In this document: positions 1 through 64,000 of the stretch, one piece after another
Layout of the letters: the number at the start of each line of letters is the position of its first letter
Numbering within the stretch: position 1 is the first letter of the stretch
NCBI GenBank assembly: GCA_963786105.1
Contig: CAWAXX010000018.1
Coordinates: forward strand, 49,981-113,980
Length of the DNA stretch: 64,000 bases
Reading direction: 5' to 3'
Source of the DNA: Vulcanimicrobiota bacterium
GTDB taxonomy: Bacteria; Vulcanimicrobiota; Vulcanimicrobiia; Vulcanimicrobiales; Vulcanimicrobiaceae
Made by a program: the position numbers and the translations under genes
Notes under the pieces: model-generated
What the model saw: only the letters and a program-made list of their open reading frames with translations
Databases searched by the model: none
Told to the model about the DNA's origin: nothing

Positions 1-41
1 GGGGGTGATTCCGTGCTTGGAGCTCCAGATTCCGGGCGCTT

Positions 42-3000
42 TCAGACACGAGTTTGGTGTGTATCCCGGCCACGCGGTGGGTGCACCGTACGAGGCGCCC
101 GACGTGAAATTCCAGAATTCGTGATCGAGAACTTTTGGTGCTTGTAGTTGAGGATCAGGGTCGTGACGTACGGAACGGCATAACCGTTCTCAGCCGAGAC
201 CGGTCCCGGAATGACGTCATAAGTCGTGTACCAGGCGCGATCGGCAAAGATGTTCTGATATGGCTGATTGTAGTAGGGGTTGCGCACAACGCCCGGCTGA
301 GCACAGTTCTTTGTACCGGCGCCGCCCGCATCCGCATAGAAGTAACAGGGAGACCCGCCGCCCTTTTTCGTCCACGCATCGTACTGCTTGATATAGGTAT
401 TGAGCTGGTCGATGACGTTTTGCGATGTGCCGGTGAAATTCTCATACCTAATCTGGCTGTGGGTATAGGTGAACGCCAGCTGCCCGCTCAAACCATCGCG
501 GCTGAAATCGCCCTTCTGCACTGCGAGCTCGACACCGTCGGTTACCTGGTTCCCGACGTTCAGTCCCGACTCGAGGCCGCCTTGCGGATCGATGAAGAAG
601 TTTTGCAGTTGATCGCGCGTGCTGCGATAAAACGGACTGATCTTGAAGCTCCAATCCGTGCCTTTCATCCGGTGCTCCCACGAAAGGTCGTAGTTATACG
701 ATGTGTCGGGCCGAATGATGTGCTCGGGCGTATTGAATCCGTATCCGTAAAAGTGGTTACCCAAGTACGACGGCAGGTCTTGCTGAAGCACGTTGTACTG
801 CACCCACGATGCGTTCGGAGGGCGCGCGTAGATACCGAATGAAGCGCGCAGGACGTCATTTGGATTGAGCGTGTACGTGACGCCTAGCCGGGGTTCGAAG
901 CGCGCTACGGTGTATTGGCCGCCGCTCGTGTTCTGGAGCGCACCATAGGGAGACTGCGCCAGCGGGACGGTTCCCGTCGGACAGGGTCCGAGACCGTTAT
1001 TCGTGCGATCGACCGGCTTGTTATTGTTTTGTCCGATGCCGAAGCAAAACTCGGCATTGTATGCGTTGAACCAGAACTGCCGAGCCGGATCGTTCGGACT
1101 CGTGTCGGCGAAGATGTAACCAAAGTCTTCCAAACGCAAGCCGAGGTTCACGTTCAGGCGATCGTTCGGCCGCCACTGGTCACCGATCGAGTAACCGGAG
1201 ACTCCCGTATTCACGCGATTAAGACTCCCGTGGAACGAAGTATTCGTCGCCAGCCACTTCGGGTCTACGCCCGGCGCGCATGCGGCCAGGTGCGGATTTC
1301 CGGCGCAGGAATAGCCGATCGGAGGCGTCGGATTGGTTGTCGTTCCTTGCGATTGGTCGTAGCAGCCGATCTGGTTACCGCTCGATGGATCGTAGCACTT
1401 GCCGTTGGTGCCGACGTAGCTCGACAGCGGCCAGCTCGTCGGGAAGAACGTGACGTCGTAGCGCTCCATGTTCGAATGCGTATAGGCCGCGCTGGCGGTC
1501 AGAAGGTTCTGCGAGTTCAGCTGATTTTCGTAGCTTAGGTTGAAGCCGTAGACGTGGTCGGGCAGAAAATACGGCAACTCCCAGCCGTAAAAGGGTTGCG
1601 CGGTCGAGTTGTAACCGTTGATGAACCAGTTCGAGTAGAGCGAGTATCCGTACACGCGAAGGAATTCGCTCGGAGAGAACACGTGCTGGTATTGCAGTTT
1701 CGAGACCGAGACTCCGTTGTCGTTCGGATCGCGAATTGAGTTTGGAAGAGCGCTCTGCCACGCATGCGGTTGACTCTGCGGGAAGAAATACTGGTAGATT
1801 TTCGCCGGATCGACCGGTTTCATCGGTGAGCCGCCGTAACCGTACGTGTCGTCCCATACCGGCGCGCCGTAGACCGCGTTGACAACGTTATGGCCGAAAT
1901 CGTTGGTCGAGCTGTAATATTGGACCACGTTCTCGCTTGTCAGCCAAAAGGCTTGAACGTCATCACGCAGAGCGCTATGCGGATGTGCAATGCCGAAGTG
2001 AAGATTGATGATGTCGTCGCGAAGCGCTTGTGACGTCAGGCCGAATGCTAAACCCGTCGTAAAAAGCACCGGCGACAGAGTACCGGTATAGACCGAACCG
2101 TTGGTCACGTTTTGCCCAGTACAGCTTGTCGGACCGCACGTAAAGCCCGGGACGGCGCTCACGGGATAGAAGAATGAGTTCGGAATGTTGGAACCGTTGT
2201 TGTTATTGATGTAGCGGAAGTCTTGGTTGCTGCCCCCAATGCCGACGTAATAACTGAACATTCGGTCCGGCGTCGAGCCGCCGGCTTCGATGGAGGCCTG
2301 GTGGTAGAAGGCCGGATAGCCAGCGCTCAGCTGAGCGGTCGCGTAGCCCGGAGAAGTCCCCGTCTTGACTACCTGATTGATGTATCCCGAGATGCCCTGA
2401 GCGTCCGAACTCGCCGGGACGCCGCCGGTGTAGACCTGGACCTCTTGACTGCCCAGACTCGACAGCATTGTCTCCGGCGCGTTGTCGTACACGCGGTTAA
2501 CCGGAATGCCGTCGAGCTCATAGCCGACTTGATCGAAGTCGCCGCCTCGAATGTGTACCGTCTGGAACCAGCCTTGCTCGCCCTGGTCGAGGTTCACGCC
2601 GGGAACCGATGCAACCGCACCGTAGGCGTTATTAAGGCTGCCCGGTCCGGTCAGACCTTGCGCCGCCCGCTGACCGGCAGCATTTACGGAGTAAACGTCG
2701 CTGGTTTGTCCGGCTTTAACGAGATTTGCAGCGGCCTGCGACGTCACGTGAGCGATCGTCTGAAGCGATTTCACCATCGCGACGTTGAAGGTTTGCACCT
2801 GATCGGCAAAGACCGATAGTCCCGGCTGTGCTTGCGGATCGTATCCCGCTTTGGCGAAGGTAATCGTATATGTGTCGGGCGCGAGCGAGAGGAAGCGATA
2901 AGCCCCTCCCGCATCCGTCGTCGACGTCGCGGTTTGCGAAGGAGCAGTCGCCGTAACCACAACGCCGGCGACCGGAACTTGCGTCTGCGCGTCGACGACC

Positions 3001-3095
3001 CTGCCGGTGATCCCACCGGTGGTACCTGCCACGGAGTGCAATGGCAAGAGCGCGGCCATCAAGAGGGCCGCCGGGATCGATCTCATAGCGCGCAT
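42..3095 (-). CDS. TonB-dependent receptor-like outer-membrane protein with N-terminal carboxypeptidase-regulatory-like domain (3' end looks frameshifted, see findings)
   Basis: ORF 42..3116. Likely ATG at 3095 (GAGGAG 8 nt upstream) gives signal peptide MRAMRSIPAALLMAALLPLHSVAG. GITGRVVD..GGAYRF..PDTYTITFAKAGY beta-sandwich, then plug-like HIRGGDFDQVGYELDGIPVN and a long Gly/Tyr/Asn-rich barrel. Clear paralog of 46624..49806. Confidence 0.8.
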   Translation of the reverse strand: MRAMRSIPAALLMAALLPLHSVAGTTGGITGRVVDAQTQVPVAGVVVTATAPSQTATSTTDAGGAYRFLSLAPDTYTITFAKAGYDPQAQPGLSVFADQVQTFNVAMVKSLQTIAHVTSQAAANLVKAGQTSDVYSVNAAGQRAAQGLTGPGSLNNAYGAVASVPGVNLDQGEQGWFQTVHIRGGDFDQVGYELDGIPVNRVYDNAPETMLSSLGSQEVQVYTGGVPASSDAQGISGYINQVVKTGTSPGYATAQLSAGYPAFYHQASIEAGGSTPDRMFSYYVGIGGSNQDFRYINNNNGSNIPNSFFYPVSAVPGFTCGPTSCTGQNVTNGSVYTGTLSPVLFTTGLAFGLTSQALRDDIINLHFGIAHPHSALRDDVQAFWLTSENVVQYYSSTNDFGHNVVNAVYGAPVWDDTYGYGGSPMKPVDPAKIYQYFFPQSQPHAWQSALPNSIRDPNDNGVSVSKLQYQHVFSPSEFLRVYGYSLYSNWFINGYNSTAQPFYGWELPYFLPDHVYGFNLSYENQLNSQNLLTASAAYTHSNMERYDVTFFPTSWPLSSYVGTNGKCYDPSSGNQIGCYDQSQGTTTNPTPPIGYSCAGNPHLAACAPGVDPKWLATNTSFHGSLNRVNTGVSGYSIGDQWRPNDRLNVNLGLRLEDFGYIFADTSPNDPARQFWFNAYNAEFCFGIGQNNNKPVDRTNNGLGPCPTGTVPLAQSPYGALQNTSGGQYTVARFEPRLGVTYTLNPNDVLRASFGIYARPPNASWVQYNVLQQDLPSYLGNHFYGYGFNTPEHIIRPDTSYNYDLSWEHRMKGTDWSFKISPFYRSTRDQLQNFFIDPQGGLESGLNVGNQVTDGVELAVQKGDFSRDGLSGQLAFTYTHSQIRYENFTGTSQNVIDQLNTYIKQYDAWTKKGGGSPCYFYADAGGAGTKNCAQPGVVRNPYYNQPYQNIFADRAWYTTYDVIPGPVSAENGYAVPYVTTLILNYKHQKFSITNSGISRRAPRTVHPPRGRDTHQTRV

Positions 3096-3577
3096 CGTGA
3101 GAGCTCCTCGTTGCAAGGGGAGAACCTTAAGAGTTTGTTATTGCCTGACGGCCGCTTGCCCCTCTTACTTAAGAAGCGTCTTAATATCGTCGTACGACCG
3201 CGCACGATTTCGGCGTGGGCGCCGGCACCGGCGAGTGCGATCGTCGTGATCGCATTTTGGGACGAATCGCACGCTGTTAGGGTTGCTCGCGAGGATTTGG
3301 TCGCTCGCCGTGCTACGCGAACCCGCATCCGCGTCAGTGTGCTGGAATACGCCCGTCTGGGAGCGCGCTCGTCGTTCCACCCACGCTCCTGGCGAACGTG
3401 CCACGGCTCTGGGCGATTCGATGACGGCGGCGATCCCGCGGGGCGAGAACACCACGGACGGCAGAAGCAATTGGCTTGCGGGCGCAAAGACTCTAGCCCA
3501 AAAGGGACGTTCGCGCTTCTTCACGAATGCAGTAAAACTGTTATTATATTGCATAGGCTGAAGGGGGCACCGATGCG

Positions 3578-4531
3578 ATGAAGCCTCGAGAAAAGCGCGT
3601 TTTCCGGCCTGTCGTCGACCCGCTGGTCCTCGACCTGATGACCTACCTGCGGTTGGAGCGTAATCGCAGCCAGCTGACCGTAGAAGCCTACGCTCGCGAC
3701 CTTCAGGAGTTCGGCGCGTTCCTTGCCGGCGTTCCGGCTTCGGAGTCGCCGGTCGGCCGCGAGTATCCCGCCTTACGCGAGGTGACGACGTCCGACGTGC
3801 GCCAGTACGTCATGCGGCTGGCGGGCGCGAAGCGCTACGACATGCGGACGGTCCGGCGCAAGCTCTCGTCGATCAAGGCGCTCTACCGCTACTTGAAGCT
3901 CATGGGCGTGCGAGCCGACGACCCCGCGTCGATCGTTTCGGGCCCCAAGATCGAGCGGAAGCTTCCGGAACATTTGGGCGAGTCGGACGTCCGTACGCTG
4001 CTGCGGGCGACGCTGGCCGGCCGCTCGGACGTCCAGCGGCGGCGCGATCTGGCCATCATGGAGTTGCTCTACGCGAGCGGGATCCGGCGGGCCGAAGTAA
4101 CGACCATCGACCTCAAAGACGTGGATTTGACCGCCCGCGAAATTCGCGTTCACGGCAAAGGGAGCAAGGAACGGGTGGTCGTTTTCAACCGAAGTGCGGC
4201 CAAGGCGATTGAAGCGTACCTGCGCGTGCGGCTGCACAGCCGCGACGAAGCACTCTTTCTCGGACGCGGAGGCAAGCGGCTGACTCCAATGCACGTCTGG
4301 CGCATTTTCCGCGACCTTTATAAGGTTAGCGGCATCGATCAGCACGCCAGTCCGCACACGCTGCGACACTCGTTCGCCACCCATCTCGCCGAGAACGACG
4401 TCGATCTCGAGACGATCCGCGAATTTCTCGGCCACGAGAGCCTCGCGACGACCGGCATTTATTTGAAGATGTCGATGCAACACAAGAAACGCGCCTACGA
4501 CAAGGCCCACCCTCGCGACCGCATGGACTAG
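3578..4531 (+). CDS. tyrosine site-specific recombinase, XerC/XerD family
   Basis: N-terminal core-binding segment LTVEAYARDLQEF. Catalytic-region motifs ASGIRRAEV, HGKGSKERVV, LRHSFATHL, LGHESLATTGIYLKMS. AAGGGGG Shine-Dalgarno 10 nt upstream of the ATG. Confidence 0.9.
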   Translation: MKPREKRVFRPVVDPLVLDLMTYLRLERNRSQLTVEAYARDLQEFGAFLAGVPASESPVGREYPALREVTTSDVRQYVMRLAGAKRYDMRTVRRKLSSIKALYRYLKLMGVRADDPASIVSGPKIERKLPEHLGESDVRTLLRATLAGRSDVQRRRDLAIMELLYASGIRRAEVTTIDLKDVDLTAREIRVHGKGSKERVVVFNRSAAKAIEAYLRVRLHSRDEALFLGRGGKRLTPMHVWRIFRDLYKVSGIDQHASPHTLRHSFATHLAENDVDLETIREFLGHESLATTGIYLKMSMQHKKRAYDKAHPRDRMD

Positions 4532-4590
4532 GGGGTAATGATCCGGTCCCAGGAATCGACCCGCAGCACTCACTAAAGGGCGTCCACGAA

Positions 4591-6255
4591 ATGAAAGCTT
4601 CAGAAGACGCTCGCTCTCGTTTATCGCGCGAGGATTTCTTGCGAGCGGGTGCAGTACTCTCGGCGACCGCAGCCGTCGGATCCGCGGCGGTTCCAACGAA
4701 AACGCCCGCGCAGGAGATCGGGCCTTCTTCTTCCACGGCAAGGGCGAATCGTGCCGAGTCGATTCGGTGCGATGCGGCGCGAAACTATCTGGCTACGGCG
4801 TTGCCGCCGCCGGCGACGAACGGCGACGACGAACGTTACGCCGACCGGCGCGCGAGCTTTACGAAAACGCTTCCGAGCAACGATTTTGGCGAGGTGGACC
4901 CGCCGGCATACGAGGCGTTGCTGGCGGCCTTCAGAAGTGCTGAGCCAACCGACTTCGAGCGGCTGCAACAGGCACCGGGCTGTTCGACGAAATTGAACAA
5001 CCCACAGGCCGCCTTCGCCTTCGATCTCACGGGGGTCGACTCACACGCTACCCGCATCGTGCCTCCGCCCGCGTTTGCCAGTGCGGCGGCCGCTTCCGAC
5101 ATGGCCGAGGTGTACTGGCGCGCACTCGTGCGCGACGTCCCGTTTCGAGCGTACGAAGAGAGCCTGCCGATTTCCGCCGCCGTCGCCGATCTCAACGCGT
5201 TCTCGGTTCCGTCGAGCGCCGCGCTCGGGAAAGTGTCGCCATCCACGATTTTTCGTGGCGACGCCGCCGGCTCCCGGGTCGGGCCGTATCTCAGCCAGTT
5301 TCTTTGGCTGGAGATTCCTTACGGCATCGCGCGCATCGAGCAGCGCTATCGTTTCCCAGCGCGACGCCAACAGTTCCTCACGGAAATGGCGGAATGGCTG
5401 GCATGCCAGCGTGGGCAGCGGCCGACCACCAAGCTTCAGTTCGACGCGAACCCGCGCTTCATTTCGAGTTTCCGGGAACTCGCCGAATACGTGCACCAGG
5501 ATTTCAGCTACCAGCCGTACCTCAGCGCGGCGCTCACGATTCTGCAGTGGGGGCTCGACGCGATGTCGCCGACCAATCCGTACCGCTCGTACAAGGTGGA
5601 GTTCGGCGACATCACGTTTGGAAATAAGAACGTGCTGACGCTCCTCGCTCAGGCGGCGTTGATCGCGCAAAAGGGCGCCTGGTATCAGAAGTGGCTCTTG
5701 CATCGTCGCGCCCGCCCGGAAGTCTACGCCGCGCGCGTGGAACTGCAGGCGCGCGGCCTTCGGCAGTACGGGGTCTCGCAAGAAATCGTCGAGAGTGCCG
5801 CCGTCGCGCGTACGCAATCCGCCTACGGAACGCGCCTGCTTCCGCTGGCGTATCCCGAAGGCTGCCCGACGCATCCGTCGTATCCGGCCGCCCATGCCGC
5901 CACTGCCGGCGCGTGCATCACGGTCCTCAAGGCGTTCTTCAATGCCGATTTTCCAATTCCGAACCCGGTGCAGGCGACGCCCGACGGTTCCGCACTCGAA
6001 CCGTGGAAGGCCTCCGAACTGACGCTCGGCAACGAACTCGACAAGCTCGCTGCCAACGTCGCGCTCGGGCGAGATGCCGCCGGCGTGCACTTCCGTTCCG
6101 ACAGCATGCAAGGGATGCTCGTCGGCGAGCAGCAAGCGCTCGGGCTTCTTGCCGACTATAGCCGAACCTACAACGAGCGCTTTGAGGGGTTCGCCTTTAC
6201 CACGCTCGACGGTGGCCGCGTGCTCGTAACGCGGGGCGAGATTCGCCGCACCTAG
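4591..6255 (+). CDS. vanadium-dependent haloperoxidase / PAP2-superfamily protein with Tat-like leader
   Basis: KWLLHRRARP (K-x7-RP), HPSYPAAHA and GRDAAGVHFRSD match the acid-phosphatase/vanadium-haloperoxidase active-site triad. N-terminus SREDFLRAGAVLSATAAVGSAAV resembles a Tat leader but has RE instead of RR. Confidence 0.75.
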   Translation: MKASEDARSRLSREDFLRAGAVLSATAAVGSAAVPTKTPAQEIGPSSSTARANRAESIRCDAARNYLATALPPPATNGDDERYADRRASFTKTLPSNDFGEVDPPAYEALLAAFRSAEPTDFERLQQAPGCSTKLNNPQAAFAFDLTGVDSHATRIVPPPAFASAAAASDMAEVYWRALVRDVPFRAYEESLPISAAVADLNAFSVPSSAALGKVSPSTIFRGDAAGSRVGPYLSQFLWLEIPYGIARIEQRYRFPARRQQFLTEMAEWLACQRGQRPTTKLQFDANPRFISSFRELAEYVHQDFSYQPYLSAALTILQWGLDAMSPTNPYRSYKVEFGDITFGNKNVLTLLAQAALIAQKGAWYQKWLLHRRARPEVYAARVELQARGLRQYGVSQEIVESAAVARTQSAYGTRLLPLAYPEGCPTHPSYPAAHAATAGACITVLKAFFNADFPIPNPVQATPDGSALEPWKASELTLGNELDKLAANVALGRDAAGVHFRSDSMQGMLVGEQQALGLLADYSRTYNERFEGFAFTTLDGGRVLVTRGEIRRT

Positions 6256-6259
6256 CGCC

Positions 6260-7141
6260 TTAGGAGGGGCGCTCCCACCGCGGACACGTTACGACCCAAG
6301 CGTCGAGGTTGAGATGCTTGAGCAGCGCGGTTTCGCCGTAACCTTCGGTCTTGGGGCAGACTTTGCGGACGAAGTGCGATTTGGACGTTCCGTACTCGAT
6401 GTCAACGACCAGACGGTTTGCATCGGTATACGGCGTAAATACGCCGCACCAGCCCTGGGCGTAGCATTGCTCGAGCACGGCCCAGTCGAAACTCGCGCGC
6501 AGCAGACCGATCTGATCGCCGTCGTTCTTCTGGGCTGCCGAGAGGCCCACGGCGTGCACGGCTTTGGCGACCCAGCGATCGTAGGTCACTTGCTGGGACC
6601 CGGTCAGCTTGAATCCCGTGCGATTTTGATAACCGTCGATGTTGTCGGGATCGACTGCATCGAAGCCCTTGTCTTTGCACATTTCGAAGCGCGCGCTCAT
6701 GATCGGCTCCAACACCGAGTGCTGCCGAATGTCCAGCCAGCGTTCGCCGGGCCAATGGCCGTCGGGTTTGCCCAGAACGCGCTTAGGAAACTTCCTGGCA
6801 TCCGGGCGCCAGTTCTCCCAAGTGCCGACGTCGATATAGCATACGACGTGCACGCCTTTGCCGTGCAACGCCGCGACCGTCGCCGCCGGCGTATCGAAGC
6901 CGTCGACGTCGTAGACGGCCGCCTTCACCGTGGTGTCGAGCTTGCGGCCGCCGTACTGAATCGCGAACGTCGTGCCGGCCGGCGGAATCCACCGGCTCGC
7001 AGATCGATACTGCCGGGCGGCGAGCGTCGCGGCGGAGGTGCCTGGAAGCGGAACCGGCGCCGCGCGGAAACCGCTTCCGCAGCCTGCCAGGGTCAGGGTA
7101 ACGGCGGGGACGAGCGCGAGAGGGCGAGCGGACATAGACAT
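6260..7141 (-). CDS. glycoside hydrolase family 114 (endo-alpha-1,4-polygalactosaminidase-like) lipoprotein
   Basis: Lipobox LTLAGC. CYIDVGTWENWRPDA, WLDIR and GFDAVDPDNIDGY segments are typical of GH114 TIM-barrel hydrolases. Confidence 0.8.
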   Translation of the reverse strand: MSMSARPLALVPAVTLTLAGCGSGFRAAPVPLPGTSAATLAARQYRSASRWIPPAGTTFAIQYGGRKLDTTVKAAVYDVDGFDTPAATVAALHGKGVHVVCYIDVGTWENWRPDARKFPKRVLGKPDGHWPGERWLDIRQHSVLEPIMSARFEMCKDKGFDAVDPDNIDGYQNRTGFKLTGSQQVTYDRWVAKAVHAVGLSAAQKNDGDQIGLLRASFDWAVLEQCYAQGWCGVFTPYTDANRLVVDIEYGTSKSHFVRKVCPKTEGYGETALLKHLNLDAWVVTCPRWERPS

Positions 7142-7165
7142 GATGACGAGCTATTCTGTTTCCAT

Positions 7166-7888
7166 ATGCTCAAGGCCATCGCTCTTCTTCTCTTGGTCCT
7201 GGCGCCGGCCGGCTGCGCCAACGCGTCTCCGTACGCGACCACCATCGGCATGCTTCCGCCCGGCGAAACGCTGACCGTGCGCGTCGCGAACGCCACCGTC
7301 AGCGCTTTCCAGCCGGCGGCCGGACAGCCGCGCGATCGATTCGCTATCGCCGCGACGGCGATCGCGAAGGCGTCGCCGCCGCCGGCACCTCACGTGCGAG
7401 CCGTCCCCGGCCGCGGCGTCACCGTCGACGCCGACCGTCCGCTGGCCGACCTCTTGGTGCGCGTCCCCGACGGCGTCACGCTGATCGTCGACTCTCGCCA
7501 AGGCGACGTGCACGTTACCGATATTTCCGGCAACGCCCGCATCGTAGCGATGCAGGGAGACGTTCAAGCGATGCTGCCCGGATACGCCGACGTGCGGGCC
7601 GGCCGTGGCAACGTCAGGGTAACCATGGGATCCGTCGGATGGCCTGGAACGTTGCACTTTTCGACCGGTGAAGGCAACGTTGAGGTATGGATCAACGAGC
7701 GGGCGGCGTTCAACGTGCATCTGCACACCGACCGTGGAACGCTGTTCACGGATTTCGATCTGCGCGGGACGTCGCAGGGTAGTTCCGAAACCATCGACGG
7801 CAGCGTCAATGGCGGTGGCGCGCACGGCATCGACATCGAAACGTCAGCCGGGGCGATTCGGCTACTTCGCCTCCACCCGCAGGCGTGA
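7166..7888 (+). CDS. DUF4097-like (putative adhesin/beta-helix) lipoprotein
   Basis: In-frame ATG at 7166 inside ORF 6314..7888; upstream of it the ORF is antisense to GH114. Signal/lipobox MLKAIALLLLVLAPAGC. Repeated GDVHV / GNVRV / GNVEV strand motifs. Confidence 0.7.
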   Translation: MLKAIALLLLVLAPAGCANASPYATTIGMLPPGETLTVRVANATVSAFQPAAGQPRDRFAIAATAIAKASPPPAPHVRAVPGRGVTVDADRPLADLLVRVPDGVTLIVDSRQGDVHVTDISGNARIVAMQGDVQAMLPGYADVRAGRGNVRVTMGSVGWPGTLHFSTGEGNVEVWINERAAFNVHLHTDRGTLFTDFDLRGTSQGSSETIDGSVNGGGAHGIDIETSAGAIRLLRLHPQA

Positions 7889-8803
7889 CAATAACGTCTC
7901 GCGCGCCTTAATCAATCGAACCATGGCGTCGTTGTAAGGCGTCGGCGTACCGGTGCGCCTCCCGAACGCCACCACCGCGCCGTTAATGTGATCGATCTCG
8001 CTGGGATGTCCGGATTCCAAGTCGTAGGCCATCGAGCTCTTCGCGTCGGCGCCGAGCGCGATTACTTCGGTCACGTACTGCCAAGGATTGACGAAGGGAA
8101 GATTGATCTTGAGGGCGGCCGCTACGCCGGCCGCTTCTTCTGCCAAGGCTTCGGCCAAACGCGCCGCGTTGGGATCGTTCGGAATCGCTCCGGTGTCGCA
8201 ATCGAGCAACGCCGATAACGCGTTGATCGCGGCGTTCGCGACGAGCTTTCCCCACAGGTGCGGACGGATGTCGTACACCACCGATGCTTGCAGTCCGCTG
8301 CGCGTCAAGAGATCGGCGACCATGCGCGACGTCGTGGGCGTCGCCGAGGTCGAGCCGATGATCGAATGCCCCTCGCCCGAAACCCGCACGCGTCCCGCTC
8401 CAACCGTTTGCGACGATTCGGTCGTAATACCGAGAATCACCGCGACTTCTCCGCCGAGGGCGGTTTTGATCGCGTCTTCGTTGCCAACGCCGTTTTGCAG
8501 CGAGACGATCGGCGCTCCGGGGTTCAACTCGCCCGCAAAGGGGCGCAGCGCCCTTAGCGTGTCGACCGCCTTGACGAACAAAAAGAGCACCTGCGATCCG
8601 TAAAGGTCGCGTGGGTTACGCGCGATTTCGACCCGCCGCGGCGGTAAGTCGTTAACCGACAGGCCGTCGCGCGCGATGGCTTCGTTCAGCGCCGTGCTGC
8701 TATCCAGCATCGTAATATGGCAATGCTCGGCAAGGTGGAACCCGAAGAGCGTCCCCATCGCGCCCGCCCCGATAATCCCCACCCGCATCCTGGCGGTCAC
8801 CAC
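7862..8803 (-). CDS. panE: 2-dehydropantoate 2-reductase (ketopantoate reductase)
   Basis: Rossmann GIIGAGAMG. KLVANAAINALSAL and SSMAYDLESGHPSEIDHINGAVV are typical of ApbA/PanE. The start may be the internal Met at 8788. The 3' end overlaps the convergent gene by 27 nt. Confidence 0.85.
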   Translation of the reverse strand: MVTARMRVGIIGAGAMGTLFGFHLAEHCHITMLDSSTALNEAIARDGLSVNDLPPRRVEIARNPRDLYGSQVLFLFVKAVDTLRALRPFAGELNPGAPIVSLQNGVGNEDAIKTALGGEVAVILGITTESSQTVGAGRVRVSGEGHSIIGSTSATPTTSRMVADLLTRSGLQASVVYDIRPHLWGKLVANAAINALSALLDCDTGAIPNDPNAARLAEALAEEAAGVAAALKINLPFVNPWQYVTEVIALGADAKSSMAYDLESGHPSEIDHINGAVVAFGRRTGTPTPYNDAMVRLIKARETLLSRLRVEAK

Positions 8804-8908
8804 GCAGCCATCAACCGAGTATCAGGACAAATGCTCGGGGGCCGAAGGCCGGGGGCCCCGGCGGCTTTGCCGACGGGGGGCGAGGAGCGCGAAGCGCGGA
8901 TTCGCCTT

Positions 8909-10504
8909 TCAAAGCGTGTACTGGAAGCCGAAGGTGTTGCGGCGGCTCGCGTGCGTCATATCGCGCTGGCCGAAAAACAACTCGGCGTTCTTGGTCACGT
9001 GAATATTTCCATACAAATCGATCATCGGATACGTTAAGTCGTAAATGCGCGTCTCGAGGCCGAAGCCTTTGAGCGCGTTGACCTGCGCCATCACGCCGAT
9101 TTGCGAATAGAGGACGCCCCCGCCGAAACGAAAGCCGCTGTCCGAGCCTTTGAGCAAGACGGCGTTCCAGGTCGTGTTGTTGCCGATGGAGTTCGCGCCA
9201 ACCATTAAGCTCGTCGATGCGTGCGGCAACACTACCAGGTTTATGTCGCCAAGCGGGCCTTGGCTCTCGGTCATCACCGGGTTGAGGCCTGCCGACTGCT
9301 GCACCGAGAGGCCGCTGATGCGCAGTTGTATTGCCACCAAGTTGTGCAAGACGTTTTCGAGCTTGCCCTGCAGATGCTTGCGCGACTCCGGCGTCATCGC
9401 GTTGGCAGGCGCCTCGCCGCCGGCGGCGGAGCTCGACGCCGTCGGCAGTTGTCCCGATGGCACCGGATAGGGCGAACCTTGCGGGACGACGACCGGAGCG
9501 GGCGTCGCGCCGGCATCGACGCCGTACACGCTGCTGGTTCCGCCTAATTCGCCCAGTAGCGAGTTGGCCTTTTGCAGCGTGGCGTCGAGATTGGCGATCG
9601 TGTCGCGCATTTGCGCTTGGGTTTGCGGATTGCCGGTGACCGTCCGCAGGTCTTTGGTTAGCTGTGCCAGCGTCTGCGTAGCGTCGGCGATGCTTTGCGT
9701 GGTGGTCAGCACGTTGCTCTTGAGTTGCGGGTCGGTAGCCAGGCCCTGCAGCGCGCCCATCGATTTGTTGAGTGCCACCGACGTAGCCTCCAACTGATCG
9801 AGCAAACGATCGACTTTCTTAGAGTCTTTCGTTGCGGTACCGTTGAGCGTGTCGGTGAGCTGCACGACGTTGGTCCCGGCGACGGAAAGGTCGCCTTGCA
9901 GACTCGAGCCGAGCGCCAGCAACTCCGCCGAAAGCTGACGCATCGAGTCCTTCGTCGTCAACGTGAGTTGGTTAGCGTTGTCCAACGTGGTCTGGAGCGT
10001 ATTAAGTAGCTTCGGCGTGCGGGCTTCGAGCTCCGACATGACGACGTCGAAGCGTTTCACTTCACCCTGGCCCTGCTGCAGCAAGTCGGCGATCGTTGCC
10101 GTGTTCGTGCCTTGAGGCTGTTGAGCGACGGGCAATACTTGGCGGGGGAGCATCGCGTTGGGCGGCTGCGCCCCTGCCGGCGGCACGATCACCAAGCTCG
10201 GCGAGCCCGTGAGCGGCGCTTGGATCAAGAATTTCGACGCGGCAGGAATGTCGATGTCGCGATTAACCGCCAGGATGACGTCGACCGTATTGTCGGGCAA
10301 CAAGGCGATCGAGTCCACCGAGCCGACGCCCACGCCGCTGAAATACACCACGGCGCCCGGCGTAAGGCCGGCAGCCGACCTGAAGTGAACGCCCACGCGG
10401 TAACCAGTATGGCGCGTGCCGAAGTCGGTGATGACGTAGAACACTCCGAAGAGCAGCAGCAACGCGACGATGGCGAACGCGCCGACTTGAGCCTGCCTAG
10501 TCAT
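8909..10504 (-). CDS. MlaD/MCE-domain protein with long C-terminal extension (531 aa)
   Basis: N-terminal TM (VGAFAIVALLLLFGVFYVI) followed by an MCE fold (YRVGVHFRSAAGLTPGAVVYFSGVGVGSVDSI...DIPAASKFLI). Last gene of the mlaF/mlaE operon. Confidence 0.8.
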   Translation of the reverse strand: MTRQAQVGAFAIVALLLLFGVFYVITDFGTRHTGYRVGVHFRSAAGLTPGAVVYFSGVGVGSVDSIALLPDNTVDVILAVNRDIDIPAASKFLIQAPLTGSPSLVIVPPAGAQPPNAMLPRQVLPVAQQPQGTNTATIADLLQQGQGEVKRFDVVMSELEARTPKLLNTLQTTLDNANQLTLTTKDSMRQLSAELLALGSSLQGDLSVAGTNVVQLTDTLNGTATKDSKKVDRLLDQLEATSVALNKSMGALQGLATDPQLKSNVLTTTQSIADATQTLAQLTKDLRTVTGNPQTQAQMRDTIANLDATLQKANSLLGELGGTSSVYGVDAGATPAPVVVPQGSPYPVPSGQLPTASSSAAGGEAPANAMTPESRKHLQGKLENVLHNLVAIQLRISGLSVQQSAGLNPVMTESQGPLGDINLVVLPHASTSLMVGANSIGNNTTWNAVLLKGSDSGFRFGGGVLYSQIGVMAQVNALKGFGLETRIYDLTYPMIDLYGNIHVTKNAELFFGQRDMTHASRRNTFGFQYTL

Positions 10505-10582
10505 AGCTTCTTCGTATTATCCCTCCGTGAAAAAGTGCCTCGTAGCTCGCGATGGTTAAGGGAGCTGGCAAGAACCAGCCCC

Positions 10583-11338
10583 TTAAATCGGGATCGGCCC
10601 AACTTCGGACCCCTGCATGAACTGCTGGACGATCGGATTATTCGAACGCCGGATCGCGTCGACCGTGTCGTAAGCGATGATCGCACCTTCGAACAGCATC
10701 GCGACGTAATCCGCCATGATGAAGATCGACTGCAGATCGTGGGAGATGACGACCGCCGTGCCGTTGAGCTTCCGGCGCAGCTTCACGATCGTATTGGTGA
10801 TCAGGTGGGTGACGATAGGGTCGAGCCCGGTCGTCGGTTCGTCGTAAAGAATCAGATCGGGCCTGGTGACGATGGCGCGCGCGAAGCCGGCACGCTTGAG
10901 CATGCCGCCTGAGAGCTCGCTCGGCAGATTGTCGTACGTGTTCTCCAGACCCACGCTATCGAGCGCGTCCATCACCAGTTTGCGAATTTCCGCCGCCGGG
11001 AGGGCGGTATGCTCCTGCAGTGGCAGCGCGATGTTGTCACCCACGCTGAGGCTATCCAGCAGCGCGGCAAACTGAAAGGCGAGGCTGATCCTTTGCCGGG
11101 TGGGAATCAGCTGCTCTTCCGTCATGTGGCAGATGTCCTTGCCGCGCAAATACACGTGGCCGGATTGCGGGCGAATGAGGCCGTCCAGCAGGCGGAGGAT
11201 CGTCGACTTGCCGGCACCCGAGAGCCCGACGATGCAGGTAATCGCGCCCTCGACGATGTCGAGAGTGCAGTTCTTGAGCACGACCCGTTCGCCGAACGCC
11301 AGCGAAACGTCGTCGAGCTGGGCGATCAACTTGGCCAC
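10583..11338 (-). CDS. mlaF: ABC transporter ATP-binding protein, MlaF-type
   Basis: Walker A GLSGAGKST, signature LSGGMLKRAGFARA, Walker B LILYDEPTTGLD. Adjacent to the MlaE-type permease. Confidence 0.9.
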   Translation of the reverse strand: MAKLIAQLDDVSLAFGERVVLKNCTLDIVEGAITCIVGLSGAGKSTILRLLDGLIRPQSGHVYLRGKDICHMTEEQLIPTRQRISLAFQFAALLDSLSVGDNIALPLQEHTALPAAEIRKLVMDALDSVGLENTYDNLPSELSGGMLKRAGFARAIVTRPDLILYDEPTTGLDPIVTHLITNTIVKLRRKLNGTAVVISHDLQSIFIMADYVAMLFEGAIIAYDTVDAIRRSNNPIVQQFMQGSEVGPIPI

Positions 11339-11342
11339 GCCG

Positions 11343-12119
11343 CTACTTTCCTCCGAAGAGCAAGAACGACAGAACGAAGTTCGAGATGAAGATCAAAATG
11401 ATCGACAGCACCACCGAACCGGTGGTCGACTGCCCCACGCCGGCGGCGCCGCCGCGCGTCGACAGCCCTTGATAAGCCCCCACCATCGCAATAATGCACG
11501 CGAAGACCAGCGACTTCGCAAGGCCTTTGAGTACGTCCTCGAAGCCGACCGCCTGGCGCGCCGCGGAAAGAAACGTATCCGGCGAAATGTGGGCGTACGT
11601 TTGCGCGATCCACATTCCGCCGCCAATCGAAACGACGTCGGCGAAGATCGTTAGCAGCGGCAGCATGACCAGCATCGCCGTCAACCGCGGCACCACTAAG
11701 AACCGCGAGGGCTCGAGCCCCAACGAACGCAGCGCTTCGATCTGCTCGGTGACCACCATCGAGCCGAGCTCGGCAGCGATGGCCGCGCCGACGCGCCCGG
11801 CTACCACCACCGCCGTTAGCATCGGCCCCAATTCGCGAACCGAGGCGTAAGCCACCGCCGCGCCGACCAGGCTCCCGACGCCGTATTGCACGGCTTGCTG
11901 CGCCGACTCCAGCGAGATCACGGCGCCGGTGAACAGCGACGTCAGCAGCACGATGATGAGCGACTGCACGCCGAGCAGATAGCTCTGCGACACCGTTTCG
12001 ACGAAGCGGATCCGTAGGCGAACGATGAAGCCGGCCGACTCGGCCGACAGCAGCGTCAGACCGCCGGCATATTCAAAGAAGTTCTGGGTCGCGCGCCCGA
12101 CCCGGTCGAGCATCTTCAC
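11343..12119 (-). CDS. mlaE: ABC transporter permease, MlaE-type
   Basis: 258-aa polytopic membrane protein. GTG start in a GTGA overlap with the upstream gene. Operon context with MlaF and MlaD homologs. Confidence 0.88.
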   Translation of the reverse strand: MKMLDRVGRATQNFFEYAGGLTLLSAESAGFIVRLRIRFVETVSQSYLLGVQSLIIVLLTSLFTGAVISLESAQQAVQYGVGSLVGAAVAYASVRELGPMLTAVVVAGRVGAAIAAELGSMVVTEQIEALRSLGLEPSRFLVVPRLTAMLVMLPLLTIFADVVSIGGGMWIAQTYAHISPDTFLSAARQAVGFEDVLKGLAKSLVFACIIAMVGAYQGLSTRGGAAGVGQSTTGSVVLSIILIFISNFVLSFLLFGGK

Positions 12120-12460
12120 GATGGAGCCCGCCCCGCGATCGCATCGAGTTCGCGTAGAACTCCATCGGTGGCCTCAATGCGTTTAGCCGCAACGCCGCGT
12201 TCGGCCGTGAGGTTGAACTGCACTTGATTGAGATGGACCAGCCGCCGGTCGACGTCGCGCAAATGCGCGCGTGCTTCGCGACCGAAGGCCTCGAAATAGC
12301 GCCTTACCGCACTCAAATAGGCTTCGCGGGTGGGCGGATCGACGTCGCCGGCCTCGATCGCGCGCTCGACGTCGCGCTGCGCACGCTTCATGGCGCGGTC
12401 GGTAATGTGAAAAGCGCCGACGCGCGCCGCTAACTCGGCCACGCGCGGCTCAATCGGCAT
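12116..12460 (-). CDS. hypothetical helical protein (114 aa), translationally coupled to mlaE
   Basis: ORF between rph and mlaE with 11-nt and 4-nt overlaps. Charged, helix-prone sequence. I recognise no motif. Confidence 0.5.
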
Positions 12461-13190
12461 GCGCTGCAGCCGTCTCGGCTAAAACACCGCTCTGCAGCTC
12501 GAACAGCTTTTGTATTCCGCTCGCCGCCAGACCCAAGAGCGAGTCGAGGTCGCGACGATCGAACGGTGCCGCTTCGGCCGTTCCCTGCAGTTCGACAAAA
12601 CGGCCCGCGTCGGTCATGAAGACGTTCATGTCGACGTGCGCGCGGCTGTCTTCGTCGTAGGCGAGATCGAGAATCGCGTGCCCGTCGACGATGCCGACAC
12701 TGGTAGCTGCCACCGCTCCCGTGAGGGGCCAGCGCGCGCGATCGCTCTCGTCGAAAAGCGTGCGCAGCGCGAGCGCTAGCGCAACGTACGCACCCGTTAC
12801 GGCCGCGGTTCGCGTACCGCCGTCGGCCTGCAACACGTCGCAATCGATCCACAGCGTGCGTTCTCCCAGTTTCGCCGTGTCGGTTACCGCTCGCAGCGCG
12901 CGACCGATGATGCGCTGGATCTCGTGCGTTCGTCCGCCCAGGCGCCCCTTGGTGGCCTCTCGCTGCGTGCGATCCTGGGTGGCGCGAGGGAGCATGGCGT
13001 ACTCGGCCGTCACCCATCCTAGGCCACGGCCTTTCATCCAGGGCGGCACTCGATCTTCCACGGTCGCCGCGCACAGCACGCGGGTATTCCCAACGCTTAT
13101 AAGCACGCTGCCTTCGGCGTATTTCAAGAACCCGGGCTCGATTTTCACCGTCCGAAGCTCGTCCGGCCGCCGCCCGTCGCTGCGAATCAT
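12450..13190 (-). CDS. rph: ribonuclease PH
   Basis: [51 protein letters not shown]: canonical RNase PH. Confidence 0.95.
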
Positions 13191-13276
13191 ATCGCAGCGC
13201 AGTTATTGCCGCGCCGTCACGATTCCTATTCCGAGCGCGACGACTCGTCTTCGACGTAACGGTCGATGAGGCGTCC

Positions 13277-15133
13277 CTACTCTACCGTGACGGTTTTGGC
13301 GAGATTTCGTGGTTGGTCGACGTCTTTGCCTTCGATATCCGCAATGTGGTAGGCCAGGAGCTGCAACGGTATGACGTTGACGATCGGCGAGAGCAACTCG
13401 TCGACCTTGGGCACCCAAAAGACGCGATCGGCGACCACTTTGGCTTCCTCGTCGCCGTGATTGGCGACGACGAATATCGGCGCTTCGCGCGCCTTCGACT
13501 CCATGAGGTTTGAGAGCATCTTCTCGCGGACGCGGTCGTCGGTCATAATGCCGATGACCGGCACGCTCGAATCGAGCAGCGCGATGGGACCGTGCTTCAT
13601 TTCACCGGCCGGATAGCCCTCGGCATGGATATAGGAAATCTCCTTGAGCTTGAGGGCGCCCTCGAGGGCGGTTGGAAAGTTCACATAACGCCCGAGGAAG
13701 AGAATGCTGTTCGACTTGCGGATGCTTCGGGCAGCCTTGCGAATCTCGTCGGACGTATCGAGCACGACATCGACTGCCGCCGGCAGGAGTTTCGTGCCGT
13801 CGGCGATTTCGCGCAGGCGGCGAGCGTCGGCAGTACCGCGCAGCTTCGCCATATACAGTGCGAACAGCGTCATCACCGTTACCTGCGAAACGTAGGTCTT
13901 GGTGGCCGCCACGCCGATTTCGGGACCTCCGCGCGTATATAGCGTCCCGTCGGCCAGGCGGCTGAGATGGGAGCCCAGTACGTTGCACATGCCGAGTATC
14001 GCGCTGCCCTTTTGCTTGGCAATGCGCACGGCCTCGATCGTGTCGGCGGTTTCCCCCGATTGCGACATGGCGATCACCAGCGCGGTCGGATCGATGACCG
14101 GGTCGCCGTAGCGAAACTCGCTGGCAAGTTCCATCTCGACGGGCAAGTGGACGAGCGAGCGCAACAGATACATCCCCACCAGGCCGGCGTGATACGCGCT
14201 TCCGCAGCCGGTGATCGCGATTTTACTGATGTTGCGAAGCGCGTCGGCCGAAATGTCTCCCATCTCGCGGCCTAGGTGAACGTCGCCACGTTCGTCGATT
14301 CTGCCGGCCAGCGTTTCCTTGATGACGTTGGGCTGCTCGAAGATTTCCTTGAGCATGAAGTGCTTGAAGCCGCTCTTTTCAGCCGATCCGGCATCCCACG
14401 TCACCGCAATCGGGTCACGTTCGATAGTTTTTCCACCGTAGTCGCTGAGCTCGTAACCGTCGCGCCCGATGACCGCGATTTCGCCTTCTTGCAAGATGAC
14501 CTCTTTGCGCGTGTAGGGCAGGATCGCCGGCGTATCCGAGGCGACGTACATTTCACCGTCGCCGATGCCGATTACCAACGGGCTCGCGCCGTTGCGAGCG
14601 AATACCAAATGGTCCGGGTCGTCGCTCGAAATCACCCCGAGCGCGTAGGCGCCGCGCACTTCGTGCAACGTCGCGCGCACCGCATCGACCAGACGCGCGG
14701 CACCGCCGGCTTCCTTATAGTGCATCTCGACCAAATGCGCTAGCACTTCGGTGTCGGTTTCGCTGGCAAACGCGTGTCCGGCGGCGATCAGTTGGGTCCG
14801 TAACGAGGTGTAGTTCTCGATGATGCCGTTGTGAACGACGGCAATGGTGCCGCCGCAGTCCATATGTGGATGGGCGTTGGCATCGGAAGGCCGGCCGTGG
14901 GTCGCCCATCGCGTGTGCCCGACGCCGACCGCCCCGGCCAGCGGCTCGCCGTTGCTCAAACGCTCCGCCAATCGGGAGAGTTTGCCTTCTGCTTTCGACC
15001 CGCAAAGGGTCCCGTCCGAATCGATGACGGCGATGCCGGCGCTATCGTAGCCGCGATACTCCAACCGTCGCAACGAGTCGAGGATGATGGGAACGCTATT
15101 CTGAGTCCCGATGTAGCCGACGATTCCGCACAT
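13277..15133 (-). CDS. glmS: glutamine--fructose-6-phosphate aminotransferase
   Basis: MCGIVGYIG N-terminal nucleophile, two SIS domains, C-terminal DQPRNLAKTVTVE. Confidence 0.97.
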   Translation of the reverse strand: MCGIVGYIGTQNSVPIILDSLRRLEYRGYDSAGIAVIDSDGTLCGSKAEGKLSRLAERLSNGEPLAGAVGVGHTRWATHGRPSDANAHPHMDCGGTIAVVHNGIIENYTSLRTQLIAAGHAFASETDTEVLAHLVEMHYKEAGGAARLVDAVRATLHEVRGAYALGVISSDDPDHLVFARNGASPLVIGIGDGEMYVASDTPAILPYTRKEVILQEGEIAVIGRDGYELSDYGGKTIERDPIAVTWDAGSAEKSGFKHFMLKEIFEQPNVIKETLAGRIDERGDVHLGREMGDISADALRNISKIAITGCGSAYHAGLVGMYLLRSLVHLPVEMELASEFRYGDPVIDPTALVIAMSQSGETADTIEAVRIAKQKGSAILGMCNVLGSHLSRLADGTLYTRGGPEIGVAATKTYVSQVTVMTLFALYMAKLRGTADARRLREIADGTKLLPAAVDVVLDTSDEIRKAARSIRKSNSILFLGRYVNFPTALEGALKLKEISYIHAEGYPAGEMKHGPIALLDSSVPVIGIMTDDRVREKMLSNLMESKAREAPIFVVANHGDEEAKVVADRVFWVPKVDELLSPIVNVIPLQLLAYHIADIEGKDVDQPRNLAKTVTVE

Positions 15134-15159
15134 GGTTCGTGAACCTTACCGGAGCGAGG

Positions 15160-15432
15160 TTACTTGATTCCTTCGCGCGTGCGATGGTACGAAATCTTTC
15201 CCTCGGCGATTTCGTCCAGCGCGATCGAAACGGCCTTATTCGGGTTTATCGAATCCTTGTCGACCAGCGGCTCGCTTGCAAAGAATTCGCGGCGGTCGGC
15301 AGGCGGGAGCTGGGCAACGCGAATCCAGTTATTCAACTGGCGAGCGCGTTTGGTGACAATGTTGACGAGGCTGAACTTGGAATCGGCGTGTACGAGTAGT
15401 TTGTCCAAGTCGCCGAAAACGGATTTTGGCAT
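15160..15432 (-). CDS. rpoZ: DNA-directed RNA polymerase subunit omega
   Basis: 90 aa, SKFSLVNIVTKRARQL motif. Classic gmk-rpoZ pairing. Confidence 0.9.
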   Translation of the reverse strand: MPKSVFGDLDKLLVHADSKFSLVNIVTKRARQLNNWIRVAQLPPADRREFFASEPLVDKDSINPNKAVSIALDEIAEGKISYHRTREGIK

Positions 15433-15434
15433 AG

Positions 15435-16055
15435 TTACGATGATTGCACTTTCTCAATTGAGTCGTTGGTGTAGCGATGAATCCTGAAGCGTTCGGCGTG
15501 CAGGATTGCCTGCAGATCGCGGACCGCTTCTTCATGACGATCTTGTTCGTTGATCAGTAGATAGTCGAACTTCCGAACGAACGCCATTTCCTGATGGCCG
15601 ATCTCGAGCCGGCGCGCGATCTCCGCGTTCGTCTCGGTTCGCCGAGCGAGCAAGCGTTCGCGCAGATGCGAGAACCGGTCCGGCACTACGAAGATCAGTA
15701 CCGCATCGGGGTAGGCCGCCTTCACGGCCAGGGCGCCGTTGACTTCGGGCTTGAGGATCACGTCATCACCCTCGGCCAGACTCCGCTCGATGTAATCGCG
15801 CGGAGTGCCGTAAAGGTTGCCGCCGTACTCCTTCGTTTCGAGCAGCGCGCCCGCCGCTAAACGGCGTTCGAACTCCTGACGTGTAAGGAAGAAATAATGC
15901 TCCCCGTCTCGTTCGCCCGCTCGGGGGTCCCGGGTGGTCGCCGAGATCGAATAACGCAGCCGGGGCATTCGTTGCACGAGCGCCTCGACCAAGGTGTCCT
16001 TACCGGCACCCGAGGGGCCCGAGATCACGAAGAGCAAACCAGGCCCGGCGATCAC
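15435..16055 (-). CDS. gmk: guanylate kinase
   Basis: P-loop SGPSGAGKDTL, ISATTRDPRAGERDGEHYFF. Confidence 0.95.
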   Translation of the reverse strand: MIAGPGLLFVISGPSGAGKDTLVEALVQRMPRLRYSISATTRDPRAGERDGEHYFFLTRQEFERRLAAGALLETKEYGGNLYGTPRDYIERSLAEGDDVILKPEVNGALAVKAAYPDAVLIFVVPDRFSHLRERLLARRTETNAEIARRLEIGHQEMAFVRKFDYLLINEQDRHEEAVRDLQAILHAERFRIHRYTNDSIEKVQSS

Positions 16056-16109
16056 GCGAACTCCACGCTGAAGCAGGCCCTATCAGTTCATAACGAAGGG
16101 ACGGTTAAC

Positions 16110-17639
16110 CTGGTTACGGATTGGGTGCTCATCCGGCGGCTCGCCCACGAGCTCGAGCGGCGTCTGCGCGGCGGGCGCGTGACCGACGCGGGCCTTCTTC
16201 CGGACGGACGGGTCGCTCTCGCGGTGCGCAGCCGCGGGTCTGGGGTCTTGTTGGCCGTGGACGCCTTCGCCTCGCCCCCGCTGGTGACGCTCGAAGACGG
16301 CGAGTTGGGCATCGCCGCCGAGCCCGGGTTCGTCCGAGCCATGGCGGCGGCGTTGCGGGGGACGGTCCTCTCGGCGGTGCGGGCGCGGCGCGGCGACCGG
16401 TTGCTCCGCCTGACCTTTTCCTCGCGTTCCCGCTTCGGCGTGGACGATCAAGTGGAACTCTACGTCGAACTGGTGCCGCGCTTCGGCAACCTCGTCCTCG
16501 TAAAGCGCGACCGGGTAGTGGCGGCGGCTAAGGAGTTCTCGCTGGCCGAAAACGGGCGGCGCGCAGTCCAGGCCGGTTTGACGTACGCGCTGCCCCCGCT
16601 GCCTGCGACCAGTTCGCTCGTTCCCAAACTGGTAGCCCAGAGCGGCGTCGACCAGGCGGACTTCCTCGCGTTTGCCGAAGGCGATGCGGCTCTGCACGAT
16701 GCGCTCTATGTGTACCGCCGCGACGGACTCGTCGTCCAAACCCACCTGGTGCCCCTAACGGCCTTCGTCGACGCAGCGTCTACGCGGCAGCCGTCGCTCT
16801 TGGAGGTTCTGGCTGAAGTCCGTGCCCAGGAAATCGGCCTGCGTGACCGCGAGCGCACCGCCCGCCGGCGTCACGCGGCGGCCAAGCGACTCGCCGAGCG
16901 CGAACGAAAGCTCGGCGACGAACTCGACGCGCTGGCGGCCACACGAGTGCGCGCGAGCGACCGCGACGCGCTGCGCGTGGAAGGCGACGCCATTTTTGCC
17001 GGCTTGCACGAACTTCCCGAAAACGAGCGGGACGCCGCCAAGGACCGGGCGACCAAGCTTTTCGCGCGTTATAAGAAACTCGGGGCGGCGCTGCCCCACG
17101 TCGATCGGCGCGAACGGGAAGTCCGCGCCGCCTTGGCTGCCGTCGAAGAGTTCCGTTGGGAAGCCGAGCGGGTCGCGGCCGAGGACGTGGGCGATCTCGA
17201 AGCGGCGATCGATCAGCTCGACGGTCGCGGATCGCGCCGCGCGCGAGCGGCCGGCAGCTCGCGCAAGGGCAAGCGTGGCCTGCTGGAGTTCCGAACCTCC
17301 GGTGGTTCGCGCATCGTCGTTGGGCGCTCGCCCGGCGAAAATGCCGAGGTAACGTTTCGAATCGCACGCCCGAACGATTTGTGGTTTCATGCTCAAGGAA
17401 CTCCCGGCGCGCACGTCATTCTCGCGCGCGACGATCGCGGCGAACCGCCGCCCGAGGATATCGAAGCCGCCGCGTCACTCGCGGCGCACTATTCTAAAGC
17501 GAAAGGCAGCGCCCGGGTTCCGGTCGACTATACCTTGCGCAAGCACGTGCGCAAGCAGCGCGACGCGCCTCCCGGACTCGTCTGGTATACGAATCCCAAA
17601 ACCATTACGACCGCCCCACGCGACGCCGTGTCATCGTGA
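16110..17639 (+). CDS. NFACT-family RqcH/FbpA-like ribosome quality-control protein
   Basis: The N-terminus aligns to NFACT-N (TDWVLIRRLAHELERRLRGGRVTD). C-terminal NFACT-R/DUF814 (GSRIVVGRSPGENAEVTF..DLWFHAQGTPGAHVIL). Start is uncertain: CTG 16110 (GAAGGGA 9 nt upstream) or GTG 16125. Upstream of that, ORF 15897.. is antisense to gmk. Confidence 0.8.
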   Translation: MVTDWVLIRRLAHELERRLRGGRVTDAGLLPDGRVALAVRSRGSGVLLAVDAFASPPLVTLEDGELGIAAEPGFVRAMAAALRGTVLSAVRARRGDRLLRLTFSSRSRFGVDDQVELYVELVPRFGNLVLVKRDRVVAAAKEFSLAENGRRAVQAGLTYALPPLPATSSLVPKLVAQSGVDQADFLAFAEGDAALHDALYVYRRDGLVVQTHLVPLTAFVDAASTRQPSLLEVLAEVRAQEIGLRDRERTARRRHAAAKRLAERERKLGDELDALAATRVRASDRDALRVEGDAIFAGLHELPENERDAAKDRATKLFARYKKLGAALPHVDRREREVRAALAAVEEFRWEAERVAAEDVGDLEAAIDQLDGRGSRRARAAGSSRKGKRGLLEFRTSGGSRIVVGRSPGENAEVTFRIARPNDLWFHAQGTPGAHVILARDDRGEPPPEDIEAAASLAAHYSKAKGSARVPVDYTLRKHVRKQRDAPPGLVWYTNPKTITTAPRDAVSS

Positions 17640-17725
17640 ACAAGTGTCAGCGGGCGAAGGACGCGCCCACCTCAAGAGCGCAAGGAAGCGTCAAACTCGT
17701 GCATATCTAGGGAGGGAGCTCAAAC

Positions 17726-17836
17726 GTGAAAAATCCGCTGGATTCGCTGTGGGGCACCATCATCTGCGGCGTCATACTGACGGGCGTCCTATACTATCTC
17801 GCAAAACTGCTCATAGCCTCGGGAACAGGTGCATGA
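17726..17836 (+). CDS. small hydrophobic peptide (36 aa), not in the ORF track
   Basis: GTG at 17726 with GGGAGGGAG upstream. Product VKNPLDSLWGTIICGVILTGVLYYLAKLLIASGTGA has one predicted TM. Its TGA overlaps the ATG of the next gene (ATGA at 17833-17836). Confidence 0.45.
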   Translation: MKNPLDSLWGTIICGVILTGVLYYLAKLLIASGTGA

Positions 17837-18360
17837 TGCTGGATGATGCTTTGCGCGATGCGATTTTTCGTTGGCTCCACGTCTTGGCCGGCATCATGTG
17901 GATCGGCCTGCTCTATTACTTCAACTTCGTGAACGTCGCCGCGGTCAAAGCGGCGACCGCCGCCGGCGAGGCGGCTCCGATTTCCAAGTACGTCATGCCG
18001 CGCGCGCTGCTCTTTTTCCGCTGGGGAGCGGTGGTCACGTGGCTGTTCGGCGCGGCGCTGCTGGGAGGCGGAAGCATGCCGACCGTCAACGGCATGAACG
18101 GTTTCGTGGCCGCATTCTTGCTACAGGGGAGCATGGCGCCGATCGGCATCGGCGCGTGGCTGGGAACGATCATGCTGATCAACGTCTGGACCTTCATCTG
18201 GATGAACCAGAAGAAAATTCTGGGCATCGTTCCGGCCACCGACGAACAGAAAGTCAAGGCGCGCCGGGTGGCCTTCCTAGCATCCCGCGTGAACACCATG
18301 CTCTCGATCCCAATGCTGTTCTTCATGGTGACCGGACCCCACCAGCCGATCTTCCACTAG
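17833..18360 (+). CDS. integral membrane protein (resembles the PuuD/urate-oxidase N-terminal membrane domain)
   Basis: In-frame ATG 17833 of ORF 17389..18360. Motif FRWLHVLAGIMWIGLLYYFNFVN plus 3-4 further TM segments. The family assignment is from memory only. Confidence 0.65.
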   Translation: MMLDDALRDAIFRWLHVLAGIMWIGLLYYFNFVNVAAVKAATAAGEAAPISKYVMPRALLFFRWGAVVTWLFGAALLGGGSMPTVNGMNGFVAAFLLQGSMAPIGIGAWLGTIMLINVWTFIWMNQKKILGIVPATDEQKVKARRVAFLASRVNTMLSIPMLFFMVTGPHQPIFH

Positions 18361-18386
18361 CACTCCATCTGTATCGCGTAGCGACG

Positions 18387-18426
18387 CCCTTCGACTGCGG
18401 CGCTTCGCGCCTCCGCTCAGGATGAC
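18387..18426 (-). repeat. 40-nt intergenic repeat, copy A (GTCATCCTGAGCGGAG..GCAGTCGAAGGG)
   Basis: Reverse complement reads GTCATCCTGAGCGGAGGCGCGAAGCGCCGCAGTCGAAGGG, with core hairpin GGCGC-GAA-GCGCC. Lies between two convergent gene ends. Confidence 0.7.
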
Positions 18427-18433
18427 AACTGGA

Positions 18434-19414
18434 TTACGGCGTAAGGACGATCGTGCCGACGTGAACGCCCGACTCGAGCCGAGCGTGCGCGTCGGCGGCG
18501 CGTTCGAATGGATATGTCGAGTCGACCACCGGGACGATCGCGGTGCGTGAAGGCAATAGCGGCCAGATACGCTCGCGCAGGCGTTCGGCAATGGCCGACT
18601 TTTGGGAAGCGGAGCGGGGACGCAGGCTCGAGCCCAGCACGGTTGCGCGCCTGTGCAGCACGACGCCGAGGTCGATTTCTGCCGTCCGTCCCCGCTGGGT
18701 TGCGAGGCACGCCACGCGACCATCGAGCGCGAGACACGCAAGATCGCGCGCGATATAGTCGCCGCCGACGATGTCGAGCACCACATTGACGCCGCGGCCT
18801 TGCGTGATGCGCATCACTTCGGCGACGAAATCGTAGCGGCGGTAGTTTATCGCCGCAACGGCGCCCAGCTTCACGCAGGCTTCGCACTTTTGGTCGGTGC
18901 CGGCCGTTGCGATGACGCGCGCGCCGAGCGCCGTCGAAAACATGATCGCGGTCGTTCCGATCCCGCTCGTGCCGCCATGAACCAAGATGGTTTCTCCCGG
19001 CTGCAACTTCGCCCTCGAAAAGACGCTGTCGTATACGGTAAAGGCGTTTTCCGGAAGGGTTGCTGCTTCAACTGCGCTCCAGCCGTCGGGAATAGGCAGC
19101 ACTTGGCCTTGCGGAACGACCGCGAATTCCGCATAGCCGCCGCCGGCGCACAGCGCGCAGACGCGATCGCCGCGCCGCCACCGGGTCACGTCCGGGCCGG
19201 TCTTCCGTACGGTTCCGGCAACCTCGAGCCCGAGCACCGGGGAAGCGCCCTCCGGCGGGGGATAGAGCCCGCGCCGCTGCAGCACGTCGGCGCGGGAAAC
19301 GCCCGCGGCCTCCACGGCAATGAGTACGTCCCCCGCTCCGGGTTTCGGTACCGGCATCTCGGCGACGTGAAGAACGTCCGCCTCGCCGGGCCGATCGTAC
19401 GCAACGTATTTCAC
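18434..19414 (-). CDS. NAD(P)H:quinone oxidoreductase (zinc-type alcohol dehydrogenase superfamily)
   Basis: GTG at 19414 (GTGA overlap with the cyclase stop). VKYVAYDRPGEADVLHV.., GLEVAGTV, HGGTSGIGTTAI nucleotide-binding motif. Confidence 0.85.
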   Translation of the reverse strand: MKYVAYDRPGEADVLHVAEMPVPKPGAGDVLIAVEAAGVSRADVLQRRGLYPPPEGASPVLGLEVAGTVRKTGPDVTRWRRGDRVCALCAGGGYAEFAVVPQGQVLPIPDGWSAVEAATLPENAFTVYDSVFSRAKLQPGETILVHGGTSGIGTTAIMFSTALGARVIATAGTDQKCEACVKLGAVAAINYRRYDFVAEVMRITQGRGVNVVLDIVGGDYIARDLACLALDGRVACLATQRGRTAEIDLGVVLHRRATVLGSSLRPRSASQKSAIAERLRERIWPLLPSRTAIVPVVDSTYPFERAADAHARLESGVHVGTIVLTP

Positions 19415-21183
19415 GTGAAGATGCGGACCACGTCGATGCGTTGGGGAAAACCTTTGATTTCGAGCGTCTCGTTGGCGACGGCGGTCGACAGCCCACGCAA
19501 ACGCGCGGCGATCGCCGGACGCTCGGCCACGGTGCGGGCCAACGTCACCTCGCCCACACCGGCGAGCTTCTGCAGTCGCGCAGCGAGATTCACCGTCGTT
19601 CCGAAATAGTCGATGCGTTCGTTGGCGCGCATTGCGATACACGGCCCGACGTGAAAGCCGACGCGCAGCCGCAGCGGCTGGCCGGCGGCCGTGATGGTTT
19701 GAACCCGGGCGTCGAGATCGAGCGCCGCTTCGAGGCAGCGCACCGGATCGGTAAAGGCCGCCATGACGGCGTCGCCGATCGTCTTCACGATGCTTCCTTC
19801 GTGTTTTGCCACCGTCTCGCGCATGACGTCGAAGTGGTTGGTGACGATGCGAAATGCGGGCGCGTCTCCGGTTTTCGAATAGATAGCCGTCGATCCCACG
19901 ACGTCGGTAAATAAGACCGCCAGCGTTTCGATGCCGAGGTCGAGCCCCGGCGCCAACACTTCGGAGGAAAACAAATCCCGGAACTCTTGGAGCGCGGTGA
20001 CGGCGGCCGCCGTCGCGATCGTATCCGGCCAGCGTCCGTTTTCGATGCGGACCACGGCTTGGTGAGCGCTCTCGTTGACGATCCGCACGCGCACGTTGCC
20101 GCTGCCCACCGAAGGCCCCACCTCGACCCTCCCGTCGGAGCGGACGGCGGCCGTGAGATCGTGGGTGCGTTCGTCGTCGCTCGCAACGAATGCGGCGGCC
20201 GTGCCGGTGACGTTGAGCTGATAGTTGCCCCGTGCGAGAGCGAGCGAAACCTCGCGCTCTGCGTGCGGTGCAATCGTCGTCTGGACGTAGACGTGCGGGC
20301 TACGGTGTGGATTGGCGATGCAGAATAACCCGGATTCCGTACCGCGTCCGAGCGGCCGCGCGTCGAACGTCACCTCGACCGAGCGATCGAACGCAGCGTC
20401 GAAGGGCAAGTTGCAGGATACGCAGTGATAGCCGCGGTGCAACTGCGCGAGCGAGTCGATGCCCGGACTGGGACCCCGGCAGCCCGGGCAGAGCACGCTC
20501 CAGCGCAGATTGAATAATCCGTGGCGCGTCGCCGTCAGGAATGCCGACAGGATCGTGCGCCGCGACATCTTCCACGCATCGGCAAGTTCGTAGGGACGGA
20601 TGCGCTGCAATTCGCGGTCTTCGGCTCCGTCCACGAAGGCGGCGAGCCGCGCGACGACTTCTGCGCCGATGCCCGCGTCGCGCAGCACCTGCCACGGTCC
20701 GGCGTCGGCACTCGCCGATGGGATTGACGTGGCTTGGTTTCGGCGGGCCAGCGTTGCGGCTAAGCGAAAGGCGCGATTCGCACCGCGCTTGCCGTGCGCG
20801 GCCAGCAACGGCAGCAACGGTGCACCGAGCGGCGACGACGCTTGCAGCTCCACGTCGACCACGACGCGGGTGCGATCGGCGCCGAGGCTTTGGAGCGCGG
20901 TACGGTTGAAAAAACGCGCCAGCGGTCCGTGGCGATAGATGCGCTCCACTTCGAAGAACGACGGCACCTGCCAGATCGTCGGCCGCTCCTCCCACTCCAC
21001 CCGAATCGGACCCTGCGCGAACGACGCAATCCGGCGCGTCCCGCCCTCAGGTAACGATTCGTACCGCGCCGCAATGCGCGGGAGCCCGGCGTGGCTATTG
21101 ACCCAGTCGGTGTCGGCCAGATATTGCCACAAACGGTCGCGCGGCGCGTCGAGTTCCCACGTCCAGCGCTGCCGAAGACTCAC
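19411..21183 (-). CDS. class III adenylate/guanylate cyclase with N-terminal SRPBCC-like and Cys4 segments
   Basis: C-terminal LAVLFTDVVGSTAIY..GSIVKTIGDAVMAAF..LRVGFHVGP..DYFGTTVNLAARL. Middle CPGCRG..CVSC. N-terminal ligand-binding-like domain. Confidence 0.85.
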   Translation of the reverse strand: MSLRQRWTWELDAPRDRLWQYLADTDWVNSHAGLPRIAARYESLPEGGTRRIASFAQGPIRVEWEERPTIWQVPSFFEVERIYRHGPLARFFNRTALQSLGADRTRVVVDVELQASSPLGAPLLPLLAAHGKRGANRAFRLAATLARRNQATSIPSASADAGPWQVLRDAGIGAEVVARLAAFVDGAEDRELQRIRPYELADAWKMSRRTILSAFLTATRHGLFNLRWSVLCPGCRGPSPGIDSLAQLHRGYHCVSCNLPFDAAFDRSVEVTFDARPLGRGTESGLFCIANPHRSPHVYVQTTIAPHAEREVSLALARGNYQLNVTGTAAAFVASDDERTHDLTAAVRSDGRVEVGPSVGSGNVRVRIVNESAHQAVVRIENGRWPDTIATAAAVTALQEFRDLFSSEVLAPGLDLGIETLAVLFTDVVGSTAIYSKTGDAPAFRIVTNHFDVMRETVAKHEGSIVKTIGDAVMAAFTDPVRCLEAALDLDARVQTITAAGQPLRLRVGFHVGPCIAMRANERIDYFGTTVNLAARLQKLAGVGEVTLARTVAERPAIAARLRGLSTAVANETLEIKGFPQRIDVVRIFT

Positions 21184-22349
21184 CGCCGGCCACCTTCGTG
21201 TCGCGTCAATAGCATCGCGTCGCCGAAGGAAAAAAAGCGGTAGCGGCGCTCGACCGCCGCGGCGTAGGCGCGCAGGATGCGCTCGCGCCCGGCAAAGGCG
21301 CTCACCAACACCAGCAACGTCGATTTCGGCAAATGAAAGTTCGTGATCATAGCGTCGACGATTTTAAAAGGGAAACCGGGCGTAATGAACAGATTCGTGC
21401 GCCCTTCTCCGGCCGCGACCTTCCCGCGATCGTGGATGCTACCTTCGAGCGCGCGGACGACGGTCGTCCCGGCCGCCACCACTCGACGGCCCTCGCTGCG
21501 CGCGCTTTCGATGGCGCCGGCGGCCTGGGGCGAAATGACGTACGATTCCGCATGCATCGCGTGATCGTCGATGCGTTGCGTCGTCATCGGACGAAACGTT
21601 CCCAGCCCCACGTCGAGGGCGATGCGTGCCGTCTCGACGCCTGCGCATTGGATACGGTCGAGCAGCTCCGGCGTGAAGTGCAGCGAGGCAGTCGGCGCGG
21701 CGACGCTGCCGGGAACGCGCGCGAACACGGTTTGATAGCCGCGCTGCGCCTCTGCCGAGTCGCTGCGAACGTACGGCGGGAGCGGCAGTTTGCCGGTTCG
21801 CGCGAGAAACGTCTCGAAGGGCTCCGTCAACGTGAATTCAACCTCGCGGGCACCGTCGTCGAGCTCAGCCCGAATCACCGCTTCGACGCCGCCGTCGAAC
21901 TCCAGGCGCGCGCCCTCGCGAAGCCGGCGGCCGGGACGCGCGAGCGCGATCCAGCGCAGGGCATCGGAGCGGTAACGCTCGGATTGCGCCGGTTGGAGCA
22001 ACAGCAACTCGGCGCGCCCCCCGGTCGGCCGTCGCCGGCCGACGAGCCGCGCCGGAATGACGCGCGTTTCGTTGAGCACGAGAAGATCGCCCGGCCGCAA
22101 GTAACGCGGCAGGTCGGAAAAGACCGCATCGTCGTCGCGCTGGGGTCCGACCACCAGCAGCCGGCTTGCGTCGCGCACTGCCGCCGGCTTCTGCGCGATC
22201 AGTTCGGGAGGCAGTTCGTAGGAGTATGCGTCGCTGTCGCGCTCGCCGGCCGTCAGTCGCGTCCCATCTCCGTTCCGGGAAAATAGAATGCCACGATGTC
22301 GCGCGCGCTGCGGCCGGTTTGCGCCATCCCCCGCGCACCCCATTGACAC
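21180..22349 (-). CDS. queA: S-adenosylmethionine:tRNA ribosyltransferase-isomerase
   Basis: YSYELPPELIAQKP, LLVLNETRVIPARL, FFSFGDAMLL. The ATG at 22349 overlaps the upstream gene by 97 nt, so the true start may be nearer 22256 (only a CTG is available there). Confidence 0.88.
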   Translation of the reverse strand: MSMGCAGDGANRPQRARHRGILFSRNGDGTRLTAGERDSDAYSYELPPELIAQKPAAVRDASRLLVVGPQRDDDAVFSDLPRYLRPGDLLVLNETRVIPARLVGRRRPTGGRAELLLLQPAQSERYRSDALRWIALARPGRRLREGARLEFDGGVEAVIRAELDDGAREVEFTLTEPFETFLARTGKLPLPPYVRSDSAEAQRGYQTVFARVPGSVAAPTASLHFTPELLDRIQCAGVETARIALDVGLGTFRPMTTQRIDDHAMHAESYVISPQAAGAIESARSEGRRVVAAGTTVVRALEGSIHDRGKVAAGEGRTNLFITPGFPFKIVDAMITNFHLPKSTLLVLVSAFAGRERILRAYAAAVERRYRFFSFGDAMLLTRHEGGRR

Positions 22350-23257
22350 ATCCCCACGCCGTGACCCAAGCCTCCACCGTCAATCGCGACCGAGGCGGAA
22401 GACGCGTCGCCGCGCAGGCCGGTGATGAGCAAGCTTCGTACGACTCTGGGACCCAGCCCCAGACGAAACGCACTGCCCTTGACGAGCGCGCTGCCGCGAT
22501 CGGCGATCAGCTCGAATGCGCGCGCGCGCCCGCTAGCGTCGAGTTCGGTGACGCGCACGCTCTGGAGTATTCCGGCGGCAGGCAGTTGCGAGCCAAAACG
22601 CTGCGCGATCTCCGAGAGCGCCACCGTCGCCGTCCAGCGGTAGTTCGGCGACTGCGTGCAGTAGGGGCAGACGACCCCGGCGAGATACGGAAAGAACTCG
22701 CCCCCCCAAGCGTCCGCCGACGCCTCGGTGTGTCCGCCGCAACACGACGAGTAGGCGACGCTCGCGTACGCGTTTCCAAAACGCAGGACTTGACCGGCGG
22801 TCACGTCGACGGCCAAACGGCCGGCGGGCGACTCTGCCGAGACTCCCCCGTAGACCTGGTCGGCTTCCGACGGAACCAAATCGTACGCGCGCCGCGGGTT
22901 ACTGCGCTGCAGCACGTAGGTCCGCGCGCAAATTGCCTGCGCCTGCAAAGCCGCCGGCGGCCACGACGGCGGCATCTCGTGCGGAACAACCGAGTACAGA
23001 TACTGTTCGAGATCGACGACGTTGACAATGCTGCCGTCGGGCTGTCGTACGAACGTTCCGCGGTACGCGCGCCCGTTGAACGAAAACCCGTTGCCGCCGC
23101 GATCCGGCACCGCATCGCCGGGGCCAAGGAGCACCCGCAACGCGGGCGCCGCGCTGCCGCTTGCAGGGTCCGCATCTGTCTGCGCACGCGCGCCGTACGG
23201 ATACGCGGCGGCGGCCGCCGTCAGCGCCACGAACCTCGCGCGGCGCATCGGCGTCAC
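22253..23257 (-). CDS. SpoIID/LytB-domain protein (lytic transglycosylase-like)
   Basis: Signal peptide; LEQYLYSVVPHEMP, ALQAQAICARTY, YSSCCGGHTE, GHGVGMCQWGARGMA. Confidence 0.85.
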   Translation of the reverse strand: MTPMRRARFVALTAAAAAYPYGARAQTDADPASGSAAPALRVLLGPGDAVPDRGGNGFSFNGRAYRGTFVRQPDGSIVNVVDLEQYLYSVVPHEMPPSWPPAALQAQAICARTYVLQRSNPRRAYDLVPSEADQVYGGVSAESPAGRLAVDVTAGQVLRFGNAYASVAYSSCCGGHTEASADAWGGEFFPYLAGVVCPYCTQSPNYRWTATVALSEIAQRFGSQLPAAGILQSVRVTELDASGRARAFELIADRGSALVKGSAFRLGLGPRVVRSLLITGLRGDASSASVAIDGGGLGHGVGMCQWGARGMAQTGRSARDIVAFYFPGTEMGRD

Positions 23258-24348
23258 AGCAAGCGTTCCTGAACCGAAGCTCGGACCGCTATGCCGAGAT
23301 GACGATATGCCTCCGGAGTGGCGCGGCGGCCGGATGCCGTTCGGGTCACGAAACCCTGCTTGAGCAGGTACGGCTCGACGACGTCCTCCAGCGTTTCAGC
23401 ATCTTCGGTGAGCGTCGCCGCAATCGCGCCGATGCCGGCCGGTCCTCCGCGATACTGCTCGACGATCGTTCGCAAAAACGCGCGGTCCAAGCGGTCCAAA
23501 CCAAGTTCGTCGACGCCTTCGCGCTGCAAGGCTTCCTCGGCCACTTCGGCCGTGATGCGACCGCCGGCGCGCACTTCCGCAAAGTCACGCACGCGGCGCA
23601 GCAACCGGTTGGCGATGCGCGGCGTTCCGCGGCTGCGACGCGCGATCGTCGCCGCGCCGGTATCGTCGATCGGCACGGCCAGCACGCCGGCCGAACGGTG
23701 AAGAATTCGCTCCAGCTCTTCGGGCCCGTAGTAATCCAAGTGATGCACGATGCCGAACCGTTCGCGCAACGGGGCCGTCAACATCCCGGCGCGCGTCGTC
23801 GCGCCAACCAGCGTAAAGCGTTTGAGCGGCAACTTCAGCGTCTTTGCATAGGCGCCGCGATCGACAACGAAGTCGATTTGAAAATCCTCCATCGCGGGAT
23901 AGAGAAACTCTTCGACGACGCGGCCCAGGCGGTGGATCTCATCCACGAAAAATACGTCGCCTTCCTCGAGCGCGGTGAGAATCCCGACCAGATCCTTCGG
24001 TTTCTCGAGCGTAGGGCCACTCGTTGGGCGAAAATTCGCACCTAACTCGCGCGCAATCAGTCCGGCCAGCGTGGTCTTTCCAAGGCCGGGCGGACCGTAG
24101 AAAAGCACGTGCTCGAGGGGTTCCCCGCGACGACGAGCGGCATCGATGGAGATGCGAAGGTTTTCGACGACCGTTTCCTGACCGACGTAGTCCTCGAAAG
24201 TGCGCGGCCGCAGGCTCGCACCGTAAACCTCGTCCTCGAGCGTATCCTGCGGGTCGACGACGCGATCGGGCACGTCGAACCCGGTGCCCGGCGCATCGCG
24301 AACGTCGTCCGGACCGAGCAGACGCTTGCGCGCGTTGCCTTCGCTCAT
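23254..24348 (-). CDS. ruvB: Holliday junction branch migration helicase RuvB
   Basis: GPPGLGKTTLA, FVDEIHRL, canonical RuvB throughout. Confidence 0.97.
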   Translation of the reverse strand: MSEGNARKRLLGPDDVRDAPGTGFDVPDRVVDPQDTLEDEVYGASLRPRTFEDYVGQETVVENLRISIDAARRRGEPLEHVLFYGPPGLGKTTLAGLIARELGANFRPTSGPTLEKPKDLVGILTALEEGDVFFVDEIHRLGRVVEEFLYPAMEDFQIDFVVDRGAYAKTLKLPLKRFTLVGATTRAGMLTAPLRERFGIVHHLDYYGPEELERILHRSAGVLAVPIDDTGAATIARRSRGTPRIANRLLRRVRDFAEVRAGGRITAEVAEEALQREGVDELGLDRLDRAFLRTIVEQYRGGPAGIGAIAATLTEDAETLEDVVEPYLLKQGFVTRTASGRRATPEAYRHLGIAVRASVQERLL

Positions 24349-24974
24349 ACGCGTTCCTTCGACGCTTTGCGGCGGTAAATCTCCGCCAGCAGCCGTTCGG
24401 CATCGCCGATCTGTGGATCGGCTTCGAGCGTTTCGCGAATCATCGCCTCGGCTTCGGCGCGCTTGTACTCGAGTTGCAGTAACACGGCCATCGCCTCGGC
24501 GGCGAAATCCGGAATAACGGTGACCGGAACGGGCGGTGCGTCCTTGATCAGTAAGAACTTCGCGACCTTGCCCTGCAGCTTGGCAACGATGTCGCGAGCC
24601 TTCTGCTGGCCGATGCCCGGCAGCGTTTTTAAATACGCGTGGTCGCCGCGGTCGATGGCCCGCGCAATGGCCGACATCGGCTGCGAAAACGCGCGCGCAG
24701 CCGAGCGCGGACCGATCGACGCCACCGTGATGAGCGCTTCGAAGAATTCGCGCTCGATCGCATTCGTGAATCCGTAGTACGTGAACCGGCCGCTGTTGCC
24801 GTCCATGTTGAGCACGGCATAGATTTCGAGTGCGACCGGAAGACCCGGCTCGGCCGGGATCTTGTCGGCGACGCAGGGTGGGAGCACGATTTCATAGCCC
24901 AGCCCCCCCGACTCGACGATCGCCGCCTCGCCGGCGCGTTCGACCAGCGAACCGTGAATGCGGGAAAACGACAC
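24345..24974 (-). CDS. ruvA: Holliday junction DNA-binding protein RuvA
   Basis: GTG at 24974 overlaps the ruvC TAG by 1 nt. VSFSRIHGSLVE.., HhH region LKTLPGIGQQKARDIV. The rest of ORF 24345..25412 overlaps ruvC and the repeats. Confidence 0.9.
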   Translation of the reverse strand: MSFSRIHGSLVERAGEAAIVESGGLGYEIVLPPCVADKIPAEPGLPVALEIYAVLNMDGNSGRFTYYGFTNAIEREFFEALITVASIGPRSAARAFSQPMSAIARAIDRGDHAYLKTLPGIGQQKARDIVAKLQGKVAKFLLIKDAPPVPVTVIPDFAAEAMAVLLQLEYKRAEAEAMIRETLEADPQIGDAERLLAEIYRRKASKERV

Positions 24975-25546
24975 TAGGGGACCTCTGGCTTCCTTCGACT
25001 GCGCGCCTTCGGCGCGGAGCTCTGTCCTTCGACTGCGCTCGCTGCGCGAGCTCCGCTCAGGATAACACCAGAGCGCCCTGTCATGTTGAGAAACGCCAGC
25101 GCGAGCGCGAGCGCGTCGGAAACGTCCTCGGGTTTCGGCGCCGTACGCAGCCCGAGCAGGTGCGTCACCATGGCATTGACTTGCGCTTTCCGTGCGCTCC
25201 CGGATCCGACCAGCGCTCGCTTGACGCGTGCGTGTCCCAGGGTATATACCGCGATGCCGGCCTGAGCGGCCGCCAGGCACAGCACGCCGCGCGCGTGCGC
25301 CATCAATAGCGCCGTTCCGGGATTGCGATAGTTCGCGTACAGCTCTTCGATGACGATCGACTCCGGCTGGGTTTGCGCGATGACGTCGCTGATACCGGCG
25401 TGCAGCTCGCACAGTCGCCGCTCGAGGGTTTCGCCGGTCCGGGGCGCGACGATCCCGGCTTCGATCAGTCGCGTGCGCGAACGCACGCTCTCGATGACGC
25501 CGTAGCCGGTCGTGCGGAGCGCCGGGTCGATGCCGAGTATTCTCAT
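24974..25546 (-). CDS. ruvC: crossover junction endodeoxyribonuclease RuvC (with repeat-derived C-terminal tail)
   Basis: MRILGIDPALRTTGYGVIE, IEELYANY, DVSDALALALA. The last ~31 codons (VILSGARAASAVEGQSSAPKARSRRKPEVP) are encoded by repeat copies C and B. Confidence 0.9.
   Translation of the reverse strand: MRILGIDPALRTTGYGVIESVRSRTRLIEAGIVAPRTGETLERRLCELHAGISDVIAQTQPESIVIEELYANYRNPGTALLMAHARGVLCLAAAQAGIAVYTLGHARVKRALVGSGSARKAQVNAMVTHLLGLRTAPKPEDVSDALALALAFLNMTGRSGVILSGARAASAVEGQSSAPKARSRRKPEVP
24991..25024 (-). repeat. partial repeat, copy B (lacks the GTCATCCTG end)
   Basis: Reverse complement is CAGAGCTCCGCGCCGAAGGCGCGCAGTCGAAGGA, with hairpin GCGCGCC-TTC-GGCGCG. Tandem to copy C and lies inside the ruvC 3' coding region. 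Confidence 0.5.
25025..25066 (-). repeat. 42-nt repeat, copy C
   Basis: Reverse complement is GTTATCCTGAGCGGAGCTCGCGCAGCGAGCGCAGTCGAAGGA, with core hairpin GCTCGC-GCA-GCGAGC in that orientation. Translated as part of the RuvC C-terminus. Confidence 0.7.
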
Positions 25547-25557
25547 GGCGCGTGCAG

Positions 25558-27654
25558 CTATTGTGGCGGAGCGCCGTTGACGATCAACACGACGGCGGAG
25601 CCCGGACTCAACGTTGTTCCGACAGCCGGCTCGGTGCCGACGACGCGGCCACCGGCGCCGGCGGTGGTCGTAAGGCGCGTTTGGCCCACGCCGTACCCTG
25701 CGGCGGCCAGCGTGGCTCGCGCTTTGTCGACCGCCATACCTTCGGTATCCGGAACCTCACCCGGAACCGCGAGCGTGACGGCGATTACCGATCCTTGCGC
25801 GAGTTGGGTCGCCGCCGGGGGACTCTCGGCAACGATCGTGCCGTTGTTCGCACTGAGGACTTGAAACTGGACGGCGGCTCGGAAACCGGCGGCGACGATC
25901 GCGTCGATCGCCTCTTGATAGGGTTTTCCCACGACGCCGGGGACGGTGAGCGTCGTAACCGCCGCGGAAGTCGGCTGCGCGCCGGTTTGCGCGCCGGTGC
26001 TGACGACCGCGCTCACGCCGGCACCCTTCTGAACTTGCCCGCCGGGTGCCGGGTTTTGCGAGGCGATCGTTCCAGCCGGCACCCCGGTAACCGCCGCTTG
26101 TTGCGACGTGTCGAGCCGAACTCCCAACTTCAGTGCAATCCCTTGCGCCTTCTCCGCCGACATTCCGACGAAGTTCGGCACCAACACCGGCTCGGCACCG
26201 TTGGAGACGATCAGCGTAATGCGGCTGGCTTGGGGCACCTGCGCTCCGGCCTTGGGCCGTTGATCGATGACGTTGTCTTTGGCGCTGGTGTCGAACTTTC
26301 TCACCAGCGTCACGGCAAAGCCCTGCGCTTGCAGCGTTCGCTGCGCATCGAGCGCGGAGTAGCCCCGCACATCGAGCAGTCCCACCAACGGTTTTCCGTT
26401 GCTGATCACCAACTCGACCAACGAGTCGCGCGCGACCTTGCTGCTCGGGAGCGGATTCTGGCGAATTACGTGGTTCGCGGCGACGGTGTCGCTCGGACTC
26501 TTGACGAATCGTACGCGCAACCCGGCGTTTACCACCGCCTGCTGAGCCTGCGCGTCAGTCATGTTCGTATAGTCGGCTACCGCGATGGAGGAGCTCAAAC
26601 TCGGCAGCGGCCGGCCGAACAGGTAATATCCGACCGCGGTAGCTGCGAGCAAGAAGGCCGCCAACAACACCCACATCCACGGCCCACGGCGCGTGCGTTC
26701 GTCATCGCGTTCGTCGGCCGGTGCGAACGGACGATCGGGCAGCGGCGACCGGCGTGGCGGCAGTGCTCGGGTCGAGCGAAACGTTTGGGTCGGTGCGTCG
26801 TCAGCCAAACGGTAACCCGCCACACTTGGCCGCTCGCGCGCTTCGCGCAGCGCGGTGGCGAGCTCGCTCGCCGACGCAAACCGGTTTTCCGGGCCCTTCT
26901 GCAACAACTTGTTAACGATGGCGGCCAGCGCCGGGCTAACACCCAGGCCGCGCGTGTCGATGACCGGCACCGGGTCGCCGATGTGTTTGAGCGCGACCGT
27001 CACCGGCGACTCCCCCGCAAAGGGCAGTCTCCCGGTGAGCATCTGGTACAGCACGATGCCCAGGCTGTAGAGATCCGAGCTTTCGTGAAGCTCGTGGCCT
27101 TGCGCTTGTTCGGGCGAGATGTAGTACACGCTGCCCATGACGAGTCCCGGTTTCGTAAGCGTCATGGTATGCGCCGACACGGCGCGCGCGATGCCGAAGT
27201 CCGAAAGCTTGACCACGTCGTCCTTGGTGACCAAAATGTTCGCGGGCTTGATGTCGCGGTGCAGCAAACCGGTGCGGTGCGCGTAAGCCAAGCCGCTTGC
27301 GATCTGGGCGGCGTAGTCGAGCGCGACCGGCTCCGGCAGCTTGCCGTCGGCCGCGATGATCTCGGCGAGCGACGGTCCGTCGACCAGCTCCATCACGATG
27401 AAGTAGGTGTCGCCCTCGCGCCCGACGTCGTACGTATTGACGATGTTTGGGTGCGAAAGACGCGCCGCCGACTCGGCTTCCTGATAGAAGCGCCGGACGA
27501 ACTCCTGGTCGGCCGCATATTGCTCCCGCAACACCTTGATCGCAACGCGCCGGCGCAGCACCGTGTCGGTGCCGCAGTACACGGTCGCCATGCCCCCTTC
27601 GCCGAGTTTGCTGTCGAGGCGGTAACGGTTGTTAAAAATCCGTTCGTCGATCAA
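25558..27654 (-). CDS. Ser/Thr protein kinase with C-terminal PASTA repeats (PknB/Stk1-like)
   Basis: TTG at 27654 (TTGA overlap with the PBP stop). YRLDSKLGEGGMATVY, HRDIKPANIL, DFGIA. One TM, then about 4-5 PASTA-like repeats (..VPNFVGMSAEKAQ.., ..VPGVVGKPYQEAID..). Confidence 0.9.
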   Translation of the reverse strand: MIDERIFNNRYRLDSKLGEGGMATVYCGTDTVLRRRVAIKVLREQYAADQEFVRRFYQEAESAARLSHPNIVNTYDVGREGDTYFIVMELVDGPSLAEIIAADGKLPEPVALDYAAQIASGLAYAHRTGLLHRDIKPANILVTKDDVVKLSDFGIARAVSAHTMTLTKPGLVMGSVYYISPEQAQGHELHESSDLYSLGIVLYQMLTGRLPFAGESPVTVALKHIGDPVPVIDTRGLGVSPALAAIVNKLLQKGPENRFASASELATALREARERPSVAGYRLADDAPTQTFRSTRALPPRRSPLPDRPFAPADERDDERTRRGPWMWVLLAAFLLAATAVGYYLFGRPLPSLSSSIAVADYTNMTDAQAQQAVVNAGLRVRFVKSPSDTVAANHVIRQNPLPSSKVARDSLVELVISNGKPLVGLLDVRGYSALDAQRTLQAQGFAVTLVRKFDTSAKDNVIDQRPKAGAQVPQASRITLIVSNGAEPVLVPNFVGMSAEKAQGIALKLGVRLDTSQQAAVTGVPAGTIASQNPAPGGQVQKGAGVSAVVSTGAQTGAQPTSAAVTTLTVPGVVGKPYQEAIDAIVAAGFRAAVQFQVLSANNGTIVAESPPAATQLAQGSVIAVTLAVPGEVPDTEGMAVDKARATLAAAGYGVGQTRLTTTAGAGGRVVGTEPAVGTTLSPGSAVVLIVNGAPPQ

Positions 27655-29057
27655 CTCCCAACGTTCTCCAACGCGGTTCGCAGCACGTCGCGCGCGATCG
27701 GCGCAGCGTAGGTCGCTCCATAACCGACGTTTTCTACGACGATCGCCACTGCGACGCGCGGCTGCTCGGCCGGCGCAAAGCAGACGAACCACGAGTGCGA
27801 GCGTCCCAGCGGATTAGTCGCGGTGCCGGTTTTGCCGGCAACCGTAACGTGCGGCAGTTTTGCCGGCGTCCCCGTTCCGCGTTCCACGACGGCGATCATC
27901 ATCTGCGTAACGTTCGCGGCGGCTTGCGCCGATACCGGGTTAGCCAACGCGCTGGAGGAATAGACGCTTGCCGGCGTGCCGTTGCGAACGACCTGGCGCA
28001 CGATGAACGGCCGCGGCTCGACCCCGGCGTTGGCCACCGTTGCTCCGATCAAGCCCATCTGCAGCGGCGTCACGAGCAGCGCACCCTGGCCGAAGCCCAT
28101 CTGCGCGAGTTCGCCCGGGACGATGCCGGCCTGCGGCGGCACGGCCGCTCGCTGGGCCGGGAGCTGGAAATCCAGCGAGTCGCCGATGGCGAAGCGCTGG
28201 AGATATTGGTAGAAGCCGTCGACGCCAAGCTTCAGCGCGATCTGTGCGAAATCGACGTTGCTCGAAAGTGCGAATGCGGTCGTGAGATTCTGATAGCCGG
28301 TCGCTTCGCTCTCGTTATCGTGCAGCGTATAGTTTCCGATCACCAGATATCCCGGATCCTCGAAGTGCGAATCCATGGTAACCGTACCGTTGTCCAGCGC
28401 CGCCGACGCCGTAAAGATTTTGAATGTCGACCCGGGCGGATAGAGACCGTCCAGGGCACGATTGAGCAGCGGGCTGTGCGGGTCGGTCGTGAGCGAGGCA
28501 AACTCGGCGTCGACGTCGTTGGGATCGTAACTCGGGACGCTGGCGACGGCCAGCACGGCGCCGCTGCGCGGATCGAGCACGACACCAGCCGCACGCGGGT
28601 ACTGCGAGAGCATGGCGTAGAGTTGCTGCTGTATAGCCGGAACGATGGTGGTGACGACGTCGGCGCCACGCGAGATTAGCGACTCACCGCGCAAGGCCGC
28701 GCGAATCTCGGCGGCTTGGGCGACTGGGTCGCCGGTCGTATCGGGCGGCGTGAGTGCCCGGTCGAACGCGTCTTCGATGCCGCTGGTTCCGAACCGCACC
28801 GATACGTAACCGACCGTTTGTGCCAGTGCCGCCCCCATTGGATACGCGCGCGATCCGCCCGCGCTCTGCGCGAGCACGGTACCGTCGGTCGCTAGAATGC
28901 GGCCCCGGTACGCGTCGAGCAAGGCGTGCCGCGGATTGCCCGGCTTAGCGGCGATCGCGGCGGCGCCGATGACCTGCACGTAGACTTGGCGCGCCGCCAG
29001 CGCCAAAAAAAGCAGGACGAAGATCGTCGCCAAACCCCGGATCGTGCGATTGGTCAC
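27651..29057 (-). CDS. penicillin-binding protein (class B transpeptidase, PBP2/PbpA-like)
   Basis: N-terminal TM; STFK active-site serine motif (PPGSTFKIFTA), SSN (LSSNVDF), KTGTA. Confidence 0.9.
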   Translation of the reverse strand: MTNRTIRGLATIFVLLFLALAARQVYVQVIGAAAIAAKPGNPRHALLDAYRGRILATDGTVLAQSAGGSRAYPMGAALAQTVGYVSVRFGTSGIEDAFDRALTPPDTTGDPVAQAAEIRAALRGESLISRGADVVTTIVPAIQQQLYAMLSQYPRAAGVVLDPRSGAVLAVASVPSYDPNDVDAEFASLTTDPHSPLLNRALDGLYPPGSTFKIFTASAALDNGTVTMDSHFEDPGYLVIGNYTLHDNESEATGYQNLTTAFALSSNVDFAQIALKLGVDGFYQYLQRFAIGDSLDFQLPAQRAAVPPQAGIVPGELAQMGFGQGALLVTPLQMGLIGATVANAGVEPRPFIVRQVVRNGTPASVYSSSALANPVSAQAAANVTQMMIAVVERGTGTPAKLPHVTVAGKTGTATNPLGRSHSWFVCFAPAEQPRVAVAIVVENVGYGATYAAPIARDVLRTALENVGS

Positions 29058-29761
29058 GTCGCGTCGCTCTTTTCCCGTAAGACCGTGTAGCCTCCGTCGG
29101 TCCGCACCGCGAGGTGCGAACGCCCCGAGTCCGCGTCGAGCAAGACGTTAATGGTGGAACGGGCCGTGTTTTCGTCAACCGCATTGACGGCTAGCACGAC
29201 TTCCACCCCGCTTTCGTGCAGCAACGGGGGCGCGACGTATGCGGCCGACGGCAGCGTTGCGAAGTGGCGTTGCTCGTAGGCACCGTTGCGCCACGGACCA
29301 CGGCGGCCGAACACTTGGGCGTGATAATCCCACGCACACAGCTGCTTCTCTTTCCAAACGAACTCGTCGCGCACGCACAAGCGCCGGCAGGCGGCGCACT
29401 GCACGACCGGGGCCGGCGCGTGTGCGAGCGCATCGGCGATCTCCTCGGGAAGGTCTTCGATGTTGAGCACGCTCTCTTCGCTGACGGACTGCGGAAGCGG
29501 CGCCTGCCAACCGATACGGGCCAGCAGCTCGATGTCGCGCATCGGTGCGATGAATGCGCGCTCGTCCTCCGGCGGAAAGGTACGGTCGATCCAGTCGAGC
29601 AGTCCGGCGAGCGCGATGCCGGCGTTCTGCCAAGCGTCGCCGATCACGACTCCGGCGGGCGTCCACGCAACGGGAATTAGGCGCGCGGTGATCGCGCCGC
29701 CTTCGGTGACGAAGCTGTTGACCACCGCCAGGGTGCTGGCGTTACCGCCTAGCGCGAACAC
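29054..29761 (-). CDS. hypothetical protein with Cys-x2-Cys-x3-Cys...Cys-x4-His cluster
   Basis: Part of ORF 29054..30133 downstream of the carB stop; first usable start is GTG 29761. QCAACRRLCVRDEFVWKEKQLCAWDYH. GTGA overlap with the PBP start. Confidence 0.5.
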   Translation of the reverse strand: MFALGGNASTLAVVNSFVTEGGAITARLIPVAWTPAGVVIGDAWQNAGIALAGLLDWIDRTFPPEDERAFIAPMRDIELLARIGWQAPLPQSVSEESVLNIEDLPEEIADALAHAPAPVVQCAACRRLCVRDEFVWKEKQLCAWDYHAQVFGRRGPWRNGAYEQRHFATLPSAAYVAPPLLHESGVEVVLAVNAVDENTARSTINVLLDADSGRSHLAVRTDGGYTVLREKSDAT

Positions 29762-29787
29762 CCGCGGCGTTTCGCGTAAATCGACGG

Positions 29788-32700
29788 CTAGGAGCCGATC
29801 GTCGCTTGCGCGGAGCGGTACTCTTGGAGGCTCCGAGGCGGCCCCGCCGTGCTTGCGAGCGCCTCCGCCAGCGCTCGCGCCGTATCCAGACTGGTCAAAC
29901 ACGCAATACCCGCTTCGACCGCCGTGCGTCGAATCTTGTAGTTGTCGGAGATTTCGCGCGTCCCTTTGGCATCGTTGATGACCAAGTCGACGCTGCGCGA
30001 AGCGATGAGATCGATGACGTGAGGGGACCCATCGGCAATTTTGTTGACCGCCTGCGTCGGTATTCCCGAGGCTTGCAGCACGGCGCGCGTTCCCGGCGTC
30101 GCGACCAGCGTGTGCCCCAGCTCCGCGTAGCACCGCAGAATCGGCACCGACTCGCGTTTCTCCTCGTCGGCGATCGAGACGAGAATTCGTCCGCCGCTTC
30201 CCGGCAACCGCACGCCCGCGGCCACGAAGCCTTTGCGCAGCGCGCCCGCGAAGGTGGTATCGATACCGAGGACTTCGCCGGTCGACTTCATCTCCGGGCC
30301 GAGAATCGTTTCGACGCCGCGCATCTTCGAGAATGAGAAGACGGGAACTTTCACGACGACGTAGGGAACGTGCGGATGGATTCCCGTCCCGTATTCCATA
30401 TCGCGGAGCTTTTCGCCGAGCGCGATGCGAGTGGCCGCGGCGACGATGTTGATACCGGTAGCCTTCTGAATGATCGGCACCGTGCGGCTCGCGCGCGGAT
30501 TGGCTTCGATGATGTACAGCTGTCCGTCGTGCACGACGAACTGCATGTTGATCAGCCCGCGGATGCGGAGCTCGCGTGCGATCGCGTGCGTAACGCCGGC
30601 GATGCGCTGCTCCATCGCGGCGTCGATGGTCTGCGGCGGATAGACGCCGATCGAATCGCCCGAATGAATTCCCGCGCGCTCGACGTGCTCGAAGATCCCG
30701 GGGATCATGATGTCGTCCCCGTCGAACACCGCATCGACTTCGATTTCCAATCCGCGCAAATACTTGTCAACAAGCAGGGGCGCGTCGTCGAGAATCGGAG
30801 GTGCCGACTCCGCGTACGACGCCAGCTGGCCCTCGTTATAGACGATCTCCATCGCGCGCCCGCCCAACACGAACGACGGACGAACCAGCACCGGGAAGCC
30901 GAGTTCGCGAGCGATGGCACGCGCCTCGCGGAAGCTGCGCGCCGCCTTGCCTTGCGGACGCGCCACGCCCAGGCGCGCCAACGCCGCATCGAACTGCTCG
31001 CGATTTTCGGCCATGTCCAGCGAACTGCGATCGCTGCCGACGATCGGCACGCCGCGCGCGCTCAACTCTCCCGCAAGATTGATGGCGGTCTGGCCGCCGA
31101 AGGCGAGCATCACGCCGCGTGCGTGCGTCGCGCGATACGCGGCTTCGACCTCGTCGGCGCCTGGAGGCTCGAAAACGAGCACGTCGGAGACGTCGAAATC
31201 CGTCGAAACGGTCTCCGGATTGTTGTTGACGACCACCGGGGACTTACCGGCGGCCTTGAGCGCCCAGGCCGCGTGCACGCAGCTGTAGTCGAACTCGATC
31301 CCTTGCCCGATTCGAATCGGGCCGCTGCCGACCACCACCACCGCCTCGTGAGGGGTCGGCCGCATTTCGTCGGCTTCGCCTCGCGAAAGGTAGTAGTACG
31401 GCGATTTCGCCGGAAACTCCGCGGCCGCGGTATCGACCATCCGAAAGGCCGGTTGCGGCCCGGTTGCCGCTCGAGCGCCGTCGCCGAACGCGCGCGTACC
31501 ATATCCCCATTCGAGCGCTTGGGCGTAGTCGGCATCGTTCGGATGAGCGCGCAGACGCTCTTCCAACTCGACCATATCGGCCAGTTCGTCGAGCCAGAAG
31601 CGATCGATCGCGCTCGACTCGTGGATTCGATCGATGGCGGCTCGGCGTTCGTTGGACAGGTCGAGCGTGCCCGGATATAGCGCTCGCCTGAGCAGCTCGC
31701 AAACGGCGAAAATGCGCTCGTTGGTGGGGCGAGCAACGATTGCTTCGAGTTCCGCTTGGCTCCATTGCGTGAATGCCCCGGTAAGCGTCTCGCGCTTGAG
31801 GTCGAGACCGCGTACGGCTTTGAGCAGCGCTGCCCGGAACGTGCGCCCGATACCCATCGCCTCGCCGGTCGATTTCATCTGCGTGCCTAAGTGCGTGTCC
31901 GCGATCGGGAACTTGTCGAACGGCCAACGGGGAATTTTTACGACGACGTAGTCGAGCGTCGGCTCGTACGCGGCTTTGGTGACGCCGGTAACCGGGTTGG
32001 GAATGCGGTCGAGAGTTTGACCGAGCGCGATTCGCGTCGAGATCTTCGCGATTGGATACCCAGTGGCTTTCGAGGCGAGCGCGGAGCTCCGCGACACCCG
32101 CGGGTTCACTTCGATGATAGCGTATTCGCTGCGTTCGGGATGCAGCGCGAACTGAATGTTGCATCCACCCTGAACTTCGAGCGCGCGGACGACGTTGATG
32201 CTGGCGGTACGCAACATCTGATATTCGACATCGGAAAGGGTCTGCGACGGAGCGACGACGATCGAGTCGCCGGTGTGCACGCCGACGGGATCGAGATTTT
32301 CCATGTTGCAGACGGTGATGCAGTTGCCGGCCGCGTCGCGCAGGACTTCGTATTCGATCTCTTTCCAACCGAGTAGCGACGTTTCCAGGAGGACCTGCCC
32401 GATCAGACTGGCGGCGAGACCGGCATCCAGCGTCTCACGCAGCTCGCGCTCGTCGTAGGCTATGCCGCCCCCTGTGCCGCCAAGCGTGTACGCCGGCCGG
32501 ACGACGAGCGGGAAGCCGGTTTTGCGCGCGAACGCCATGCCTTGCTCGATTTGGGTGACGATGGCGCTCTCGGGGACGGGTTCCCCGATCTCCTGCATTT
32601 TGCGTTTGAAGCGGTCGCGATCTTCGGCGAGCTTGATCGTCTCTACCGGAGTGCCGAGCAACTCGATGCCGTATCGTTCGAGAACTCCGGCTTCGTGAAG

Positions 32701-32991
32701 TTCCACCGCGAGATTCAGTCCGGTTTGACCGCCGAGCGTCGGCAGGAGCGCGTCGGGTCGCTCGCGCGCGATGATTTGTTCCACCGAGGCTACCGTCAAC
32801 GGCTCGAGGTAGACCGCATCGGCCACCTCAGGATCGGTCATGATGGTTGCAGGGTTCGAGTTGACGAGAACGGCGCGATGGCCTTCTTCGCGCAACGCGC
32901 GGCACGCCTGAACCCCGGCGTAGTCGAACTCGGCAGCCTGACCGATGACGATCGGTCCCGAACCGATGACCATCACGTTCCGGCGGGGCAT
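29788..32991 (-). CDS. carB: carbamoyl-phosphate synthase large subunit
   Basis: [26 protein letters not shown], duplicated ATP-grasp halves, 1067 aa. Confidence 0.97.
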
Positions 32992-33049
32992 GCTCGGGCC
33001 GCTCTATTGGCCTGTGCAAGCCCGGAGTCCTGGAAAGCGTGGAGTACCG

Positions 33050-33640
33050 TTAGGGTTGGAGTCTCGACACGTCCCAACCGGCACCGTCGCGAACGTACTC
33101 AAAACGATCGTGCATCCGATTGGGACGGCCCTGCCAGAACTCGAAACGCGACGGCTTCAGGAGATATCCACCCCACGAATGCGGTCTCGGCACGGCGTCG
33201 CCGGCAAAGCGCTGATCGAAATGTGCGAACCGATCTTCTAGTACCTCACGCGCCTCGACCGGCTCGCTCTGTTCCGAGGCCCAAGCGGCGAGCTGATGGC
33301 CGCGCGGTCGCGACGCGAAATATTCGTCGGATTCGTCCTCCGAAAGCATCTCCGCGATGCCCTCGACGCGCACCTGACGCGCGAGCGGCGGCCAATGGAA
33401 CAGCGCCGCCGCATTCGGGTTCTCCGCAAGCTCTCGGCCTTTGCGGCTGAAGTACGACGTGTAGAATCGCAGTCCGCGGTCGTCGAGTCCGCGCAGCAAG
33501 ACGATGCGCGCCGACGGGCCTCCGGCGGAGTTCGCCGTCGCCAGGCTCATGCTCGTGGGCTCCTTGATCCCGGATTCGGTGGCGTCGTCGATCCAGCGTT
33601 GCAACCGGCGGATGGGATCGGCGTCGAGCGATACCTGCAC
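33050..33640 (-). CDS. pdxH: pyridoxamine 5'-phosphate oxidase
   Basis: RIVLLRGLDDRGLRFYTSYFSRKGREL, QVRVEG, FWQGRPNRMHDRFEY, C-terminal SRLQP. Confidence 0.9.
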   Translation of the reverse strand: MQVSLDADPIRRLQRWIDDATESGIKEPTSMSLATANSAGGPSARIVLLRGLDDRGLRFYTSYFSRKGRELAENPNAAALFHWPPLARQVRVEGIAEMLSEDESDEYFASRPRGHQLAAWASEQSEPVEAREVLEDRFAHFDQRFAGDAVPRPHSWGGYLLKPSRFEFWQGRPNRMHDRFEYVRDGAGWDVSRLQP

Positions 33641-33697
33641 GCGGCGGTCATGCGTGCCTCGACCCCATCCGACCTCCCTTAGCCGAATGAGGCTTGG

Positions 33698-34099
33698 CTA
33701 GCCCGAAGCGGCGTGCAACGCAGCGCGCGCGAGCGCGATTCCGGCAGCGGCCGCCGAAATTCCGAGGATCACGCTGCCCGCGCAGTACGCTAACGCGAGG
33801 CCGGCAGCGCCATCCGACACGAGCGTCAGCACGTCGAAGCTGAAGGTTGAAAACGTCGTGAATCCGCCGAGTACGCCAACCATGACGAACGTGCCGAGCA
33901 GCGGTGAAACGCCGGTGCTGGACTGCGCGTACGCCGCGACCGCGCCGATGAGAAACGAGCCGATGACGTTAATCGCGACGGTATGCCACGGGAACCCCGG
34001 GCCAACTCGATCCACCATCCAGATCGTCACGGCGTAGCGAAGCATCGAGCCGACGGCTCCGCCCGCTCCGACGGCCAGGAACGCCAGCAACGGCCTCAC
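33698..34099 (-). CDS. crcB: fluoride ion channel CrcB/FluC
   Basis: 133 aa, 4 TM, GSMLRY and GGFTTFSTFS motifs. Confidence 0.9.
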   Translation of the reverse strand: MRPLLAFLAVGAGGAVGSMLRYAVTIWMVDRVGPGFPWHTVAINVIGSFLIGAVAAYAQSSTGVSPLLGTFVMVGVLGGFTTFSTFSFDVLTLVSDGAAGLALAYCAGSVILGISAAAAGIALARAALHAASG

Positions 34100-34437
34100 T
34101 TCGGCGCGCCCGCTTTGTAAGCGATCACATCGATCTTTTCCAGCGTCACCAGTCCCTCGGCAACCATCGTGTCGAGCGTGGGAAGGAAGGCCGCAACCTT
34201 TTCTTCCGAATCGACGAGTTCGATGACGATAGGCAAGTCGGAAGATAGATCCACGATACGCGCGGCGTGAACCACCGAGTGCGCGCCGAAGCCCAAAACT
34301 CCCTTAAATACGGTCGCGCCCGCCAACCCGGCTTTTCGCATCTCTTCAACGATGGCGACGTACAGCGGCTGACCTTTCCAGCGATCCGATTCTCCGAGGA
34401 ATATTCGTACGAGTTTAGCGGTGCCTTCGATCTTCAT
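34096..34437 (-). CDS. DUF190 (PII-like) protein commonly paired with crcB
   Basis: KLVRIFLGESDRWKGQPLY..GATVFKGVLGFG. 4-nt overlap with crcB. Confidence 0.8.
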   Translation of the reverse strand: MKIEGTAKLVRIFLGESDRWKGQPLYVAIVEEMRKAGLAGATVFKGVLGFGAHSVVHAARIVDLSSDLPIVIELVDSEEKVAAFLPTLDTMVAEGLVTLEKIDVIAYKAGAPK

Positions 34438-34530
34438 ACCGTGCCCTTCTTACCCGCCGCGCGTTGCCCCGCCCGGCGTTGGGGACGTTCGCTGCAGGAA
34501 GACGAGCTGCTCGCCGTTCATTCCATCCGG

Positions 34531-35007
34531 GTGCGTCGACGGCAGGCCTTCTTCCTCACGCTGTGGCGGCTCGCCGTCGCGCTGCAGTCTGCCGCGGTGG
34601 TTACCGCCTGCGCTCCGCACGTGGCATTTGCCCTGTCGAAGGCCGACCAAGCTCGCTTTGGGGACCGCGTCCTTCGGGTTTCCGTGCCGGGTCGCGACCC
34701 GATGATTTTTGGTCTGAACAACTGTGTCGCGTACAAGGCGCAAACCGCGCACGCCGACATCGTCGGATGGAACGTGGTCCTGGCGTCCGACTGGGGCCAG
34801 TCGAGCTACCCGAAATGGGCGACGGCCTGTACCTCACAACACATAACGTACGACGGCAAATACGTGATCGTCAGTTTTTGTGCCCAAGCCTTCGGCGCGG
34901 GAGGCGGCTGCGCGGGCGGTAACGGAACCTACCGCAGCCGAAGCGGCGATGCTGTGGGCTGGCAAATCAAAACCGGTGCCGGTTGGATCGCCCTGCCCCG
35001 AACATAA
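34531..35007 (+). CDS. small secreted Cys-containing protein, unknown function
   Basis: GTG 34531 within ORF 34267..35007 gives signal peptide VRRRQAFFLTLWRLAVALQSAAVVTACAPHVAFA. The mature part has 6 Cys. Divergent from the DUF190-crcB operon. Confidence 0.5.
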   Translation: MRRRQAFFLTLWRLAVALQSAAVVTACAPHVAFALSKADQARFGDRVLRVSVPGRDPMIFGLNNCVAYKAQTAHADIVGWNVVLASDWGQSSYPKWATACTSQHITYDGKYVIVSFCAQAFGAGGGCAGGNGTYRSRSGDAVGWQIKTGAGWIALPRT

Positions 35008-35026
35008 TCGAGCGCTCGCTCAATTT

Positions 35027-35947
35027 TCACGGATATCGACCGATGCCGAATCCCACCAGAAACGCCGTTAGCATCCCCAACGCACCGGCGACCGCAAACT
35101 CGAGCGACGCGTCGATCGTCTTACGTTCGAGCGCCGTGATTCGTCCGAGTCGCGCGAGGGCGTCTTGCAACTCGGTTGCATTCTCTGCGCGCGCGTACGC
35201 ACCGCCGCTTGCATTTGCATACGACCGCAGGGCGTCTTCGTCGATCGTCGCCTCGTCGCTGGTACCGGGAATCAAGCCGCCGTTGGGCGTTCCGATGCCC
35301 ACCGTATAGACGGGAACTCGATGCGCGCCCAGCCACTGCGCGATTTCCGCCGGATCGACGCCCGCGTTGTTCACTCCGTCGGTGATCAGGATGACGACGC
35401 GGTGACCGGTGGCCGGCAAGTTCTCCGCGGCCAACTTGAGTGCGTCGCCGATGGCGGTCGCTCCGTTGGGCAACGGGACTTCGTCTAACGCCGACTCGAC
35501 TTGCGGGTGATCGGCGCTGAGCGGCTGGACGATTCCGGCGGTTCCCGAAAATGCGACGATGCCGATCTTCGTGCCCGGCGGCGTCTCGTCGATGAAGGCC
35601 CGGGCGGCCGCCTTGGCTGCCTGCGCGCGCGTTGGCATGACGTCGGTCGAGGCCATCGATCCCGAGGTGTCGATACAAATGAAAACGCTCCCGTCGCGTG
35701 CCGGCACCGGCACCGTGAGGTGCGGACCGGAGATTGCCGCCAGCACGGCCGCCACCGCGACGATCCAGAGGGCTTGCAGTGCGCGCGGCACCCAGGCGCG
35801 CGGTTTAACGGCGGCGGCGAAGAAATCGATGTTGGAATACGCGAGATCGCGGGCCGTCGTGCGGCGCTGCAGACGGTCGTACGCTATGGCAAAGCCGATC
35901 GCAAGAGCCAGACCGAGCGCGAGCCAGAGCGGACGATCGAAACTCAT
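35027..35947 (-). CDS. VWA-domain membrane protein (BatA-like)
   Basis: N-terminal TMs, MIDAS motif ICIDTSGSMAS, VILITDGVNN, C-terminal TM. Confidence 0.85.
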   Translation of the reverse strand: MSFDRPLWLALGLALAIGFAIAYDRLQRRTTARDLAYSNIDFFAAAVKPRAWVPRALQALWIVAVAAVLAAISGPHLTVPVPARDGSVFICIDTSGSMASTDVMPTRAQAAKAAARAFIDETPPGTKIGIVAFSGTAGIVQPLSADHPQVESALDEVPLPNGATAIGDALKLAAENLPATGHRVVILITDGVNNAGVDPAEIAQWLGAHRVPVYTVGIGTPNGGLIPGTSDEATIDEDALRSYANASGGAYARAENATELQDALARLGRITALERKTIDASLEFAVAGALGMLTAFLVGFGIGRYP

Positions 35948-36774
35948 CGCAAGTGCACTTCACCGGGCCGTAAGCCGAAGGCGGCTCCCAGCGACCCTGC
36001 GCCGTCATGCTCGTGAAGAATCCCGGTACGCCAATTCGTCCTTGCAAACTCCGACACCAACGTCTCTTCGCGTTCTCGAACCGCGCACCGGTACGCGTCG
36101 CGTTCGCGCCGGCCGACATACGCGCGCAGCCGGCCGCCTTCCGCACCGCGCAATCGGACGAGGCCCGCGAGCGGAAGTTCGTCGTACCAAGGATCGCGCG
36201 CGATCAGTGCCGTGCAGTCGAAGCGCGCCCCCAGGTCCGCAAGCAGGGGCTCGTGTTGAACAGAGAGGTCGTACCAATCGCTGACGGCCAGCAGCGCGGT
36301 ACCGCGCGGCAGGGCTCCGCGCGCGGTTCCCAACGCTCGCCCCGCGTCGAACGGCGTGGCCGCCAGATCGCCAATCGAGGCGAGCACCGCGTGGGCGTTT
36401 CGCTGCAATGCCGCCGGGGTGACGGCGTCGGCAGCGACGTGCATGCACCGGTCGTCCGTCGTGGCCGCACCGAACCACGCGCCTATGGCTTCGCGCGCCG
36501 CCGAGAAAAGCGGACGCCGGCGTCCGACGTGCATCGACGGCGAGGCGTCCACGACGGCGGCGAGCGTCAGCGCGACGTCTTCGAGAATCACTCGCGTCTG
36601 CAAGTCACCCGATCGCGCCGTCGCCGCCCAATCGATGCGCCGGACGTCGTCGCCGGGCACGTACGAGCGAAGCTCGACGAACTCATAACCGTCGCCGCGA
36701 TAGACCGTCGGCGAGCCCGCACCGAGATTATGCGGCCGGCGCCTCGCTCGCAGCAGCGCATCGCGTATCGTCAC
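35944..36774 (-). CDS. DUF58-domain protein
   Basis: GDGYEFVELRSYVPGDDVRRIDW. Sits between the MoxR and VWA genes, as in Bat/MoxR operons. Confidence 0.85.
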   Translation of the reverse strand: MTIRDALLRARRRPHNLGAGSPTVYRGDGYEFVELRSYVPGDDVRRIDWAATARSGDLQTRVILEDVALTLAAVVDASPSMHVGRRRPLFSAAREAIGAWFGAATTDDRCMHVAADAVTPAALQRNAHAVLASIGDLAATPFDAGRALGTARGALPRGTALLAVSDWYDLSVQHEPLLADLGARFDCTALIARDPWYDELPLAGLVRLRGAEGGRLRAYVGRRERDAYRCAVREREETLVSEFARTNWRTGILHEHDGAGSLGAAFGLRPGEVHLR

Positions 36775-36796
36775 GTCACGAAGCGCACCGGTTGGC

Positions 36797-37768
36797 TCAC
36801 GGTGCCGGAACGGCGGCGATCAACGCATCGATCGCCCGATCGGCGCTTACGCCGGCGGTAGCGAGCCGGTAGTTGAAGCCGATGCGATGGCGCAGCGCGT
36901 GCGGCGCTACCGCCCGCACGTCGTCGGGAAGCGCAAAGTCGCGATCGTCGAGGAGCGCCCGCGCGCGCGACAGATAGGCGAGCGCCAACGTTGCGCGAGG
37001 ACTCGCGCCATAGTCGATCAGGTCGCCGGCCGGCAGCGGCGCGCCCGCGTCCGAGGCGACCTTGACGCGCTGCGCTTCGCGCGTGATCGCGACCAACTCG
37101 ACGATGTAGCGTTTTAACTTGTCGTCGAGATGCACCGCGTGTGCCTGCGCGCGCCAAGCGCGAACGTCGTCGAGGGTGGCGACGTGGTGGAGCGGCTGCG
37201 TATCGGCGATCGCGAACCGATCGAGGATTTGCAGTTCTTCGTCACGCGTCGGATAGCCGACGTTGACTTTCATGAGGAAGCGGTCCATCTGGGCGATCGG
37301 CAGCGCATAGGTGCCCTCGGAATCGAGCGGATTCATCGTCGCCATGACGACGAACGGATCCGGCAGCGCATGGGTTTGGAGCCCAATGGTCACTTGGCGC
37401 TCCTGCATCGCTTCGAGGAGCGCCGATTGCACTTTTGCAGGCGCCCGGTTGATTTCGTCGGCGAGCACGACGTTGGCGAAAATGGGGCCCAAGACGGTCG
37501 TGAACGTGCTCTCGTGCTGATCGAAGATACGCGTTCCCACGATGTCGCTCGGCAGCAGGTCGGGCGTAAACTGGATGCGTTTGAACACACCGTCCAAGCC
37601 GGCCGCCAGCGAGCGGCACGCCAGGGTTTTCGCCAATCCCGGCGGCCCTTCGAGCAAGACGTGGCCGTTTGAAAGTAATGCGAGGATAAGTGCCTCGACG
37701 ACGCCGCGTTGACCGACGATTGTTTGCGAGAGCGCCGCGCTCAAGTCGGCCGGCCTGCGCGCCGTCAT
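36797..37768 (-). CDS. MoxR-family AAA+ ATPase
   Basis: GPPGLAKT Walker A, LADEINRAPAKVQSALLEAMQE, 323 aa. Confidence 0.92.
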   Translation of the reverse strand: MTARRPADLSAALSQTIVGQRGVVEALILALLSNGHVLLEGPPGLAKTLACRSLAAGLDGVFKRIQFTPDLLPSDIVGTRIFDQHESTFTTVLGPIFANVVLADEINRAPAKVQSALLEAMQERQVTIGLQTHALPDPFVVMATMNPLDSEGTYALPIAQMDRFLMKVNVGYPTRDEELQILDRFAIADTQPLHHVATLDDVRAWRAQAHAVHLDDKLKRYIVELVAITREAQRVKVASDAGAPLPAGDLIDYGASPRATLALAYLSRARALLDDRDFALPDDVRAVAPHALRHRIGFNYRLATAGVSADRAIDALIAAVPAP

Positions 37769-38661
37769 CCGGCGTACCGTTCAAGCATATCGCAGGCGGC
37801 GTCGATCGCCACGGTCAGATCGCCGTCGTAGGTGAACGCCGCGCGCTCGAGCGAGCGCAGCAGCTCGCGTATCGCTGGACTCTCTGCCTCCGGTCGTTGC
37901 AGCACGTCGGCCAGCGTTTCGCCCTCGGACGCACCGACCATGCGCCACGTGACCGCCCGCACGCGCACGGCCGTCGCCCGCGTGCGTTCGGCCCGTAAGA
38001 CGGTCAGCGCGTCCAGCAACTCGTCGCGATGCGATCGCGGCTGGAGGACCGGCGGCAGCGGCGCGGGCACGGGAGGCGCCGGTCGAACCGCCGCCGGCGG
38101 CGCCGGCCCGCGCCGGAAGATCAACGCCACCACCACCGCCGCGCACGCCAGCCCGCCGATCCACAGCGCGAGCCGTAATGCGAACTGCGCGACGCTCGTC
38201 AGCGGATTTTCGCCGCCCGGCAACGGCACCGAACTTCCGGTGACGGTCAGCGTAAGCCCGTTGGTCGAGTACTGTTTCGGGCGACGGTCGCGTGCGTCGA
38301 CGGCCTGCAATACCGCGGGCCCAATCGCCAGCGTCCCGGCGTGATGCGCGATGACGGCGATCGTCTCGCGATACGTCGTTCCCGCCGGCCCGCTTTCCAG
38401 CCGGCGCTCGTCGCCGCGCAACTCGAGCTCGGCCAGAATCGGAAGCTCGAGGTTTTCGACGGTCGTAACGCGCTCGCGTACGCGTAGGACGACGATCAGG
38501 TGAAACGGCACGTCAACCTGCGGTTTGTCGGTATCGGTATTCAGCGCGAACGACTGAACGGTCAAGCGCTGGAGCGCCTGTGCGTGCCCGGTGGCCCGGG
38601 CTGCCAGCGCGATCGCCGCGAGCGCGATTAGCGCTGCGGCAAGCCGGCGGATTGGAACCAC
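37765..38661 (-). CDS. membrane-anchored BatD-like protein of the MoxR operon
   Basis: Signal peptide, beta-rich ectodomain, one TM (LALWIGGLACAAVVVALIF), Pro-rich segment. First gene of the MoxR/DUF58/VWA set. Overlaps the carA 3' end by 34 nt. Confidence 0.55.
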   Translation of the reverse strand: MVPIRRLAAALIALAAIALAARATGHAQALQRLTVQSFALNTDTDKPQVDVPFHLIVVLRVRERVTTVENLELPILAELELRGDERRLESGPAGTTYRETIAVIAHHAGTLAIGPAVLQAVDARDRRPKQYSTNGLTLTVTGSSVPLPGGENPLTSVAQFALRLALWIGGLACAAVVVALIFRRGPAPPAAVRPAPPVPAPLPPVLQPRSHRDELLDALTVLRAERTRATAVRVRAVTWRMVGASEGETLADVLQRPEAESPAIRELLRSLERAAFTYDGDLTVAIDAACDMLERYAG

Positions 38662-39722
38662 TCTGCGAACAGCCGGCGCGCATCAAACGGCCCCGGTGAG
38701 GCTTCGGGATGAAACTGTACGGCGGCAATCGGCCGCGCGCGGTGACGAAAGCCTTCGTTGGTTCCGTCGTTGAGATTGGTCATGGTGGGCTCCAACTCGG
38801 CCGGAAGCGAATACGCGTCGACGGCGTAGCCGTGATTGTGCGCGGTGATGATCACGTCGCCGCTGGCGAGTTCCTTCACCGGTTGGTTCCCGCCGCGGTG
38901 GCCGTAGGGCAGTTTGTACGTACGCGCCCCGTGAGCCAGCGCGAGCAGTTGGTGACCCAGGCAGACCCCGAAAACCGGTTTGCGCTCGGACAATCCGCGC
39001 AGCGTCTCGACGGTTTGCGGCAAGTCGGTAGGGTCGCCCGGTCCGGGAGAAACGACGATCGCGTCGGGACCCTCGGCCAGCACTTCTTCCGCCGTGACGT
39101 CGTAGGGCAATACCGTTATTTGAGCGCCGAGGGCCTGGAGTTCGCGAAGAACTGCCCGCTTCACGCCGCAGTCGATCAGGACGACGCGCGCCCCCGCCGG
39201 CGACCCTTCGAGCACGGTTCGACGCGCCGTTGCGACGCTTGCGACCAAACCTTTCGTCGTCGCGGTGCGAACGAATTCCACTAGCTCGCGTTCGGCGGTC
39301 TTCAGCGCCTCGCTGCCGGACGCGAGCGCGGCCCAGATCGTCCCGTGTTCGCGCAGGGCGATCGTGATGGCGCGCGTATCCGCTCCGACGAGCGTTGGAA
39401 CGTTTTGCGCGTCGAGCCACGCCGGCAAATCGGTGTACGCGAGATGATGCGACGGGTGGTAGGCGATCTGCTTGATCACCGCACCGGCGACGCAGGCCCG
39501 CGAATACTGTGCCGCCGCGCCCGAAATGCCGTAGTTTCCGACCATCGGATAGGTGAAGGTGAGAATCTGGCCCGCATACGACGGATCGGTTAGGGCTTCT
39601 TCGTAGCCGGTCATACCCGTGAAAAAGACCGCTTCACCGAGTGCCGTGCCGGCAAAGCCGAGCCCGTACCCGTCGAAACGGCTACCGTCCGCAAGAAACA
39701 GTGCGGCCGAGGGCGGCGTCAC
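38628..39722 (-). CDS. carA: carbamoyl-phosphate synthase small subunit
   Basis: GTG at 39722 (GTGA overlap with the pyrC stop). GYEEALTDPSYAGQILTFTYPMVGNYG, GVCLGHQLLA, QFHPEASPGP. Confidence 0.93.
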   Translation of the reverse strand: MTPPSAALFLADGSRFDGYGLGFAGTALGEAVFFTGMTGYEEALTDPSYAGQILTFTYPMVGNYGISGAAAQYSRACVAGAVIKQIAYHPSHHLAYTDLPAWLDAQNVPTLVGADTRAITIALREHGTIWAALASGSEALKTAERELVEFVRTATTKGLVASVATARRTVLEGSPAGARVVLIDCGVKRAVLRELQALGAQITVLPYDVTAEEVLAEGPDAIVVSPGPGDPTDLPQTVETLRGLSERKPVFGVCLGHQLLALAHGARTYKLPYGHRGGNQPVKELASGDVIITAHNHGYAVDAYSLPAELEPTMTNLNDGTNEGFRHRARPIAAVQFHPEASPGPFDARRLFAEWFQSAGLPQR

Positions 39723-40996
39723 GTTTGGGCGTACGCCACAGCACCGCCGACGATCGTCGCAACCACGCAGCGGGGAAGAGTTCGTCCCGAAAAGGGCGTC
39801 GAGCGCCCTTTGGAAGCAAAGCGCGCGGGATCGACCACCCACTCGCGCTCGGCAAAAACGCTCACGTCACCCGGCGAACCGACGGCGAGCGTGCCGCCGG
39901 CGACGCCGAGGATGCGTGCGGGGTTGGTCGACAGCAGTTCCACGAAGCGCAGCATGGGCAAACCGGGAACGGCGGCTGCATACGCGCCGACGGCGATCTC
40001 TAAGCCGCTGAATCCGACGGACGCGTGAGGAAGTGCGGCGGATTTTTCATCGGAAGTATGCGGCGCGTGGTCGGTCGCGAAGACGTCGATGGTTCCGTCG
40101 CGTACGCCGTCGCGCAGTGCGCGCACGTCGTCGCCGGTACGCAACGGCGGATTGACCTTGGCGCTACCGCCGAGCTCGCGCACGGCTTCGTCGGTGAACG
40201 TCAAATGGTGCGGCGTCACCTCACACGTTGCGCGGATGCCGCGCGCTCGCGCGTGCAGCATCAGGCCGAGCGCCGCAGCCGTCGAGAGATGCGCGACGTG
40301 CCAGCCTTTGCCGGTATCGCCGGCAATGAGCAGGTCGCGCGCGACGATGACGTCCTCGGCAATCGCCGGGCTTCCGGGCACGCCCAACGCCCGCGACACG
40401 GCGCCTTCGTTCATGACGCCGTCGCCCTTCAGCGCGTCGTCCTCACAGTGAGAAATGAAGGGGCCGTCGACGTCGAGTGCCGCCAAAGCCGCGTCACGTA
40501 ACATACGGGCGTTAGCGACGGTGTTGCCGTCGTCCGAAAACGCCACCGCTCCCGCGCGTGCAAGCGCGGCGAAATCGCAACGTTCGACCCCGAGACGGCC
40601 GCGCGTGATCGCCGCGACCGGATACACCGCACAGCGCGCGTTGGCGGAAACGTTCTGCAGCAGTTCGTTCAGCGCGCGCGGGTCGTCCAGTGCCGGCTGC
40701 GTATTCGGCATGCACGCGACCCCGGTGAATCCGCCTCGTACGGCCGCCTCGGTCCCGGTAGCAATCGTCTCCTTTTCGGAAAATCCCGGCTCTCGCAAAT
40801 GCACGTGCATATCGATGAATCCGGGAGCGACGATGGCGTTGGAAGCATCGAGCACCGCTTCTCCCTCGCGCGCATCGAGCCGCTCGCCGATTTCATAGAC
40901 GATGCCGCCGGTGATGCGCACGTCGCGCAACGCGTCCAACGCCAGCGACGGATCGACCAGCCGGCCGCCCTTAATCAGCACGCTGCCGCGATTCAT
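39719..40996 (-). CDS. pyrC: dihydroorotase
   Basis: FIDMHVHLREPG, FATDHAPH. Pyrimidine operon context. Confidence 0.9.
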   Translation of the reverse strand: MNRGSVLIKGGRLVDPSLALDALRDVRITGGIVYEIGERLDAREGEAVLDASNAIVAPGFIDMHVHLREPGFSEKETIATGTEAAVRGGFTGVACMPNTQPALDDPRALNELLQNVSANARCAVYPVAAITRGRLGVERCDFAALARAGAVAFSDDGNTVANARMLRDAALAALDVDGPFISHCEDDALKGDGVMNEGAVSRALGVPGSPAIAEDVIVARDLLIAGDTGKGWHVAHLSTAAALGLMLHARARGIRATCEVTPHHLTFTDEAVRELGGSAKVNPPLRTGDDVRALRDGVRDGTIDVFATDHAPHTSDEKSAALPHASVGFSGLEIAVGAYAAAVPGLPMLRFVELLSTNPARILGVAGGTLAVGSPGDVSVFAEREWVVDPARFASKGRSTPFSGRTLPRCVVATIVGGAVAYAQT

Positions 40997-41898
40997 CGGC
41001 GGCCGTTGACCAAAAGGTCGAGCACTGCCATGCGGATGGCGACGCCGTGATGCACCTGCTTCAGGTAGCGCCAGCCGGCGAAGTCCAAGACCGAGTCATC
41101 GAGTTCCATGCCGCGATTGTACGGGCCCGGGTGCATCACGACCGCATCGCGGCGCACCTTTTTCAGCCGCCGCTTGTCGAGCCGGTAGGCGGCCACGTAT
41201 TCTTCGTCGGAAAGCGGCATCTCGGCGAAACGCTCGCGCTGGATACGTAGCAGCACGATCGCGTCGGCACGCGGAAGGATCGCATCGAAATCGCGCTCGA
41301 TGGTAACGCCTTCGGTGGCGTAATCGGCGGGAAGAAAACTCTCCGGACCGACCAGGACGACGTTCGCACCCATCCGATGCAGACCCCGGATCGTGGAGTG
41401 CGCGACGCGGCTGTGCGCGACGTCACCGACGATCGCCACCGTGCGCTGAGCGATGTCGCCGAACTCTTCGATCAGCGTGTAGATATCCAGCAGCGCTTGC
41501 GTCGGATGCGCGCGCGCGCCGTCTCCCGCGTTGACTACGTGTCCGTCGAAGCACAGGGCAATTCGCTGTGGAAAACCCGCTTCCGGATGCCGGACCACCA
41601 GCACGCCGACCCCCATCGCCCCGAGCGTCATGGCGGTGTCTTCGAGCGTCTCGCCTTTGGTTGCCAGGCTCAGGTCCTTGGGCGAAAGGTTGACGACGTC
41701 GGCGCCCAAACGGAGCTGCGCGAGATTGAACGACGTGAACGTTCGCGTACTCTGTTCGAAAAATACGTTCACGCAGGCCGTTCCGGCCAAAAGCGCGCCG
41801 GGCGGCGTTCGCTCGAAGGCTTCGGTACGCTCGAAGACGTAGGCGATCTCGTCGGCGTCGAGATCGTCGAGATCGAGCAGGCTACGCCGAATCCGCAA
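40993..41898 (-). CDS. pyrB: aspartate carbamoyltransferase catalytic subunit
   Basis: STRTFTSF, HPTQALLD, VGDVAHSRVAHS. Start inferred at TTG 41898 (17-nt overlap with pyrR); upstream of that, ORF 40993..42078 is out of frame with pyrR coding. Confidence 0.9.
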   Translation of the reverse strand: MRIRRSLLDLDDLDADEIAYVFERTEAFERTPPGALLAGTACVNVFFEQSTRTFTSFNLAQLRLGADVVNLSPKDLSLATKGETLEDTAMTLGAMGVGVLVVRHPEAGFPQRIALCFDGHVVNAGDGARAHPTQALLDIYTLIEEFGDIAQRTVAIVGDVAHSRVAHSTIRGLHRMGANVVLVGPESFLPADYATEGVTIERDFDAILPRADAIVLLRIQRERFAEMPLSDEEYVAAYRLDKRRLKKVRRDAVVMHPGPYNRGMELDDSVLDFAGWRYLKQVHHGVAIRMAVLDLLVNGRR

Positions 41899-42421
41899 GG
41901 ATCGCAACCTCGTCGGTGGGCGCCGAATCGGCACCGAGCGAAACGGCAACCCGCTCGCGACGGCTCGTCGGAATGATTCGCCCCACGTAATCGGGCTGAA
42001 TCGGCAACTCACGTAAACCGCGGTCGATGAGCGCGCACAGACGAATCGCCGCCGGCCGGCCGAGATCGGTGACCGCATCGAGCGCCGCCCTGACGGTGCG
42101 CCCAGTAAAGACCACGTCGTCGACGATCACGACCGTTCGATCGGAAACGTCGACCGGAATTTGCGAATCGGGAAGCTCGTGGGTTACGCGGTCGTCGCGA
42201 TACAGATCGATGTTGAGGAAACCCAACGCCGGCGCGCGTCCGCCGATCCGTTCGATTTCAGCGGCGAGCCGGATTGCCAGCGCCTCTCCGCCACGGCGAA
42301 CGCCGAGCAGCACGAGACCGAGCTGCGCGTCGTCGGGTTCGAGAATCTCGTGCGCCAAACGCGCGACGATGCGTCCGATTTCGTCGCTACGCAGCAACAC
42401 GCGGTGAGTCGTCGTGGTCAA
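41882..42421 (-). CDS. pyrR: bifunctional pyrimidine operon regulator / uracil phosphoribosyltransferase PyrR
   Basis: TTG start in a TTGA overlap with the valS stop. PRPP motif VVIVDDVVFTGRTVRAALDA, 179 aa. Confidence 0.9.
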   Translation of the reverse strand: MTTTTHRVLLRSDEIGRIVARLAHEILEPDDAQLGLVLLGVRRGGEALAIRLAAEIERIGGRAPALGFLNIDLYRDDRVTHELPDSQIPVDVSDRTVVIVDDVVFTGRTVRAALDAVTDLGRPAAIRLCALIDRGLRELPIQPDYVGRIIPTSRRERVAVSLGADSAPTDEVAILADSA

Positions 42422-45033
42422 GCCGGTTCTCCTAGTGCCGCCAGGGCTGCTTCAACGCGGGCAAACTCCGAACGATAGCCTTCGAGCTTTTCCCGCTCCT
42501 TCGCAACGACGCCGGGCGCCGCCTTGGCGACGAACGCGGCGTTTTCGAGCTTGCGCTCCAAACGTTCCACTTCGTTGCGAAGCCGTTGCACGTCTTTTCG
42601 ATATCGCCCGAATAACACGTCGTGCGGGGCACGCGCGCCGATCGCGGCGAGTGCGTCTTCGAGGGTCGCGCCCGACGGCGCCATGCGCTCGACCGAGCCG
42701 GCGACGAAGTGCGCGAGCGTCGAGGCTACCGATTCGGGCACGTCGGCGGGGACGTCGAGCGTTAGCGGTTCCTTCGGTTGAAGGCCCATCTCGGCACGAA
42801 GATTTCGCAGCCGCTCAGCGCAACGCTGCAGCGCTTCGAACTCGGTGCCGGCCGCGCGGTCGAGCGGAATCTCGAGCGGATCGGGCCACGTCGCCGTCGT
42901 GATACTGTGTCCGTCGTGCGGCAGCGCGAGCCAGACCTCTTCGCTGATGAACGGGGCGATGGGATGCAGCAACCGCATCGCGTTGTTCCACACGAACGAA
43001 AGAATCGCGGTACGGGTGCGGTGGTTGTGCGGCACTTTGGTCGCTTCGACGTACCAGTCGCAAAACTCGTACCAAATGAAGCGCCATACCGTTTCGGCGG
43101 CATTACCGAGATCGAAGGCGTCGAACTGCTTTTCGAGCTGCACGATCGTGTCGTGCAGGCGGACGAGAATCCAACGATCGGCCAGCGTCATAGCGCTCGC
43201 GGACGGCAGCGTCAACGCGCTTGGCAGCCCTTCGGGGAGCGCCAGCATGTAGCGGGTGGCGTTCCACACTTTGTTGTTGAAGTTGCGCGCTTCCTCACAG
43301 CGCGATTCCTGGAAGCGAATTTCTTGACCCTCGACGCGCATCTGGCGCACGATACCCATCCGGAAGGCATCCGCGCCGTATTTTTCCACAAGCTCCATCG
43401 GATCGATGGCGTTGCCGAGCGACTTCGACATCTTGCGGCCCTGCGCGTCGAACACCAGGGGCGTGATGAAGACCTTGGGAAACGGCAGCTTCCCCACCAA
43501 GTGCAGGCCGAGCATCACCATACGGGCCACCCACAGGAAGATGATCTCCCAGCCGGTGATCATCACTTGCGAAGGATACCAACAGTCGAGCTCCGGCGTT
43601 TTCTCGGGCCAGCCGAGAATCGACAGCGGCCAAAGCCCGCTTGAAAACCAGGTGTCGAGCGTGTCGGGATCTTGCGTGAGTTCGCGCGTACCATGTTCGC
43701 GCTGCGCAATCTCCAGAGCTTCGGCTTCCGTCTCCGCAACCACCGCCGTTCCGTCGGGCACGTACCATACCGGTAGACGGTGCCCCCACCACAGCTGACG
43801 AGATACGTTCCAATCGCGAATGTTCTCCAGCCACTGCTCGTACGTCCGCCCATAACGTTCCGGAACGAACGTCAAACGGCCGTCGCGATACGCTTGGAGT
43901 GCGGGCTGTGCGAGCGGCGCCATCGTTACGAACCACTGCAACGACAACAACGGCTCGATCACGTCGCCGGTGCGCTCACTCACCGCGATCGCGTGTCGGT
44001 GCGCTTCTTCCTTCACGAGCAGTTGCGCGTTACGTAAATCGTCGACGATCCGCCGTCGCGCTTCGAACCGGTCGAGGCCTTCGTAGGGACCGACGGCGAT
44101 TTCGGCGCCGGTGATCTTCGCATCCAGGTCGATCGCCGACGGCGCGGGCAGGGCGTGACGACGGCCGATCTCGTAGTCGGCGGCGTCGTGCGCCGGCGTC
44201 ACCTTCACGGCTCCCGTGCCGAAGGTGCGATCGACCGACTCGTCGGCAACGATCGGAATCGCGCGTTCGAGCAGCGGCGGAACGAGAACGCGCCGCCCGA
44301 CAAGGCCGGCGTATCGTTCGTCCTGCGGATGAACGGCGATCGCAACGTCCGCAAGGATCGTTTCGGGGCGCGTGGTCGCGATCGCGATTGCGCCGATATT
44401 TTGTGGTTGCGCATCGACGAAAGGATAGGTGACGTACCACAGCGTGGCATCGCGCTCGACGTGCTCGACCTCGGCGTCCGAAACGGTGGTTCTTCCTTTG
44501 GGATCCCAGTTGATTAAGCGTTTTCCGCGATAGATCAGACCCTCGCGATAGAGCTGCACGAACACTTTGCGTACGGCGTGTGAAGGGGCGTCGTCCATGG
44601 TAAACCGCGCGCGCTGCCAATCCGGGCCGAAGCCGAGAAGGCGAAACTGCGCGTAGATCTCACCGCCGTACTTGCGCGACCATTCCCAGGCCCGCGCGAC
44701 GAACTTTTCGCGACCCAGATCCTCGCGGGTCAAGCCTTCGCGCGCGATCTCTTTGACCAAGACGGCTTCAGTGGCGATCGCCGCATGATCCAGGCCGGGC
44801 AGCCAGTCGGCGTTATCGCCGAGCATTCGGTGATACCGGGTGAGCACGTCCATGGGAGCGTACGTGGAACCGTGCCCCAGGTGCGCCCGGCCGGTCACAT
44901 TCGGCGGCGGCATGCAAACAATGAACGGCGGCCGCGCCGGGTCCGGGTCCTCGTGAAAAAAGCCGCCGTGCTCCCAGAAAGCATAAAGCCGCGGCTCGAC
45001 CGCTTTGGGATCGTAATGCTTGGGGAGGTGCAT
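42418..45033 (-). CDS. valS: valine--tRNA ligase
   Basis: Start at ATG 45033 (MHLPKHYDPKAVE). PPPNVTGRAHLGH (HIGH) and KMSKSLGN (KMSKS). C-terminal coiled coil. The 13 upstream codons of the ORF lie in repeat copy D. Confidence 0.97.
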   Translation of the reverse strand: MHLPKHYDPKAVEPRLYAFWEHGGFFHEDPDPARPPFIVCMPPPNVTGRAHLGHGSTYAPMDVLTRYHRMLGDNADWLPGLDHAAIATEAVLVKEIAREGLTREDLGREKFVARAWEWSRKYGGEIYAQFRLLGFGPDWQRARFTMDDAPSHAVRKVFVQLYREGLIYRGKRLINWDPKGRTTVSDAEVEHVERDATLWYVTYPFVDAQPQNIGAIAIATTRPETILADVAIAVHPQDERYAGLVGRRVLVPPLLERAIPIVADESVDRTFGTGAVKVTPAHDAADYEIGRRHALPAPSAIDLDAKITGAEIAVGPYEGLDRFEARRRIVDDLRNAQLLVKEEAHRHAIAVSERTGDVIEPLLSLQWFVTMAPLAQPALQAYRDGRLTFVPERYGRTYEQWLENIRDWNVSRQLWWGHRLPVWYVPDGTAVVAETEAEALEIAQREHGTRELTQDPDTLDTWFSSGLWPLSILGWPEKTPELDCWYPSQVMITGWEIIFLWVARMVMLGLHLVGKLPFPKVFITPLVFDAQGRKMSKSLGNAIDPMELVEKYGADAFRMGIVRQMRVEGQEIRFQESRCEEARNFNNKVWNATRYMLALPEGLPSALTLPSASAMTLADRWILVRLHDTIVQLEKQFDAFDLGNAAETVWRFIWYEFCDWYVEATKVPHNHRTRTAILSFVWNNAMRLLHPIAPFISEEVWLALPHDGHSITTATWPDPLEIPLDRAAGTEFEALQRCAERLRNLRAEMGLQPKEPLTLDVPADVPESVASTLAHFVAGSVERMAPSGATLEDALAAIGARAPHDVLFGRYRKDVQRLRNEVERLERKLENAAFVAKAAPGVVAKEREKLEGYRSEFARVEAALAALGEPA

Positions 45034-45067
45034 GGGTCCGCCCCTCGTTCCGCACAGCGCCCTCCGG

Positions 45068-45107
45068 GTCATCCTGAGCGTCGGCCCTACGCGCCGCAGT
45101 CGAAGGA
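45068..45107 (+). repeat. 40-nt repeat, copy D
   Basis: GTCATCCTGAGCGTCGGCCCTACGCGCCGCAGTCGAAGGA, in the divergent valS / LuxR-family intergenic region. Confidence 0.7.
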
Positions 45108-45168
45108 ACGCTCGTCTTTAACCAGCCGTAATCGGGGCTTAACAGTTGCTTGCTAGCATCGGCGTCAA

Positions 45169-46467
45169 ATGGCAAGCGAGGACGAGGATACGATCGATGC
45201 TTTGCTGGGAGATTCCCAGCTGGCCGCGGCGGGCGTTGCGGTCGCCGCGTCGCCCCGCCGTCTCGCGGCGGGCGTCTATGCCTTGACTGGCGCAGACGCG
45301 GCTCTCGCTGCGGTCGTCGAACCCGAACTGCTGGCCTGCCGCGACGACGCCGGCGTCGATCGATATCTGACCGACTTGCCCGGCGCCCCCCGCTGGTACG
45401 ACTACCTGCCAGCGGCGCAGGTTCTGTCGTGGCTGGGCGACGAGATCGCGACCGTTCGTTGTCTGCGCGCGGCATTCGACGCCGCCCGCTCCGAAGGACG
45501 CCAGTACGCGGCGGTGGGCGCGCGCGACCGCCTCGCTCACCATGCCTTGCTCTTCGGAGACGTTGCCGTCGCGAGCAACGCGATCGACGAAGCGGTGTCG
45601 CTTGCGAGATCGCAGCGCATGGCGAACTGGCTGTTGCGTTGTTGCGCGTCGGCGGCGAAGCTGGCGCTCGACACCGGCGACGTCGAACGTGCGACGCGGC
45701 TGGTCGACGATGCGCGCGCCTCTCTGGCGCCGCCCGAGTTGCTCGCGCTGTTTGCACCGACCGGCGCGCAACTCGCATCGATGGCGGAAGACGCAGCCGC
45801 GCTGCGCGCCTGGGCTTCGTCCGAGATGCTCGAGCTTGCGCTGCACGCCGTCGAGGGGCAATCGGCAACCTCGGCAACGATCGCGTGTTTGCTGAGCGCC
45901 GGCGGACCGCCGCCGTCCGGTTCGGCTCCCAGCGTGGCGTTACGGCGAGCGCTGTTGCTGGGCGACATCAGCAACGCCGTGGAACTAGCGTCGATCGCCG
46001 CCCGCTACGGCGACGCCGACGAAGCCAGGCTTGGCGTCGATGCCATCCGAGCGGTGTTCGCGCCGCATCGCCCGTACTTACACGCACATTTCCTGTTGGC
46101 GCGCGCACACTGGTGTTTCCGTTTTGGCGAACGTGCCGATGCGATCGACAGCGCCGGCGACGCCGCGCGAGCCTTCGACGCAATGGGTTTGCGGCGCTGG
46201 ACCGACGACGCCATGTTGTTGCTGGTCCATCAGGAGGGCGCCGGCGAATCGCACCGGCGCCGGCGCCCGTCGGCGCTTTCGCTGACGGGACGCGAACAAC
46301 AAGTCGCGCATCTGATCCGGCGCGGAGCGTCCAACCGCGAAGTCGCCCGCACGCTGCAAATCAGCGAGCATACGGTCGAGCGGCACGTGAGCTCGATCCT
46401 CTCCCGGCTCGGATTGCGATCGCGCTGGCAGATCGTCGACGCGCGAAATGCCGGTAACGAACATTAA
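45169..46467 (+). CDS. LuxR-family transcriptional regulator with large helical N-terminal domain
   Basis: C-terminal HTH LTGREQQVAHLIRRGASNREVARTLQISEHTVERHVSSILSRLGL. The ~360-aa Ala/Leu/Arg-rich N-terminal region looks TPR/MalT-like. Confidence 0.85.
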   Translation: MASEDEDTIDALLGDSQLAAAGVAVAASPRRLAAGVYALTGADAALAAVVEPELLACRDDAGVDRYLTDLPGAPRWYDYLPAAQVLSWLGDEIATVRCLRAAFDAARSEGRQYAAVGARDRLAHHALLFGDVAVASNAIDEAVSLARSQRMANWLLRCCASAAKLALDTGDVERATRLVDDARASLAPPELLALFAPTGAQLASMAEDAAALRAWASSEMLELALHAVEGQSATSATIACLLSAGGPPPSGSAPSVALRRALLLGDISNAVELASIAARYGDADEARLGVDAIRAVFAPHRPYLHAHFLLARAHWCFRFGERADAIDSAGDAARAFDAMGLRRWTDDAMLLLVHQEGAGESHRRRRPSALSLTGREQQVAHLIRRGASNREVARTLQISEHTVERHVSSILSRLGLRSRWQIVDARNAGNEH

Positions 46468-46492
46468 GAATCGGTAGAATTGATTAAGGCAA

Positions 46493-46520
46493 CGTAATTG
46501 CACCCGCTAGTGCATTAACG
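46493..46520. promoter_or_regulatory. imperfect inverted repeat (candidate operator) in the regulator-operon spacer
   Basis: CGTAATTGCA-N8-TGCATTAACG, arms match 8/10. Lies in the AT-richest part of the 156-nt spacer. A GC-rich nested stem (TGCCG-A-GCCCC...GGGGC-ACC-CGGCA, 46526..46557) follows. Confidence 0.3.
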
Positions 46521-46623
46521 ATGTCTGCCGAGCCCCGGGATGCGGGGGCACCCGGCATCCCCTAGCATCGAGGTAAGAAGCGTCGGTTCATCTACCGCCT
46601 CTTGCGTTGCTGTGGAGTTGTCG

Positions 46624-49600
46624 TTGATCAGAGCCCTGCTTCGGGTGAAGAAACTCGTAGTGTTCCTCGGCTTCGTCGTCATGGCATTCCCCCACTCGGT
46701 AATGGCTGAAACGGCCGGGATCATTTCGGGCACGGTAACCGACGATCGCACGCACGCCCCGGTGGCCGGGGTGGCGGTGGTGGCCAAATCGCCGAGCGCA
46801 ACGTACCGCACGGTGACCGATTCGCGAGGTCAGTTTCGCTTTTTGAGCGTGCTGCCCGACAACTACTCGCTGTCGTTTTCTCACGCCGGGTACGCACCCT
46901 ACTCGACCCTCGTCGTCGTCCTCAACGGCTCGCAGCAGACGGTCAACGCGGCGATATCGACGTCGTTGCGAACGATCGCCGTCACCCACGCTCGCTCCGC
47001 CGGTAGCGCGTTCCAGCACGGGATGACGATCGACACCTACACGGTAACGGGCCAGCAGATCACGATGGTGCAAGGCAAAGAGTTCAACACCGATCAGAAC
47101 CAGCTGCTGCGTAGCATTCCAAGCGTCACCATCGACAAATCCGGAACGGTCTCGATTCGCGGCGGGTTTGCCTTCGAAGCCGCCTATGAGTTCGAGGGCA
47201 TCGACTACACGACGCCGTCGGCCAACTTGCAGAACACGCTGCAGAACGTCGGCAACTTCAATCTTCTCAATGGCGTCGGTGCCGTGCAGCTGATTCCCGG
47301 CGGCGGCGACGCCACTCACGGAAATACCGGCACCGGGCTGGTGCTGTTCACCGCCAAGCACGGCACGTTTCCGACCTACGTGCACGCCGACCTCGAAGCC
47401 CAGATGTTTCCGTATTTGCATCAACTGGGGTTGGAGTGGGGCTGGGCCGATCCCAAACAGCATCTGTCGAACTACGCCGGCTTTATCGGCGTGCGCAAAA
47501 ACTATCAGTACGGCATCCCGGGTACGGCAGCCAACACGCTCGGGACGCTCGGTACGAACGCGGCCACCCTCGGCAGCGTGATCGACCCGAACTTGGTCTA
47601 CTACGCGCCCTCGTATCTGTCGTCCAACGACTTCGTCGATAATCTGATCTATCGCTTCGGAAAGAACCAGAGCCAGCGGCTGCAGTTATTCATTCAAGAC
47701 CAGCAGATCACGCAGAAACTCGACTACGGCGGCTTCCAGTTTCTGCCCTACATTTCCGGCGGAAACACCTCCGGCAAATGCGCGAGATATCCGGTAATCG
47801 GTCAGAACGGAATACCGGTCAACAGCTCGCAGCAGAACTTTGCCTGTAACTCGTTGATTCCGCTGTTTCCCGGCCAGCCCAATACCTACTCGTTCGTCTC
47901 GCAGCCCGACGAGCTGCAGAGTCCGTTCCTAGCCTATAAGTTCGAGTACGGCGCGAACATCGGCTCGTCGTCGCTGCTGACGGCCCGCTTTTACCGTACG
48001 TTCATCGAGCAGTCGCAGAACATGCCGGCGCAAGGCATTTTCGCCTCTCCGTATGGCGGCTTCCGGACGGCCGGTCAGATCGATACCGTTACGCAAATCG
48101 GCAGCAAGAATACGTTTAAGGCCGGCGCGATCTACACGTACGCGCGGCCCTTCGGCGATCGCTTTGACTTTACGTCGTATACCGCGTTTACCGCTCCCGC
48201 GTTCATCGTGCAGTATGCCATCACGCATCCCAATCAGCCGCTCCCGCTCCCGTATACCTACACGGGACTTCTGCCCAACACCAACCCCAGCACGCAGCAA
48301 GGGCTGGAAGAGGATTTCTTTTCGCAATCCCAATGCCAGCAATTGCGTCTGTCTTCGGGTTGCGGATATTTGAGTTCGTACTTTCCAAAAGGCGTCCGGT
48401 TTCCTTACGAACACGACGTTCCAACCGTCGGCCAGCAGACCTATGGCTTGTACCTGCAAGACACGGTCGACATGTCGATTAAGTGGAAGACCGAACTCGG
48501 ACTGCGCTACGACGGTTATAACTTTCAAATCCCAACCGACCCGGGCAGTCCGCCCAGCATCGCGGCGGTCGCCCATCAGCGCCAGCTCGAGCCCCACCTC
48601 GATATCTCCTACGCGCCCGATCCGCGCGATACGATTCGTTTCGGCTTCGGGCACACGCTGTCGGTGCCGCTTCCGAGCCAGCTTGGTGCCAACGTCAGTC
48701 GCGATCCATACCAAGCGTTTCTCGGAATCCCGTCGTACGACAACACGACCGGACAGGCAGCCCAATACTGTGGTCCGCACGCTAACCAAACGTGCACGAA
48801 CTACGCTAATCAGTTGTATTGGCTCACCCGCGACTATCGTTTCGGCAGTTCCACGCTGGAAGCACCGCTGGTGGGCGCAACGTTTACCAACGTCGATTTG
48901 TCCTGGGCGCACGAGTTCAAAGACGGGGCCGCCGTCAAGGTGACGCCGTTCTACCGGCGCGGCTACAACGTCATCGAGCAAACCGCGCAGATCATCGGCT
49001 TCAACTTCGACACCGGCACGCCGGTCTACGGCAACATCGCGTACTCGAATCTGGGAATTCAAAAGGCGACCGGCGTCGAGTTACTCTACACGAAAGAGGC
49101 ACCGCTCGGGCTCTCGATGCAGATCGGCGCCACGTACATCAGTCAGTTCGGCAACGAGCCGCCCGGTGCGTTCTTGCAGCCGGCAGCGCTGGCGTTGGGC
49201 GTGACCTACCGTTCGCCCGACTTATCGCCCTTTCAGATGAACGCCGCCTTCAACTATAAGACCGCGCACGGCTGGCGGATCAATCCGGTCATCGGGTTCA
49301 ACGTCGGCTATCCGTACGGCGGCGGCTACTACACCGCCGTGTACTGCAACGGGATTCCGGTTATCGTCGCCAGCTCGAGCTTGTCGACGATCTTCTCGCA
49401 AACGCCCGGGTACATCGATCCCCTCAATCCCGGAACCTGCACCAAACCCAACATCGCCGCCACCCGCGGCATTCACGAACCGGGATTGCCCGGCGGACTG
49501 CTCACGACGCCGCGCGTCAACGCCGATCTCACCGTCGAGTACAGTCCGGTGACCACCCGGCTTGCCAAATCCGTCTTCGGATTACAAGTCAAGAATTTGT

Positions 49601-49806
49601 TCAATCAGCTCTACAACGTGCCGGTCGTGAACGGGTGCTACGGTACGCCGGTTACGACGGGCTTGACCAGCGGCACCGCGCCGTGCACCTACCAAACACC
49701 TCAGTACGCGCCGCCCGACGTGACCGCGCACGGTTCGCAGCCCTACCTTACGTATCCCAACGAGCCGCCCATCTCGTTTCGCCTCTACTATCAGGTGTCG
49801 ATATGA
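46624..49806 (+). CDS. TonB-dependent receptor with N-terminal carboxypeptidase-regulatory-like domain (SusC-like layout)
   Basis: TTG 46624 (GGAG 6 nt upstream) gives MIRALLRVKKLVVFLGFVVMAFPHSVMA; GTG 46645 is an alternative. GIISGTVTD..RGQFRF..PDNYSLSFSHAGY. Plug SIRGGFAFEAAYEFEGIDY. About 850-aa barrel. Paralog of 42..3095. Confidence 0.85.
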   Translation: MIRALLRVKKLVVFLGFVVMAFPHSVMAETAGIISGTVTDDRTHAPVAGVAVVAKSPSATYRTVTDSRGQFRFLSVLPDNYSLSFSHAGYAPYSTLVVVLNGSQQTVNAAISTSLRTIAVTHARSAGSAFQHGMTIDTYTVTGQQITMVQGKEFNTDQNQLLRSIPSVTIDKSGTVSIRGGFAFEAAYEFEGIDYTTPSANLQNTLQNVGNFNLLNGVGAVQLIPGGGDATHGNTGTGLVLFTAKHGTFPTYVHADLEAQMFPYLHQLGLEWGWADPKQHLSNYAGFIGVRKNYQYGIPGTAANTLGTLGTNAATLGSVIDPNLVYYAPSYLSSNDFVDNLIYRFGKNQSQRLQLFIQDQQITQKLDYGGFQFLPYISGGNTSGKCARYPVIGQNGIPVNSSQQNFACNSLIPLFPGQPNTYSFVSQPDELQSPFLAYKFEYGANIGSSSLLTARFYRTFIEQSQNMPAQGIFASPYGGFRTAGQIDTVTQIGSKNTFKAGAIYTYARPFGDRFDFTSYTAFTAPAFIVQYAITHPNQPLPLPYTYTGLLPNTNPSTQQGLEEDFFSQSQCQQLRLSSGCGYLSSYFPKGVRFPYEHDVPTVGQQTYGLYLQDTVDMSIKWKTELGLRYDGYNFQIPTDPGSPPSIAAVAHQRQLEPHLDISYAPDPRDTIRFGFGHTLSVPLPSQLGANVSRDPYQAFLGIPSYDNTTGQAAQYCGPHANQTCTNYANQLYWLTRDYRFGSSTLEAPLVGATFTNVDLSWAHEFKDGAAVKVTPFYRRGYNVIEQTAQIIGFNFDTGTPVYGNIAYSNLGIQKATGVELLYTKEAPLGLSMQIGATYISQFGNEPPGAFLQPAALALGVTYRSPDLSPFQMNAAFNYKTAHGWRINPVIGFNVGYPYGGGYYTAVYCNGIPVIVASSSLSTIFSQTPGYIDPLNPGTCTKPNIAATRGIHEPGLPGGLLTTPRVNADLTVEYSPVTTRLAKSVFGLQVKNLFNQLYNVPVVNGCYGTPVTTGLTSGTAPCTYQTPQYAPPDVTAHGSQPYLTYPNEPPISFRLYYQVSI

Positions 49807-50999
49807 CGATTACACGACTTTTTCTCGCCGGCATCGTTGCAGGCATCGCCGTACCGCTAGTGGCCGGGTGCGGCAACGGGGGTGCCTCGGAGCCGCCGGT
49901 GACGTCGCTCGATCCGGCAGCCAACAGTAAGCTGCAGTTCGCGGTCGGTATGGCCACCATCGCCTCAAACGGCGGCAACAGCGTCGCTTATGGACTCAAC
50001 ACCGTTCTGACGCTGCGCCAATCCGACGGATTGTCGGGCGTGCTGTACAGCATTCCGCAAATCCTCGGACCGTCAAGTTTCGACGTGCTCGTCTCGACCC
50101 AAACCGGCAACGACGTTCAGTCGGCCGGCGCCGACCTCGGCACCAACCACATCACCTGGGGAACGCTCAATCAACTGCAATGGACCGGGCAGCCGCGCGG
50201 AATTAAGGCCGCGACCACCGGTGCTTTCGGCTACGGCTTCTGCCCGTGCAACTCCGACGCCGGGCCGGTCAACGGGACGGCTCCCGTGTATCAAGCATTC
50301 AACCTTCCCGTCTACGGCAACAACGAAGAAACTTTCTACGGAGGGCCGCCGGCGTTTCCGGCCGCCGATCCGGCAGTGCTCGCACTGGGATGGCAAGGCT
50401 ATTCGCTGGGCTTCACCGACTTTGCCGTGCAGCCGGTCATCGGTACGTACCGCTTGTACGCCGCCGTTCCGCCGGCGTACACCACTCCGCAGAATCCCAC
50501 GCCCAGCCCCGATCCCAACGGTTCGCCAACGCCGGCACCCGGCGTTCTTGCGGCCTCCGCCCAGCTCACCAAGCTCACACCGTTACCAGTGTTCTCTACG
50601 CCGACCTTTACGCCCGATGGTAAAGGCGGCGGTACGGTAAGCGTGCACGTTCCCAAGGCGGCCACCGAGGCGATGATAATCGTGCGCGCGTTTGGACACA
50701 GCGGCACCGGTAACTGCGTCCTCGCCCATACGAGCGATGCTTTCTACACGCTGATCACCAAACACGCGACCTTCGCGCAGTTGCCGTTGCCAGACAACAT
50801 CGGTCCGCAAACCAGCTCCGGACAACCCAGCGCGACGCTCTGTCCGAAGAGCACGTACCAAATCTTTGCCGCCGGCACCGACTACCCGGCCTACGAAGCG
50901 GCCTATCCGCAAAACCTTTCGCAACAGCCGCCAATCCGTGGATCCAACGGACAGGCCGACGTGACGACGTCCGACATCCTCAATGGAGCCTATCCATGA
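49803..50999 (+). CDS. lipoprotein, unknown function (398 aa)
   Basis: ATGA overlap with the receptor stop. Lipobox VPLVAGC. Gly/Thr/Pro/Ala-rich, beta-looking sequence with a Pro-rich linker (TTPQNPTPSPDPNGSPTPAPG). Confidence 0.75.
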   Translation: MTITRLFLAGIVAGIAVPLVAGCGNGGASEPPVTSLDPAANSKLQFAVGMATIASNGGNSVAYGLNTVLTLRQSDGLSGVLYSIPQILGPSSFDVLVSTQTGNDVQSAGADLGTNHITWGTLNQLQWTGQPRGIKAATTGAFGYGFCPCNSDAGPVNGTAPVYQAFNLPVYGNNEETFYGGPPAFPAADPAVLALGWQGYSLGFTDFAVQPVIGTYRLYAAVPPAYTTPQNPTPSPDPNGSPTPAPGVLAASAQLTKLTPLPVFSTPTFTPDGKGGGTVSVHVPKAATEAMIIVRAFGHSGTGNCVLAHTSDAFYTLITKHATFAQLPLPDNIGPQTSSGQPSATLCPKSTYQIFAAGTDYPAYEAAYPQNLSQQPPIRGSNGQADVTTSDILNGAYP

Positions 51000-53059
51000 C
51001 ATCCGACCGAACGTTTGCGCGTTTCGCCGTCGCATGTTCCGCGGCGATTTCTCTGTGCGTCATGACGGCCTGCGGCGGCTCGCCGAACACGCCCAACGGA
51101 TCCTTCGTCGGTTCACCCGGCGGCTCGGATCCGCCGCCTACGCAGCTCGTCGGCGTGAATCTCACGGTGACGATTCCGGCCGGCAGCGGCAGGTCGCGAA
51201 CGCACTCGGGCATGTCGCCGGGTTACGTTTCGACGGCGACGCAGTCGCTCGCGATCCAGCTCGCTTCGGTCAACGGTGGCGGAGTTAGCGGCATCAACGC
51301 CTCGATCGTCGATACGCGGCCAAAATCGCCGCGTTGCAGCGCACGCGGCGGCGCAACCGTCTGCGAGGCCGTAATTTCCGGCTCACCGGGAAGCGACGTC
51401 TTTAGCGTCACCACCTACGACGGCCTCAACGCCACCGGTTCAGTGCTGTCGGTCGGTAGCGTTTCGGCGCACATCGGCTCCGGCGGCGGGGGCGTCGGCA
51501 TCAACAACCTACTATCGCTCGACCTCAACGGGGTCATCGCCGGGCTCAAACTCTCGCTTTCGCCCAACAACGCCAAACGCGGGAAGGCGCTGGACGCGGC
51601 GGTAGCACTCTCGGCCTACGACGCAGCCGGCGCGCAAATAATCGGCAACAGCGACTACGAAACGCCGATTACGCTGACCGTTCAGGGCGACTCCACGAGT
51701 TCATTTACGCTGCATGCGCCGGGCCAATCCGGCTCGTCGCTCTCGATCACCAAACCGATGTCGGGCCTTTCCCTGAGCTACGACGGAAACAAACAGGCGT
51801 CGTCGATCACCGTTCAGGCGGGTGTCAACAATACGGGGACCGTCAACGCACCCTTTACGCTCCACGGGCACGTCCCGCCGCCGCCGGTCGGCACGATCTA
51901 CGCATTGAATCTCGGCACGACCGACGGGCGCGGCGCGACCGTCACCGAGTACGACGGCAAAGCCAACGGCAACGCCGCCCCGCTCCGCACGCTGAATCTG
52001 GATGGGAAGATGTACGCGCGCAGCATCGCCGTGGATGCGTCCGGCAATTTATACGTCGGCTACTTCAGCAGCAAGAACTCTCTCGGATTCTTGCCGTCGA
52101 ACGGGCAGCCGGATACCGGCAACGTCGTAGCGGTCTTCGCCCCGGGCGCGAGCGGAAGCGATCAGCCAACGGCAATTCTGACTAGCGACAAGAGCACGCA
52201 GTCGGCACTGTTCCCGCTCTACACCGCCTTCAACGCCTCGGGAGGCTTGGTGGTGTACGGCGCGACGGCCGTCGACGGCAACGATGGTAGCGACGCGGCA
52301 CTCACGTACGCCGCCGGCGCTTCCGGTGCCGCCACACCGATGCACGGCTGGAACTTCGCGAGCCCGACGATTCGTTACGCCGGACCGACCGGACTCACGC
52401 TCGATGCCGGCGGCAACTTCTACGTTGCCGGCGCGCTGAGCACGTCACTCGGCCCGAAATACGGCATCTTCGTCGCGTCGGCGGCCGACGTCGGCAATCC
52501 GCAAGCCAATCCCGCGCGCACGATCCCGTGGGACGACAACACGGAGCTCGCGCCGGGTTTCACCGTCAACGTGGGTCTCGATTCGAGCAGCGAAGTGGTC
52601 GTGGCCAATGCGCTGCTGAACGTCAGCGGCAGCAACATATCTTGCCAAGGCCGTGCCAACGTCTTCGCGGCCGGCGCGAATGGGGGAACCACCGACGTTC
52701 CGCCGCTTCGCGTGCTGACGCTGCAGGGAATCTTCACGCAAAACGCGCTGTGCGCGCGGCCCGGCACGCCGCTTCAGCCGTTCTTCCCGACGCTGGCGAT
52801 GTATGCAAATACCCTGTTCGTCGCGGACGACTTCAACAACGCGCTCGCCGCATTTCCTTCGACCCACGGCGGCACCGTGACGCCGACGCAGCGCATCGCC
52901 GGCTCGGCGACCGGCCTCAACGCGCCGATCGCCGTGGTCGTCTCACCCCTTTCCGGTCTGGCTGCGGCCCGGCCGGCAACCGGCCGCTCTCAAAGTGTGC
53001 CGTCGTTCGTACGCACCAACCCACACGTCACACGTTCGATAAGGATGAATACACCATGA
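50996..53059 (+). CDS. lipoprotein with Ig-like N-terminal region and probable beta-propeller C-terminal region (687 aa)
   Basis: ATGA overlap. Signal/lipobox ISLCVMTAC. Recurrent strand motifs NLYVGY, GLVVYG, NFYVAG, TLFVADDFNNALAAF spaced ~45-60 aa apart. The fold assignment is an inference. Confidence 0.75.
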   Translation: MTSDRTFARFAVACSAAISLCVMTACGGSPNTPNGSFVGSPGGSDPPPTQLVGVNLTVTIPAGSGRSRTHSGMSPGYVSTATQSLAIQLASVNGGGVSGINASIVDTRPKSPRCSARGGATVCEAVISGSPGSDVFSVTTYDGLNATGSVLSVGSVSAHIGSGGGGVGINNLLSLDLNGVIAGLKLSLSPNNAKRGKALDAAVALSAYDAAGAQIIGNSDYETPITLTVQGDSTSSFTLHAPGQSGSSLSITKPMSGLSLSYDGNKQASSITVQAGVNNTGTVNAPFTLHGHVPPPPVGTIYALNLGTTDGRGATVTEYDGKANGNAAPLRTLNLDGKMYARSIAVDASGNLYVGYFSSKNSLGFLPSNGQPDTGNVVAVFAPGASGSDQPTAILTSDKSTQSALFPLYTAFNASGGLVVYGATAVDGNDGSDAALTYAAGASGAATPMHGWNFASPTIRYAGPTGLTLDAGGNFYVAGALSTSLGPKYGIFVASAADVGNPQANPARTIPWDDNTELAPGFTVNVGLDSSSEVVVANALLNVSGSNISCQGRANVFAAGANGGTTDVPPLRVLTLQGIFTQNALCARPGTPLQPFFPTLAMYANTLFVADDFNNALAAFPSTHGGTVTPTQRIAGSATGLNAPIAVVVSPLSGLAAARPATGRSQSVPSFVRTNPHVTRSIRMNTP

Positions 53060-54480
53060 ATAAGGCCCTTGCTACCATGACCATGGCCATGGCCGCCATC
53101 CCCGCGCTGTTGCTCAGCGCGTGTAATGGAAACAGCCAGTCAGGAGTAGCTTCGTTACCAAATGCCGCCGGCGTATCGACGCAGTCGAACGCGCAAGGCG
53201 GACACCGCTTGCATCATAACGACAATGGCCCGCAAGACCTACATGCGGGCGGCGCAACCTTCCCCGCTTACGGCTACAATCTCGCCAGTCAGCCGGTTGG
53301 ACTCTATAGCGGCCCGCAAGCACCTCCCGGAACCGGCTCGCTCTTTGACGCTGCACCGACGACCGGCACGATCTACTACTGTCTCACCGGAAGCGGCGCC
53401 GGCCGCAAGCAGTTTGACGGCGACCCGGCGAGGCTCCCAGGCAACGCCGCTTGCGCCGGACTCGGCGACACGCCGACCGGATTCGGCGGCCGTGGTGAAC
53501 CGCTCGACTTCCTCGGCAGCGACGTCATGCTGATCTCGACCGAATACGCAACCTACGCGGCAAATCGCAAAGCCACGCAAGGCGAACCGTTCATCTTCCC
53601 GACCATCGGCGGACCGATCGTCTACGGATTCCGGCCGAAGGATATTAACCATGCCGTCCAACTCTCGCGGTGGAGCTACTGCGCCATCGCCAACGGCACC
53701 GTCGGCGACTGGAACGATCCCGCACTGACCGCCGACAATGGCTCCTCGCTCACCGGCGGCGTGTCGGAGCCGATGACCTTCTACTACCGTTCCGACGGCA
53801 GTGGCACCAGCCAAATCTACCAGAATCACCTCAGCACGGTGTGTACCGCCAGCTGGCCGGCGCCGTACAACGCGCCGCCGTACGAATCCTCGGGTCACAG
53901 CGCGGCCTGGACCTTCGGACAGGGCCCGAACTGGCTCGGACCGACGGGACACCAATCCTCCGGTAGCACCTTCGTCGGCGCCAGCGGCAACCCGGGCGTT
54001 CTCGCCGGCATCCAATCCACGCCGTGGGGCACCGGTTATGTCGAAGGCGCTTATGCCAAGTCGGCCAACCCGAAAGTCAGCCAAGCGCTTCTGCAAAACG
54101 GTGCGAACTTCATAAACCCGACGAATAAGGCGTCCGTCGTCGCCGCCCTGAAGCCGGTCACCAAATCGGCCATCACGTACGGCGGATGCAGCGACGGCGT
54201 CGCGTGCGGCAGTTCTAAGCCGAAATGCATCCTCTACGTCAGCCTCAGCCACGTCCAATCGCCGCCGGCCGGTGCGTATCCGATCGTCGGCTTCAGTTAC
54301 ATGATGTTCTACGGCCAAAACAACGCCCACTACTCCGACGACAAGAAACTCATTGCGTTCATCGCGTCGACCAGCGCCAACTCGATTATCGGTAAACTCG
54401 AGTACGCGCCTCTGAGTAAATCCATCCACACGGCCATCAACAACGCCCTCAACGGAACCAGCCCCTGCCTCAATCCATAA
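53056..54480 (+). CDS. PstS-like (phosphate-binding-protein fold) lipoprotein
   Basis: ATGA overlap. Lipobox LLLSAC. GGATFPAYGY and YRSDGSGTSQIY resemble the PstS GATFP and DGSGT anion-binding motifs. No pstCAB genes nearby. Confidence 0.75.
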   Translation: MNKALATMTMAMAAIPALLLSACNGNSQSGVASLPNAAGVSTQSNAQGGHRLHHNDNGPQDLHAGGATFPAYGYNLASQPVGLYSGPQAPPGTGSLFDAAPTTGTIYYCLTGSGAGRKQFDGDPARLPGNAACAGLGDTPTGFGGRGEPLDFLGSDVMLISTEYATYAANRKATQGEPFIFPTIGGPIVYGFRPKDINHAVQLSRWSYCAIANGTVGDWNDPALTADNGSSLTGGVSEPMTFYYRSDGSGTSQIYQNHLSTVCTASWPAPYNAPPYESSGHSAAWTFGQGPNWLGPTGHQSSGSTFVGASGNPGVLAGIQSTPWGTGYVEGAYAKSANPKVSQALLQNGANFINPTNKASVVAALKPVTKSAITYGGCSDGVACGSSKPKCILYVSLSHVQSPPAGAYPIVGFSYMMFYGQNNAHYSDDKKLIAFIASTSANSIIGKLEYAPLSKSIHTAINNALNGTSPCLNP

Positions 54481-54491
54481 TCTCGCAGACG

Positions 54492-55283
54492 ATGCGTTGG
54501 TCACTCACGCGTGCCGCATTCCGGTGCGGCACGCGTGCGCTCTTTATTGCGGTCCTGAGCGCGACGCTGGCGTTAGGCGGATGCAATTCGAGTAGCAACA
54601 ACACACCGTCGAGCGGTGCGACGAAGGCCCAAGTGCGGTTCGTCGAGGGCGCGCCCTCGCTCGAAACGTTGATCAACGGCGCACCCACCGACATCGGAAC
54701 CTCGGCGTATCTGACCGTCAACGGTGCGACCGTCGCCACCTCGTTTCTCTACGGCAGCCGAACGCCGTTCGTGCCGGTTCCCGCCGGCGTTCTTTCGCTT
54801 ACCGCGTTGAACAGCTTGGGATACGCGGTCGGTCCGGTGAAGACGACCGCGGCTTTGACGGCCGCTAAGAGCTATACGGTCGTCTTGCTCGGAGCGTATC
54901 CAAACTACCGCGCGCTAACGTACGAGGAGCCGCCGAGCACCGGTAACGCCACACTTGCGCTCTACGAAGCGTCGCCGTCGTTTCCGTCGGCCGATTTCGG
55001 CCGCTTTTCGGCATCGAGCCGTTCGAACTTCAAAAAACTTGGAACGGCCCGGCTCGGCAGCGTCGTAACCGTTTCGCTCGGCAAGAGCGTGTCGAACCTC
55101 GGCGGGTACGTCGGCACCGGCACCAAGCCGCTCTTCAACGGTACGGTGACGCCGAGCAGCGTCGACGCCTTCGACACCACCAATGCTTTGCCGTTCAACA
55201 ATGCGAACCGCCTTTCGCTGTTCGTGTTCGATCCGAAGCCCGGGAGCTTCGTCGGACCCGTTGTCGGGAGTCTCGACCAATGA
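54492..55283 (+). CDS. DUF4397-like lipoprotein
   Basis: Lipobox LALGGC. VRFVEGAPSLETLINGAP..TVNGATVA and repeated beta-sandwich-like halves, as in DUF4397. Confidence 0.65.
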   Translation: MRWSLTRAAFRCGTRALFIAVLSATLALGGCNSSSNNTPSSGATKAQVRFVEGAPSLETLINGAPTDIGTSAYLTVNGATVATSFLYGSRTPFVPVPAGVLSLTALNSLGYAVGPVKTTAALTAAKSYTVVLLGAYPNYRALTYEEPPSTGNATLALYEASPSFPSADFGRFSASSRSNFKKLGTARLGSVVTVSLGKSVSNLGGYVGTGTKPLFNGTVTPSSVDAFDTTNALPFNNANRLSLFVFDPKPGSFVGPVVGSLDQ

Positions 55284-56365
55284 AACCGTCTCTATTCTTT
55301 ACCTACGCGATGGCGGTCGCCGCCGCGCTTTTGGTGATTTCGGGCTGTGGCGGCGCCGGCGGCAGCGGACCCGCGCCGGTCGCGATTTCGTCGCCGCCGC
55401 TGCCGACGCCGACGCCGCCCGCGCGCCGGCTCTACGTCGACCACAACGGGATTCTCTACGAGTACGCTTTGCCGCTGTCGTCGGCGTCAAAGCCGAAACG
55501 AACGCTGGTCGAAGCCCCCGGCTCGGGACTCCCGCCGCAGATCGCGGTCGATGCGTACGGCAAGATTGCCATCGCGACGCCGACGACGCTGCGCGTTTTC
55601 AATCCGCCGATCGATTCGTTCGCACCCTCGCGCGCAAAGTTGACGTTGACGCTCACACCCGCCATCACCGAAATCGGACAGTCGGGGGCCGATTTGGTCG
55701 ACATCGAGTACGACCCGAATCAGAACCTCTGGCTACTCAATAACCTCGGTGCCGAAATTACCGAACTCACCGCGCCGATATCCACTTCGAGCGTGGCAGC
55801 GCTGGCCATCGGCTTCGGCGCGCCCGGAAGCAAGACGTCCGGGTTTACGACGCTGCTGCAAGCGCGCTTCGACGTGAATGCGGCGCTCTACGTCTTCGCG
55901 GCTAATTCCACGCGCGCGTTGCTCTTCAAAATAAGCTTTCCGTATGCGAAACCGCCTTCGCCGACCGGTCTCGACGTGGGCAACGCCGATTTCGTCGACT
56001 CGAGCCAGTATCTCCCGACGAATCCGAACCCGATACCGGTAATCCTCGGGCAATACAATGGCCGGCTGACGTCGCCGCCGCCCGGATCGCCGCCGCCTCC
56101 GCCGATCGACCGGCTCGCGCAGTTTGCGGAGCCGCTGAACCCCGTACAAGGCCTCTTTCCCGATGCAACCGTCGATACGATCGTCGGGGCTCTGGTGGCC
56201 GATCCTCCGCGCAACGCTTTCTACACGCTCGACGCCATCACCGGACGCCTGAATCAGTGGGGTTTACCGCTGCGCAACCAGGCGACGCCGAAGCTTTCGC
56301 TGCCCTGCCTCGGCGGCAGCAGCAACTGCGTCTCGAAAGGCGAGCACCTCTTCCTCGCTCCCTAG
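55280..56365 (+). CDS. lipoprotein, unknown function, probable beta-propeller (361 aa)
   Basis: ATGA overlap. Lipobox LLVISGC. Pro-rich linker, then repeats such as RRLYVDHNG, KIAIATP, NLWLLNN, ALYVFAAN, AFYTLDA. Confidence 0.7.
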   Translation: MKPSLFFTYAMAVAAALLVISGCGGAGGSGPAPVAISSPPLPTPTPPARRLYVDHNGILYEYALPLSSASKPKRTLVEAPGSGLPPQIAVDAYGKIAIATPTTLRVFNPPIDSFAPSRAKLTLTLTPAITEIGQSGADLVDIEYDPNQNLWLLNNLGAEITELTAPISTSSVAALAIGFGAPGSKTSGFTTLLQARFDVNAALYVFAANSTRALLFKISFPYAKPPSPTGLDVGNADFVDSSQYLPTNPNPIPVILGQYNGRLTSPPPGSPPPPPIDRLAQFAEPLNPVQGLFPDATVDTIVGALVADPPRNAFYTLDAITGRLNQWGLPLRNQATPKLSLPCLGGSSNCVSKGEHLFLAP

Positions 56366-56371
56366 CCCTGT

Positions 56372-56414
56372 GTCATCCTGTGCGGAGCGAGCGTTAGCGA
56401 GCGGAGTCGAAGGA
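56372..56414 (+). repeat. 43-nt repeat, copy E
   Basis: GTCATCCTGTGCGGAGCGAGCGTTAGCGAGCGGAGTCGAAGGA, between convergent gene ends. Its right half encodes the last 7 codons (ASFDSAR) and the stop of arsC on the other strand. Confidence 0.7.
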
Positions 56415-56843
56415 CGCATCGCACACCTCGGTGCACCACGCCTTTACGGCATCGCGTATCTGGTCTCGAATGACCCGTGTCTGCGCGAGGCGTTCTTGCG
56501 CCGAACCCTGTAACGTTGCGGGATCCGCAAAGGTCCAATGAAGCCGTCGAGCCTTACCCGGGAACACCGGGCAGCGTTCGGCGTTGGTTTCGTCGCACAC
56601 CGTAATCACGTACGAGTACGTCTTGCCGGACTTGAAAAGATCGAACGCACTCTTGGTCGCGTTCTTGGAAATGTCGATCCCCGCTTCTTGCATCACGGCA
56701 ACCGCAAGCGGATCGAGCGTCCCGGGCTCCAGCCCGGCACTCTCGGCCGCGAATTCGTCCGGACAGATACTCGTAAGGAACGCTTCGGCCATTTGACTGC
56801 GGGCCGAGTTGCGCACGCATACGAACAGGACCTCGCGTTTCAT
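56394..56843 (-). CDS. arsC: arsenate reductase, LMW-PTPase/thioredoxin-coupled type
   Basis: ATG 56843 (AAGGA upstream). P-loop CVRNSARS. Downstream Cys pair in VITVCDETNAERCP. Confidence 0.88.
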   Translation of the reverse strand: MKREVLFVCVRNSARSQMAEAFLTSICPDEFAAESAGLEPGTLDPLAVAVMQEAGIDISKNATKSAFDLFKSGKTYSYVITVCDETNAERCPVFPGKARRLHWTFADPATLQGSAQERLAQTRVIRDQIRDAVKAWCTEVCDASFDSAR

Positions 56844-56856
56844 ATGGGCCGTCCTT

Positions 56857-57567
56857 TCAGGTTGCACTCGATTTGCTGCCGCGAGGAAGCAAGACCGTGT
56901 CGATGCGGGACTCATTTTTCGGCGCTAGGAATCGAAAGAGAAACGTCGCGGCGACCGCACCTAGTAGCTCCGCGACGACGAACGCCGGTGCGTCCTGCGG
57001 CCGGATACCGGCAAACGTGTCCGACAACGAGCGGGCGATCGTCACGGCCGGGTTGGCGAACGATGTTGACGACGTAAACCAATACGCCGCCACGATGTAG
57101 GCCCCAACGGCGACGGGAACGTAGGCCGAGCGAAAGCGCACGCAGCCCCAGATCACCAACAGCAAACCGAACGTCGCGACGAACTCGGCCAACCATTCGT
57201 TCGGGCCGCTACGGGCGCGGTGCGAAGCAAAGAAAAGCGGCAGCCCAAACATGGCGTTGGCAAGAGCGACCCCGGCAACGGCGCCAAAGAGTTGCGCTAG
57301 GACGTATACCGGCAGCTCGCGCCAAGGCAAACCTCTCTGCAAGGCGTTCGCCAGCGACACCGCGGGATTGAAATGCGCCCCCGATATGGATCCCAGCGCG
57401 GCGATCAAACACACCAAAACCGCGCCGGTCGCGATCGTGTTCGCAAGAAGTGCAATGGCGAGATTCCCGCCGCTCAGCCGTTCCGCCATGATACCCGAAC
57501 CGACGATGGCGGCCAAAAGAAACATCGTTCCCAACGCTTCCGCAGCGCTACGCCGAAGCAGCGTCAT
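56857..57567 (-). CDS. MIP-family channel (aquaglyceroporin-like, probable arsenite channel)
   Basis: Two NPA boxes (HFNPAV, FANPAV), six TM segments. Embedded in the ars operon. Confidence 0.88.
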   Translation of the reverse strand: MTLLRRSAAEALGTMFLLAAIVGSGIMAERLSGGNLAIALLANTIATGAVLVCLIAALGSISGAHFNPAVSLANALQRGLPWRELPVYVLAQLFGAVAGVALANAMFGLPLFFASHRARSGPNEWLAEFVATFGLLLVIWGCVRFRSAYVPVAVGAYIVAAYWFTSSTSFANPAVTIARSLSDTFAGIRPQDAPAFVVAELLGAVAATFLFRFLAPKNESRIDTVLLPRGSKSSAT

Positions 57568-57579
57568 TCTCCGCGCCAG

Positions 57580-58008
57580 CTACGCGACGCAACAAACGTG
57601 CGGTTCTTCGGCGACGCAGCACGTCGTATCGCCGTCGCGCTCCAGCGTATCCTCTTGGACGGCGTAGACTTCCCAACGGCGGCCCGAAGGATCGATGGCC
57701 CACACCTTCGTTTGATTGGCATAGCAGCAGGTCGCCTCGCGTTCGATCGAGGAAACGAGGCCCGCGACTTCGAGGCGGGCTATGGCCCGCTCTACGTCGG
57801 CGACCGCGTCGACGCATATGCCGTAATGCGCGTCGGTTGATGCGGAAACCGAGTCGGTCAGGTCGAGCGCCAGCTCCAGTCCGGGCTGCTCGGTAACGAA
57901 CAGGGCATAATCGGAGAAGAGCTTCACCGGCGCCGCATCGAGCAGCGTCGAGTAGAATGCGACGCTGCCCGCCAGATCGCCGGTCGCGAGATTCAGATGA
58001 ACTTTCAT
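57580..58008 (-). CDS. arsI: ArsI/CadI-family VOC (glyoxalase-fold) metalloenzyme, probable C-As lyase
   Basis: VOC fold; vicinal cysteines in EATCCYANQTKVWAIDP as in ArsI. Cys-rich tail TTCCVAEEPHVCCVA. Confidence 0.8.
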   Translation of the reverse strand: MKVHLNLATGDLAGSVAFYSTLLDAAPVKLFSDYALFVTEQPGLELALDLTDSVSASTDAHYGICVDAVADVERAIARLEVAGLVSSIEREATCCYANQTKVWAIDPSGRRWEVYAVQEDTLERDGDTTCCVAEEPHVCCVA

Positions 58009-58334
58009 GCTTCGACTTTCTGTTGCAAGACCTCAGCGAGGACATCGTTGAGCCGTACGAGCGCGTCCGCGGCCAAGCGATAATAGACCCACGTTCCACG
58101 CCGCTCGCACGTCACTAAGCGCGCGTCGCGCAAGACGCGGAGATGATGCGACACGGTGGGCTGGTTCAACGGTAGCGCCGCCGTGAAATCGCAAACGCAT
58201 ACCTCATCCGCAGATGCCAAGGTCGCGAGAATCGTGAGCCGATAAGGGTCGCCGAGCGCCCTAAAAAGTGCAGCGCCCGGCTCGAACCCTGCCCGAACGA
58301 TCTTTGCCGGAGGACAGCATCGCTGTATCGACAT
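58005..58334 (-). CDS. arsR: ArsR/SmtB-family metalloregulator
   Basis: VCVCDF metal-site motif, HTH LNQPTVSHHLRVLRDARLV. Confidence 0.92.
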   Translation of the reverse strand: MSIQRCCPPAKIVRAGFEPGAALFRALGDPYRLTILATLASADEVCVCDFTAALPLNQPTVSHHLRVLRDARLVTCERRGTWVYYRLAADALVRLNDVLAEVLQQKVEA

Positions 58335-58340
58335 TCCTCG

Positions 58341-58370
58341 ATTCTAGGCAACTGCATCGAACTTTGTCAA
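58341..58370 (-). promoter_or_regulatory. sigma70-type promoter of the ars operon (TTGACA-18-TAGAAT), predicts a leaderless arsR mRNA
   Basis: Minus strand reads TTGACAaagttcgatgcagttgccTAGAATcgaggaATG. Only 6 nt separate the -10 box from the arsR ATG. Confidence 0.6.
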
Positions 58371-58381
58371 TACAGCATCGC

Positions 58382-58409
58382 AAAAAAAAAAGCCCGCCGT
58401 TAGGCGGGC
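58382..58409 (-). terminator. intrinsic terminator of clpX (stop codon in the loop)
   Basis: Minus strand is GCCCGCC-TAAC-GGCGGGC followed by T10. The 5' arm is the last two clpX codons and the TAA stop sits in the loop. Confidence 0.85.
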
Positions 58410-59659
58410 ATGTCCTTTTTCTGCTCTTGCTGATAGATGAGCGTCGGCGACTCTTTCTTCTCGATCACGTCCTTGTTGACGATGCACTTCTTGACGCCTT
58501 GCAACGACGGCAAATCGTACATGACCTCCAGCATCGTTTCCTCGAGAATCGAACGGAGTCCGCGCGCGCCGGTCTTGCGGCTTTGCGCCTTGATCGCGAT
58601 CGCAACCAGGGCCTCCTTCGTGAACTGGAGGTCGACGCCGTCCATATTCATGATCTTCTGGAACTGGCGTACCAGCGCGTTGCGCGGCTCGGTCAAGATC
58701 CGCCGCAGCGCCAACTCGTCGAGCGCGTCGAGGGTTACCACGATCGGCAACCGTCCGATGAACTCCGGGATCAGCCCGAACTTCAAGAGATCCTCCGGCA
58801 TCAACTGCTGAAGCAGCTTGCCGATGCGCGCGTCCCGCTTGCCTTCGGGCTGCGCGCGAAACCCCATGTTGTTCGCCGCAACGCGCGACTCGATAATCCG
58901 TTCCAGTCCATCGAACGCGCCACCGCAGATGAACAGCACGTTGGTGGTGTCGATCTGGATGAACTCCTGATGCGGGTGCTTGCGCCCACCCTGCGGCGGA
59001 ACGTTGGCGGTCGTTCCCTCGAGAATCTTGAGAAGCGCCTGCTGCACGCCTTCGCCGGAGACGTCGCGCGTGATCGACGGGTTCTCGCTTTTGCGAGCAA
59101 TCTTATCGATCTCATCGATGTAGACGATCCCCTTTTCGGCGCGCTTGACGTCGTAGTCGGCCGCCTGGATCAGCTTGAGGAGAATATTTTCGACGTCTTC
59201 TCCCACGTAGCCGGCTTCCGTGAGCGACGTCGCATCGGCCATCGCCAGCGGAACGTCGAGAATTTTTGCGAGGGTTTGCGCCAGATATGTCTTGCCCGAT
59301 CCGGTCGGACCCACCAGCAGAATGTTCGACTTTTGCAGTTCGACGTCGTCGGTTCCGCCGGCGTTGATGCGCTTGTAGTGGTTGTACACCGCTACCGCGA
59401 GCGATTTCTTTGCCCGCTCCTGACCGATGACGTACTGGTTGAGGATGTGATTTATTTCTTTGGGCTTGGGGATGTTGCGCAAGCGCAGGTTCTCGTCGAC
59501 GTTCTTGTAGAGCTCTTCTTCGATGATCTCGTTGCAGAGCTCGATGCATTCGTCGCAAATGTAGACCCCGGGGCCCGCGATCAACTTGCGCACTTGCTCC
59601 TGCGATTTTCCGCAGAAGCTGCACTTCAGCTGACCTTTTTCATCTCCAAAGCGGAACAT
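58400..59659 (-). CDS. clpX: ATP-dependent Clp protease ATP-binding subunit ClpX
   Basis: Zinc finger CSFCGK..CDECI, Walker [19 protein letters not shown]. Confidence 0.98.
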
Positions 59660-59687
59660 CTGCGCGCGGGTTTCCTCCTCGATCCCT

Positions 59688-60296
59688 CTAGGCCGGCGCC
59701 GGCAAGCTGTGACGGTCTTCGAGAATCTGGTCGATTATCCCGTAATCCTTCGCTTCCTCAGCCGTCATGTAATAGTCCCGGTCGATGTCCCGCAACACTT
59801 GCTCCAGCGGCTTTTTGGTGGTTTCTTCGTAGATTCGTGCGACCGTCTGCCGGGTCGCGATCAGGTCGCGCGCGGCGATTTCTACGTCGGTGGCCTGGCC
59901 GCCGATCTGCGATACCCACGGCTGATGGATCAGAATCTTCGCGTGCGGAAGAGCGTAGCGCTTGCCGGCGGCGCCGCCCGTGAGCAGAATCGAGCCCATA
60001 GAAGCAGCCATGCCCATGCATATCGTGGCCACGTCGGGCTTGATGAACCGCATCGCATCGAACATCGCGAGGCCTGCGGTCACGCTGCCGCCCGGCGAGT
60101 TCACGTACATGTCGATGTCCTTGTCGGGGTCTTCTTTCTCCAAGAACAGCAACTGCGCGATCGCGAGGTTGGCGAGGTGATCGTCGATCGGACCGCCCAC
60201 GAAAACGATCCGGTCTTTGAGCAGGCGCGAATAGATGTCGTACGCGCGTTCGCCGCGTGCCGTTTGCTCGACGACCATAGGAACCAGGTGTCCCAT
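59688..60296 (-). CDS. clpP: ATP-dependent Clp protease proteolytic subunit
   Basis: [19 protein letters not shown] active-site Ser, ILIHQP. Confidence 0.98.
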
Positions 60297-60389
60297 ATCC
60301 TTCTTTACTCTTTCCTTCTTATTGGTAAGCCGCCTCAGGGCGCTCGCCTGCTGTAACTACGACGCCGGCCCTAGGGTTTCTTCGTGATA

Positions 60390-61667
60390 CTATTCGGGAC
60401 TCGTGACCTCGGCGTGGTCGACGAGGAACTCAAGCGTCTTGTTCCTGACGATGCCTTCCATCAGCGACAACACATTGCTGCCCAGCGCTTTGCGTACCTT
60501 GGCAACCGGCTGCCGGTACTGCCGCGCCAACGCGTCGAGTTCTTCGGCGATATCCGCCGGCGTTGCGACGATGTTTTCCTTTTTCGCAATTTGCTCCACG
60601 AGCAGGGTGGTCTTGACGCGCACTTGCGCATCGGCCCGGTACTGTGCGCGCAGCTCTTCCTCGCTTTTTCCGAGCTGTACCAGATATTGCTCGAACTCGA
60701 CACCGGCGCGCGCGGCCGCCGAAGCGGCGTCGTTCATGAGGTGATCGAGTTCCGCGTCGACCATCGTTTCCGGAAGCGCGAAGTCGTGCTCGCGTACGAG
60801 CGAATCGAGGACCGCGTTGGCGACGCCGCGGCGTTCGCGCGACGCGGAGATCGCTTCGAGCCGCCGTCGAACGTCGGCGCGCAGCTCTGCGACGGTGCGG
60901 TTGTCGGATACGCTCGCCGCGAATTCGTCGTCGATCTCGGGCAAGTCGAACCGTTTGACGTCGCGCAGCGCCACCGTAAATACGGCGTCTTTTCCGGCAA
61001 GCTCCGGCTGCGCGTAGCCGTCGGGGAACTGCGCCGCGACGTCCTTGGTTTCGCCGGCGCTCATGCCGACGATTCCCGCCACGAACCCCGGGATGAAACG
61101 CCCTTCGGTCAGCTCGGTCGATTCGCCGGACGCGCTCCCACCCTCGAAGACGACGCCATCGATTTTCCCCTCGTAATCGAGCGTGACCACGTCGCCCAGT
61201 TGAGCGGGACGCTCGACCGGAACGAGCATCGCGCGCTCCTTCGCCAAGGCCTGCAGGCTACGTTCGACGTCGTCGTCGGTTACGACGACCGCCGGTCGGC
61301 TAACCGGAACCCCCTTGTATTGTTGCAGAACGATCTCGGGACGCACTTCGACGGTCGCCTTCACCCGGGTGGGGCGCCCGTCGGTTTCTTCCAGCACTTC
61401 CATCTTGGGGCGGTTAACCGGCTCGAGGTCATGCTCGCGGACCGCCTTGGCGTACACCTCCGGCACGACTTCTTCCACCGCTTGGCTGGTGATGGCGTTG
61501 GAACCGTAGGCTTGCTCGAAAACCTTTCTCGGCACTTTACCCTGGCGAAACCCGGGCAGGCGCACGTTCTTGACCAGCTTGCGAAACGCGCGCTCCTCGG
61601 CAGCCGCCAGCTCGTCCAGGCCGATTGGAATTTCGAGCTCCACCTGGGTCGGGGCGAGTCGGGTCAT
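60390..61667 (-). CDS. tig: trigger factor
   Basis: ATG 61667. VRLPGFRQGKVPRKV, PPIase-like middle domain. tig-clpP-clpX order. Confidence 0.93.
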   Translation of the reverse strand: MTRLAPTQVELEIPIGLDELAAAEERAFRKLVKNVRLPGFRQGKVPRKVFEQAYGSNAITSQAVEEVVPEVYAKAVREHDLEPVNRPKMEVLEETDGRPTRVKATVEVRPEIVLQQYKGVPVSRPAVVVTDDDVERSLQALAKERAMLVPVERPAQLGDVVTLDYEGKIDGVVFEGGSASGESTELTEGRFIPGFVAGIVGMSAGETKDVAAQFPDGYAQPELAGKDAVFTVALRDVKRFDLPEIDDEFAASVSDNRTVAELRADVRRRLEAISASRERRGVANAVLDSLVREHDFALPETMVDAELDHLMNDAASAAARAGVEFEQYLVQLGKSEEELRAQYRADAQVRVKTTLLVEQIAKKENIVATPADIAEELDALARQYRQPVAKVRKALGSNVLSLMEGIVRNKTLEFLVDHAEVTSPE

Positions 61668-61734
61668 CGTCGAGGTGGACAGGTCGGCTGTGCTCCTATA
61701 AAGGCGTGCATTGGCGTCGGCCTTCGCCTGCAAA

Positions 61735-61760
61735 CGAGGGGCCCCTGGAGGGGCCCCTCG
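61735..61760 (-). terminator. perfect 26-nt palindrome downstream of tRNA-Gly (terminator-like hairpin)
   Basis: Minus strand is CGAGGGGCCCCT-CC-AGGGGCCCCTCG followed by TTTGC. 10 nt after the tRNA-Gly CCA end. The T tract is short. Confidence 0.45.
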
Positions 61761-61770
61761 CGCCAAGCGA

Positions 61771-61845
61771 TGGAGCGGAAGACGAGATTCGAACTCGCGA
61801 CCCTCGCCTTGGCAAGGCGATGCTCTACCACTGAGCTACTTCCGC
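61771..61845 (-). tRNA. tRNA-Gly (anticodon GCC), CCA encoded
   Basis: GCGGAAGTAGCTCAGTGGTAGAGCATCGCCTTGCCAAGGCGAGGGTCGCGAGTTCGAATCTCGTCTTCCGCTCCA; cloverleaf folded by hand. Confidence 0.95.
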
Positions 61846-61874
61846 ACGTCGCTACCGATCGCTTTGGACCGGCG

Positions 61875-61956
61875 TGGGCAAGCAGAGACTCGAACTCTGA
61901 CGGGTTGCCCCACTGGAACCTAAATCCAGCGCGTCTGCCAGTTCCGCCACATGCCC
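61875..61956 (-). tRNA. tRNA-Leu (anticodon TAG), long variable arm, no encoded CCA
   Basis: GGGCATGTGGCGGAACTGGCAGACGCGCTGGATTTAGGTTCCAGTGGGGCAACCCGTCAGAGTTCGAGTCTCTGCTTGCCCA. One T:T mismatch at acceptor pair 6:67. Confidence 0.9.
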
Positions 61957-62041
61957 TGCTCGCTGGTTCGCGGCGAACCCCGTTAAATAGAACGCCTCGG
62001 GTGCTTTTCCTCCCCGTGTTATTTCAAGGCGAAAGCGGCTG

Positions 62042-62575
62042 CTACCGCGTGACGTAAACCGGTAGCTTCTGATTTTTGGGGCAGCTCGCGTTCGAGCACT
62101 TCACGCTGAGCAACTGATAGTAGTGGGCGGGTTTGATCGTCTTCGAAGCCGTGACCGTTTCGGTGGTCGGGTTGCCGGGGTTAGGCTTGAATGAACCCTT
62201 TAATCCCGGATTGCTCATCTTCGTCGACCACTGAACTTTCCCGCACGATATTTTTTTCGATCCTCGCTTGCACGTGACTTGGATCTTTAGTTGGCTCGAA
62301 CGTCCTTGCTTCACGCAAATCAGAGGAAACTTAGGATGCAAGCATGGATTCGAGTTTTCCGTTTCGGCCGGAACGGCTTCCGGCTCGGTCGAAGCGCCGC
62401 TGAGGACTCCCTGCGCCGCCGAGGAATCTGGCGTCGATTGCGACCATTGGTTTGCAAGATTCGCGCCGCCGCCGCTTGGCACGGTGCCGGCGCCCGAGCA
62501 ACCGGCGATGAGAAGCGAAAAGGCCGCGGCGCCAAGCGCGTAGCGGGCAGCGCGAACGTTGTCGTGGAGTTTCAC
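62042..62575 (-). CDS. small Lys/Cys-rich lipoprotein, unknown function, low-GC gene inside the tRNA cluster
   Basis: GTG 62575 with GGAGG 5 nt upstream. VKLHDNVRAARYALGAAAFSLLIAGC lipobox. The mature part has 7 Cys and many Lys. 62101..62340 is about 51% GC by hand count. Confidence 0.65.
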   Translation of the reverse strand: MKLHDNVRAARYALGAAAFSLLIAGCSGAGTVPSGGGANLANQWSQSTPDSSAAQGVLSGASTEPEAVPAETENSNPCLHPKFPLICVKQGRSSQLKIQVTCKRGSKKISCGKVQWSTKMSNPGLKGSFKPNPGNPTTETVTASKTIKPAHYYQLLSVKCSNASCPKNQKLPVYVTR

Positions 62576-62617
62576 CGGAGCCTCCAATGCGGAAATCCGC
62601 AAAAGCAGCGAGAGGTA

Positions 62618-62692
62618 TGGTGCACCGCGAGGGACTTGAACCCCCAACCAAGTGATTAAGAGTCACCTGCTCTACCATTGAGCTAGCGGTGC
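62618..62692 (-). tRNA. tRNA-Lys (anticodon CTT), CCA encoded
   Basis: GCACCGCTAGCTCAATGGTAGAGCAGGTGACTCTTAATCACTTGGTTGGGGGTTCAAGTCCCTCGCGGTGCACCA. Confidence 0.93.
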
Positions 62693-62698
62693 AAAACG

Positions 62699-62771
62699 TG
62701 CGCCCTCCGGGACTCGAACCCGGGACCAACGGCTTAAAAGGCCGCTGCTCTACCGACTGAGCTAAAGGCGC
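62699..62771 (-). tRNA. tRNA-Lys (anticodon TTT), no encoded CCA
   Basis: GCGCCTTTAGCTCAGTCGGTAGAGCAGCGGCCTTTTAAGCCGTTGGTCCCGGGTTCGAGTCCCGGAGGGCGCA. Only 6 nt from tRNA-Lys(CTT). Confidence 0.93.
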
Positions 62772-62826
62772 TCGCGCGGTTTTGAGCCCTCGACTTTACG
62801 CAGCCTCCGGTCGGGCGTCCTGCGAA

Positions 62827-62904
62827 TGGGGTGACCGACGGGAATTGAACCCGCGACCTCTCGAGTCACAGTCGAGCGCTCTGACCAGCTGAGCTACGGT
62901 CACC
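62827..62904 (-). tRNA. tRNA-His (anticodon GTG) with encoded G-1 and CCA
   Basis: GGTGACCGTAGCTCAGCTGGTCAGAGCGCTCGACTGTGACTCGAGAGGTCGCGGGTTCAATTCCCGTCGGTCACCCCA. Confidence 0.93.
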
Positions 62905-62951
62905 ACGATGTCGTCGATTCTAGCACGGCTCCGCGAAAGCCGGCGACCACT

Positions 62952-63025
<74 letters not shown>

Positions 63026-63075
63026 CTATCGGGGGCACGGCGCCCCGGTTAGAGTACCATGCCCGGGCAAGTGCG

Positions 63076-63153
63076 TGGTCGGGACGAGAAGATTCGAACT
63101 TCCGGCCTTTCGCTCCCAAAGCGAACGCTCTAACCAAGCTGAGCTACGTCCCG
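63076..63153 (-). tRNA. tRNA-Pro (anticodon TGG), CCA encoded
   Basis: CGGGACGTAGCTCAGCTTGGTTAGAGCGTTCGCTTTGGGAGCGAAAGGCCGGAAGTTCGAATCTTCTCGTCCCGACCA. Confidence 0.93.
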
Positions 63154-63237
63154 GCGCGGCGCTGCCGCCCGCCAAACTGACGAGCCGCTTTCCGTTGGTG
63201 GCAATTCTCTCCTCTACCGATTCACCGCTACTTCTAC

Positions 63238-64000
63238 TTAGAATAGCAATTGATGGTAACCGACGTAGTTGGCGAGATCCGGCAACGGTTCGTCACGGGC
63301 AATGGTGAATGCATCTTGGATTTGTAAGCCTGCTTGAAGCGCAGCGCGGGCGATCCGAACGTTTGAGCCGGGAACGAGCGCCGTGCACCACGTCGCGCCG
63401 TGCGTTCGCGCGAGCGTGACGAGTTCGAACGCAAGGATCTGCACGAGATACGCCGCAGAACTCGCCGCCAGCGGCCCGATCCGGCCGTCGGGCCAGACGT
63501 ACGCGTAGGCGACGAACTCGCCGTTTAGGAAGAACGCTTGTCCTGCGGCATCCCGCGCGAACCTTTCGTGATCGCTTGGCCGAACGACGCCGCGCGTCTC
63601 CCGATCCAGCGCATTGAGGCCGAAGGCGTGCGCCGTCGGATCGATCGTGTCGACGGCGAACCGGTAATCCCCGGCCGCCATACGCATGAGGCTTTCTTCG
63701 CGCGGAATCGCGCCGGCTAGGCGAACCACCAGCGCGCGAGGCGAGATGCCGCGGCGCAACGCGAGAGCCAGCCCGGCGGAATCGGCCGGATCCAGCACGA
63801 CGGCGCGAGCGGCGTCGCCCGCATCGGCGAAAACGGCGTCGAGAAGTTTGCCGCCGAGACCCTGTCCGCGATAGGACGGTTCCAAGAAGAGTTGGCCGGT
63901 GTATCGCTCGTCTCCAGAGCCGTGTGCGACCGCCAAGCCGACGGTTTCGCTTTCGTCGCGCGCAATCCACGCCATCCCGACAACCGCCGCTTGAAGTCCA
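63238..64000 (-). CDS. GNAT-family N-acetyltransferase (5' end probably beyond the window)
   Basis: Acetyl-CoA motif YRGQGLGGKLL only ~35 aa after the first Met. The reading frame stays open upstream to the window edge (..GLQAAVVG-MAWIARDE). A second GNAT-like half follows. Confidence 0.7.
   Translation of the reverse strand, partial: GLQAAVVGMAWIARDESETVGLAVAHGSGDERYTGQLFLEPSYRGQGLGGKLLDAVFADAGDAARAVVLDPADSAGLALALRRGISPRALVVRLAGAIPREESLMRMAAGDYRFAVDTIDPTAHAFGLNALDRETRGVVRPSDHERFARDAAGQAFFLNGEFVAYAYVWPDGRIGPLAASSAAYLVQILAFELVTLARTHGATWCTALVPGSNVRIARAALQAGLQIQDAFTIARDEPLPDLANYVGYHQLLF

Follow-up and report, generated by a model that had tools for sequence, protein, structure and literature searches.

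A conserved LuxR-linked locus of Eremiobacterota encodes a TonB-dependent transporter and five predicted lipoproteins and may serve the uptake of phosphate or a phosphorylated ligand

The locus described here lies in a window of 64 kb (the whole stretch of DNA that was analysed) from a Candidatus Eremiobacterota genome (Baltobacteraceae/Tumulicola-like) and comprises a gene for a LuxR/GerE-type regulator followed by six structural genes, g1–g6 (Table 1). All seven frames carry a coding GC3 signature of 0.74–0.80. The seven ORFs, the 156-nt spacer between luxR and g1, and the ATGA overlaps at positions 49803, 50996, 53056 and 55280, all listed in the original prediction, were confirmed. The same prediction regarded the structural genes as one translationally coupled operon. 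The four overlaps agree with this, but a conserved hairpin interrupts the array after g4, and the coupling is not seamless; g4 and g5 are indeed separated by 11 nt, but the conserved 14-bp hairpin at this junction had been overlooked. As anticipated from the sequence, the operon contains no permease or recognisable enzyme: a Pfam scan revealed no inner-membrane transporter or permease, phosphatase, or other enzyme among its products.

Table 1. Genes and cis elements of the locus (positions within the window).
Feature	Position	Strand	Description
luxR	45169-46467	+	LuxR/GerE-type regulator, 432 aa
regulatory spacer luxR-g1	46468-46623	+	156 nt
g1	46624-49806	+	TonB-dependent transporter, 1060 aa, TTG start
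g2	49803-50999	+	partner lipoprotein, 398 aa
g3	50996-53059	+	beta-propeller lipoprotein, 687 aa
g4	53056-54480	+	PstS/DING-type phosphate-binding lipoprotein (predicted), 474 aa
GC-rich hairpin	54506-54537	+	directly 3' of g4; 14-bp stem, 4-nt loop
g5	54492-55283	+	DUF4397 lipoprotein, 263 aa
g6	55280-56365	+	beta-propeller lipoprotein, 361 aa

For the analysis of synteny, 81 species-level loci from the phylum Eremiobacterota were used. Members of this little-studied soil phylum are diderm and possess LPS (PMC9758169). The comparison of gene neighbourhoods demonstrated that the gene order is conserved in relatives, with luxR-g1-g2-g3-g4-g5-g6 arranged identically in 48 of the 81 loci. Most of the remaining loci are cut by contig ends, and about 10 are rearranged: the [g1 g2] and [g3-g6] blocks are permuted or g4 has moved, yet the blocks remain neighbours, and in the permuted loci a start/stop overlap joins g6 to g1. 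The flanking ValRS and ars genes are common only to about nine close relatives; since the outside flanks change while the genes of the locus stay adjacent, the module has been retained as a whole. Thus, the genes, including that for the LuxR-type protein, form one real conserved module. No paper describing this system was found, in keeping with the earlier remark that this combination of parts was not recognised as a described system.

The product of g1 consists of a signal peptide, a CarboxypepD_reg domain, a probable, divergent plug and a beta-barrel. Residues 34-113 match PF13620 (E-value, 1.2e-16; 61 bits) and PF13715 (1.5e-11), whereas residues 482-911 match the TonB barrel (PF00593; 8.6e-13; 49.4 bits versus a cutoff of 27), and these Pfam matches bear out its description as a TonB-dependent receptor with a carboxypeptidase-regulatory-like domain before the presumed plug. 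Plug (PF07715) itself was undetected in g1 by Pfam. Residues 24-433 align with the paralogue 42-3116(-) at 29% identity (E-value, 4e-31), and the aligned region of the paralogue matches PF07715 at 1.2e-6, which suggests that g1 contains a plug domain as well. The proposed SusC/RagA-like nature of g1 stood with respect to the domain layout only. The SusC/RagA model TIGR04056 gave no match at E<=0.1 in the NCBIfam scan, where the only matches at this threshold were TIGR01782, a domain-level S-layer match and TIGR01786, and PF13620, the Oar-like type, outscores PF13715. The carboxypeptidase-regulatory-like layout is common to Oar-like transporters and is, therefore, not diagnostic of SusC/RagA. 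Between its N-terminal domain and the plug region, g1 has a conserved candidate TonB box (L115-x-x-I118-A119-x-T121-x-x-R124), and no TonB or ExbBD genes are found within the 64-kb window. Judged from these features, g1 is a TonB-dependent transporter of a kind other than SusC/RagA, with a predicted dependence on TonB. The protein is 71-91% identical between species; in six of the six genomes compared, its identity (79-91%) exceeds that of ValRS (73-86%), and g2 is on par with ValRS in the same genomes.

The lipoprotein signal peptides recognised in g2-g6 (LVAGC, VMTAC, LLSAC, ALGGC and VISGC) were likewise verified. Most orthologues carry a lipobox-like motif (48-66 of 55-71 members, depending on the family), the lipid-anchor Cys is either strictly invariant or shows conservation of at least 90%, and the lipobox is followed by G/N/S at position +2 and a low-complexity tether of 15-40 aa. 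Based on these signals, g2-g6 are lipoproteins, and their lipidation and final location are predicted.

The g2 protein has no Pfam, NCBIfam or PDB match. Modelling with AF2, which had been proposed together with Foldseek as a check, was confident only at residues ~256-398, where weak FN3-like Foldseek matches were obtained; the model suggests a novel N-terminal domain joined to a C-terminal Ig/FN3-like beta sandwich. The g2 family comprises 297 clusters at 50% identity and is restricted to the phylum. All six distant members examined are located directly downstream of a large gene, and five of these large genes match CarboxypepD_reg, while the sixth is cut by a contig end and unannotated. Simpler g1/g2-like cassettes occur in several copies per genome, some of them adjoining OppC-like permease and amidase genes, and the g1-g2 pair is never split in the ~10 rearranged loci. 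The original prediction noted an operon without SusD. Indeed, no SusD-like Pfam match was found in g2-g6, but a transporter devoid of a lid is the wrong picture, as the g2 family pairs with such transporters in every case examined. On this sequence and neighbourhood evidence, g2 represents an undescribed lipoprotein family, probably a SusD analogue but no homologue.

Both g3 and g6 were expected to be beta-propellers, and this was supported. In g3, a beta-rich N-terminal part of ~270 aa that belongs to no family precedes a C-terminal SBBP/NHL-type propeller (residues ~312-634, with blades of ~62 aa). The g3 of the window has weak SBBP/NHL Pfam matches, three orthologues score above the SBBP gathering score, and the hhalign self-comparison revealed internal repeats of ~62 aa with a probability of up to 94%; no PDB relative was found by sequence. 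The AF2 model of g6 (pLDDT, 88.3; pTM, 0.83) has 408 Foldseek matches in the PDB at E<=1e-3, and the best 50 of the 408 are essentially all propellers, with a TM of ~0.45-0.5. No sequence family match was obtained for g6 in Pfam, NCBIfam and further sequence searches. It has 285 homologues, the named ones nearly all from Eremiobacterota, and constitutes a phylum-restricted family. Accordingly, g2, g3 and g6, considered unassignable by eye, match no characterised family in Pfam, NCBIfam or the PDB. The DUF4397-like protein is g5, which exceeds the cutoff of PF14344 (40.7 versus 30.6 bits; E-value, 4e-10) and whose lipobox residue Cys31 shows at least 90% conservation. No informative literature on DUF4397, a family without known function, was found. 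The exact start of g5 is uncertain because the hairpin overlaps the early ORF; in other genera, g5 starts only after the hairpin, with a GGAG of its own.

The binding protein of PstS-type fold was identified as g4, which matches PBP_like_2 (PF12849; 2.8e-17; 63.8 bits versus a cutoff of 27) and PstS/DING structures in the PDB (down to 1.5e-10). Against the PstS equivalog TIGR00975 it scores 106.9 bits (1e-30), below the cutoff of 205. The residues T68, F69, S113, D156, R245, D247, S249, G250 and T251 are kept as phosphate ligands in 52-55 of the 55 g4 orthologues. The reference set was T10, F11, S38, D56, R135, S139, G140 and T141, which we take to be the ligands of E. coli PstS; the equivalent of D56 was taken from the DFxGSD motif, as MAFFT misplaced that column. 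A tether of ~40 aa follows the lipid-anchor Cys. A search of the window and all 81 loci revealed no pstC, pstA, pstB or phoU in the vicinity of g4, and no ABC permease or ATPase gene adjoins it in the window or the loci inspected. The g4 gene is a constant member of all full-length loci, and paralogues of it occur as single genes in L043 and L047. The possibly phosphorylated ligand of the original prediction is, therefore, plausible, given that no element of the PstS phosphate-binding signature is missing from g4.

The 432-aa LuxR-type gene, already noted upstream of the operon, belongs to the conserved module, being located directly upstream of the structural genes in ~57 of the 81 loci (46-76% identity). 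Its product has a C-terminal HTH at residues 371-424 (GerE, PF00196; 1.5e-14), and its PDB matches are confined to residues 335-426. The N-terminal ~360 aa are Ala/Leu-rich and match no Pfam or NCBIfam family. Since neither a receiver nor an autoinducer-binding domain was detected by Pfam and NCBIfam in this protein or in three orthologues, its assignment as a quorum-sensing LuxR or as a NarL/FixJ response regulator was rejected. An alignment of 54 luxR-g1 spacers revealed the conserved blocks TTAACGAT (46515-46522), CCGGGATGC (46535-46543) and CTAGCATC (46562-46569), and the dyad symmetry reported for the spacer was recovered as GGGATGC (46537-46543) and GCATCCC (46555-46561). The Shine-Dalgarno GGAG of g1 (46614-46617) is conserved together with the TTG start in the 54 aligned spacers. 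An alternative start of g1, ATG at 46540, was rejected, as it falls within the conserved promoter-like motif. A single copy of the pattern GGATGC-N15-22-YTAGCA is found in the 64-kb window, against 0.04 expected, and each locus has essentially one, always just 5' of the first structural gene and 3' of luxR. This includes the relocated g4 (L067, L026) and the g3 block (L042), and extra copies of g4 are preceded by it too (L043, L047). In one lineage (L001, L082), the six genes are present without luxR and without the motif. The spacer has no Rfam match, and no Pho-box-like element was seen, the regulator being of LuxR type, not PhoB. The motif appears to be a new promoter/operator-like cis element.

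The hairpin after g4 has the consensus core GCGCGCCGC-N3-8-GCGGCGCGC and overlaps codons 5-16 of the g5 ORF in this genome. In ~55 of 63 loci, the g4 stop codon is followed by a perfect stem of 10-20 bp, 13-20 bp in nearly every case. The strict core pattern has its matches in 39 loci, all at the g4 3' junction, and is absent from the remainder of the loci and of the window. RNAalifold predicted 14 pairs, of which 11 show compensatory changes; only a reading on the + strand accommodates the G-U wobbles. The hairpin moves with relocated or duplicated g4 (L026, L043, L047). A U-tract, a mark of intrinsic (Rho-independent) terminators and scored here as at least 5 T in 10 nt, is present in only 15 of 55 tails, and a TTT run in 21 of 55. 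The hairpin, which has no match in Rfam, is a new cis element and a candidate leaky terminator or mRNA-stabilising element.

Among known systems, the locus resembles the SusCD, utilisome and PusCD systems of Bacteroidota in that the gene for a TonB-dependent transporter with a carboxypeptidase-regulatory-like domain adjoins those for a partner and further lipoproteins and a dedicated regulator. The PusCD systems are SusCD-like, induced by Pi starvation and linked to phosphorus acquisition (PMC8115612). In contrast to these systems, g1 is unmatched by the SusC/RagA model, and the locus lacks a helical protein of the SusD/RagB kind; the partner found here, g2, is rich in beta structure and comes from a different, phylum-restricted family. 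Genes for a glycoside hydrolase or phosphatase are absent as well. The regulators of SusCD systems are hybrid two-component proteins, SusR or ECF/anti-sigma pairs, whereas a LuxR-type protein is found here, and the Pus systems lack a PstS-fold lipoprotein such as g4. In BtuB-BtuG of Bacteroides, a propeller surface lipoprotein serves as a ligand-capturing lid on the TonB-dependent transporter, along with other conserved lipoproteins (PMC10404256). Here, the propeller lipoproteins g3 and g6 are likewise encoded with such a transporter, but they resemble none of the solved propellers specifically (best TM, ~0.5), and the transporter-adjacent gene, g2, is no propeller. Compared by architecture only, g1 is similar to Oar of Myxococcus xanthus (PF13620 N-terminal extension, a plug that is presumed in g1, large barrel, ~1060 aa), which is reported to act in protein secretion (PMC6434023). 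With PstS/DING proteins, g4 has the PBP_like_2 fold and all phosphate ligands in common, and a stable stem-loop after the binding-protein gene is also seen for PstS of PstSCAB. On the other hand, g4 is embedded in a transporter-lipoprotein operon without pst genes or phoU nearby, scores below the TIGR00975 cutoff, and differs from PstS/DING proteins by its tether and large insertions (474 aa versus ~320-380). For Oar, we know of no multi-lipoprotein operon or PstS-like partner.

Taken together, we propose, with a probability of about 0.5, that the locus encodes a regulator-controlled, utilisome-like outer-membrane uptake complex for phosphate or a phosphorylated ligand that is specific to Eremiobacterota. 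The reading is supported by the four ATGA overlaps, the synteny, the assignment of g1 as a TonB-dependent transporter, the pairing of g2 with transporters, the lipoboxes, the phosphate ligands and PstS/DING matches of g4, and both cis elements; the Pus and BtuB-BtuG systems provide precedents. In such a complex, presumably exposed at the cell surface, g1 would be the TonB-energised gate and g2 its obligate partner lipoprotein, filling the role of SusD, BtuG or TbpB without homology to them. The tethered g3, g4, g5 and g6 would capture, and possibly process, the ligand and pass it to g1. As the orthophosphate site of g4 is intact, the cargo would most likely be phosphate or a terminal-phosphate compound. 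The LuxR-type protein may sense a signal via its novel N-terminal domain and act at the CCrGGATGC...CTAGCAT element before the first structural gene, while the hairpin may end or stabilise part of the transcripts, so that g1-g4 and g5-g6 would be produced in different amounts.

Several observations count against uptake of this kind. A TonB-dependent transporter is normally unnecessary for orthophosphate, no Pho-box-like element or PhoB-type control accompanies the LuxR-type gene, and one lineage (L001, L082) lacks both luxR and the motif. The conservation of g1 above that of ValRS would not usually be expected of a nutrient receptor; it hints at a housekeeping function. Together with g2, level with ValRS, and with the recurrence of the module in almost all loci retrieved from the phylum, it would suit an envelope machine in which g1-g2 and the lipoproteins serve export or assembly at the outer membrane, e.g., protein secretion, or form a structural surface complex. 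The lack of a catabolic enzyme and of an inner-membrane permease agrees with such a machine and speaks against uptake, and the PF13620 domain of g1 is the type found in Oar, which is needed for PopC secretion (PMC6434023). Such a role is considered rather improbable, as the conserved phosphate-binding site of g4 points to ligand capture, conditional expression is suggested by the module's own sensor-regulator and promoter motif, and the multiple simpler g1/g2-like cassettes per genome are what is expected of substrate-specific importers.

A non-phosphorus ligand (peptide, glycan, metal chelate or cofactor) may be taken up instead, with g4 as an accessory or with incidental recognition of a phosphate group. 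Propeller lipoproteins are high-affinity lids elsewhere, e.g., BtuG for vitamin B12 (PMC10404256), paralogous cassettes adjoin OppC-like permease and amidase genes, and Pho-type regulation is absent; however, g4 is constant in all full-length loci, has its own cis elements and keeps its phosphate ligands under strong purifying selection, and we consider a cargo of this kind unlikely. Even less probable is a mosaic of independent envelope genes, where g4 is an ordinary periplasmic PstS, g1-g2 an unrelated pair, and the clustering inherited synteny. The g4 protein scores below the PstS equivalog cutoff and could serve a PstCAB encoded elsewhere, a point that also weighs against the uptake complex; the two blocks are permutable, g4 is mobile, and solo g4 paralogues exist (L043, L047). 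Stem-loops are known to boost binding-protein mRNA in ABC-transporter operons, and the hairpin after g4 resembles them. What argues against a mosaic is that the genes remain adjacent after every rearrangement while the outside flanks change, that start/stop overlaps join g3-g4, g5-g6 and, in permuted loci, g6-g1, and that one regulon is indicated by the promoter-like motif common to g1, the g3 block and g4, the latter both where it is relocated and where it occurs as a solo copy.

A broader and more tentative, indeed somewhat doubtful, possibility is that Eremiobacterota have evolved a counterpart of the SusCD principle of Bacteroidota, built from a phylum-specific family of beta-rich g2-like lids and Oar-like transporters. 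Among its members, the present locus would then stand out as the most elaborate and the best conserved, a surface machine of six proteins, powered by TonB, that scavenges phosphate or phosphorylated compounds by means of a lipid-anchored PstS-type receptor. We know of no bacterium in which phosphorus enters by such a TonB-powered route with a PstS-type receptor, and the six-protein machine would, if true, constitute a new route of phosphorus entry across the outer membrane.

The original prediction placed a six-gene envelope operon beside a LuxR-type regulator gene, and its ORF layout was reproduced: seven plus-strand genes run from luxR through a TonB-dependent transporter gene (g1) to five lipoprotein genes (g2–g6). 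The luxR–g1 spacer has the claimed length of 156 nt, and the four ATGA stop/start overlaps and the lipoboxes of g2–g6 were all recovered. The domain assignments agree with Pfam and NCBIfam scans, in which g2 and g6 had no family. The GC content at the third position is 0.74–0.80 in all seven frames, equal to that of neighbouring housekeeping genes. In all five lipoproteins, the residue after the lipidated Cys is G, N or S, and a low-complexity linker of 15–40 residues follows the Cys (in g6, residues 19–40, with a pLDDT <50 by AF2). These features are compatible with outer-membrane, possibly surface, tethering in a phylum that is diderm with LPS (PMC9758169). The MlaD, ABC ATPase and MlaE-like genes found elsewhere in the window are consistent with a diderm envelope that keeps outer-membrane lipid asymmetry.

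Coordinates of the module, its cis elements, neighbouring genes and related loci (positions without a locus prefix refer to the window)
Feature	Position	Strand	Basis or remark
luxR	45169-46467	+	ORF map
Candidate regulator target	46500-46575		elements CCGGGATGC and CTAGCAT; spacer conservation
g1	46624-49806	+	ORF map
g2	49803-50999	+	ORF map
g3	50996-53059	+	ORF map
g4	53056-54480	+	ORF map
Hairpin	54506-54537		14 bp
g5	54492-55283	+	ORF map
g6	55280-56365	+	ORF map
ars-like operon	56394-58334	-	convergent with g6
LMW phosphatase/ArsC-like gene	56394-56915	-	ars-like operon
MIP/aquaglyceroporin	56857-57567	-	ars-like operon
Glyoxalase	57580-58008	-	ars-like operon
ArsR-type HTH	58005-58334	-	ars-like operon
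clpX	58400-59659	-	real gene opposite artefact ORF
clpP	59688-60296	-	real gene
458-aa ORF	60390-61766	-	real gene opposite artefact ORF
tRNA cluster	61774-63153	-	seven genes
Second transporter	42-3116	-	1024 aa
Mla-type genes	8909-12119	-	MlaD, ABC ATPase, MlaE-like
Transporter + g2-like cassette	L083:3743-9272		paralogous
Transporter + g2-like cassette	L085:166-5743		paralogous
Transporter + g2-like cassette	L087:3722-10671		paralogous
Stand-alone g4	L043:16593-18394		second copy
Stand-alone g4	L047:16553-18353		second copy
Oxidoreductase–g3 junction	L001:3773-5718		also in L082

In a set of 5.8 billion proteins, 285 homologues of g6 and 305 of g2 were found; nearly all of the named ones belong to Candidatus Eremiobacterota (= Vulcanimicrobiota), e.g., Tumulicola, Cybelea and Baltobacteraceae, and a few are labelled as other taxa. 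Members of this phylum inhabit oligotrophic, often acidic soils, peat and polar deserts, where they are abundant; to our knowledge, only one species has been cultured and their cell biology is almost unknown. When the g2 profile was scanned against one genome per species, 97 matches were obtained and 80 loci were kept, all of this phylum except for a few evidently mislabelled MAGs. The seven window proteins were mapped onto the relative loci (designated L001 etc.), with counts given over 81 loci. The order luxR-g1-g2-g3-g4-g5-g6 was found in 48 of them, and the remainder are mostly cut off by contig ends. About 10 loci are rearranged, with g3–g6 ahead of g1–g2 (L001, L019, L082, L079), g4 shifted to between luxR and g1 (L026, L034, L067), the module split into two divergent halves (L042), or luxR inverted and downstream of the structural genes (L029). 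Neither g1–g2 nor g5–g6 was ever split in the mapped loci. A few MAGs have g2 or g3 interrupted by in-frame stop codons, which may be sequencing errors or mark pseudogenes: L082, of the MFD bin series, and, from other assemblies, L040 and L061.

By gene content, the window is an ordinary stretch of core chromosome (pyrimidine genes, CarB, RuvAB, QueA, GlmS, MlaDEF, ClpXP and a tRNA cluster). Its outside flanks, valyl-tRNA synthetase (ValRS) upstream and an ars-like operon downstream, are common to only about nine close relatives; thus, the conserved unit is the module and not its neighbourhood. Since arsenate is a phosphate analogue, a functional link between the module and the ars-like genes directly downstream of g6 was weighed; it was rejected because of this restricted adjacency, and the operon is probably unrelated. 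Two further ORFs, 58268-59983(+) and 60384-62057(+), were rejected as conserved downstream genes, being antisense artefacts of odd composition that look conserved in relatives because clpX and the 458-aa ORF, possibly trigger factor, are conserved. Within the tRNA cluster, the 5' end of ORF 62042-62647(-) overlaps two tRNA genes and its product contains a lipobox-like LLIAGC; a shorter gene for a small lipoprotein may therefore lie inside the ORF.

With ValRS as a yardstick, the identity of g1 to the window was 91% against 85.5% for ValRS in L004, 81% against 76.9% in L008, 84% against 77.2% in L012, 83% against 76.8% in L064, 80% against 75.8% in L007 and 79% against 72.9% in L018. In the same genomes, g2 is conserved at about the ValRS level; g3–g6 and luxR are mostly 45–68% identical to the window beyond the closest relative. 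A barrel evolving slower than a tRNA synthetase suggests that protein contacts constrain most of the g1 surface.

The g1 product has a signal peptide, a CarboxypepD_reg domain (PF13620 scoring above PF13715) and a TonB-receptor barrel, which is the layout of Oar-like transporters (PMC6434023). No Plug domain was detected in g1 by the Pfam scan, and the SusC/RagA model was unmatched in the NCBIfam scan. Residues 24–433 align with a second CarboxypepD_reg, Plug and barrel TonB-dependent transporter of the window (29% identical to g1), whose matching segment is the Pfam Plug. Sequence-profile searches of the PDB gave nothing meaningful for g1, g2, g3, g5 or g6. In the AF2 model of g2 (40 orthologues), residues 24–255 have a pLDDT of about 30, and residues ~256–398 form a confidently modelled Ig/FN3-like sandwich, for which Foldseek returned just generic FN3/Ig matches (E ≥ 1e-3).

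Among 1.84 billion representatives, the g2 profile matched 297 clusters at E ≤ 1e-3, many of them full-length. Three of the four distant members examined are encoded directly downstream of another gene of ~1040–1075 aa with a CarboxypepD_reg match, the fourth behind an 888-aa gene that is cut by a contig end and has no annotation. The same loci contain two further pairs of a transporter followed by a ~420-aa gene, the second genes of which match the g2 profile (1.5e-30 and 1.2e-13). A profile of the distant members alone retrieved 602 proteins, the named ones all from Eremiobacterota, including Vulcanimicrobiaceae and Elarobacter. These neighbours and names point to g2 as the defining member of a transporter-partner lipoprotein family, phylum-restricted as far as names go, and the present operon appears to be an elaborated form of a simpler two-gene cassette. 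One paralogous cassette of this kind recurs in L083, L085 and L087, and on the pattern of these pairings a g2-like partner of the second window transporter should lie just past the left edge of the window. In all three loci, this cassette is flanked by a divergent OppC-like ABC permease gene and, in two of them, also by an amidase gene, neighbours that hint at peptide or amide uptake for this cassette.

Domain, family-model and PDB matches identify g4 as PstS/DING-like. For ligand mapping, E. coli PstS was added to an alignment of 55 g4 orthologues. Its T10, F11, S38, R135, D137, S139, G140 and T141 correspond to T68, F69, S113, R245, D247, S249, G250 and T251 of g4, and D56 to D156 via the DFxGSD motif; each equivalent is conserved in 52–55 of the 55 sequences. 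Genes pstCAB are absent near g4 from every locus. In some Cybelea-like genomes (L043, L047), a second, stand-alone g4 is found a few hundred bases past g6, with its own promoter-like motif upstream and its own hairpin downstream.

Internal repeats of ~62 aa between about residues 312 and 634 (hhalign), together with SBBP/NHL repeat matches that pass the Pfam threshold in three orthologues, indicate that g3 is a propeller of roughly six blades, preceded by an N-terminal region with no assignment. The AF2 model of g6 (pLDDT 88, pTM 0.83) was compared with the PDB by Foldseek, and the best 50 of 408 matches are essentially all beta-propellers, at a TM of ~0.45–0.5 and none close. At a detectable level, g3 and g6 are not paralogues, because in pairwise hhalign comparisons the similarity among the lipoproteins is limited to the signal peptides. 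Pfam places g5 in DUF4397, a domain of no known function, and a literature search for it returned nothing bearing on the locus. The sole domain detected in the regulator is a GerE-type HTH at residues 371–424, and its N-terminal 360 residues were matchless in domain and PDB searches.

Two cis elements, a spacer motif and a hairpin behind g4, were absent from the original prediction. Across 54 aligned luxR–g1 spacers, the conserved blocks cTTAAcg and tCCrGGATGC are followed 17–19 nt later by CTAGCATC, and further on by GGAG, also conserved, and the g1 start codon TTG. The window dyad GGGATGC/GCATCCC belongs to this element, with its second arm conserved only to a moderate degree. The 64-kb window contains a single copy of GGATGC-N15-22-YTAGCA, where 0.04 would be expected, and the loci have essentially one each. 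This pattern always stands ahead of the first structural gene: normally g1 (in L029 too, though luxR is elsewhere), the moved g4 in L067 and L026 (in variant form in L034), and g3 in L042. The presence of the motif before g1, relocated g4, the g3 block and extra g4 copies argues for one regulon, and naturally suggests it as the candidate promoter and regulator target. The luxR-less lineage (L001, L082) is without the motif; there, g3 is fused to an upstream gene, overlapping or abutting an FAD/NAD oxidoreductase gene that itself lies behind a cysteine-dioxygenase-like gene, an arrangement that points to altered regulation or an additional function. In Rfam searches, the window gave only tRNAs, and neither the spacer nor the hairpin had a match.

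The hairpin, perfect and GC-rich, lies right behind the g4 stop codon, and stems of 10–20 bp (13–20 in almost all) occur in about 55 of 63 loci. A 9-bp core, GCGCGCCGC/GCGGCGCGC, is almost invariant, with free covariation in the five outer pairs; RNAalifold yielded 14 pairs with compensatory changes at 11. Wobbles read as G-U on the plus strand but would be A-C mismatches on the opposite one; the folded molecule is therefore most likely mRNA. The hairpin stays behind g4 when the gene is relocated (L026) or duplicated (L043, L047). An origin as a genome-wide REP-like repeat was rejected because the strict core motif is confined to the g4 3' end in ~1.4 Mb of loci, with none elsewhere in the window. 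The tails downstream are pyrimidine-rich, with a terminator-like U tract in only about a third. Stem-loops behind binding-protein genes in ABC operons are an analogue, and the element is read as a leaky terminator or 3'-end stabiliser that would raise the g4 (and g1–g3) message relative to g5–g6. In the window lineage, the hairpin falls within the first codons of g5, whereas in Cybelea-like genomes g5 starts beyond it with its own GGAG; thus, the true g5 start in the window is uncertain.

The best-supported model, to which we give a probability of about 0.5, is an outer-membrane transporter–lipoprotein complex for phosphate or a terminal-phosphate ligand, which a LuxR-type sensor-regulator would control. 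SusCD utilisomes (PMC8115612) and BtuBG (PMC10404256) are precedents for such a complex; the module would resemble both in manner, but its parts are non-homologous to theirs. A housekeeping export or assembly machine, for which Oar is a precedent and which the extreme conservation supports, seems rather unlikely by comparison, and import of a ligand other than a phosphorus source is about equally doubtful. Least probable is a mosaic, with g4 serving simply as the PstS of the cell, as the promoter motif common to the module genes and an adjacency that persists through rearrangements argue against it.

No description of the module, the g2 family or either cis element was found in the literature or Rfam, and searches for papers on Eremiobacterota with TonB or PstS gave nothing relevant to the locus. 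The principle of a TonB-dependent transporter with lipoproteins and a regulator is already known; what appears to be new lies in the parts and the PstS-type member, in their fixation across the phylum and in how strongly they are conserved. With g1 conserved above, and g2 at about, the level of a tRNA synthetase, this seven-gene envelope module is likely to be central to the feeding or surface building of Eremiobacterota. It offers two clean cis-regulatory elements and a candidate sensor-regulator with a new putative ligand domain. With the g2 family, a "transporter plus lid lipoprotein" arrangement would have arisen from unrelated parts outside Bacteroidota, and the module is a candidate mechanism for active capture of phosphate or organophosphate at the outer membrane.
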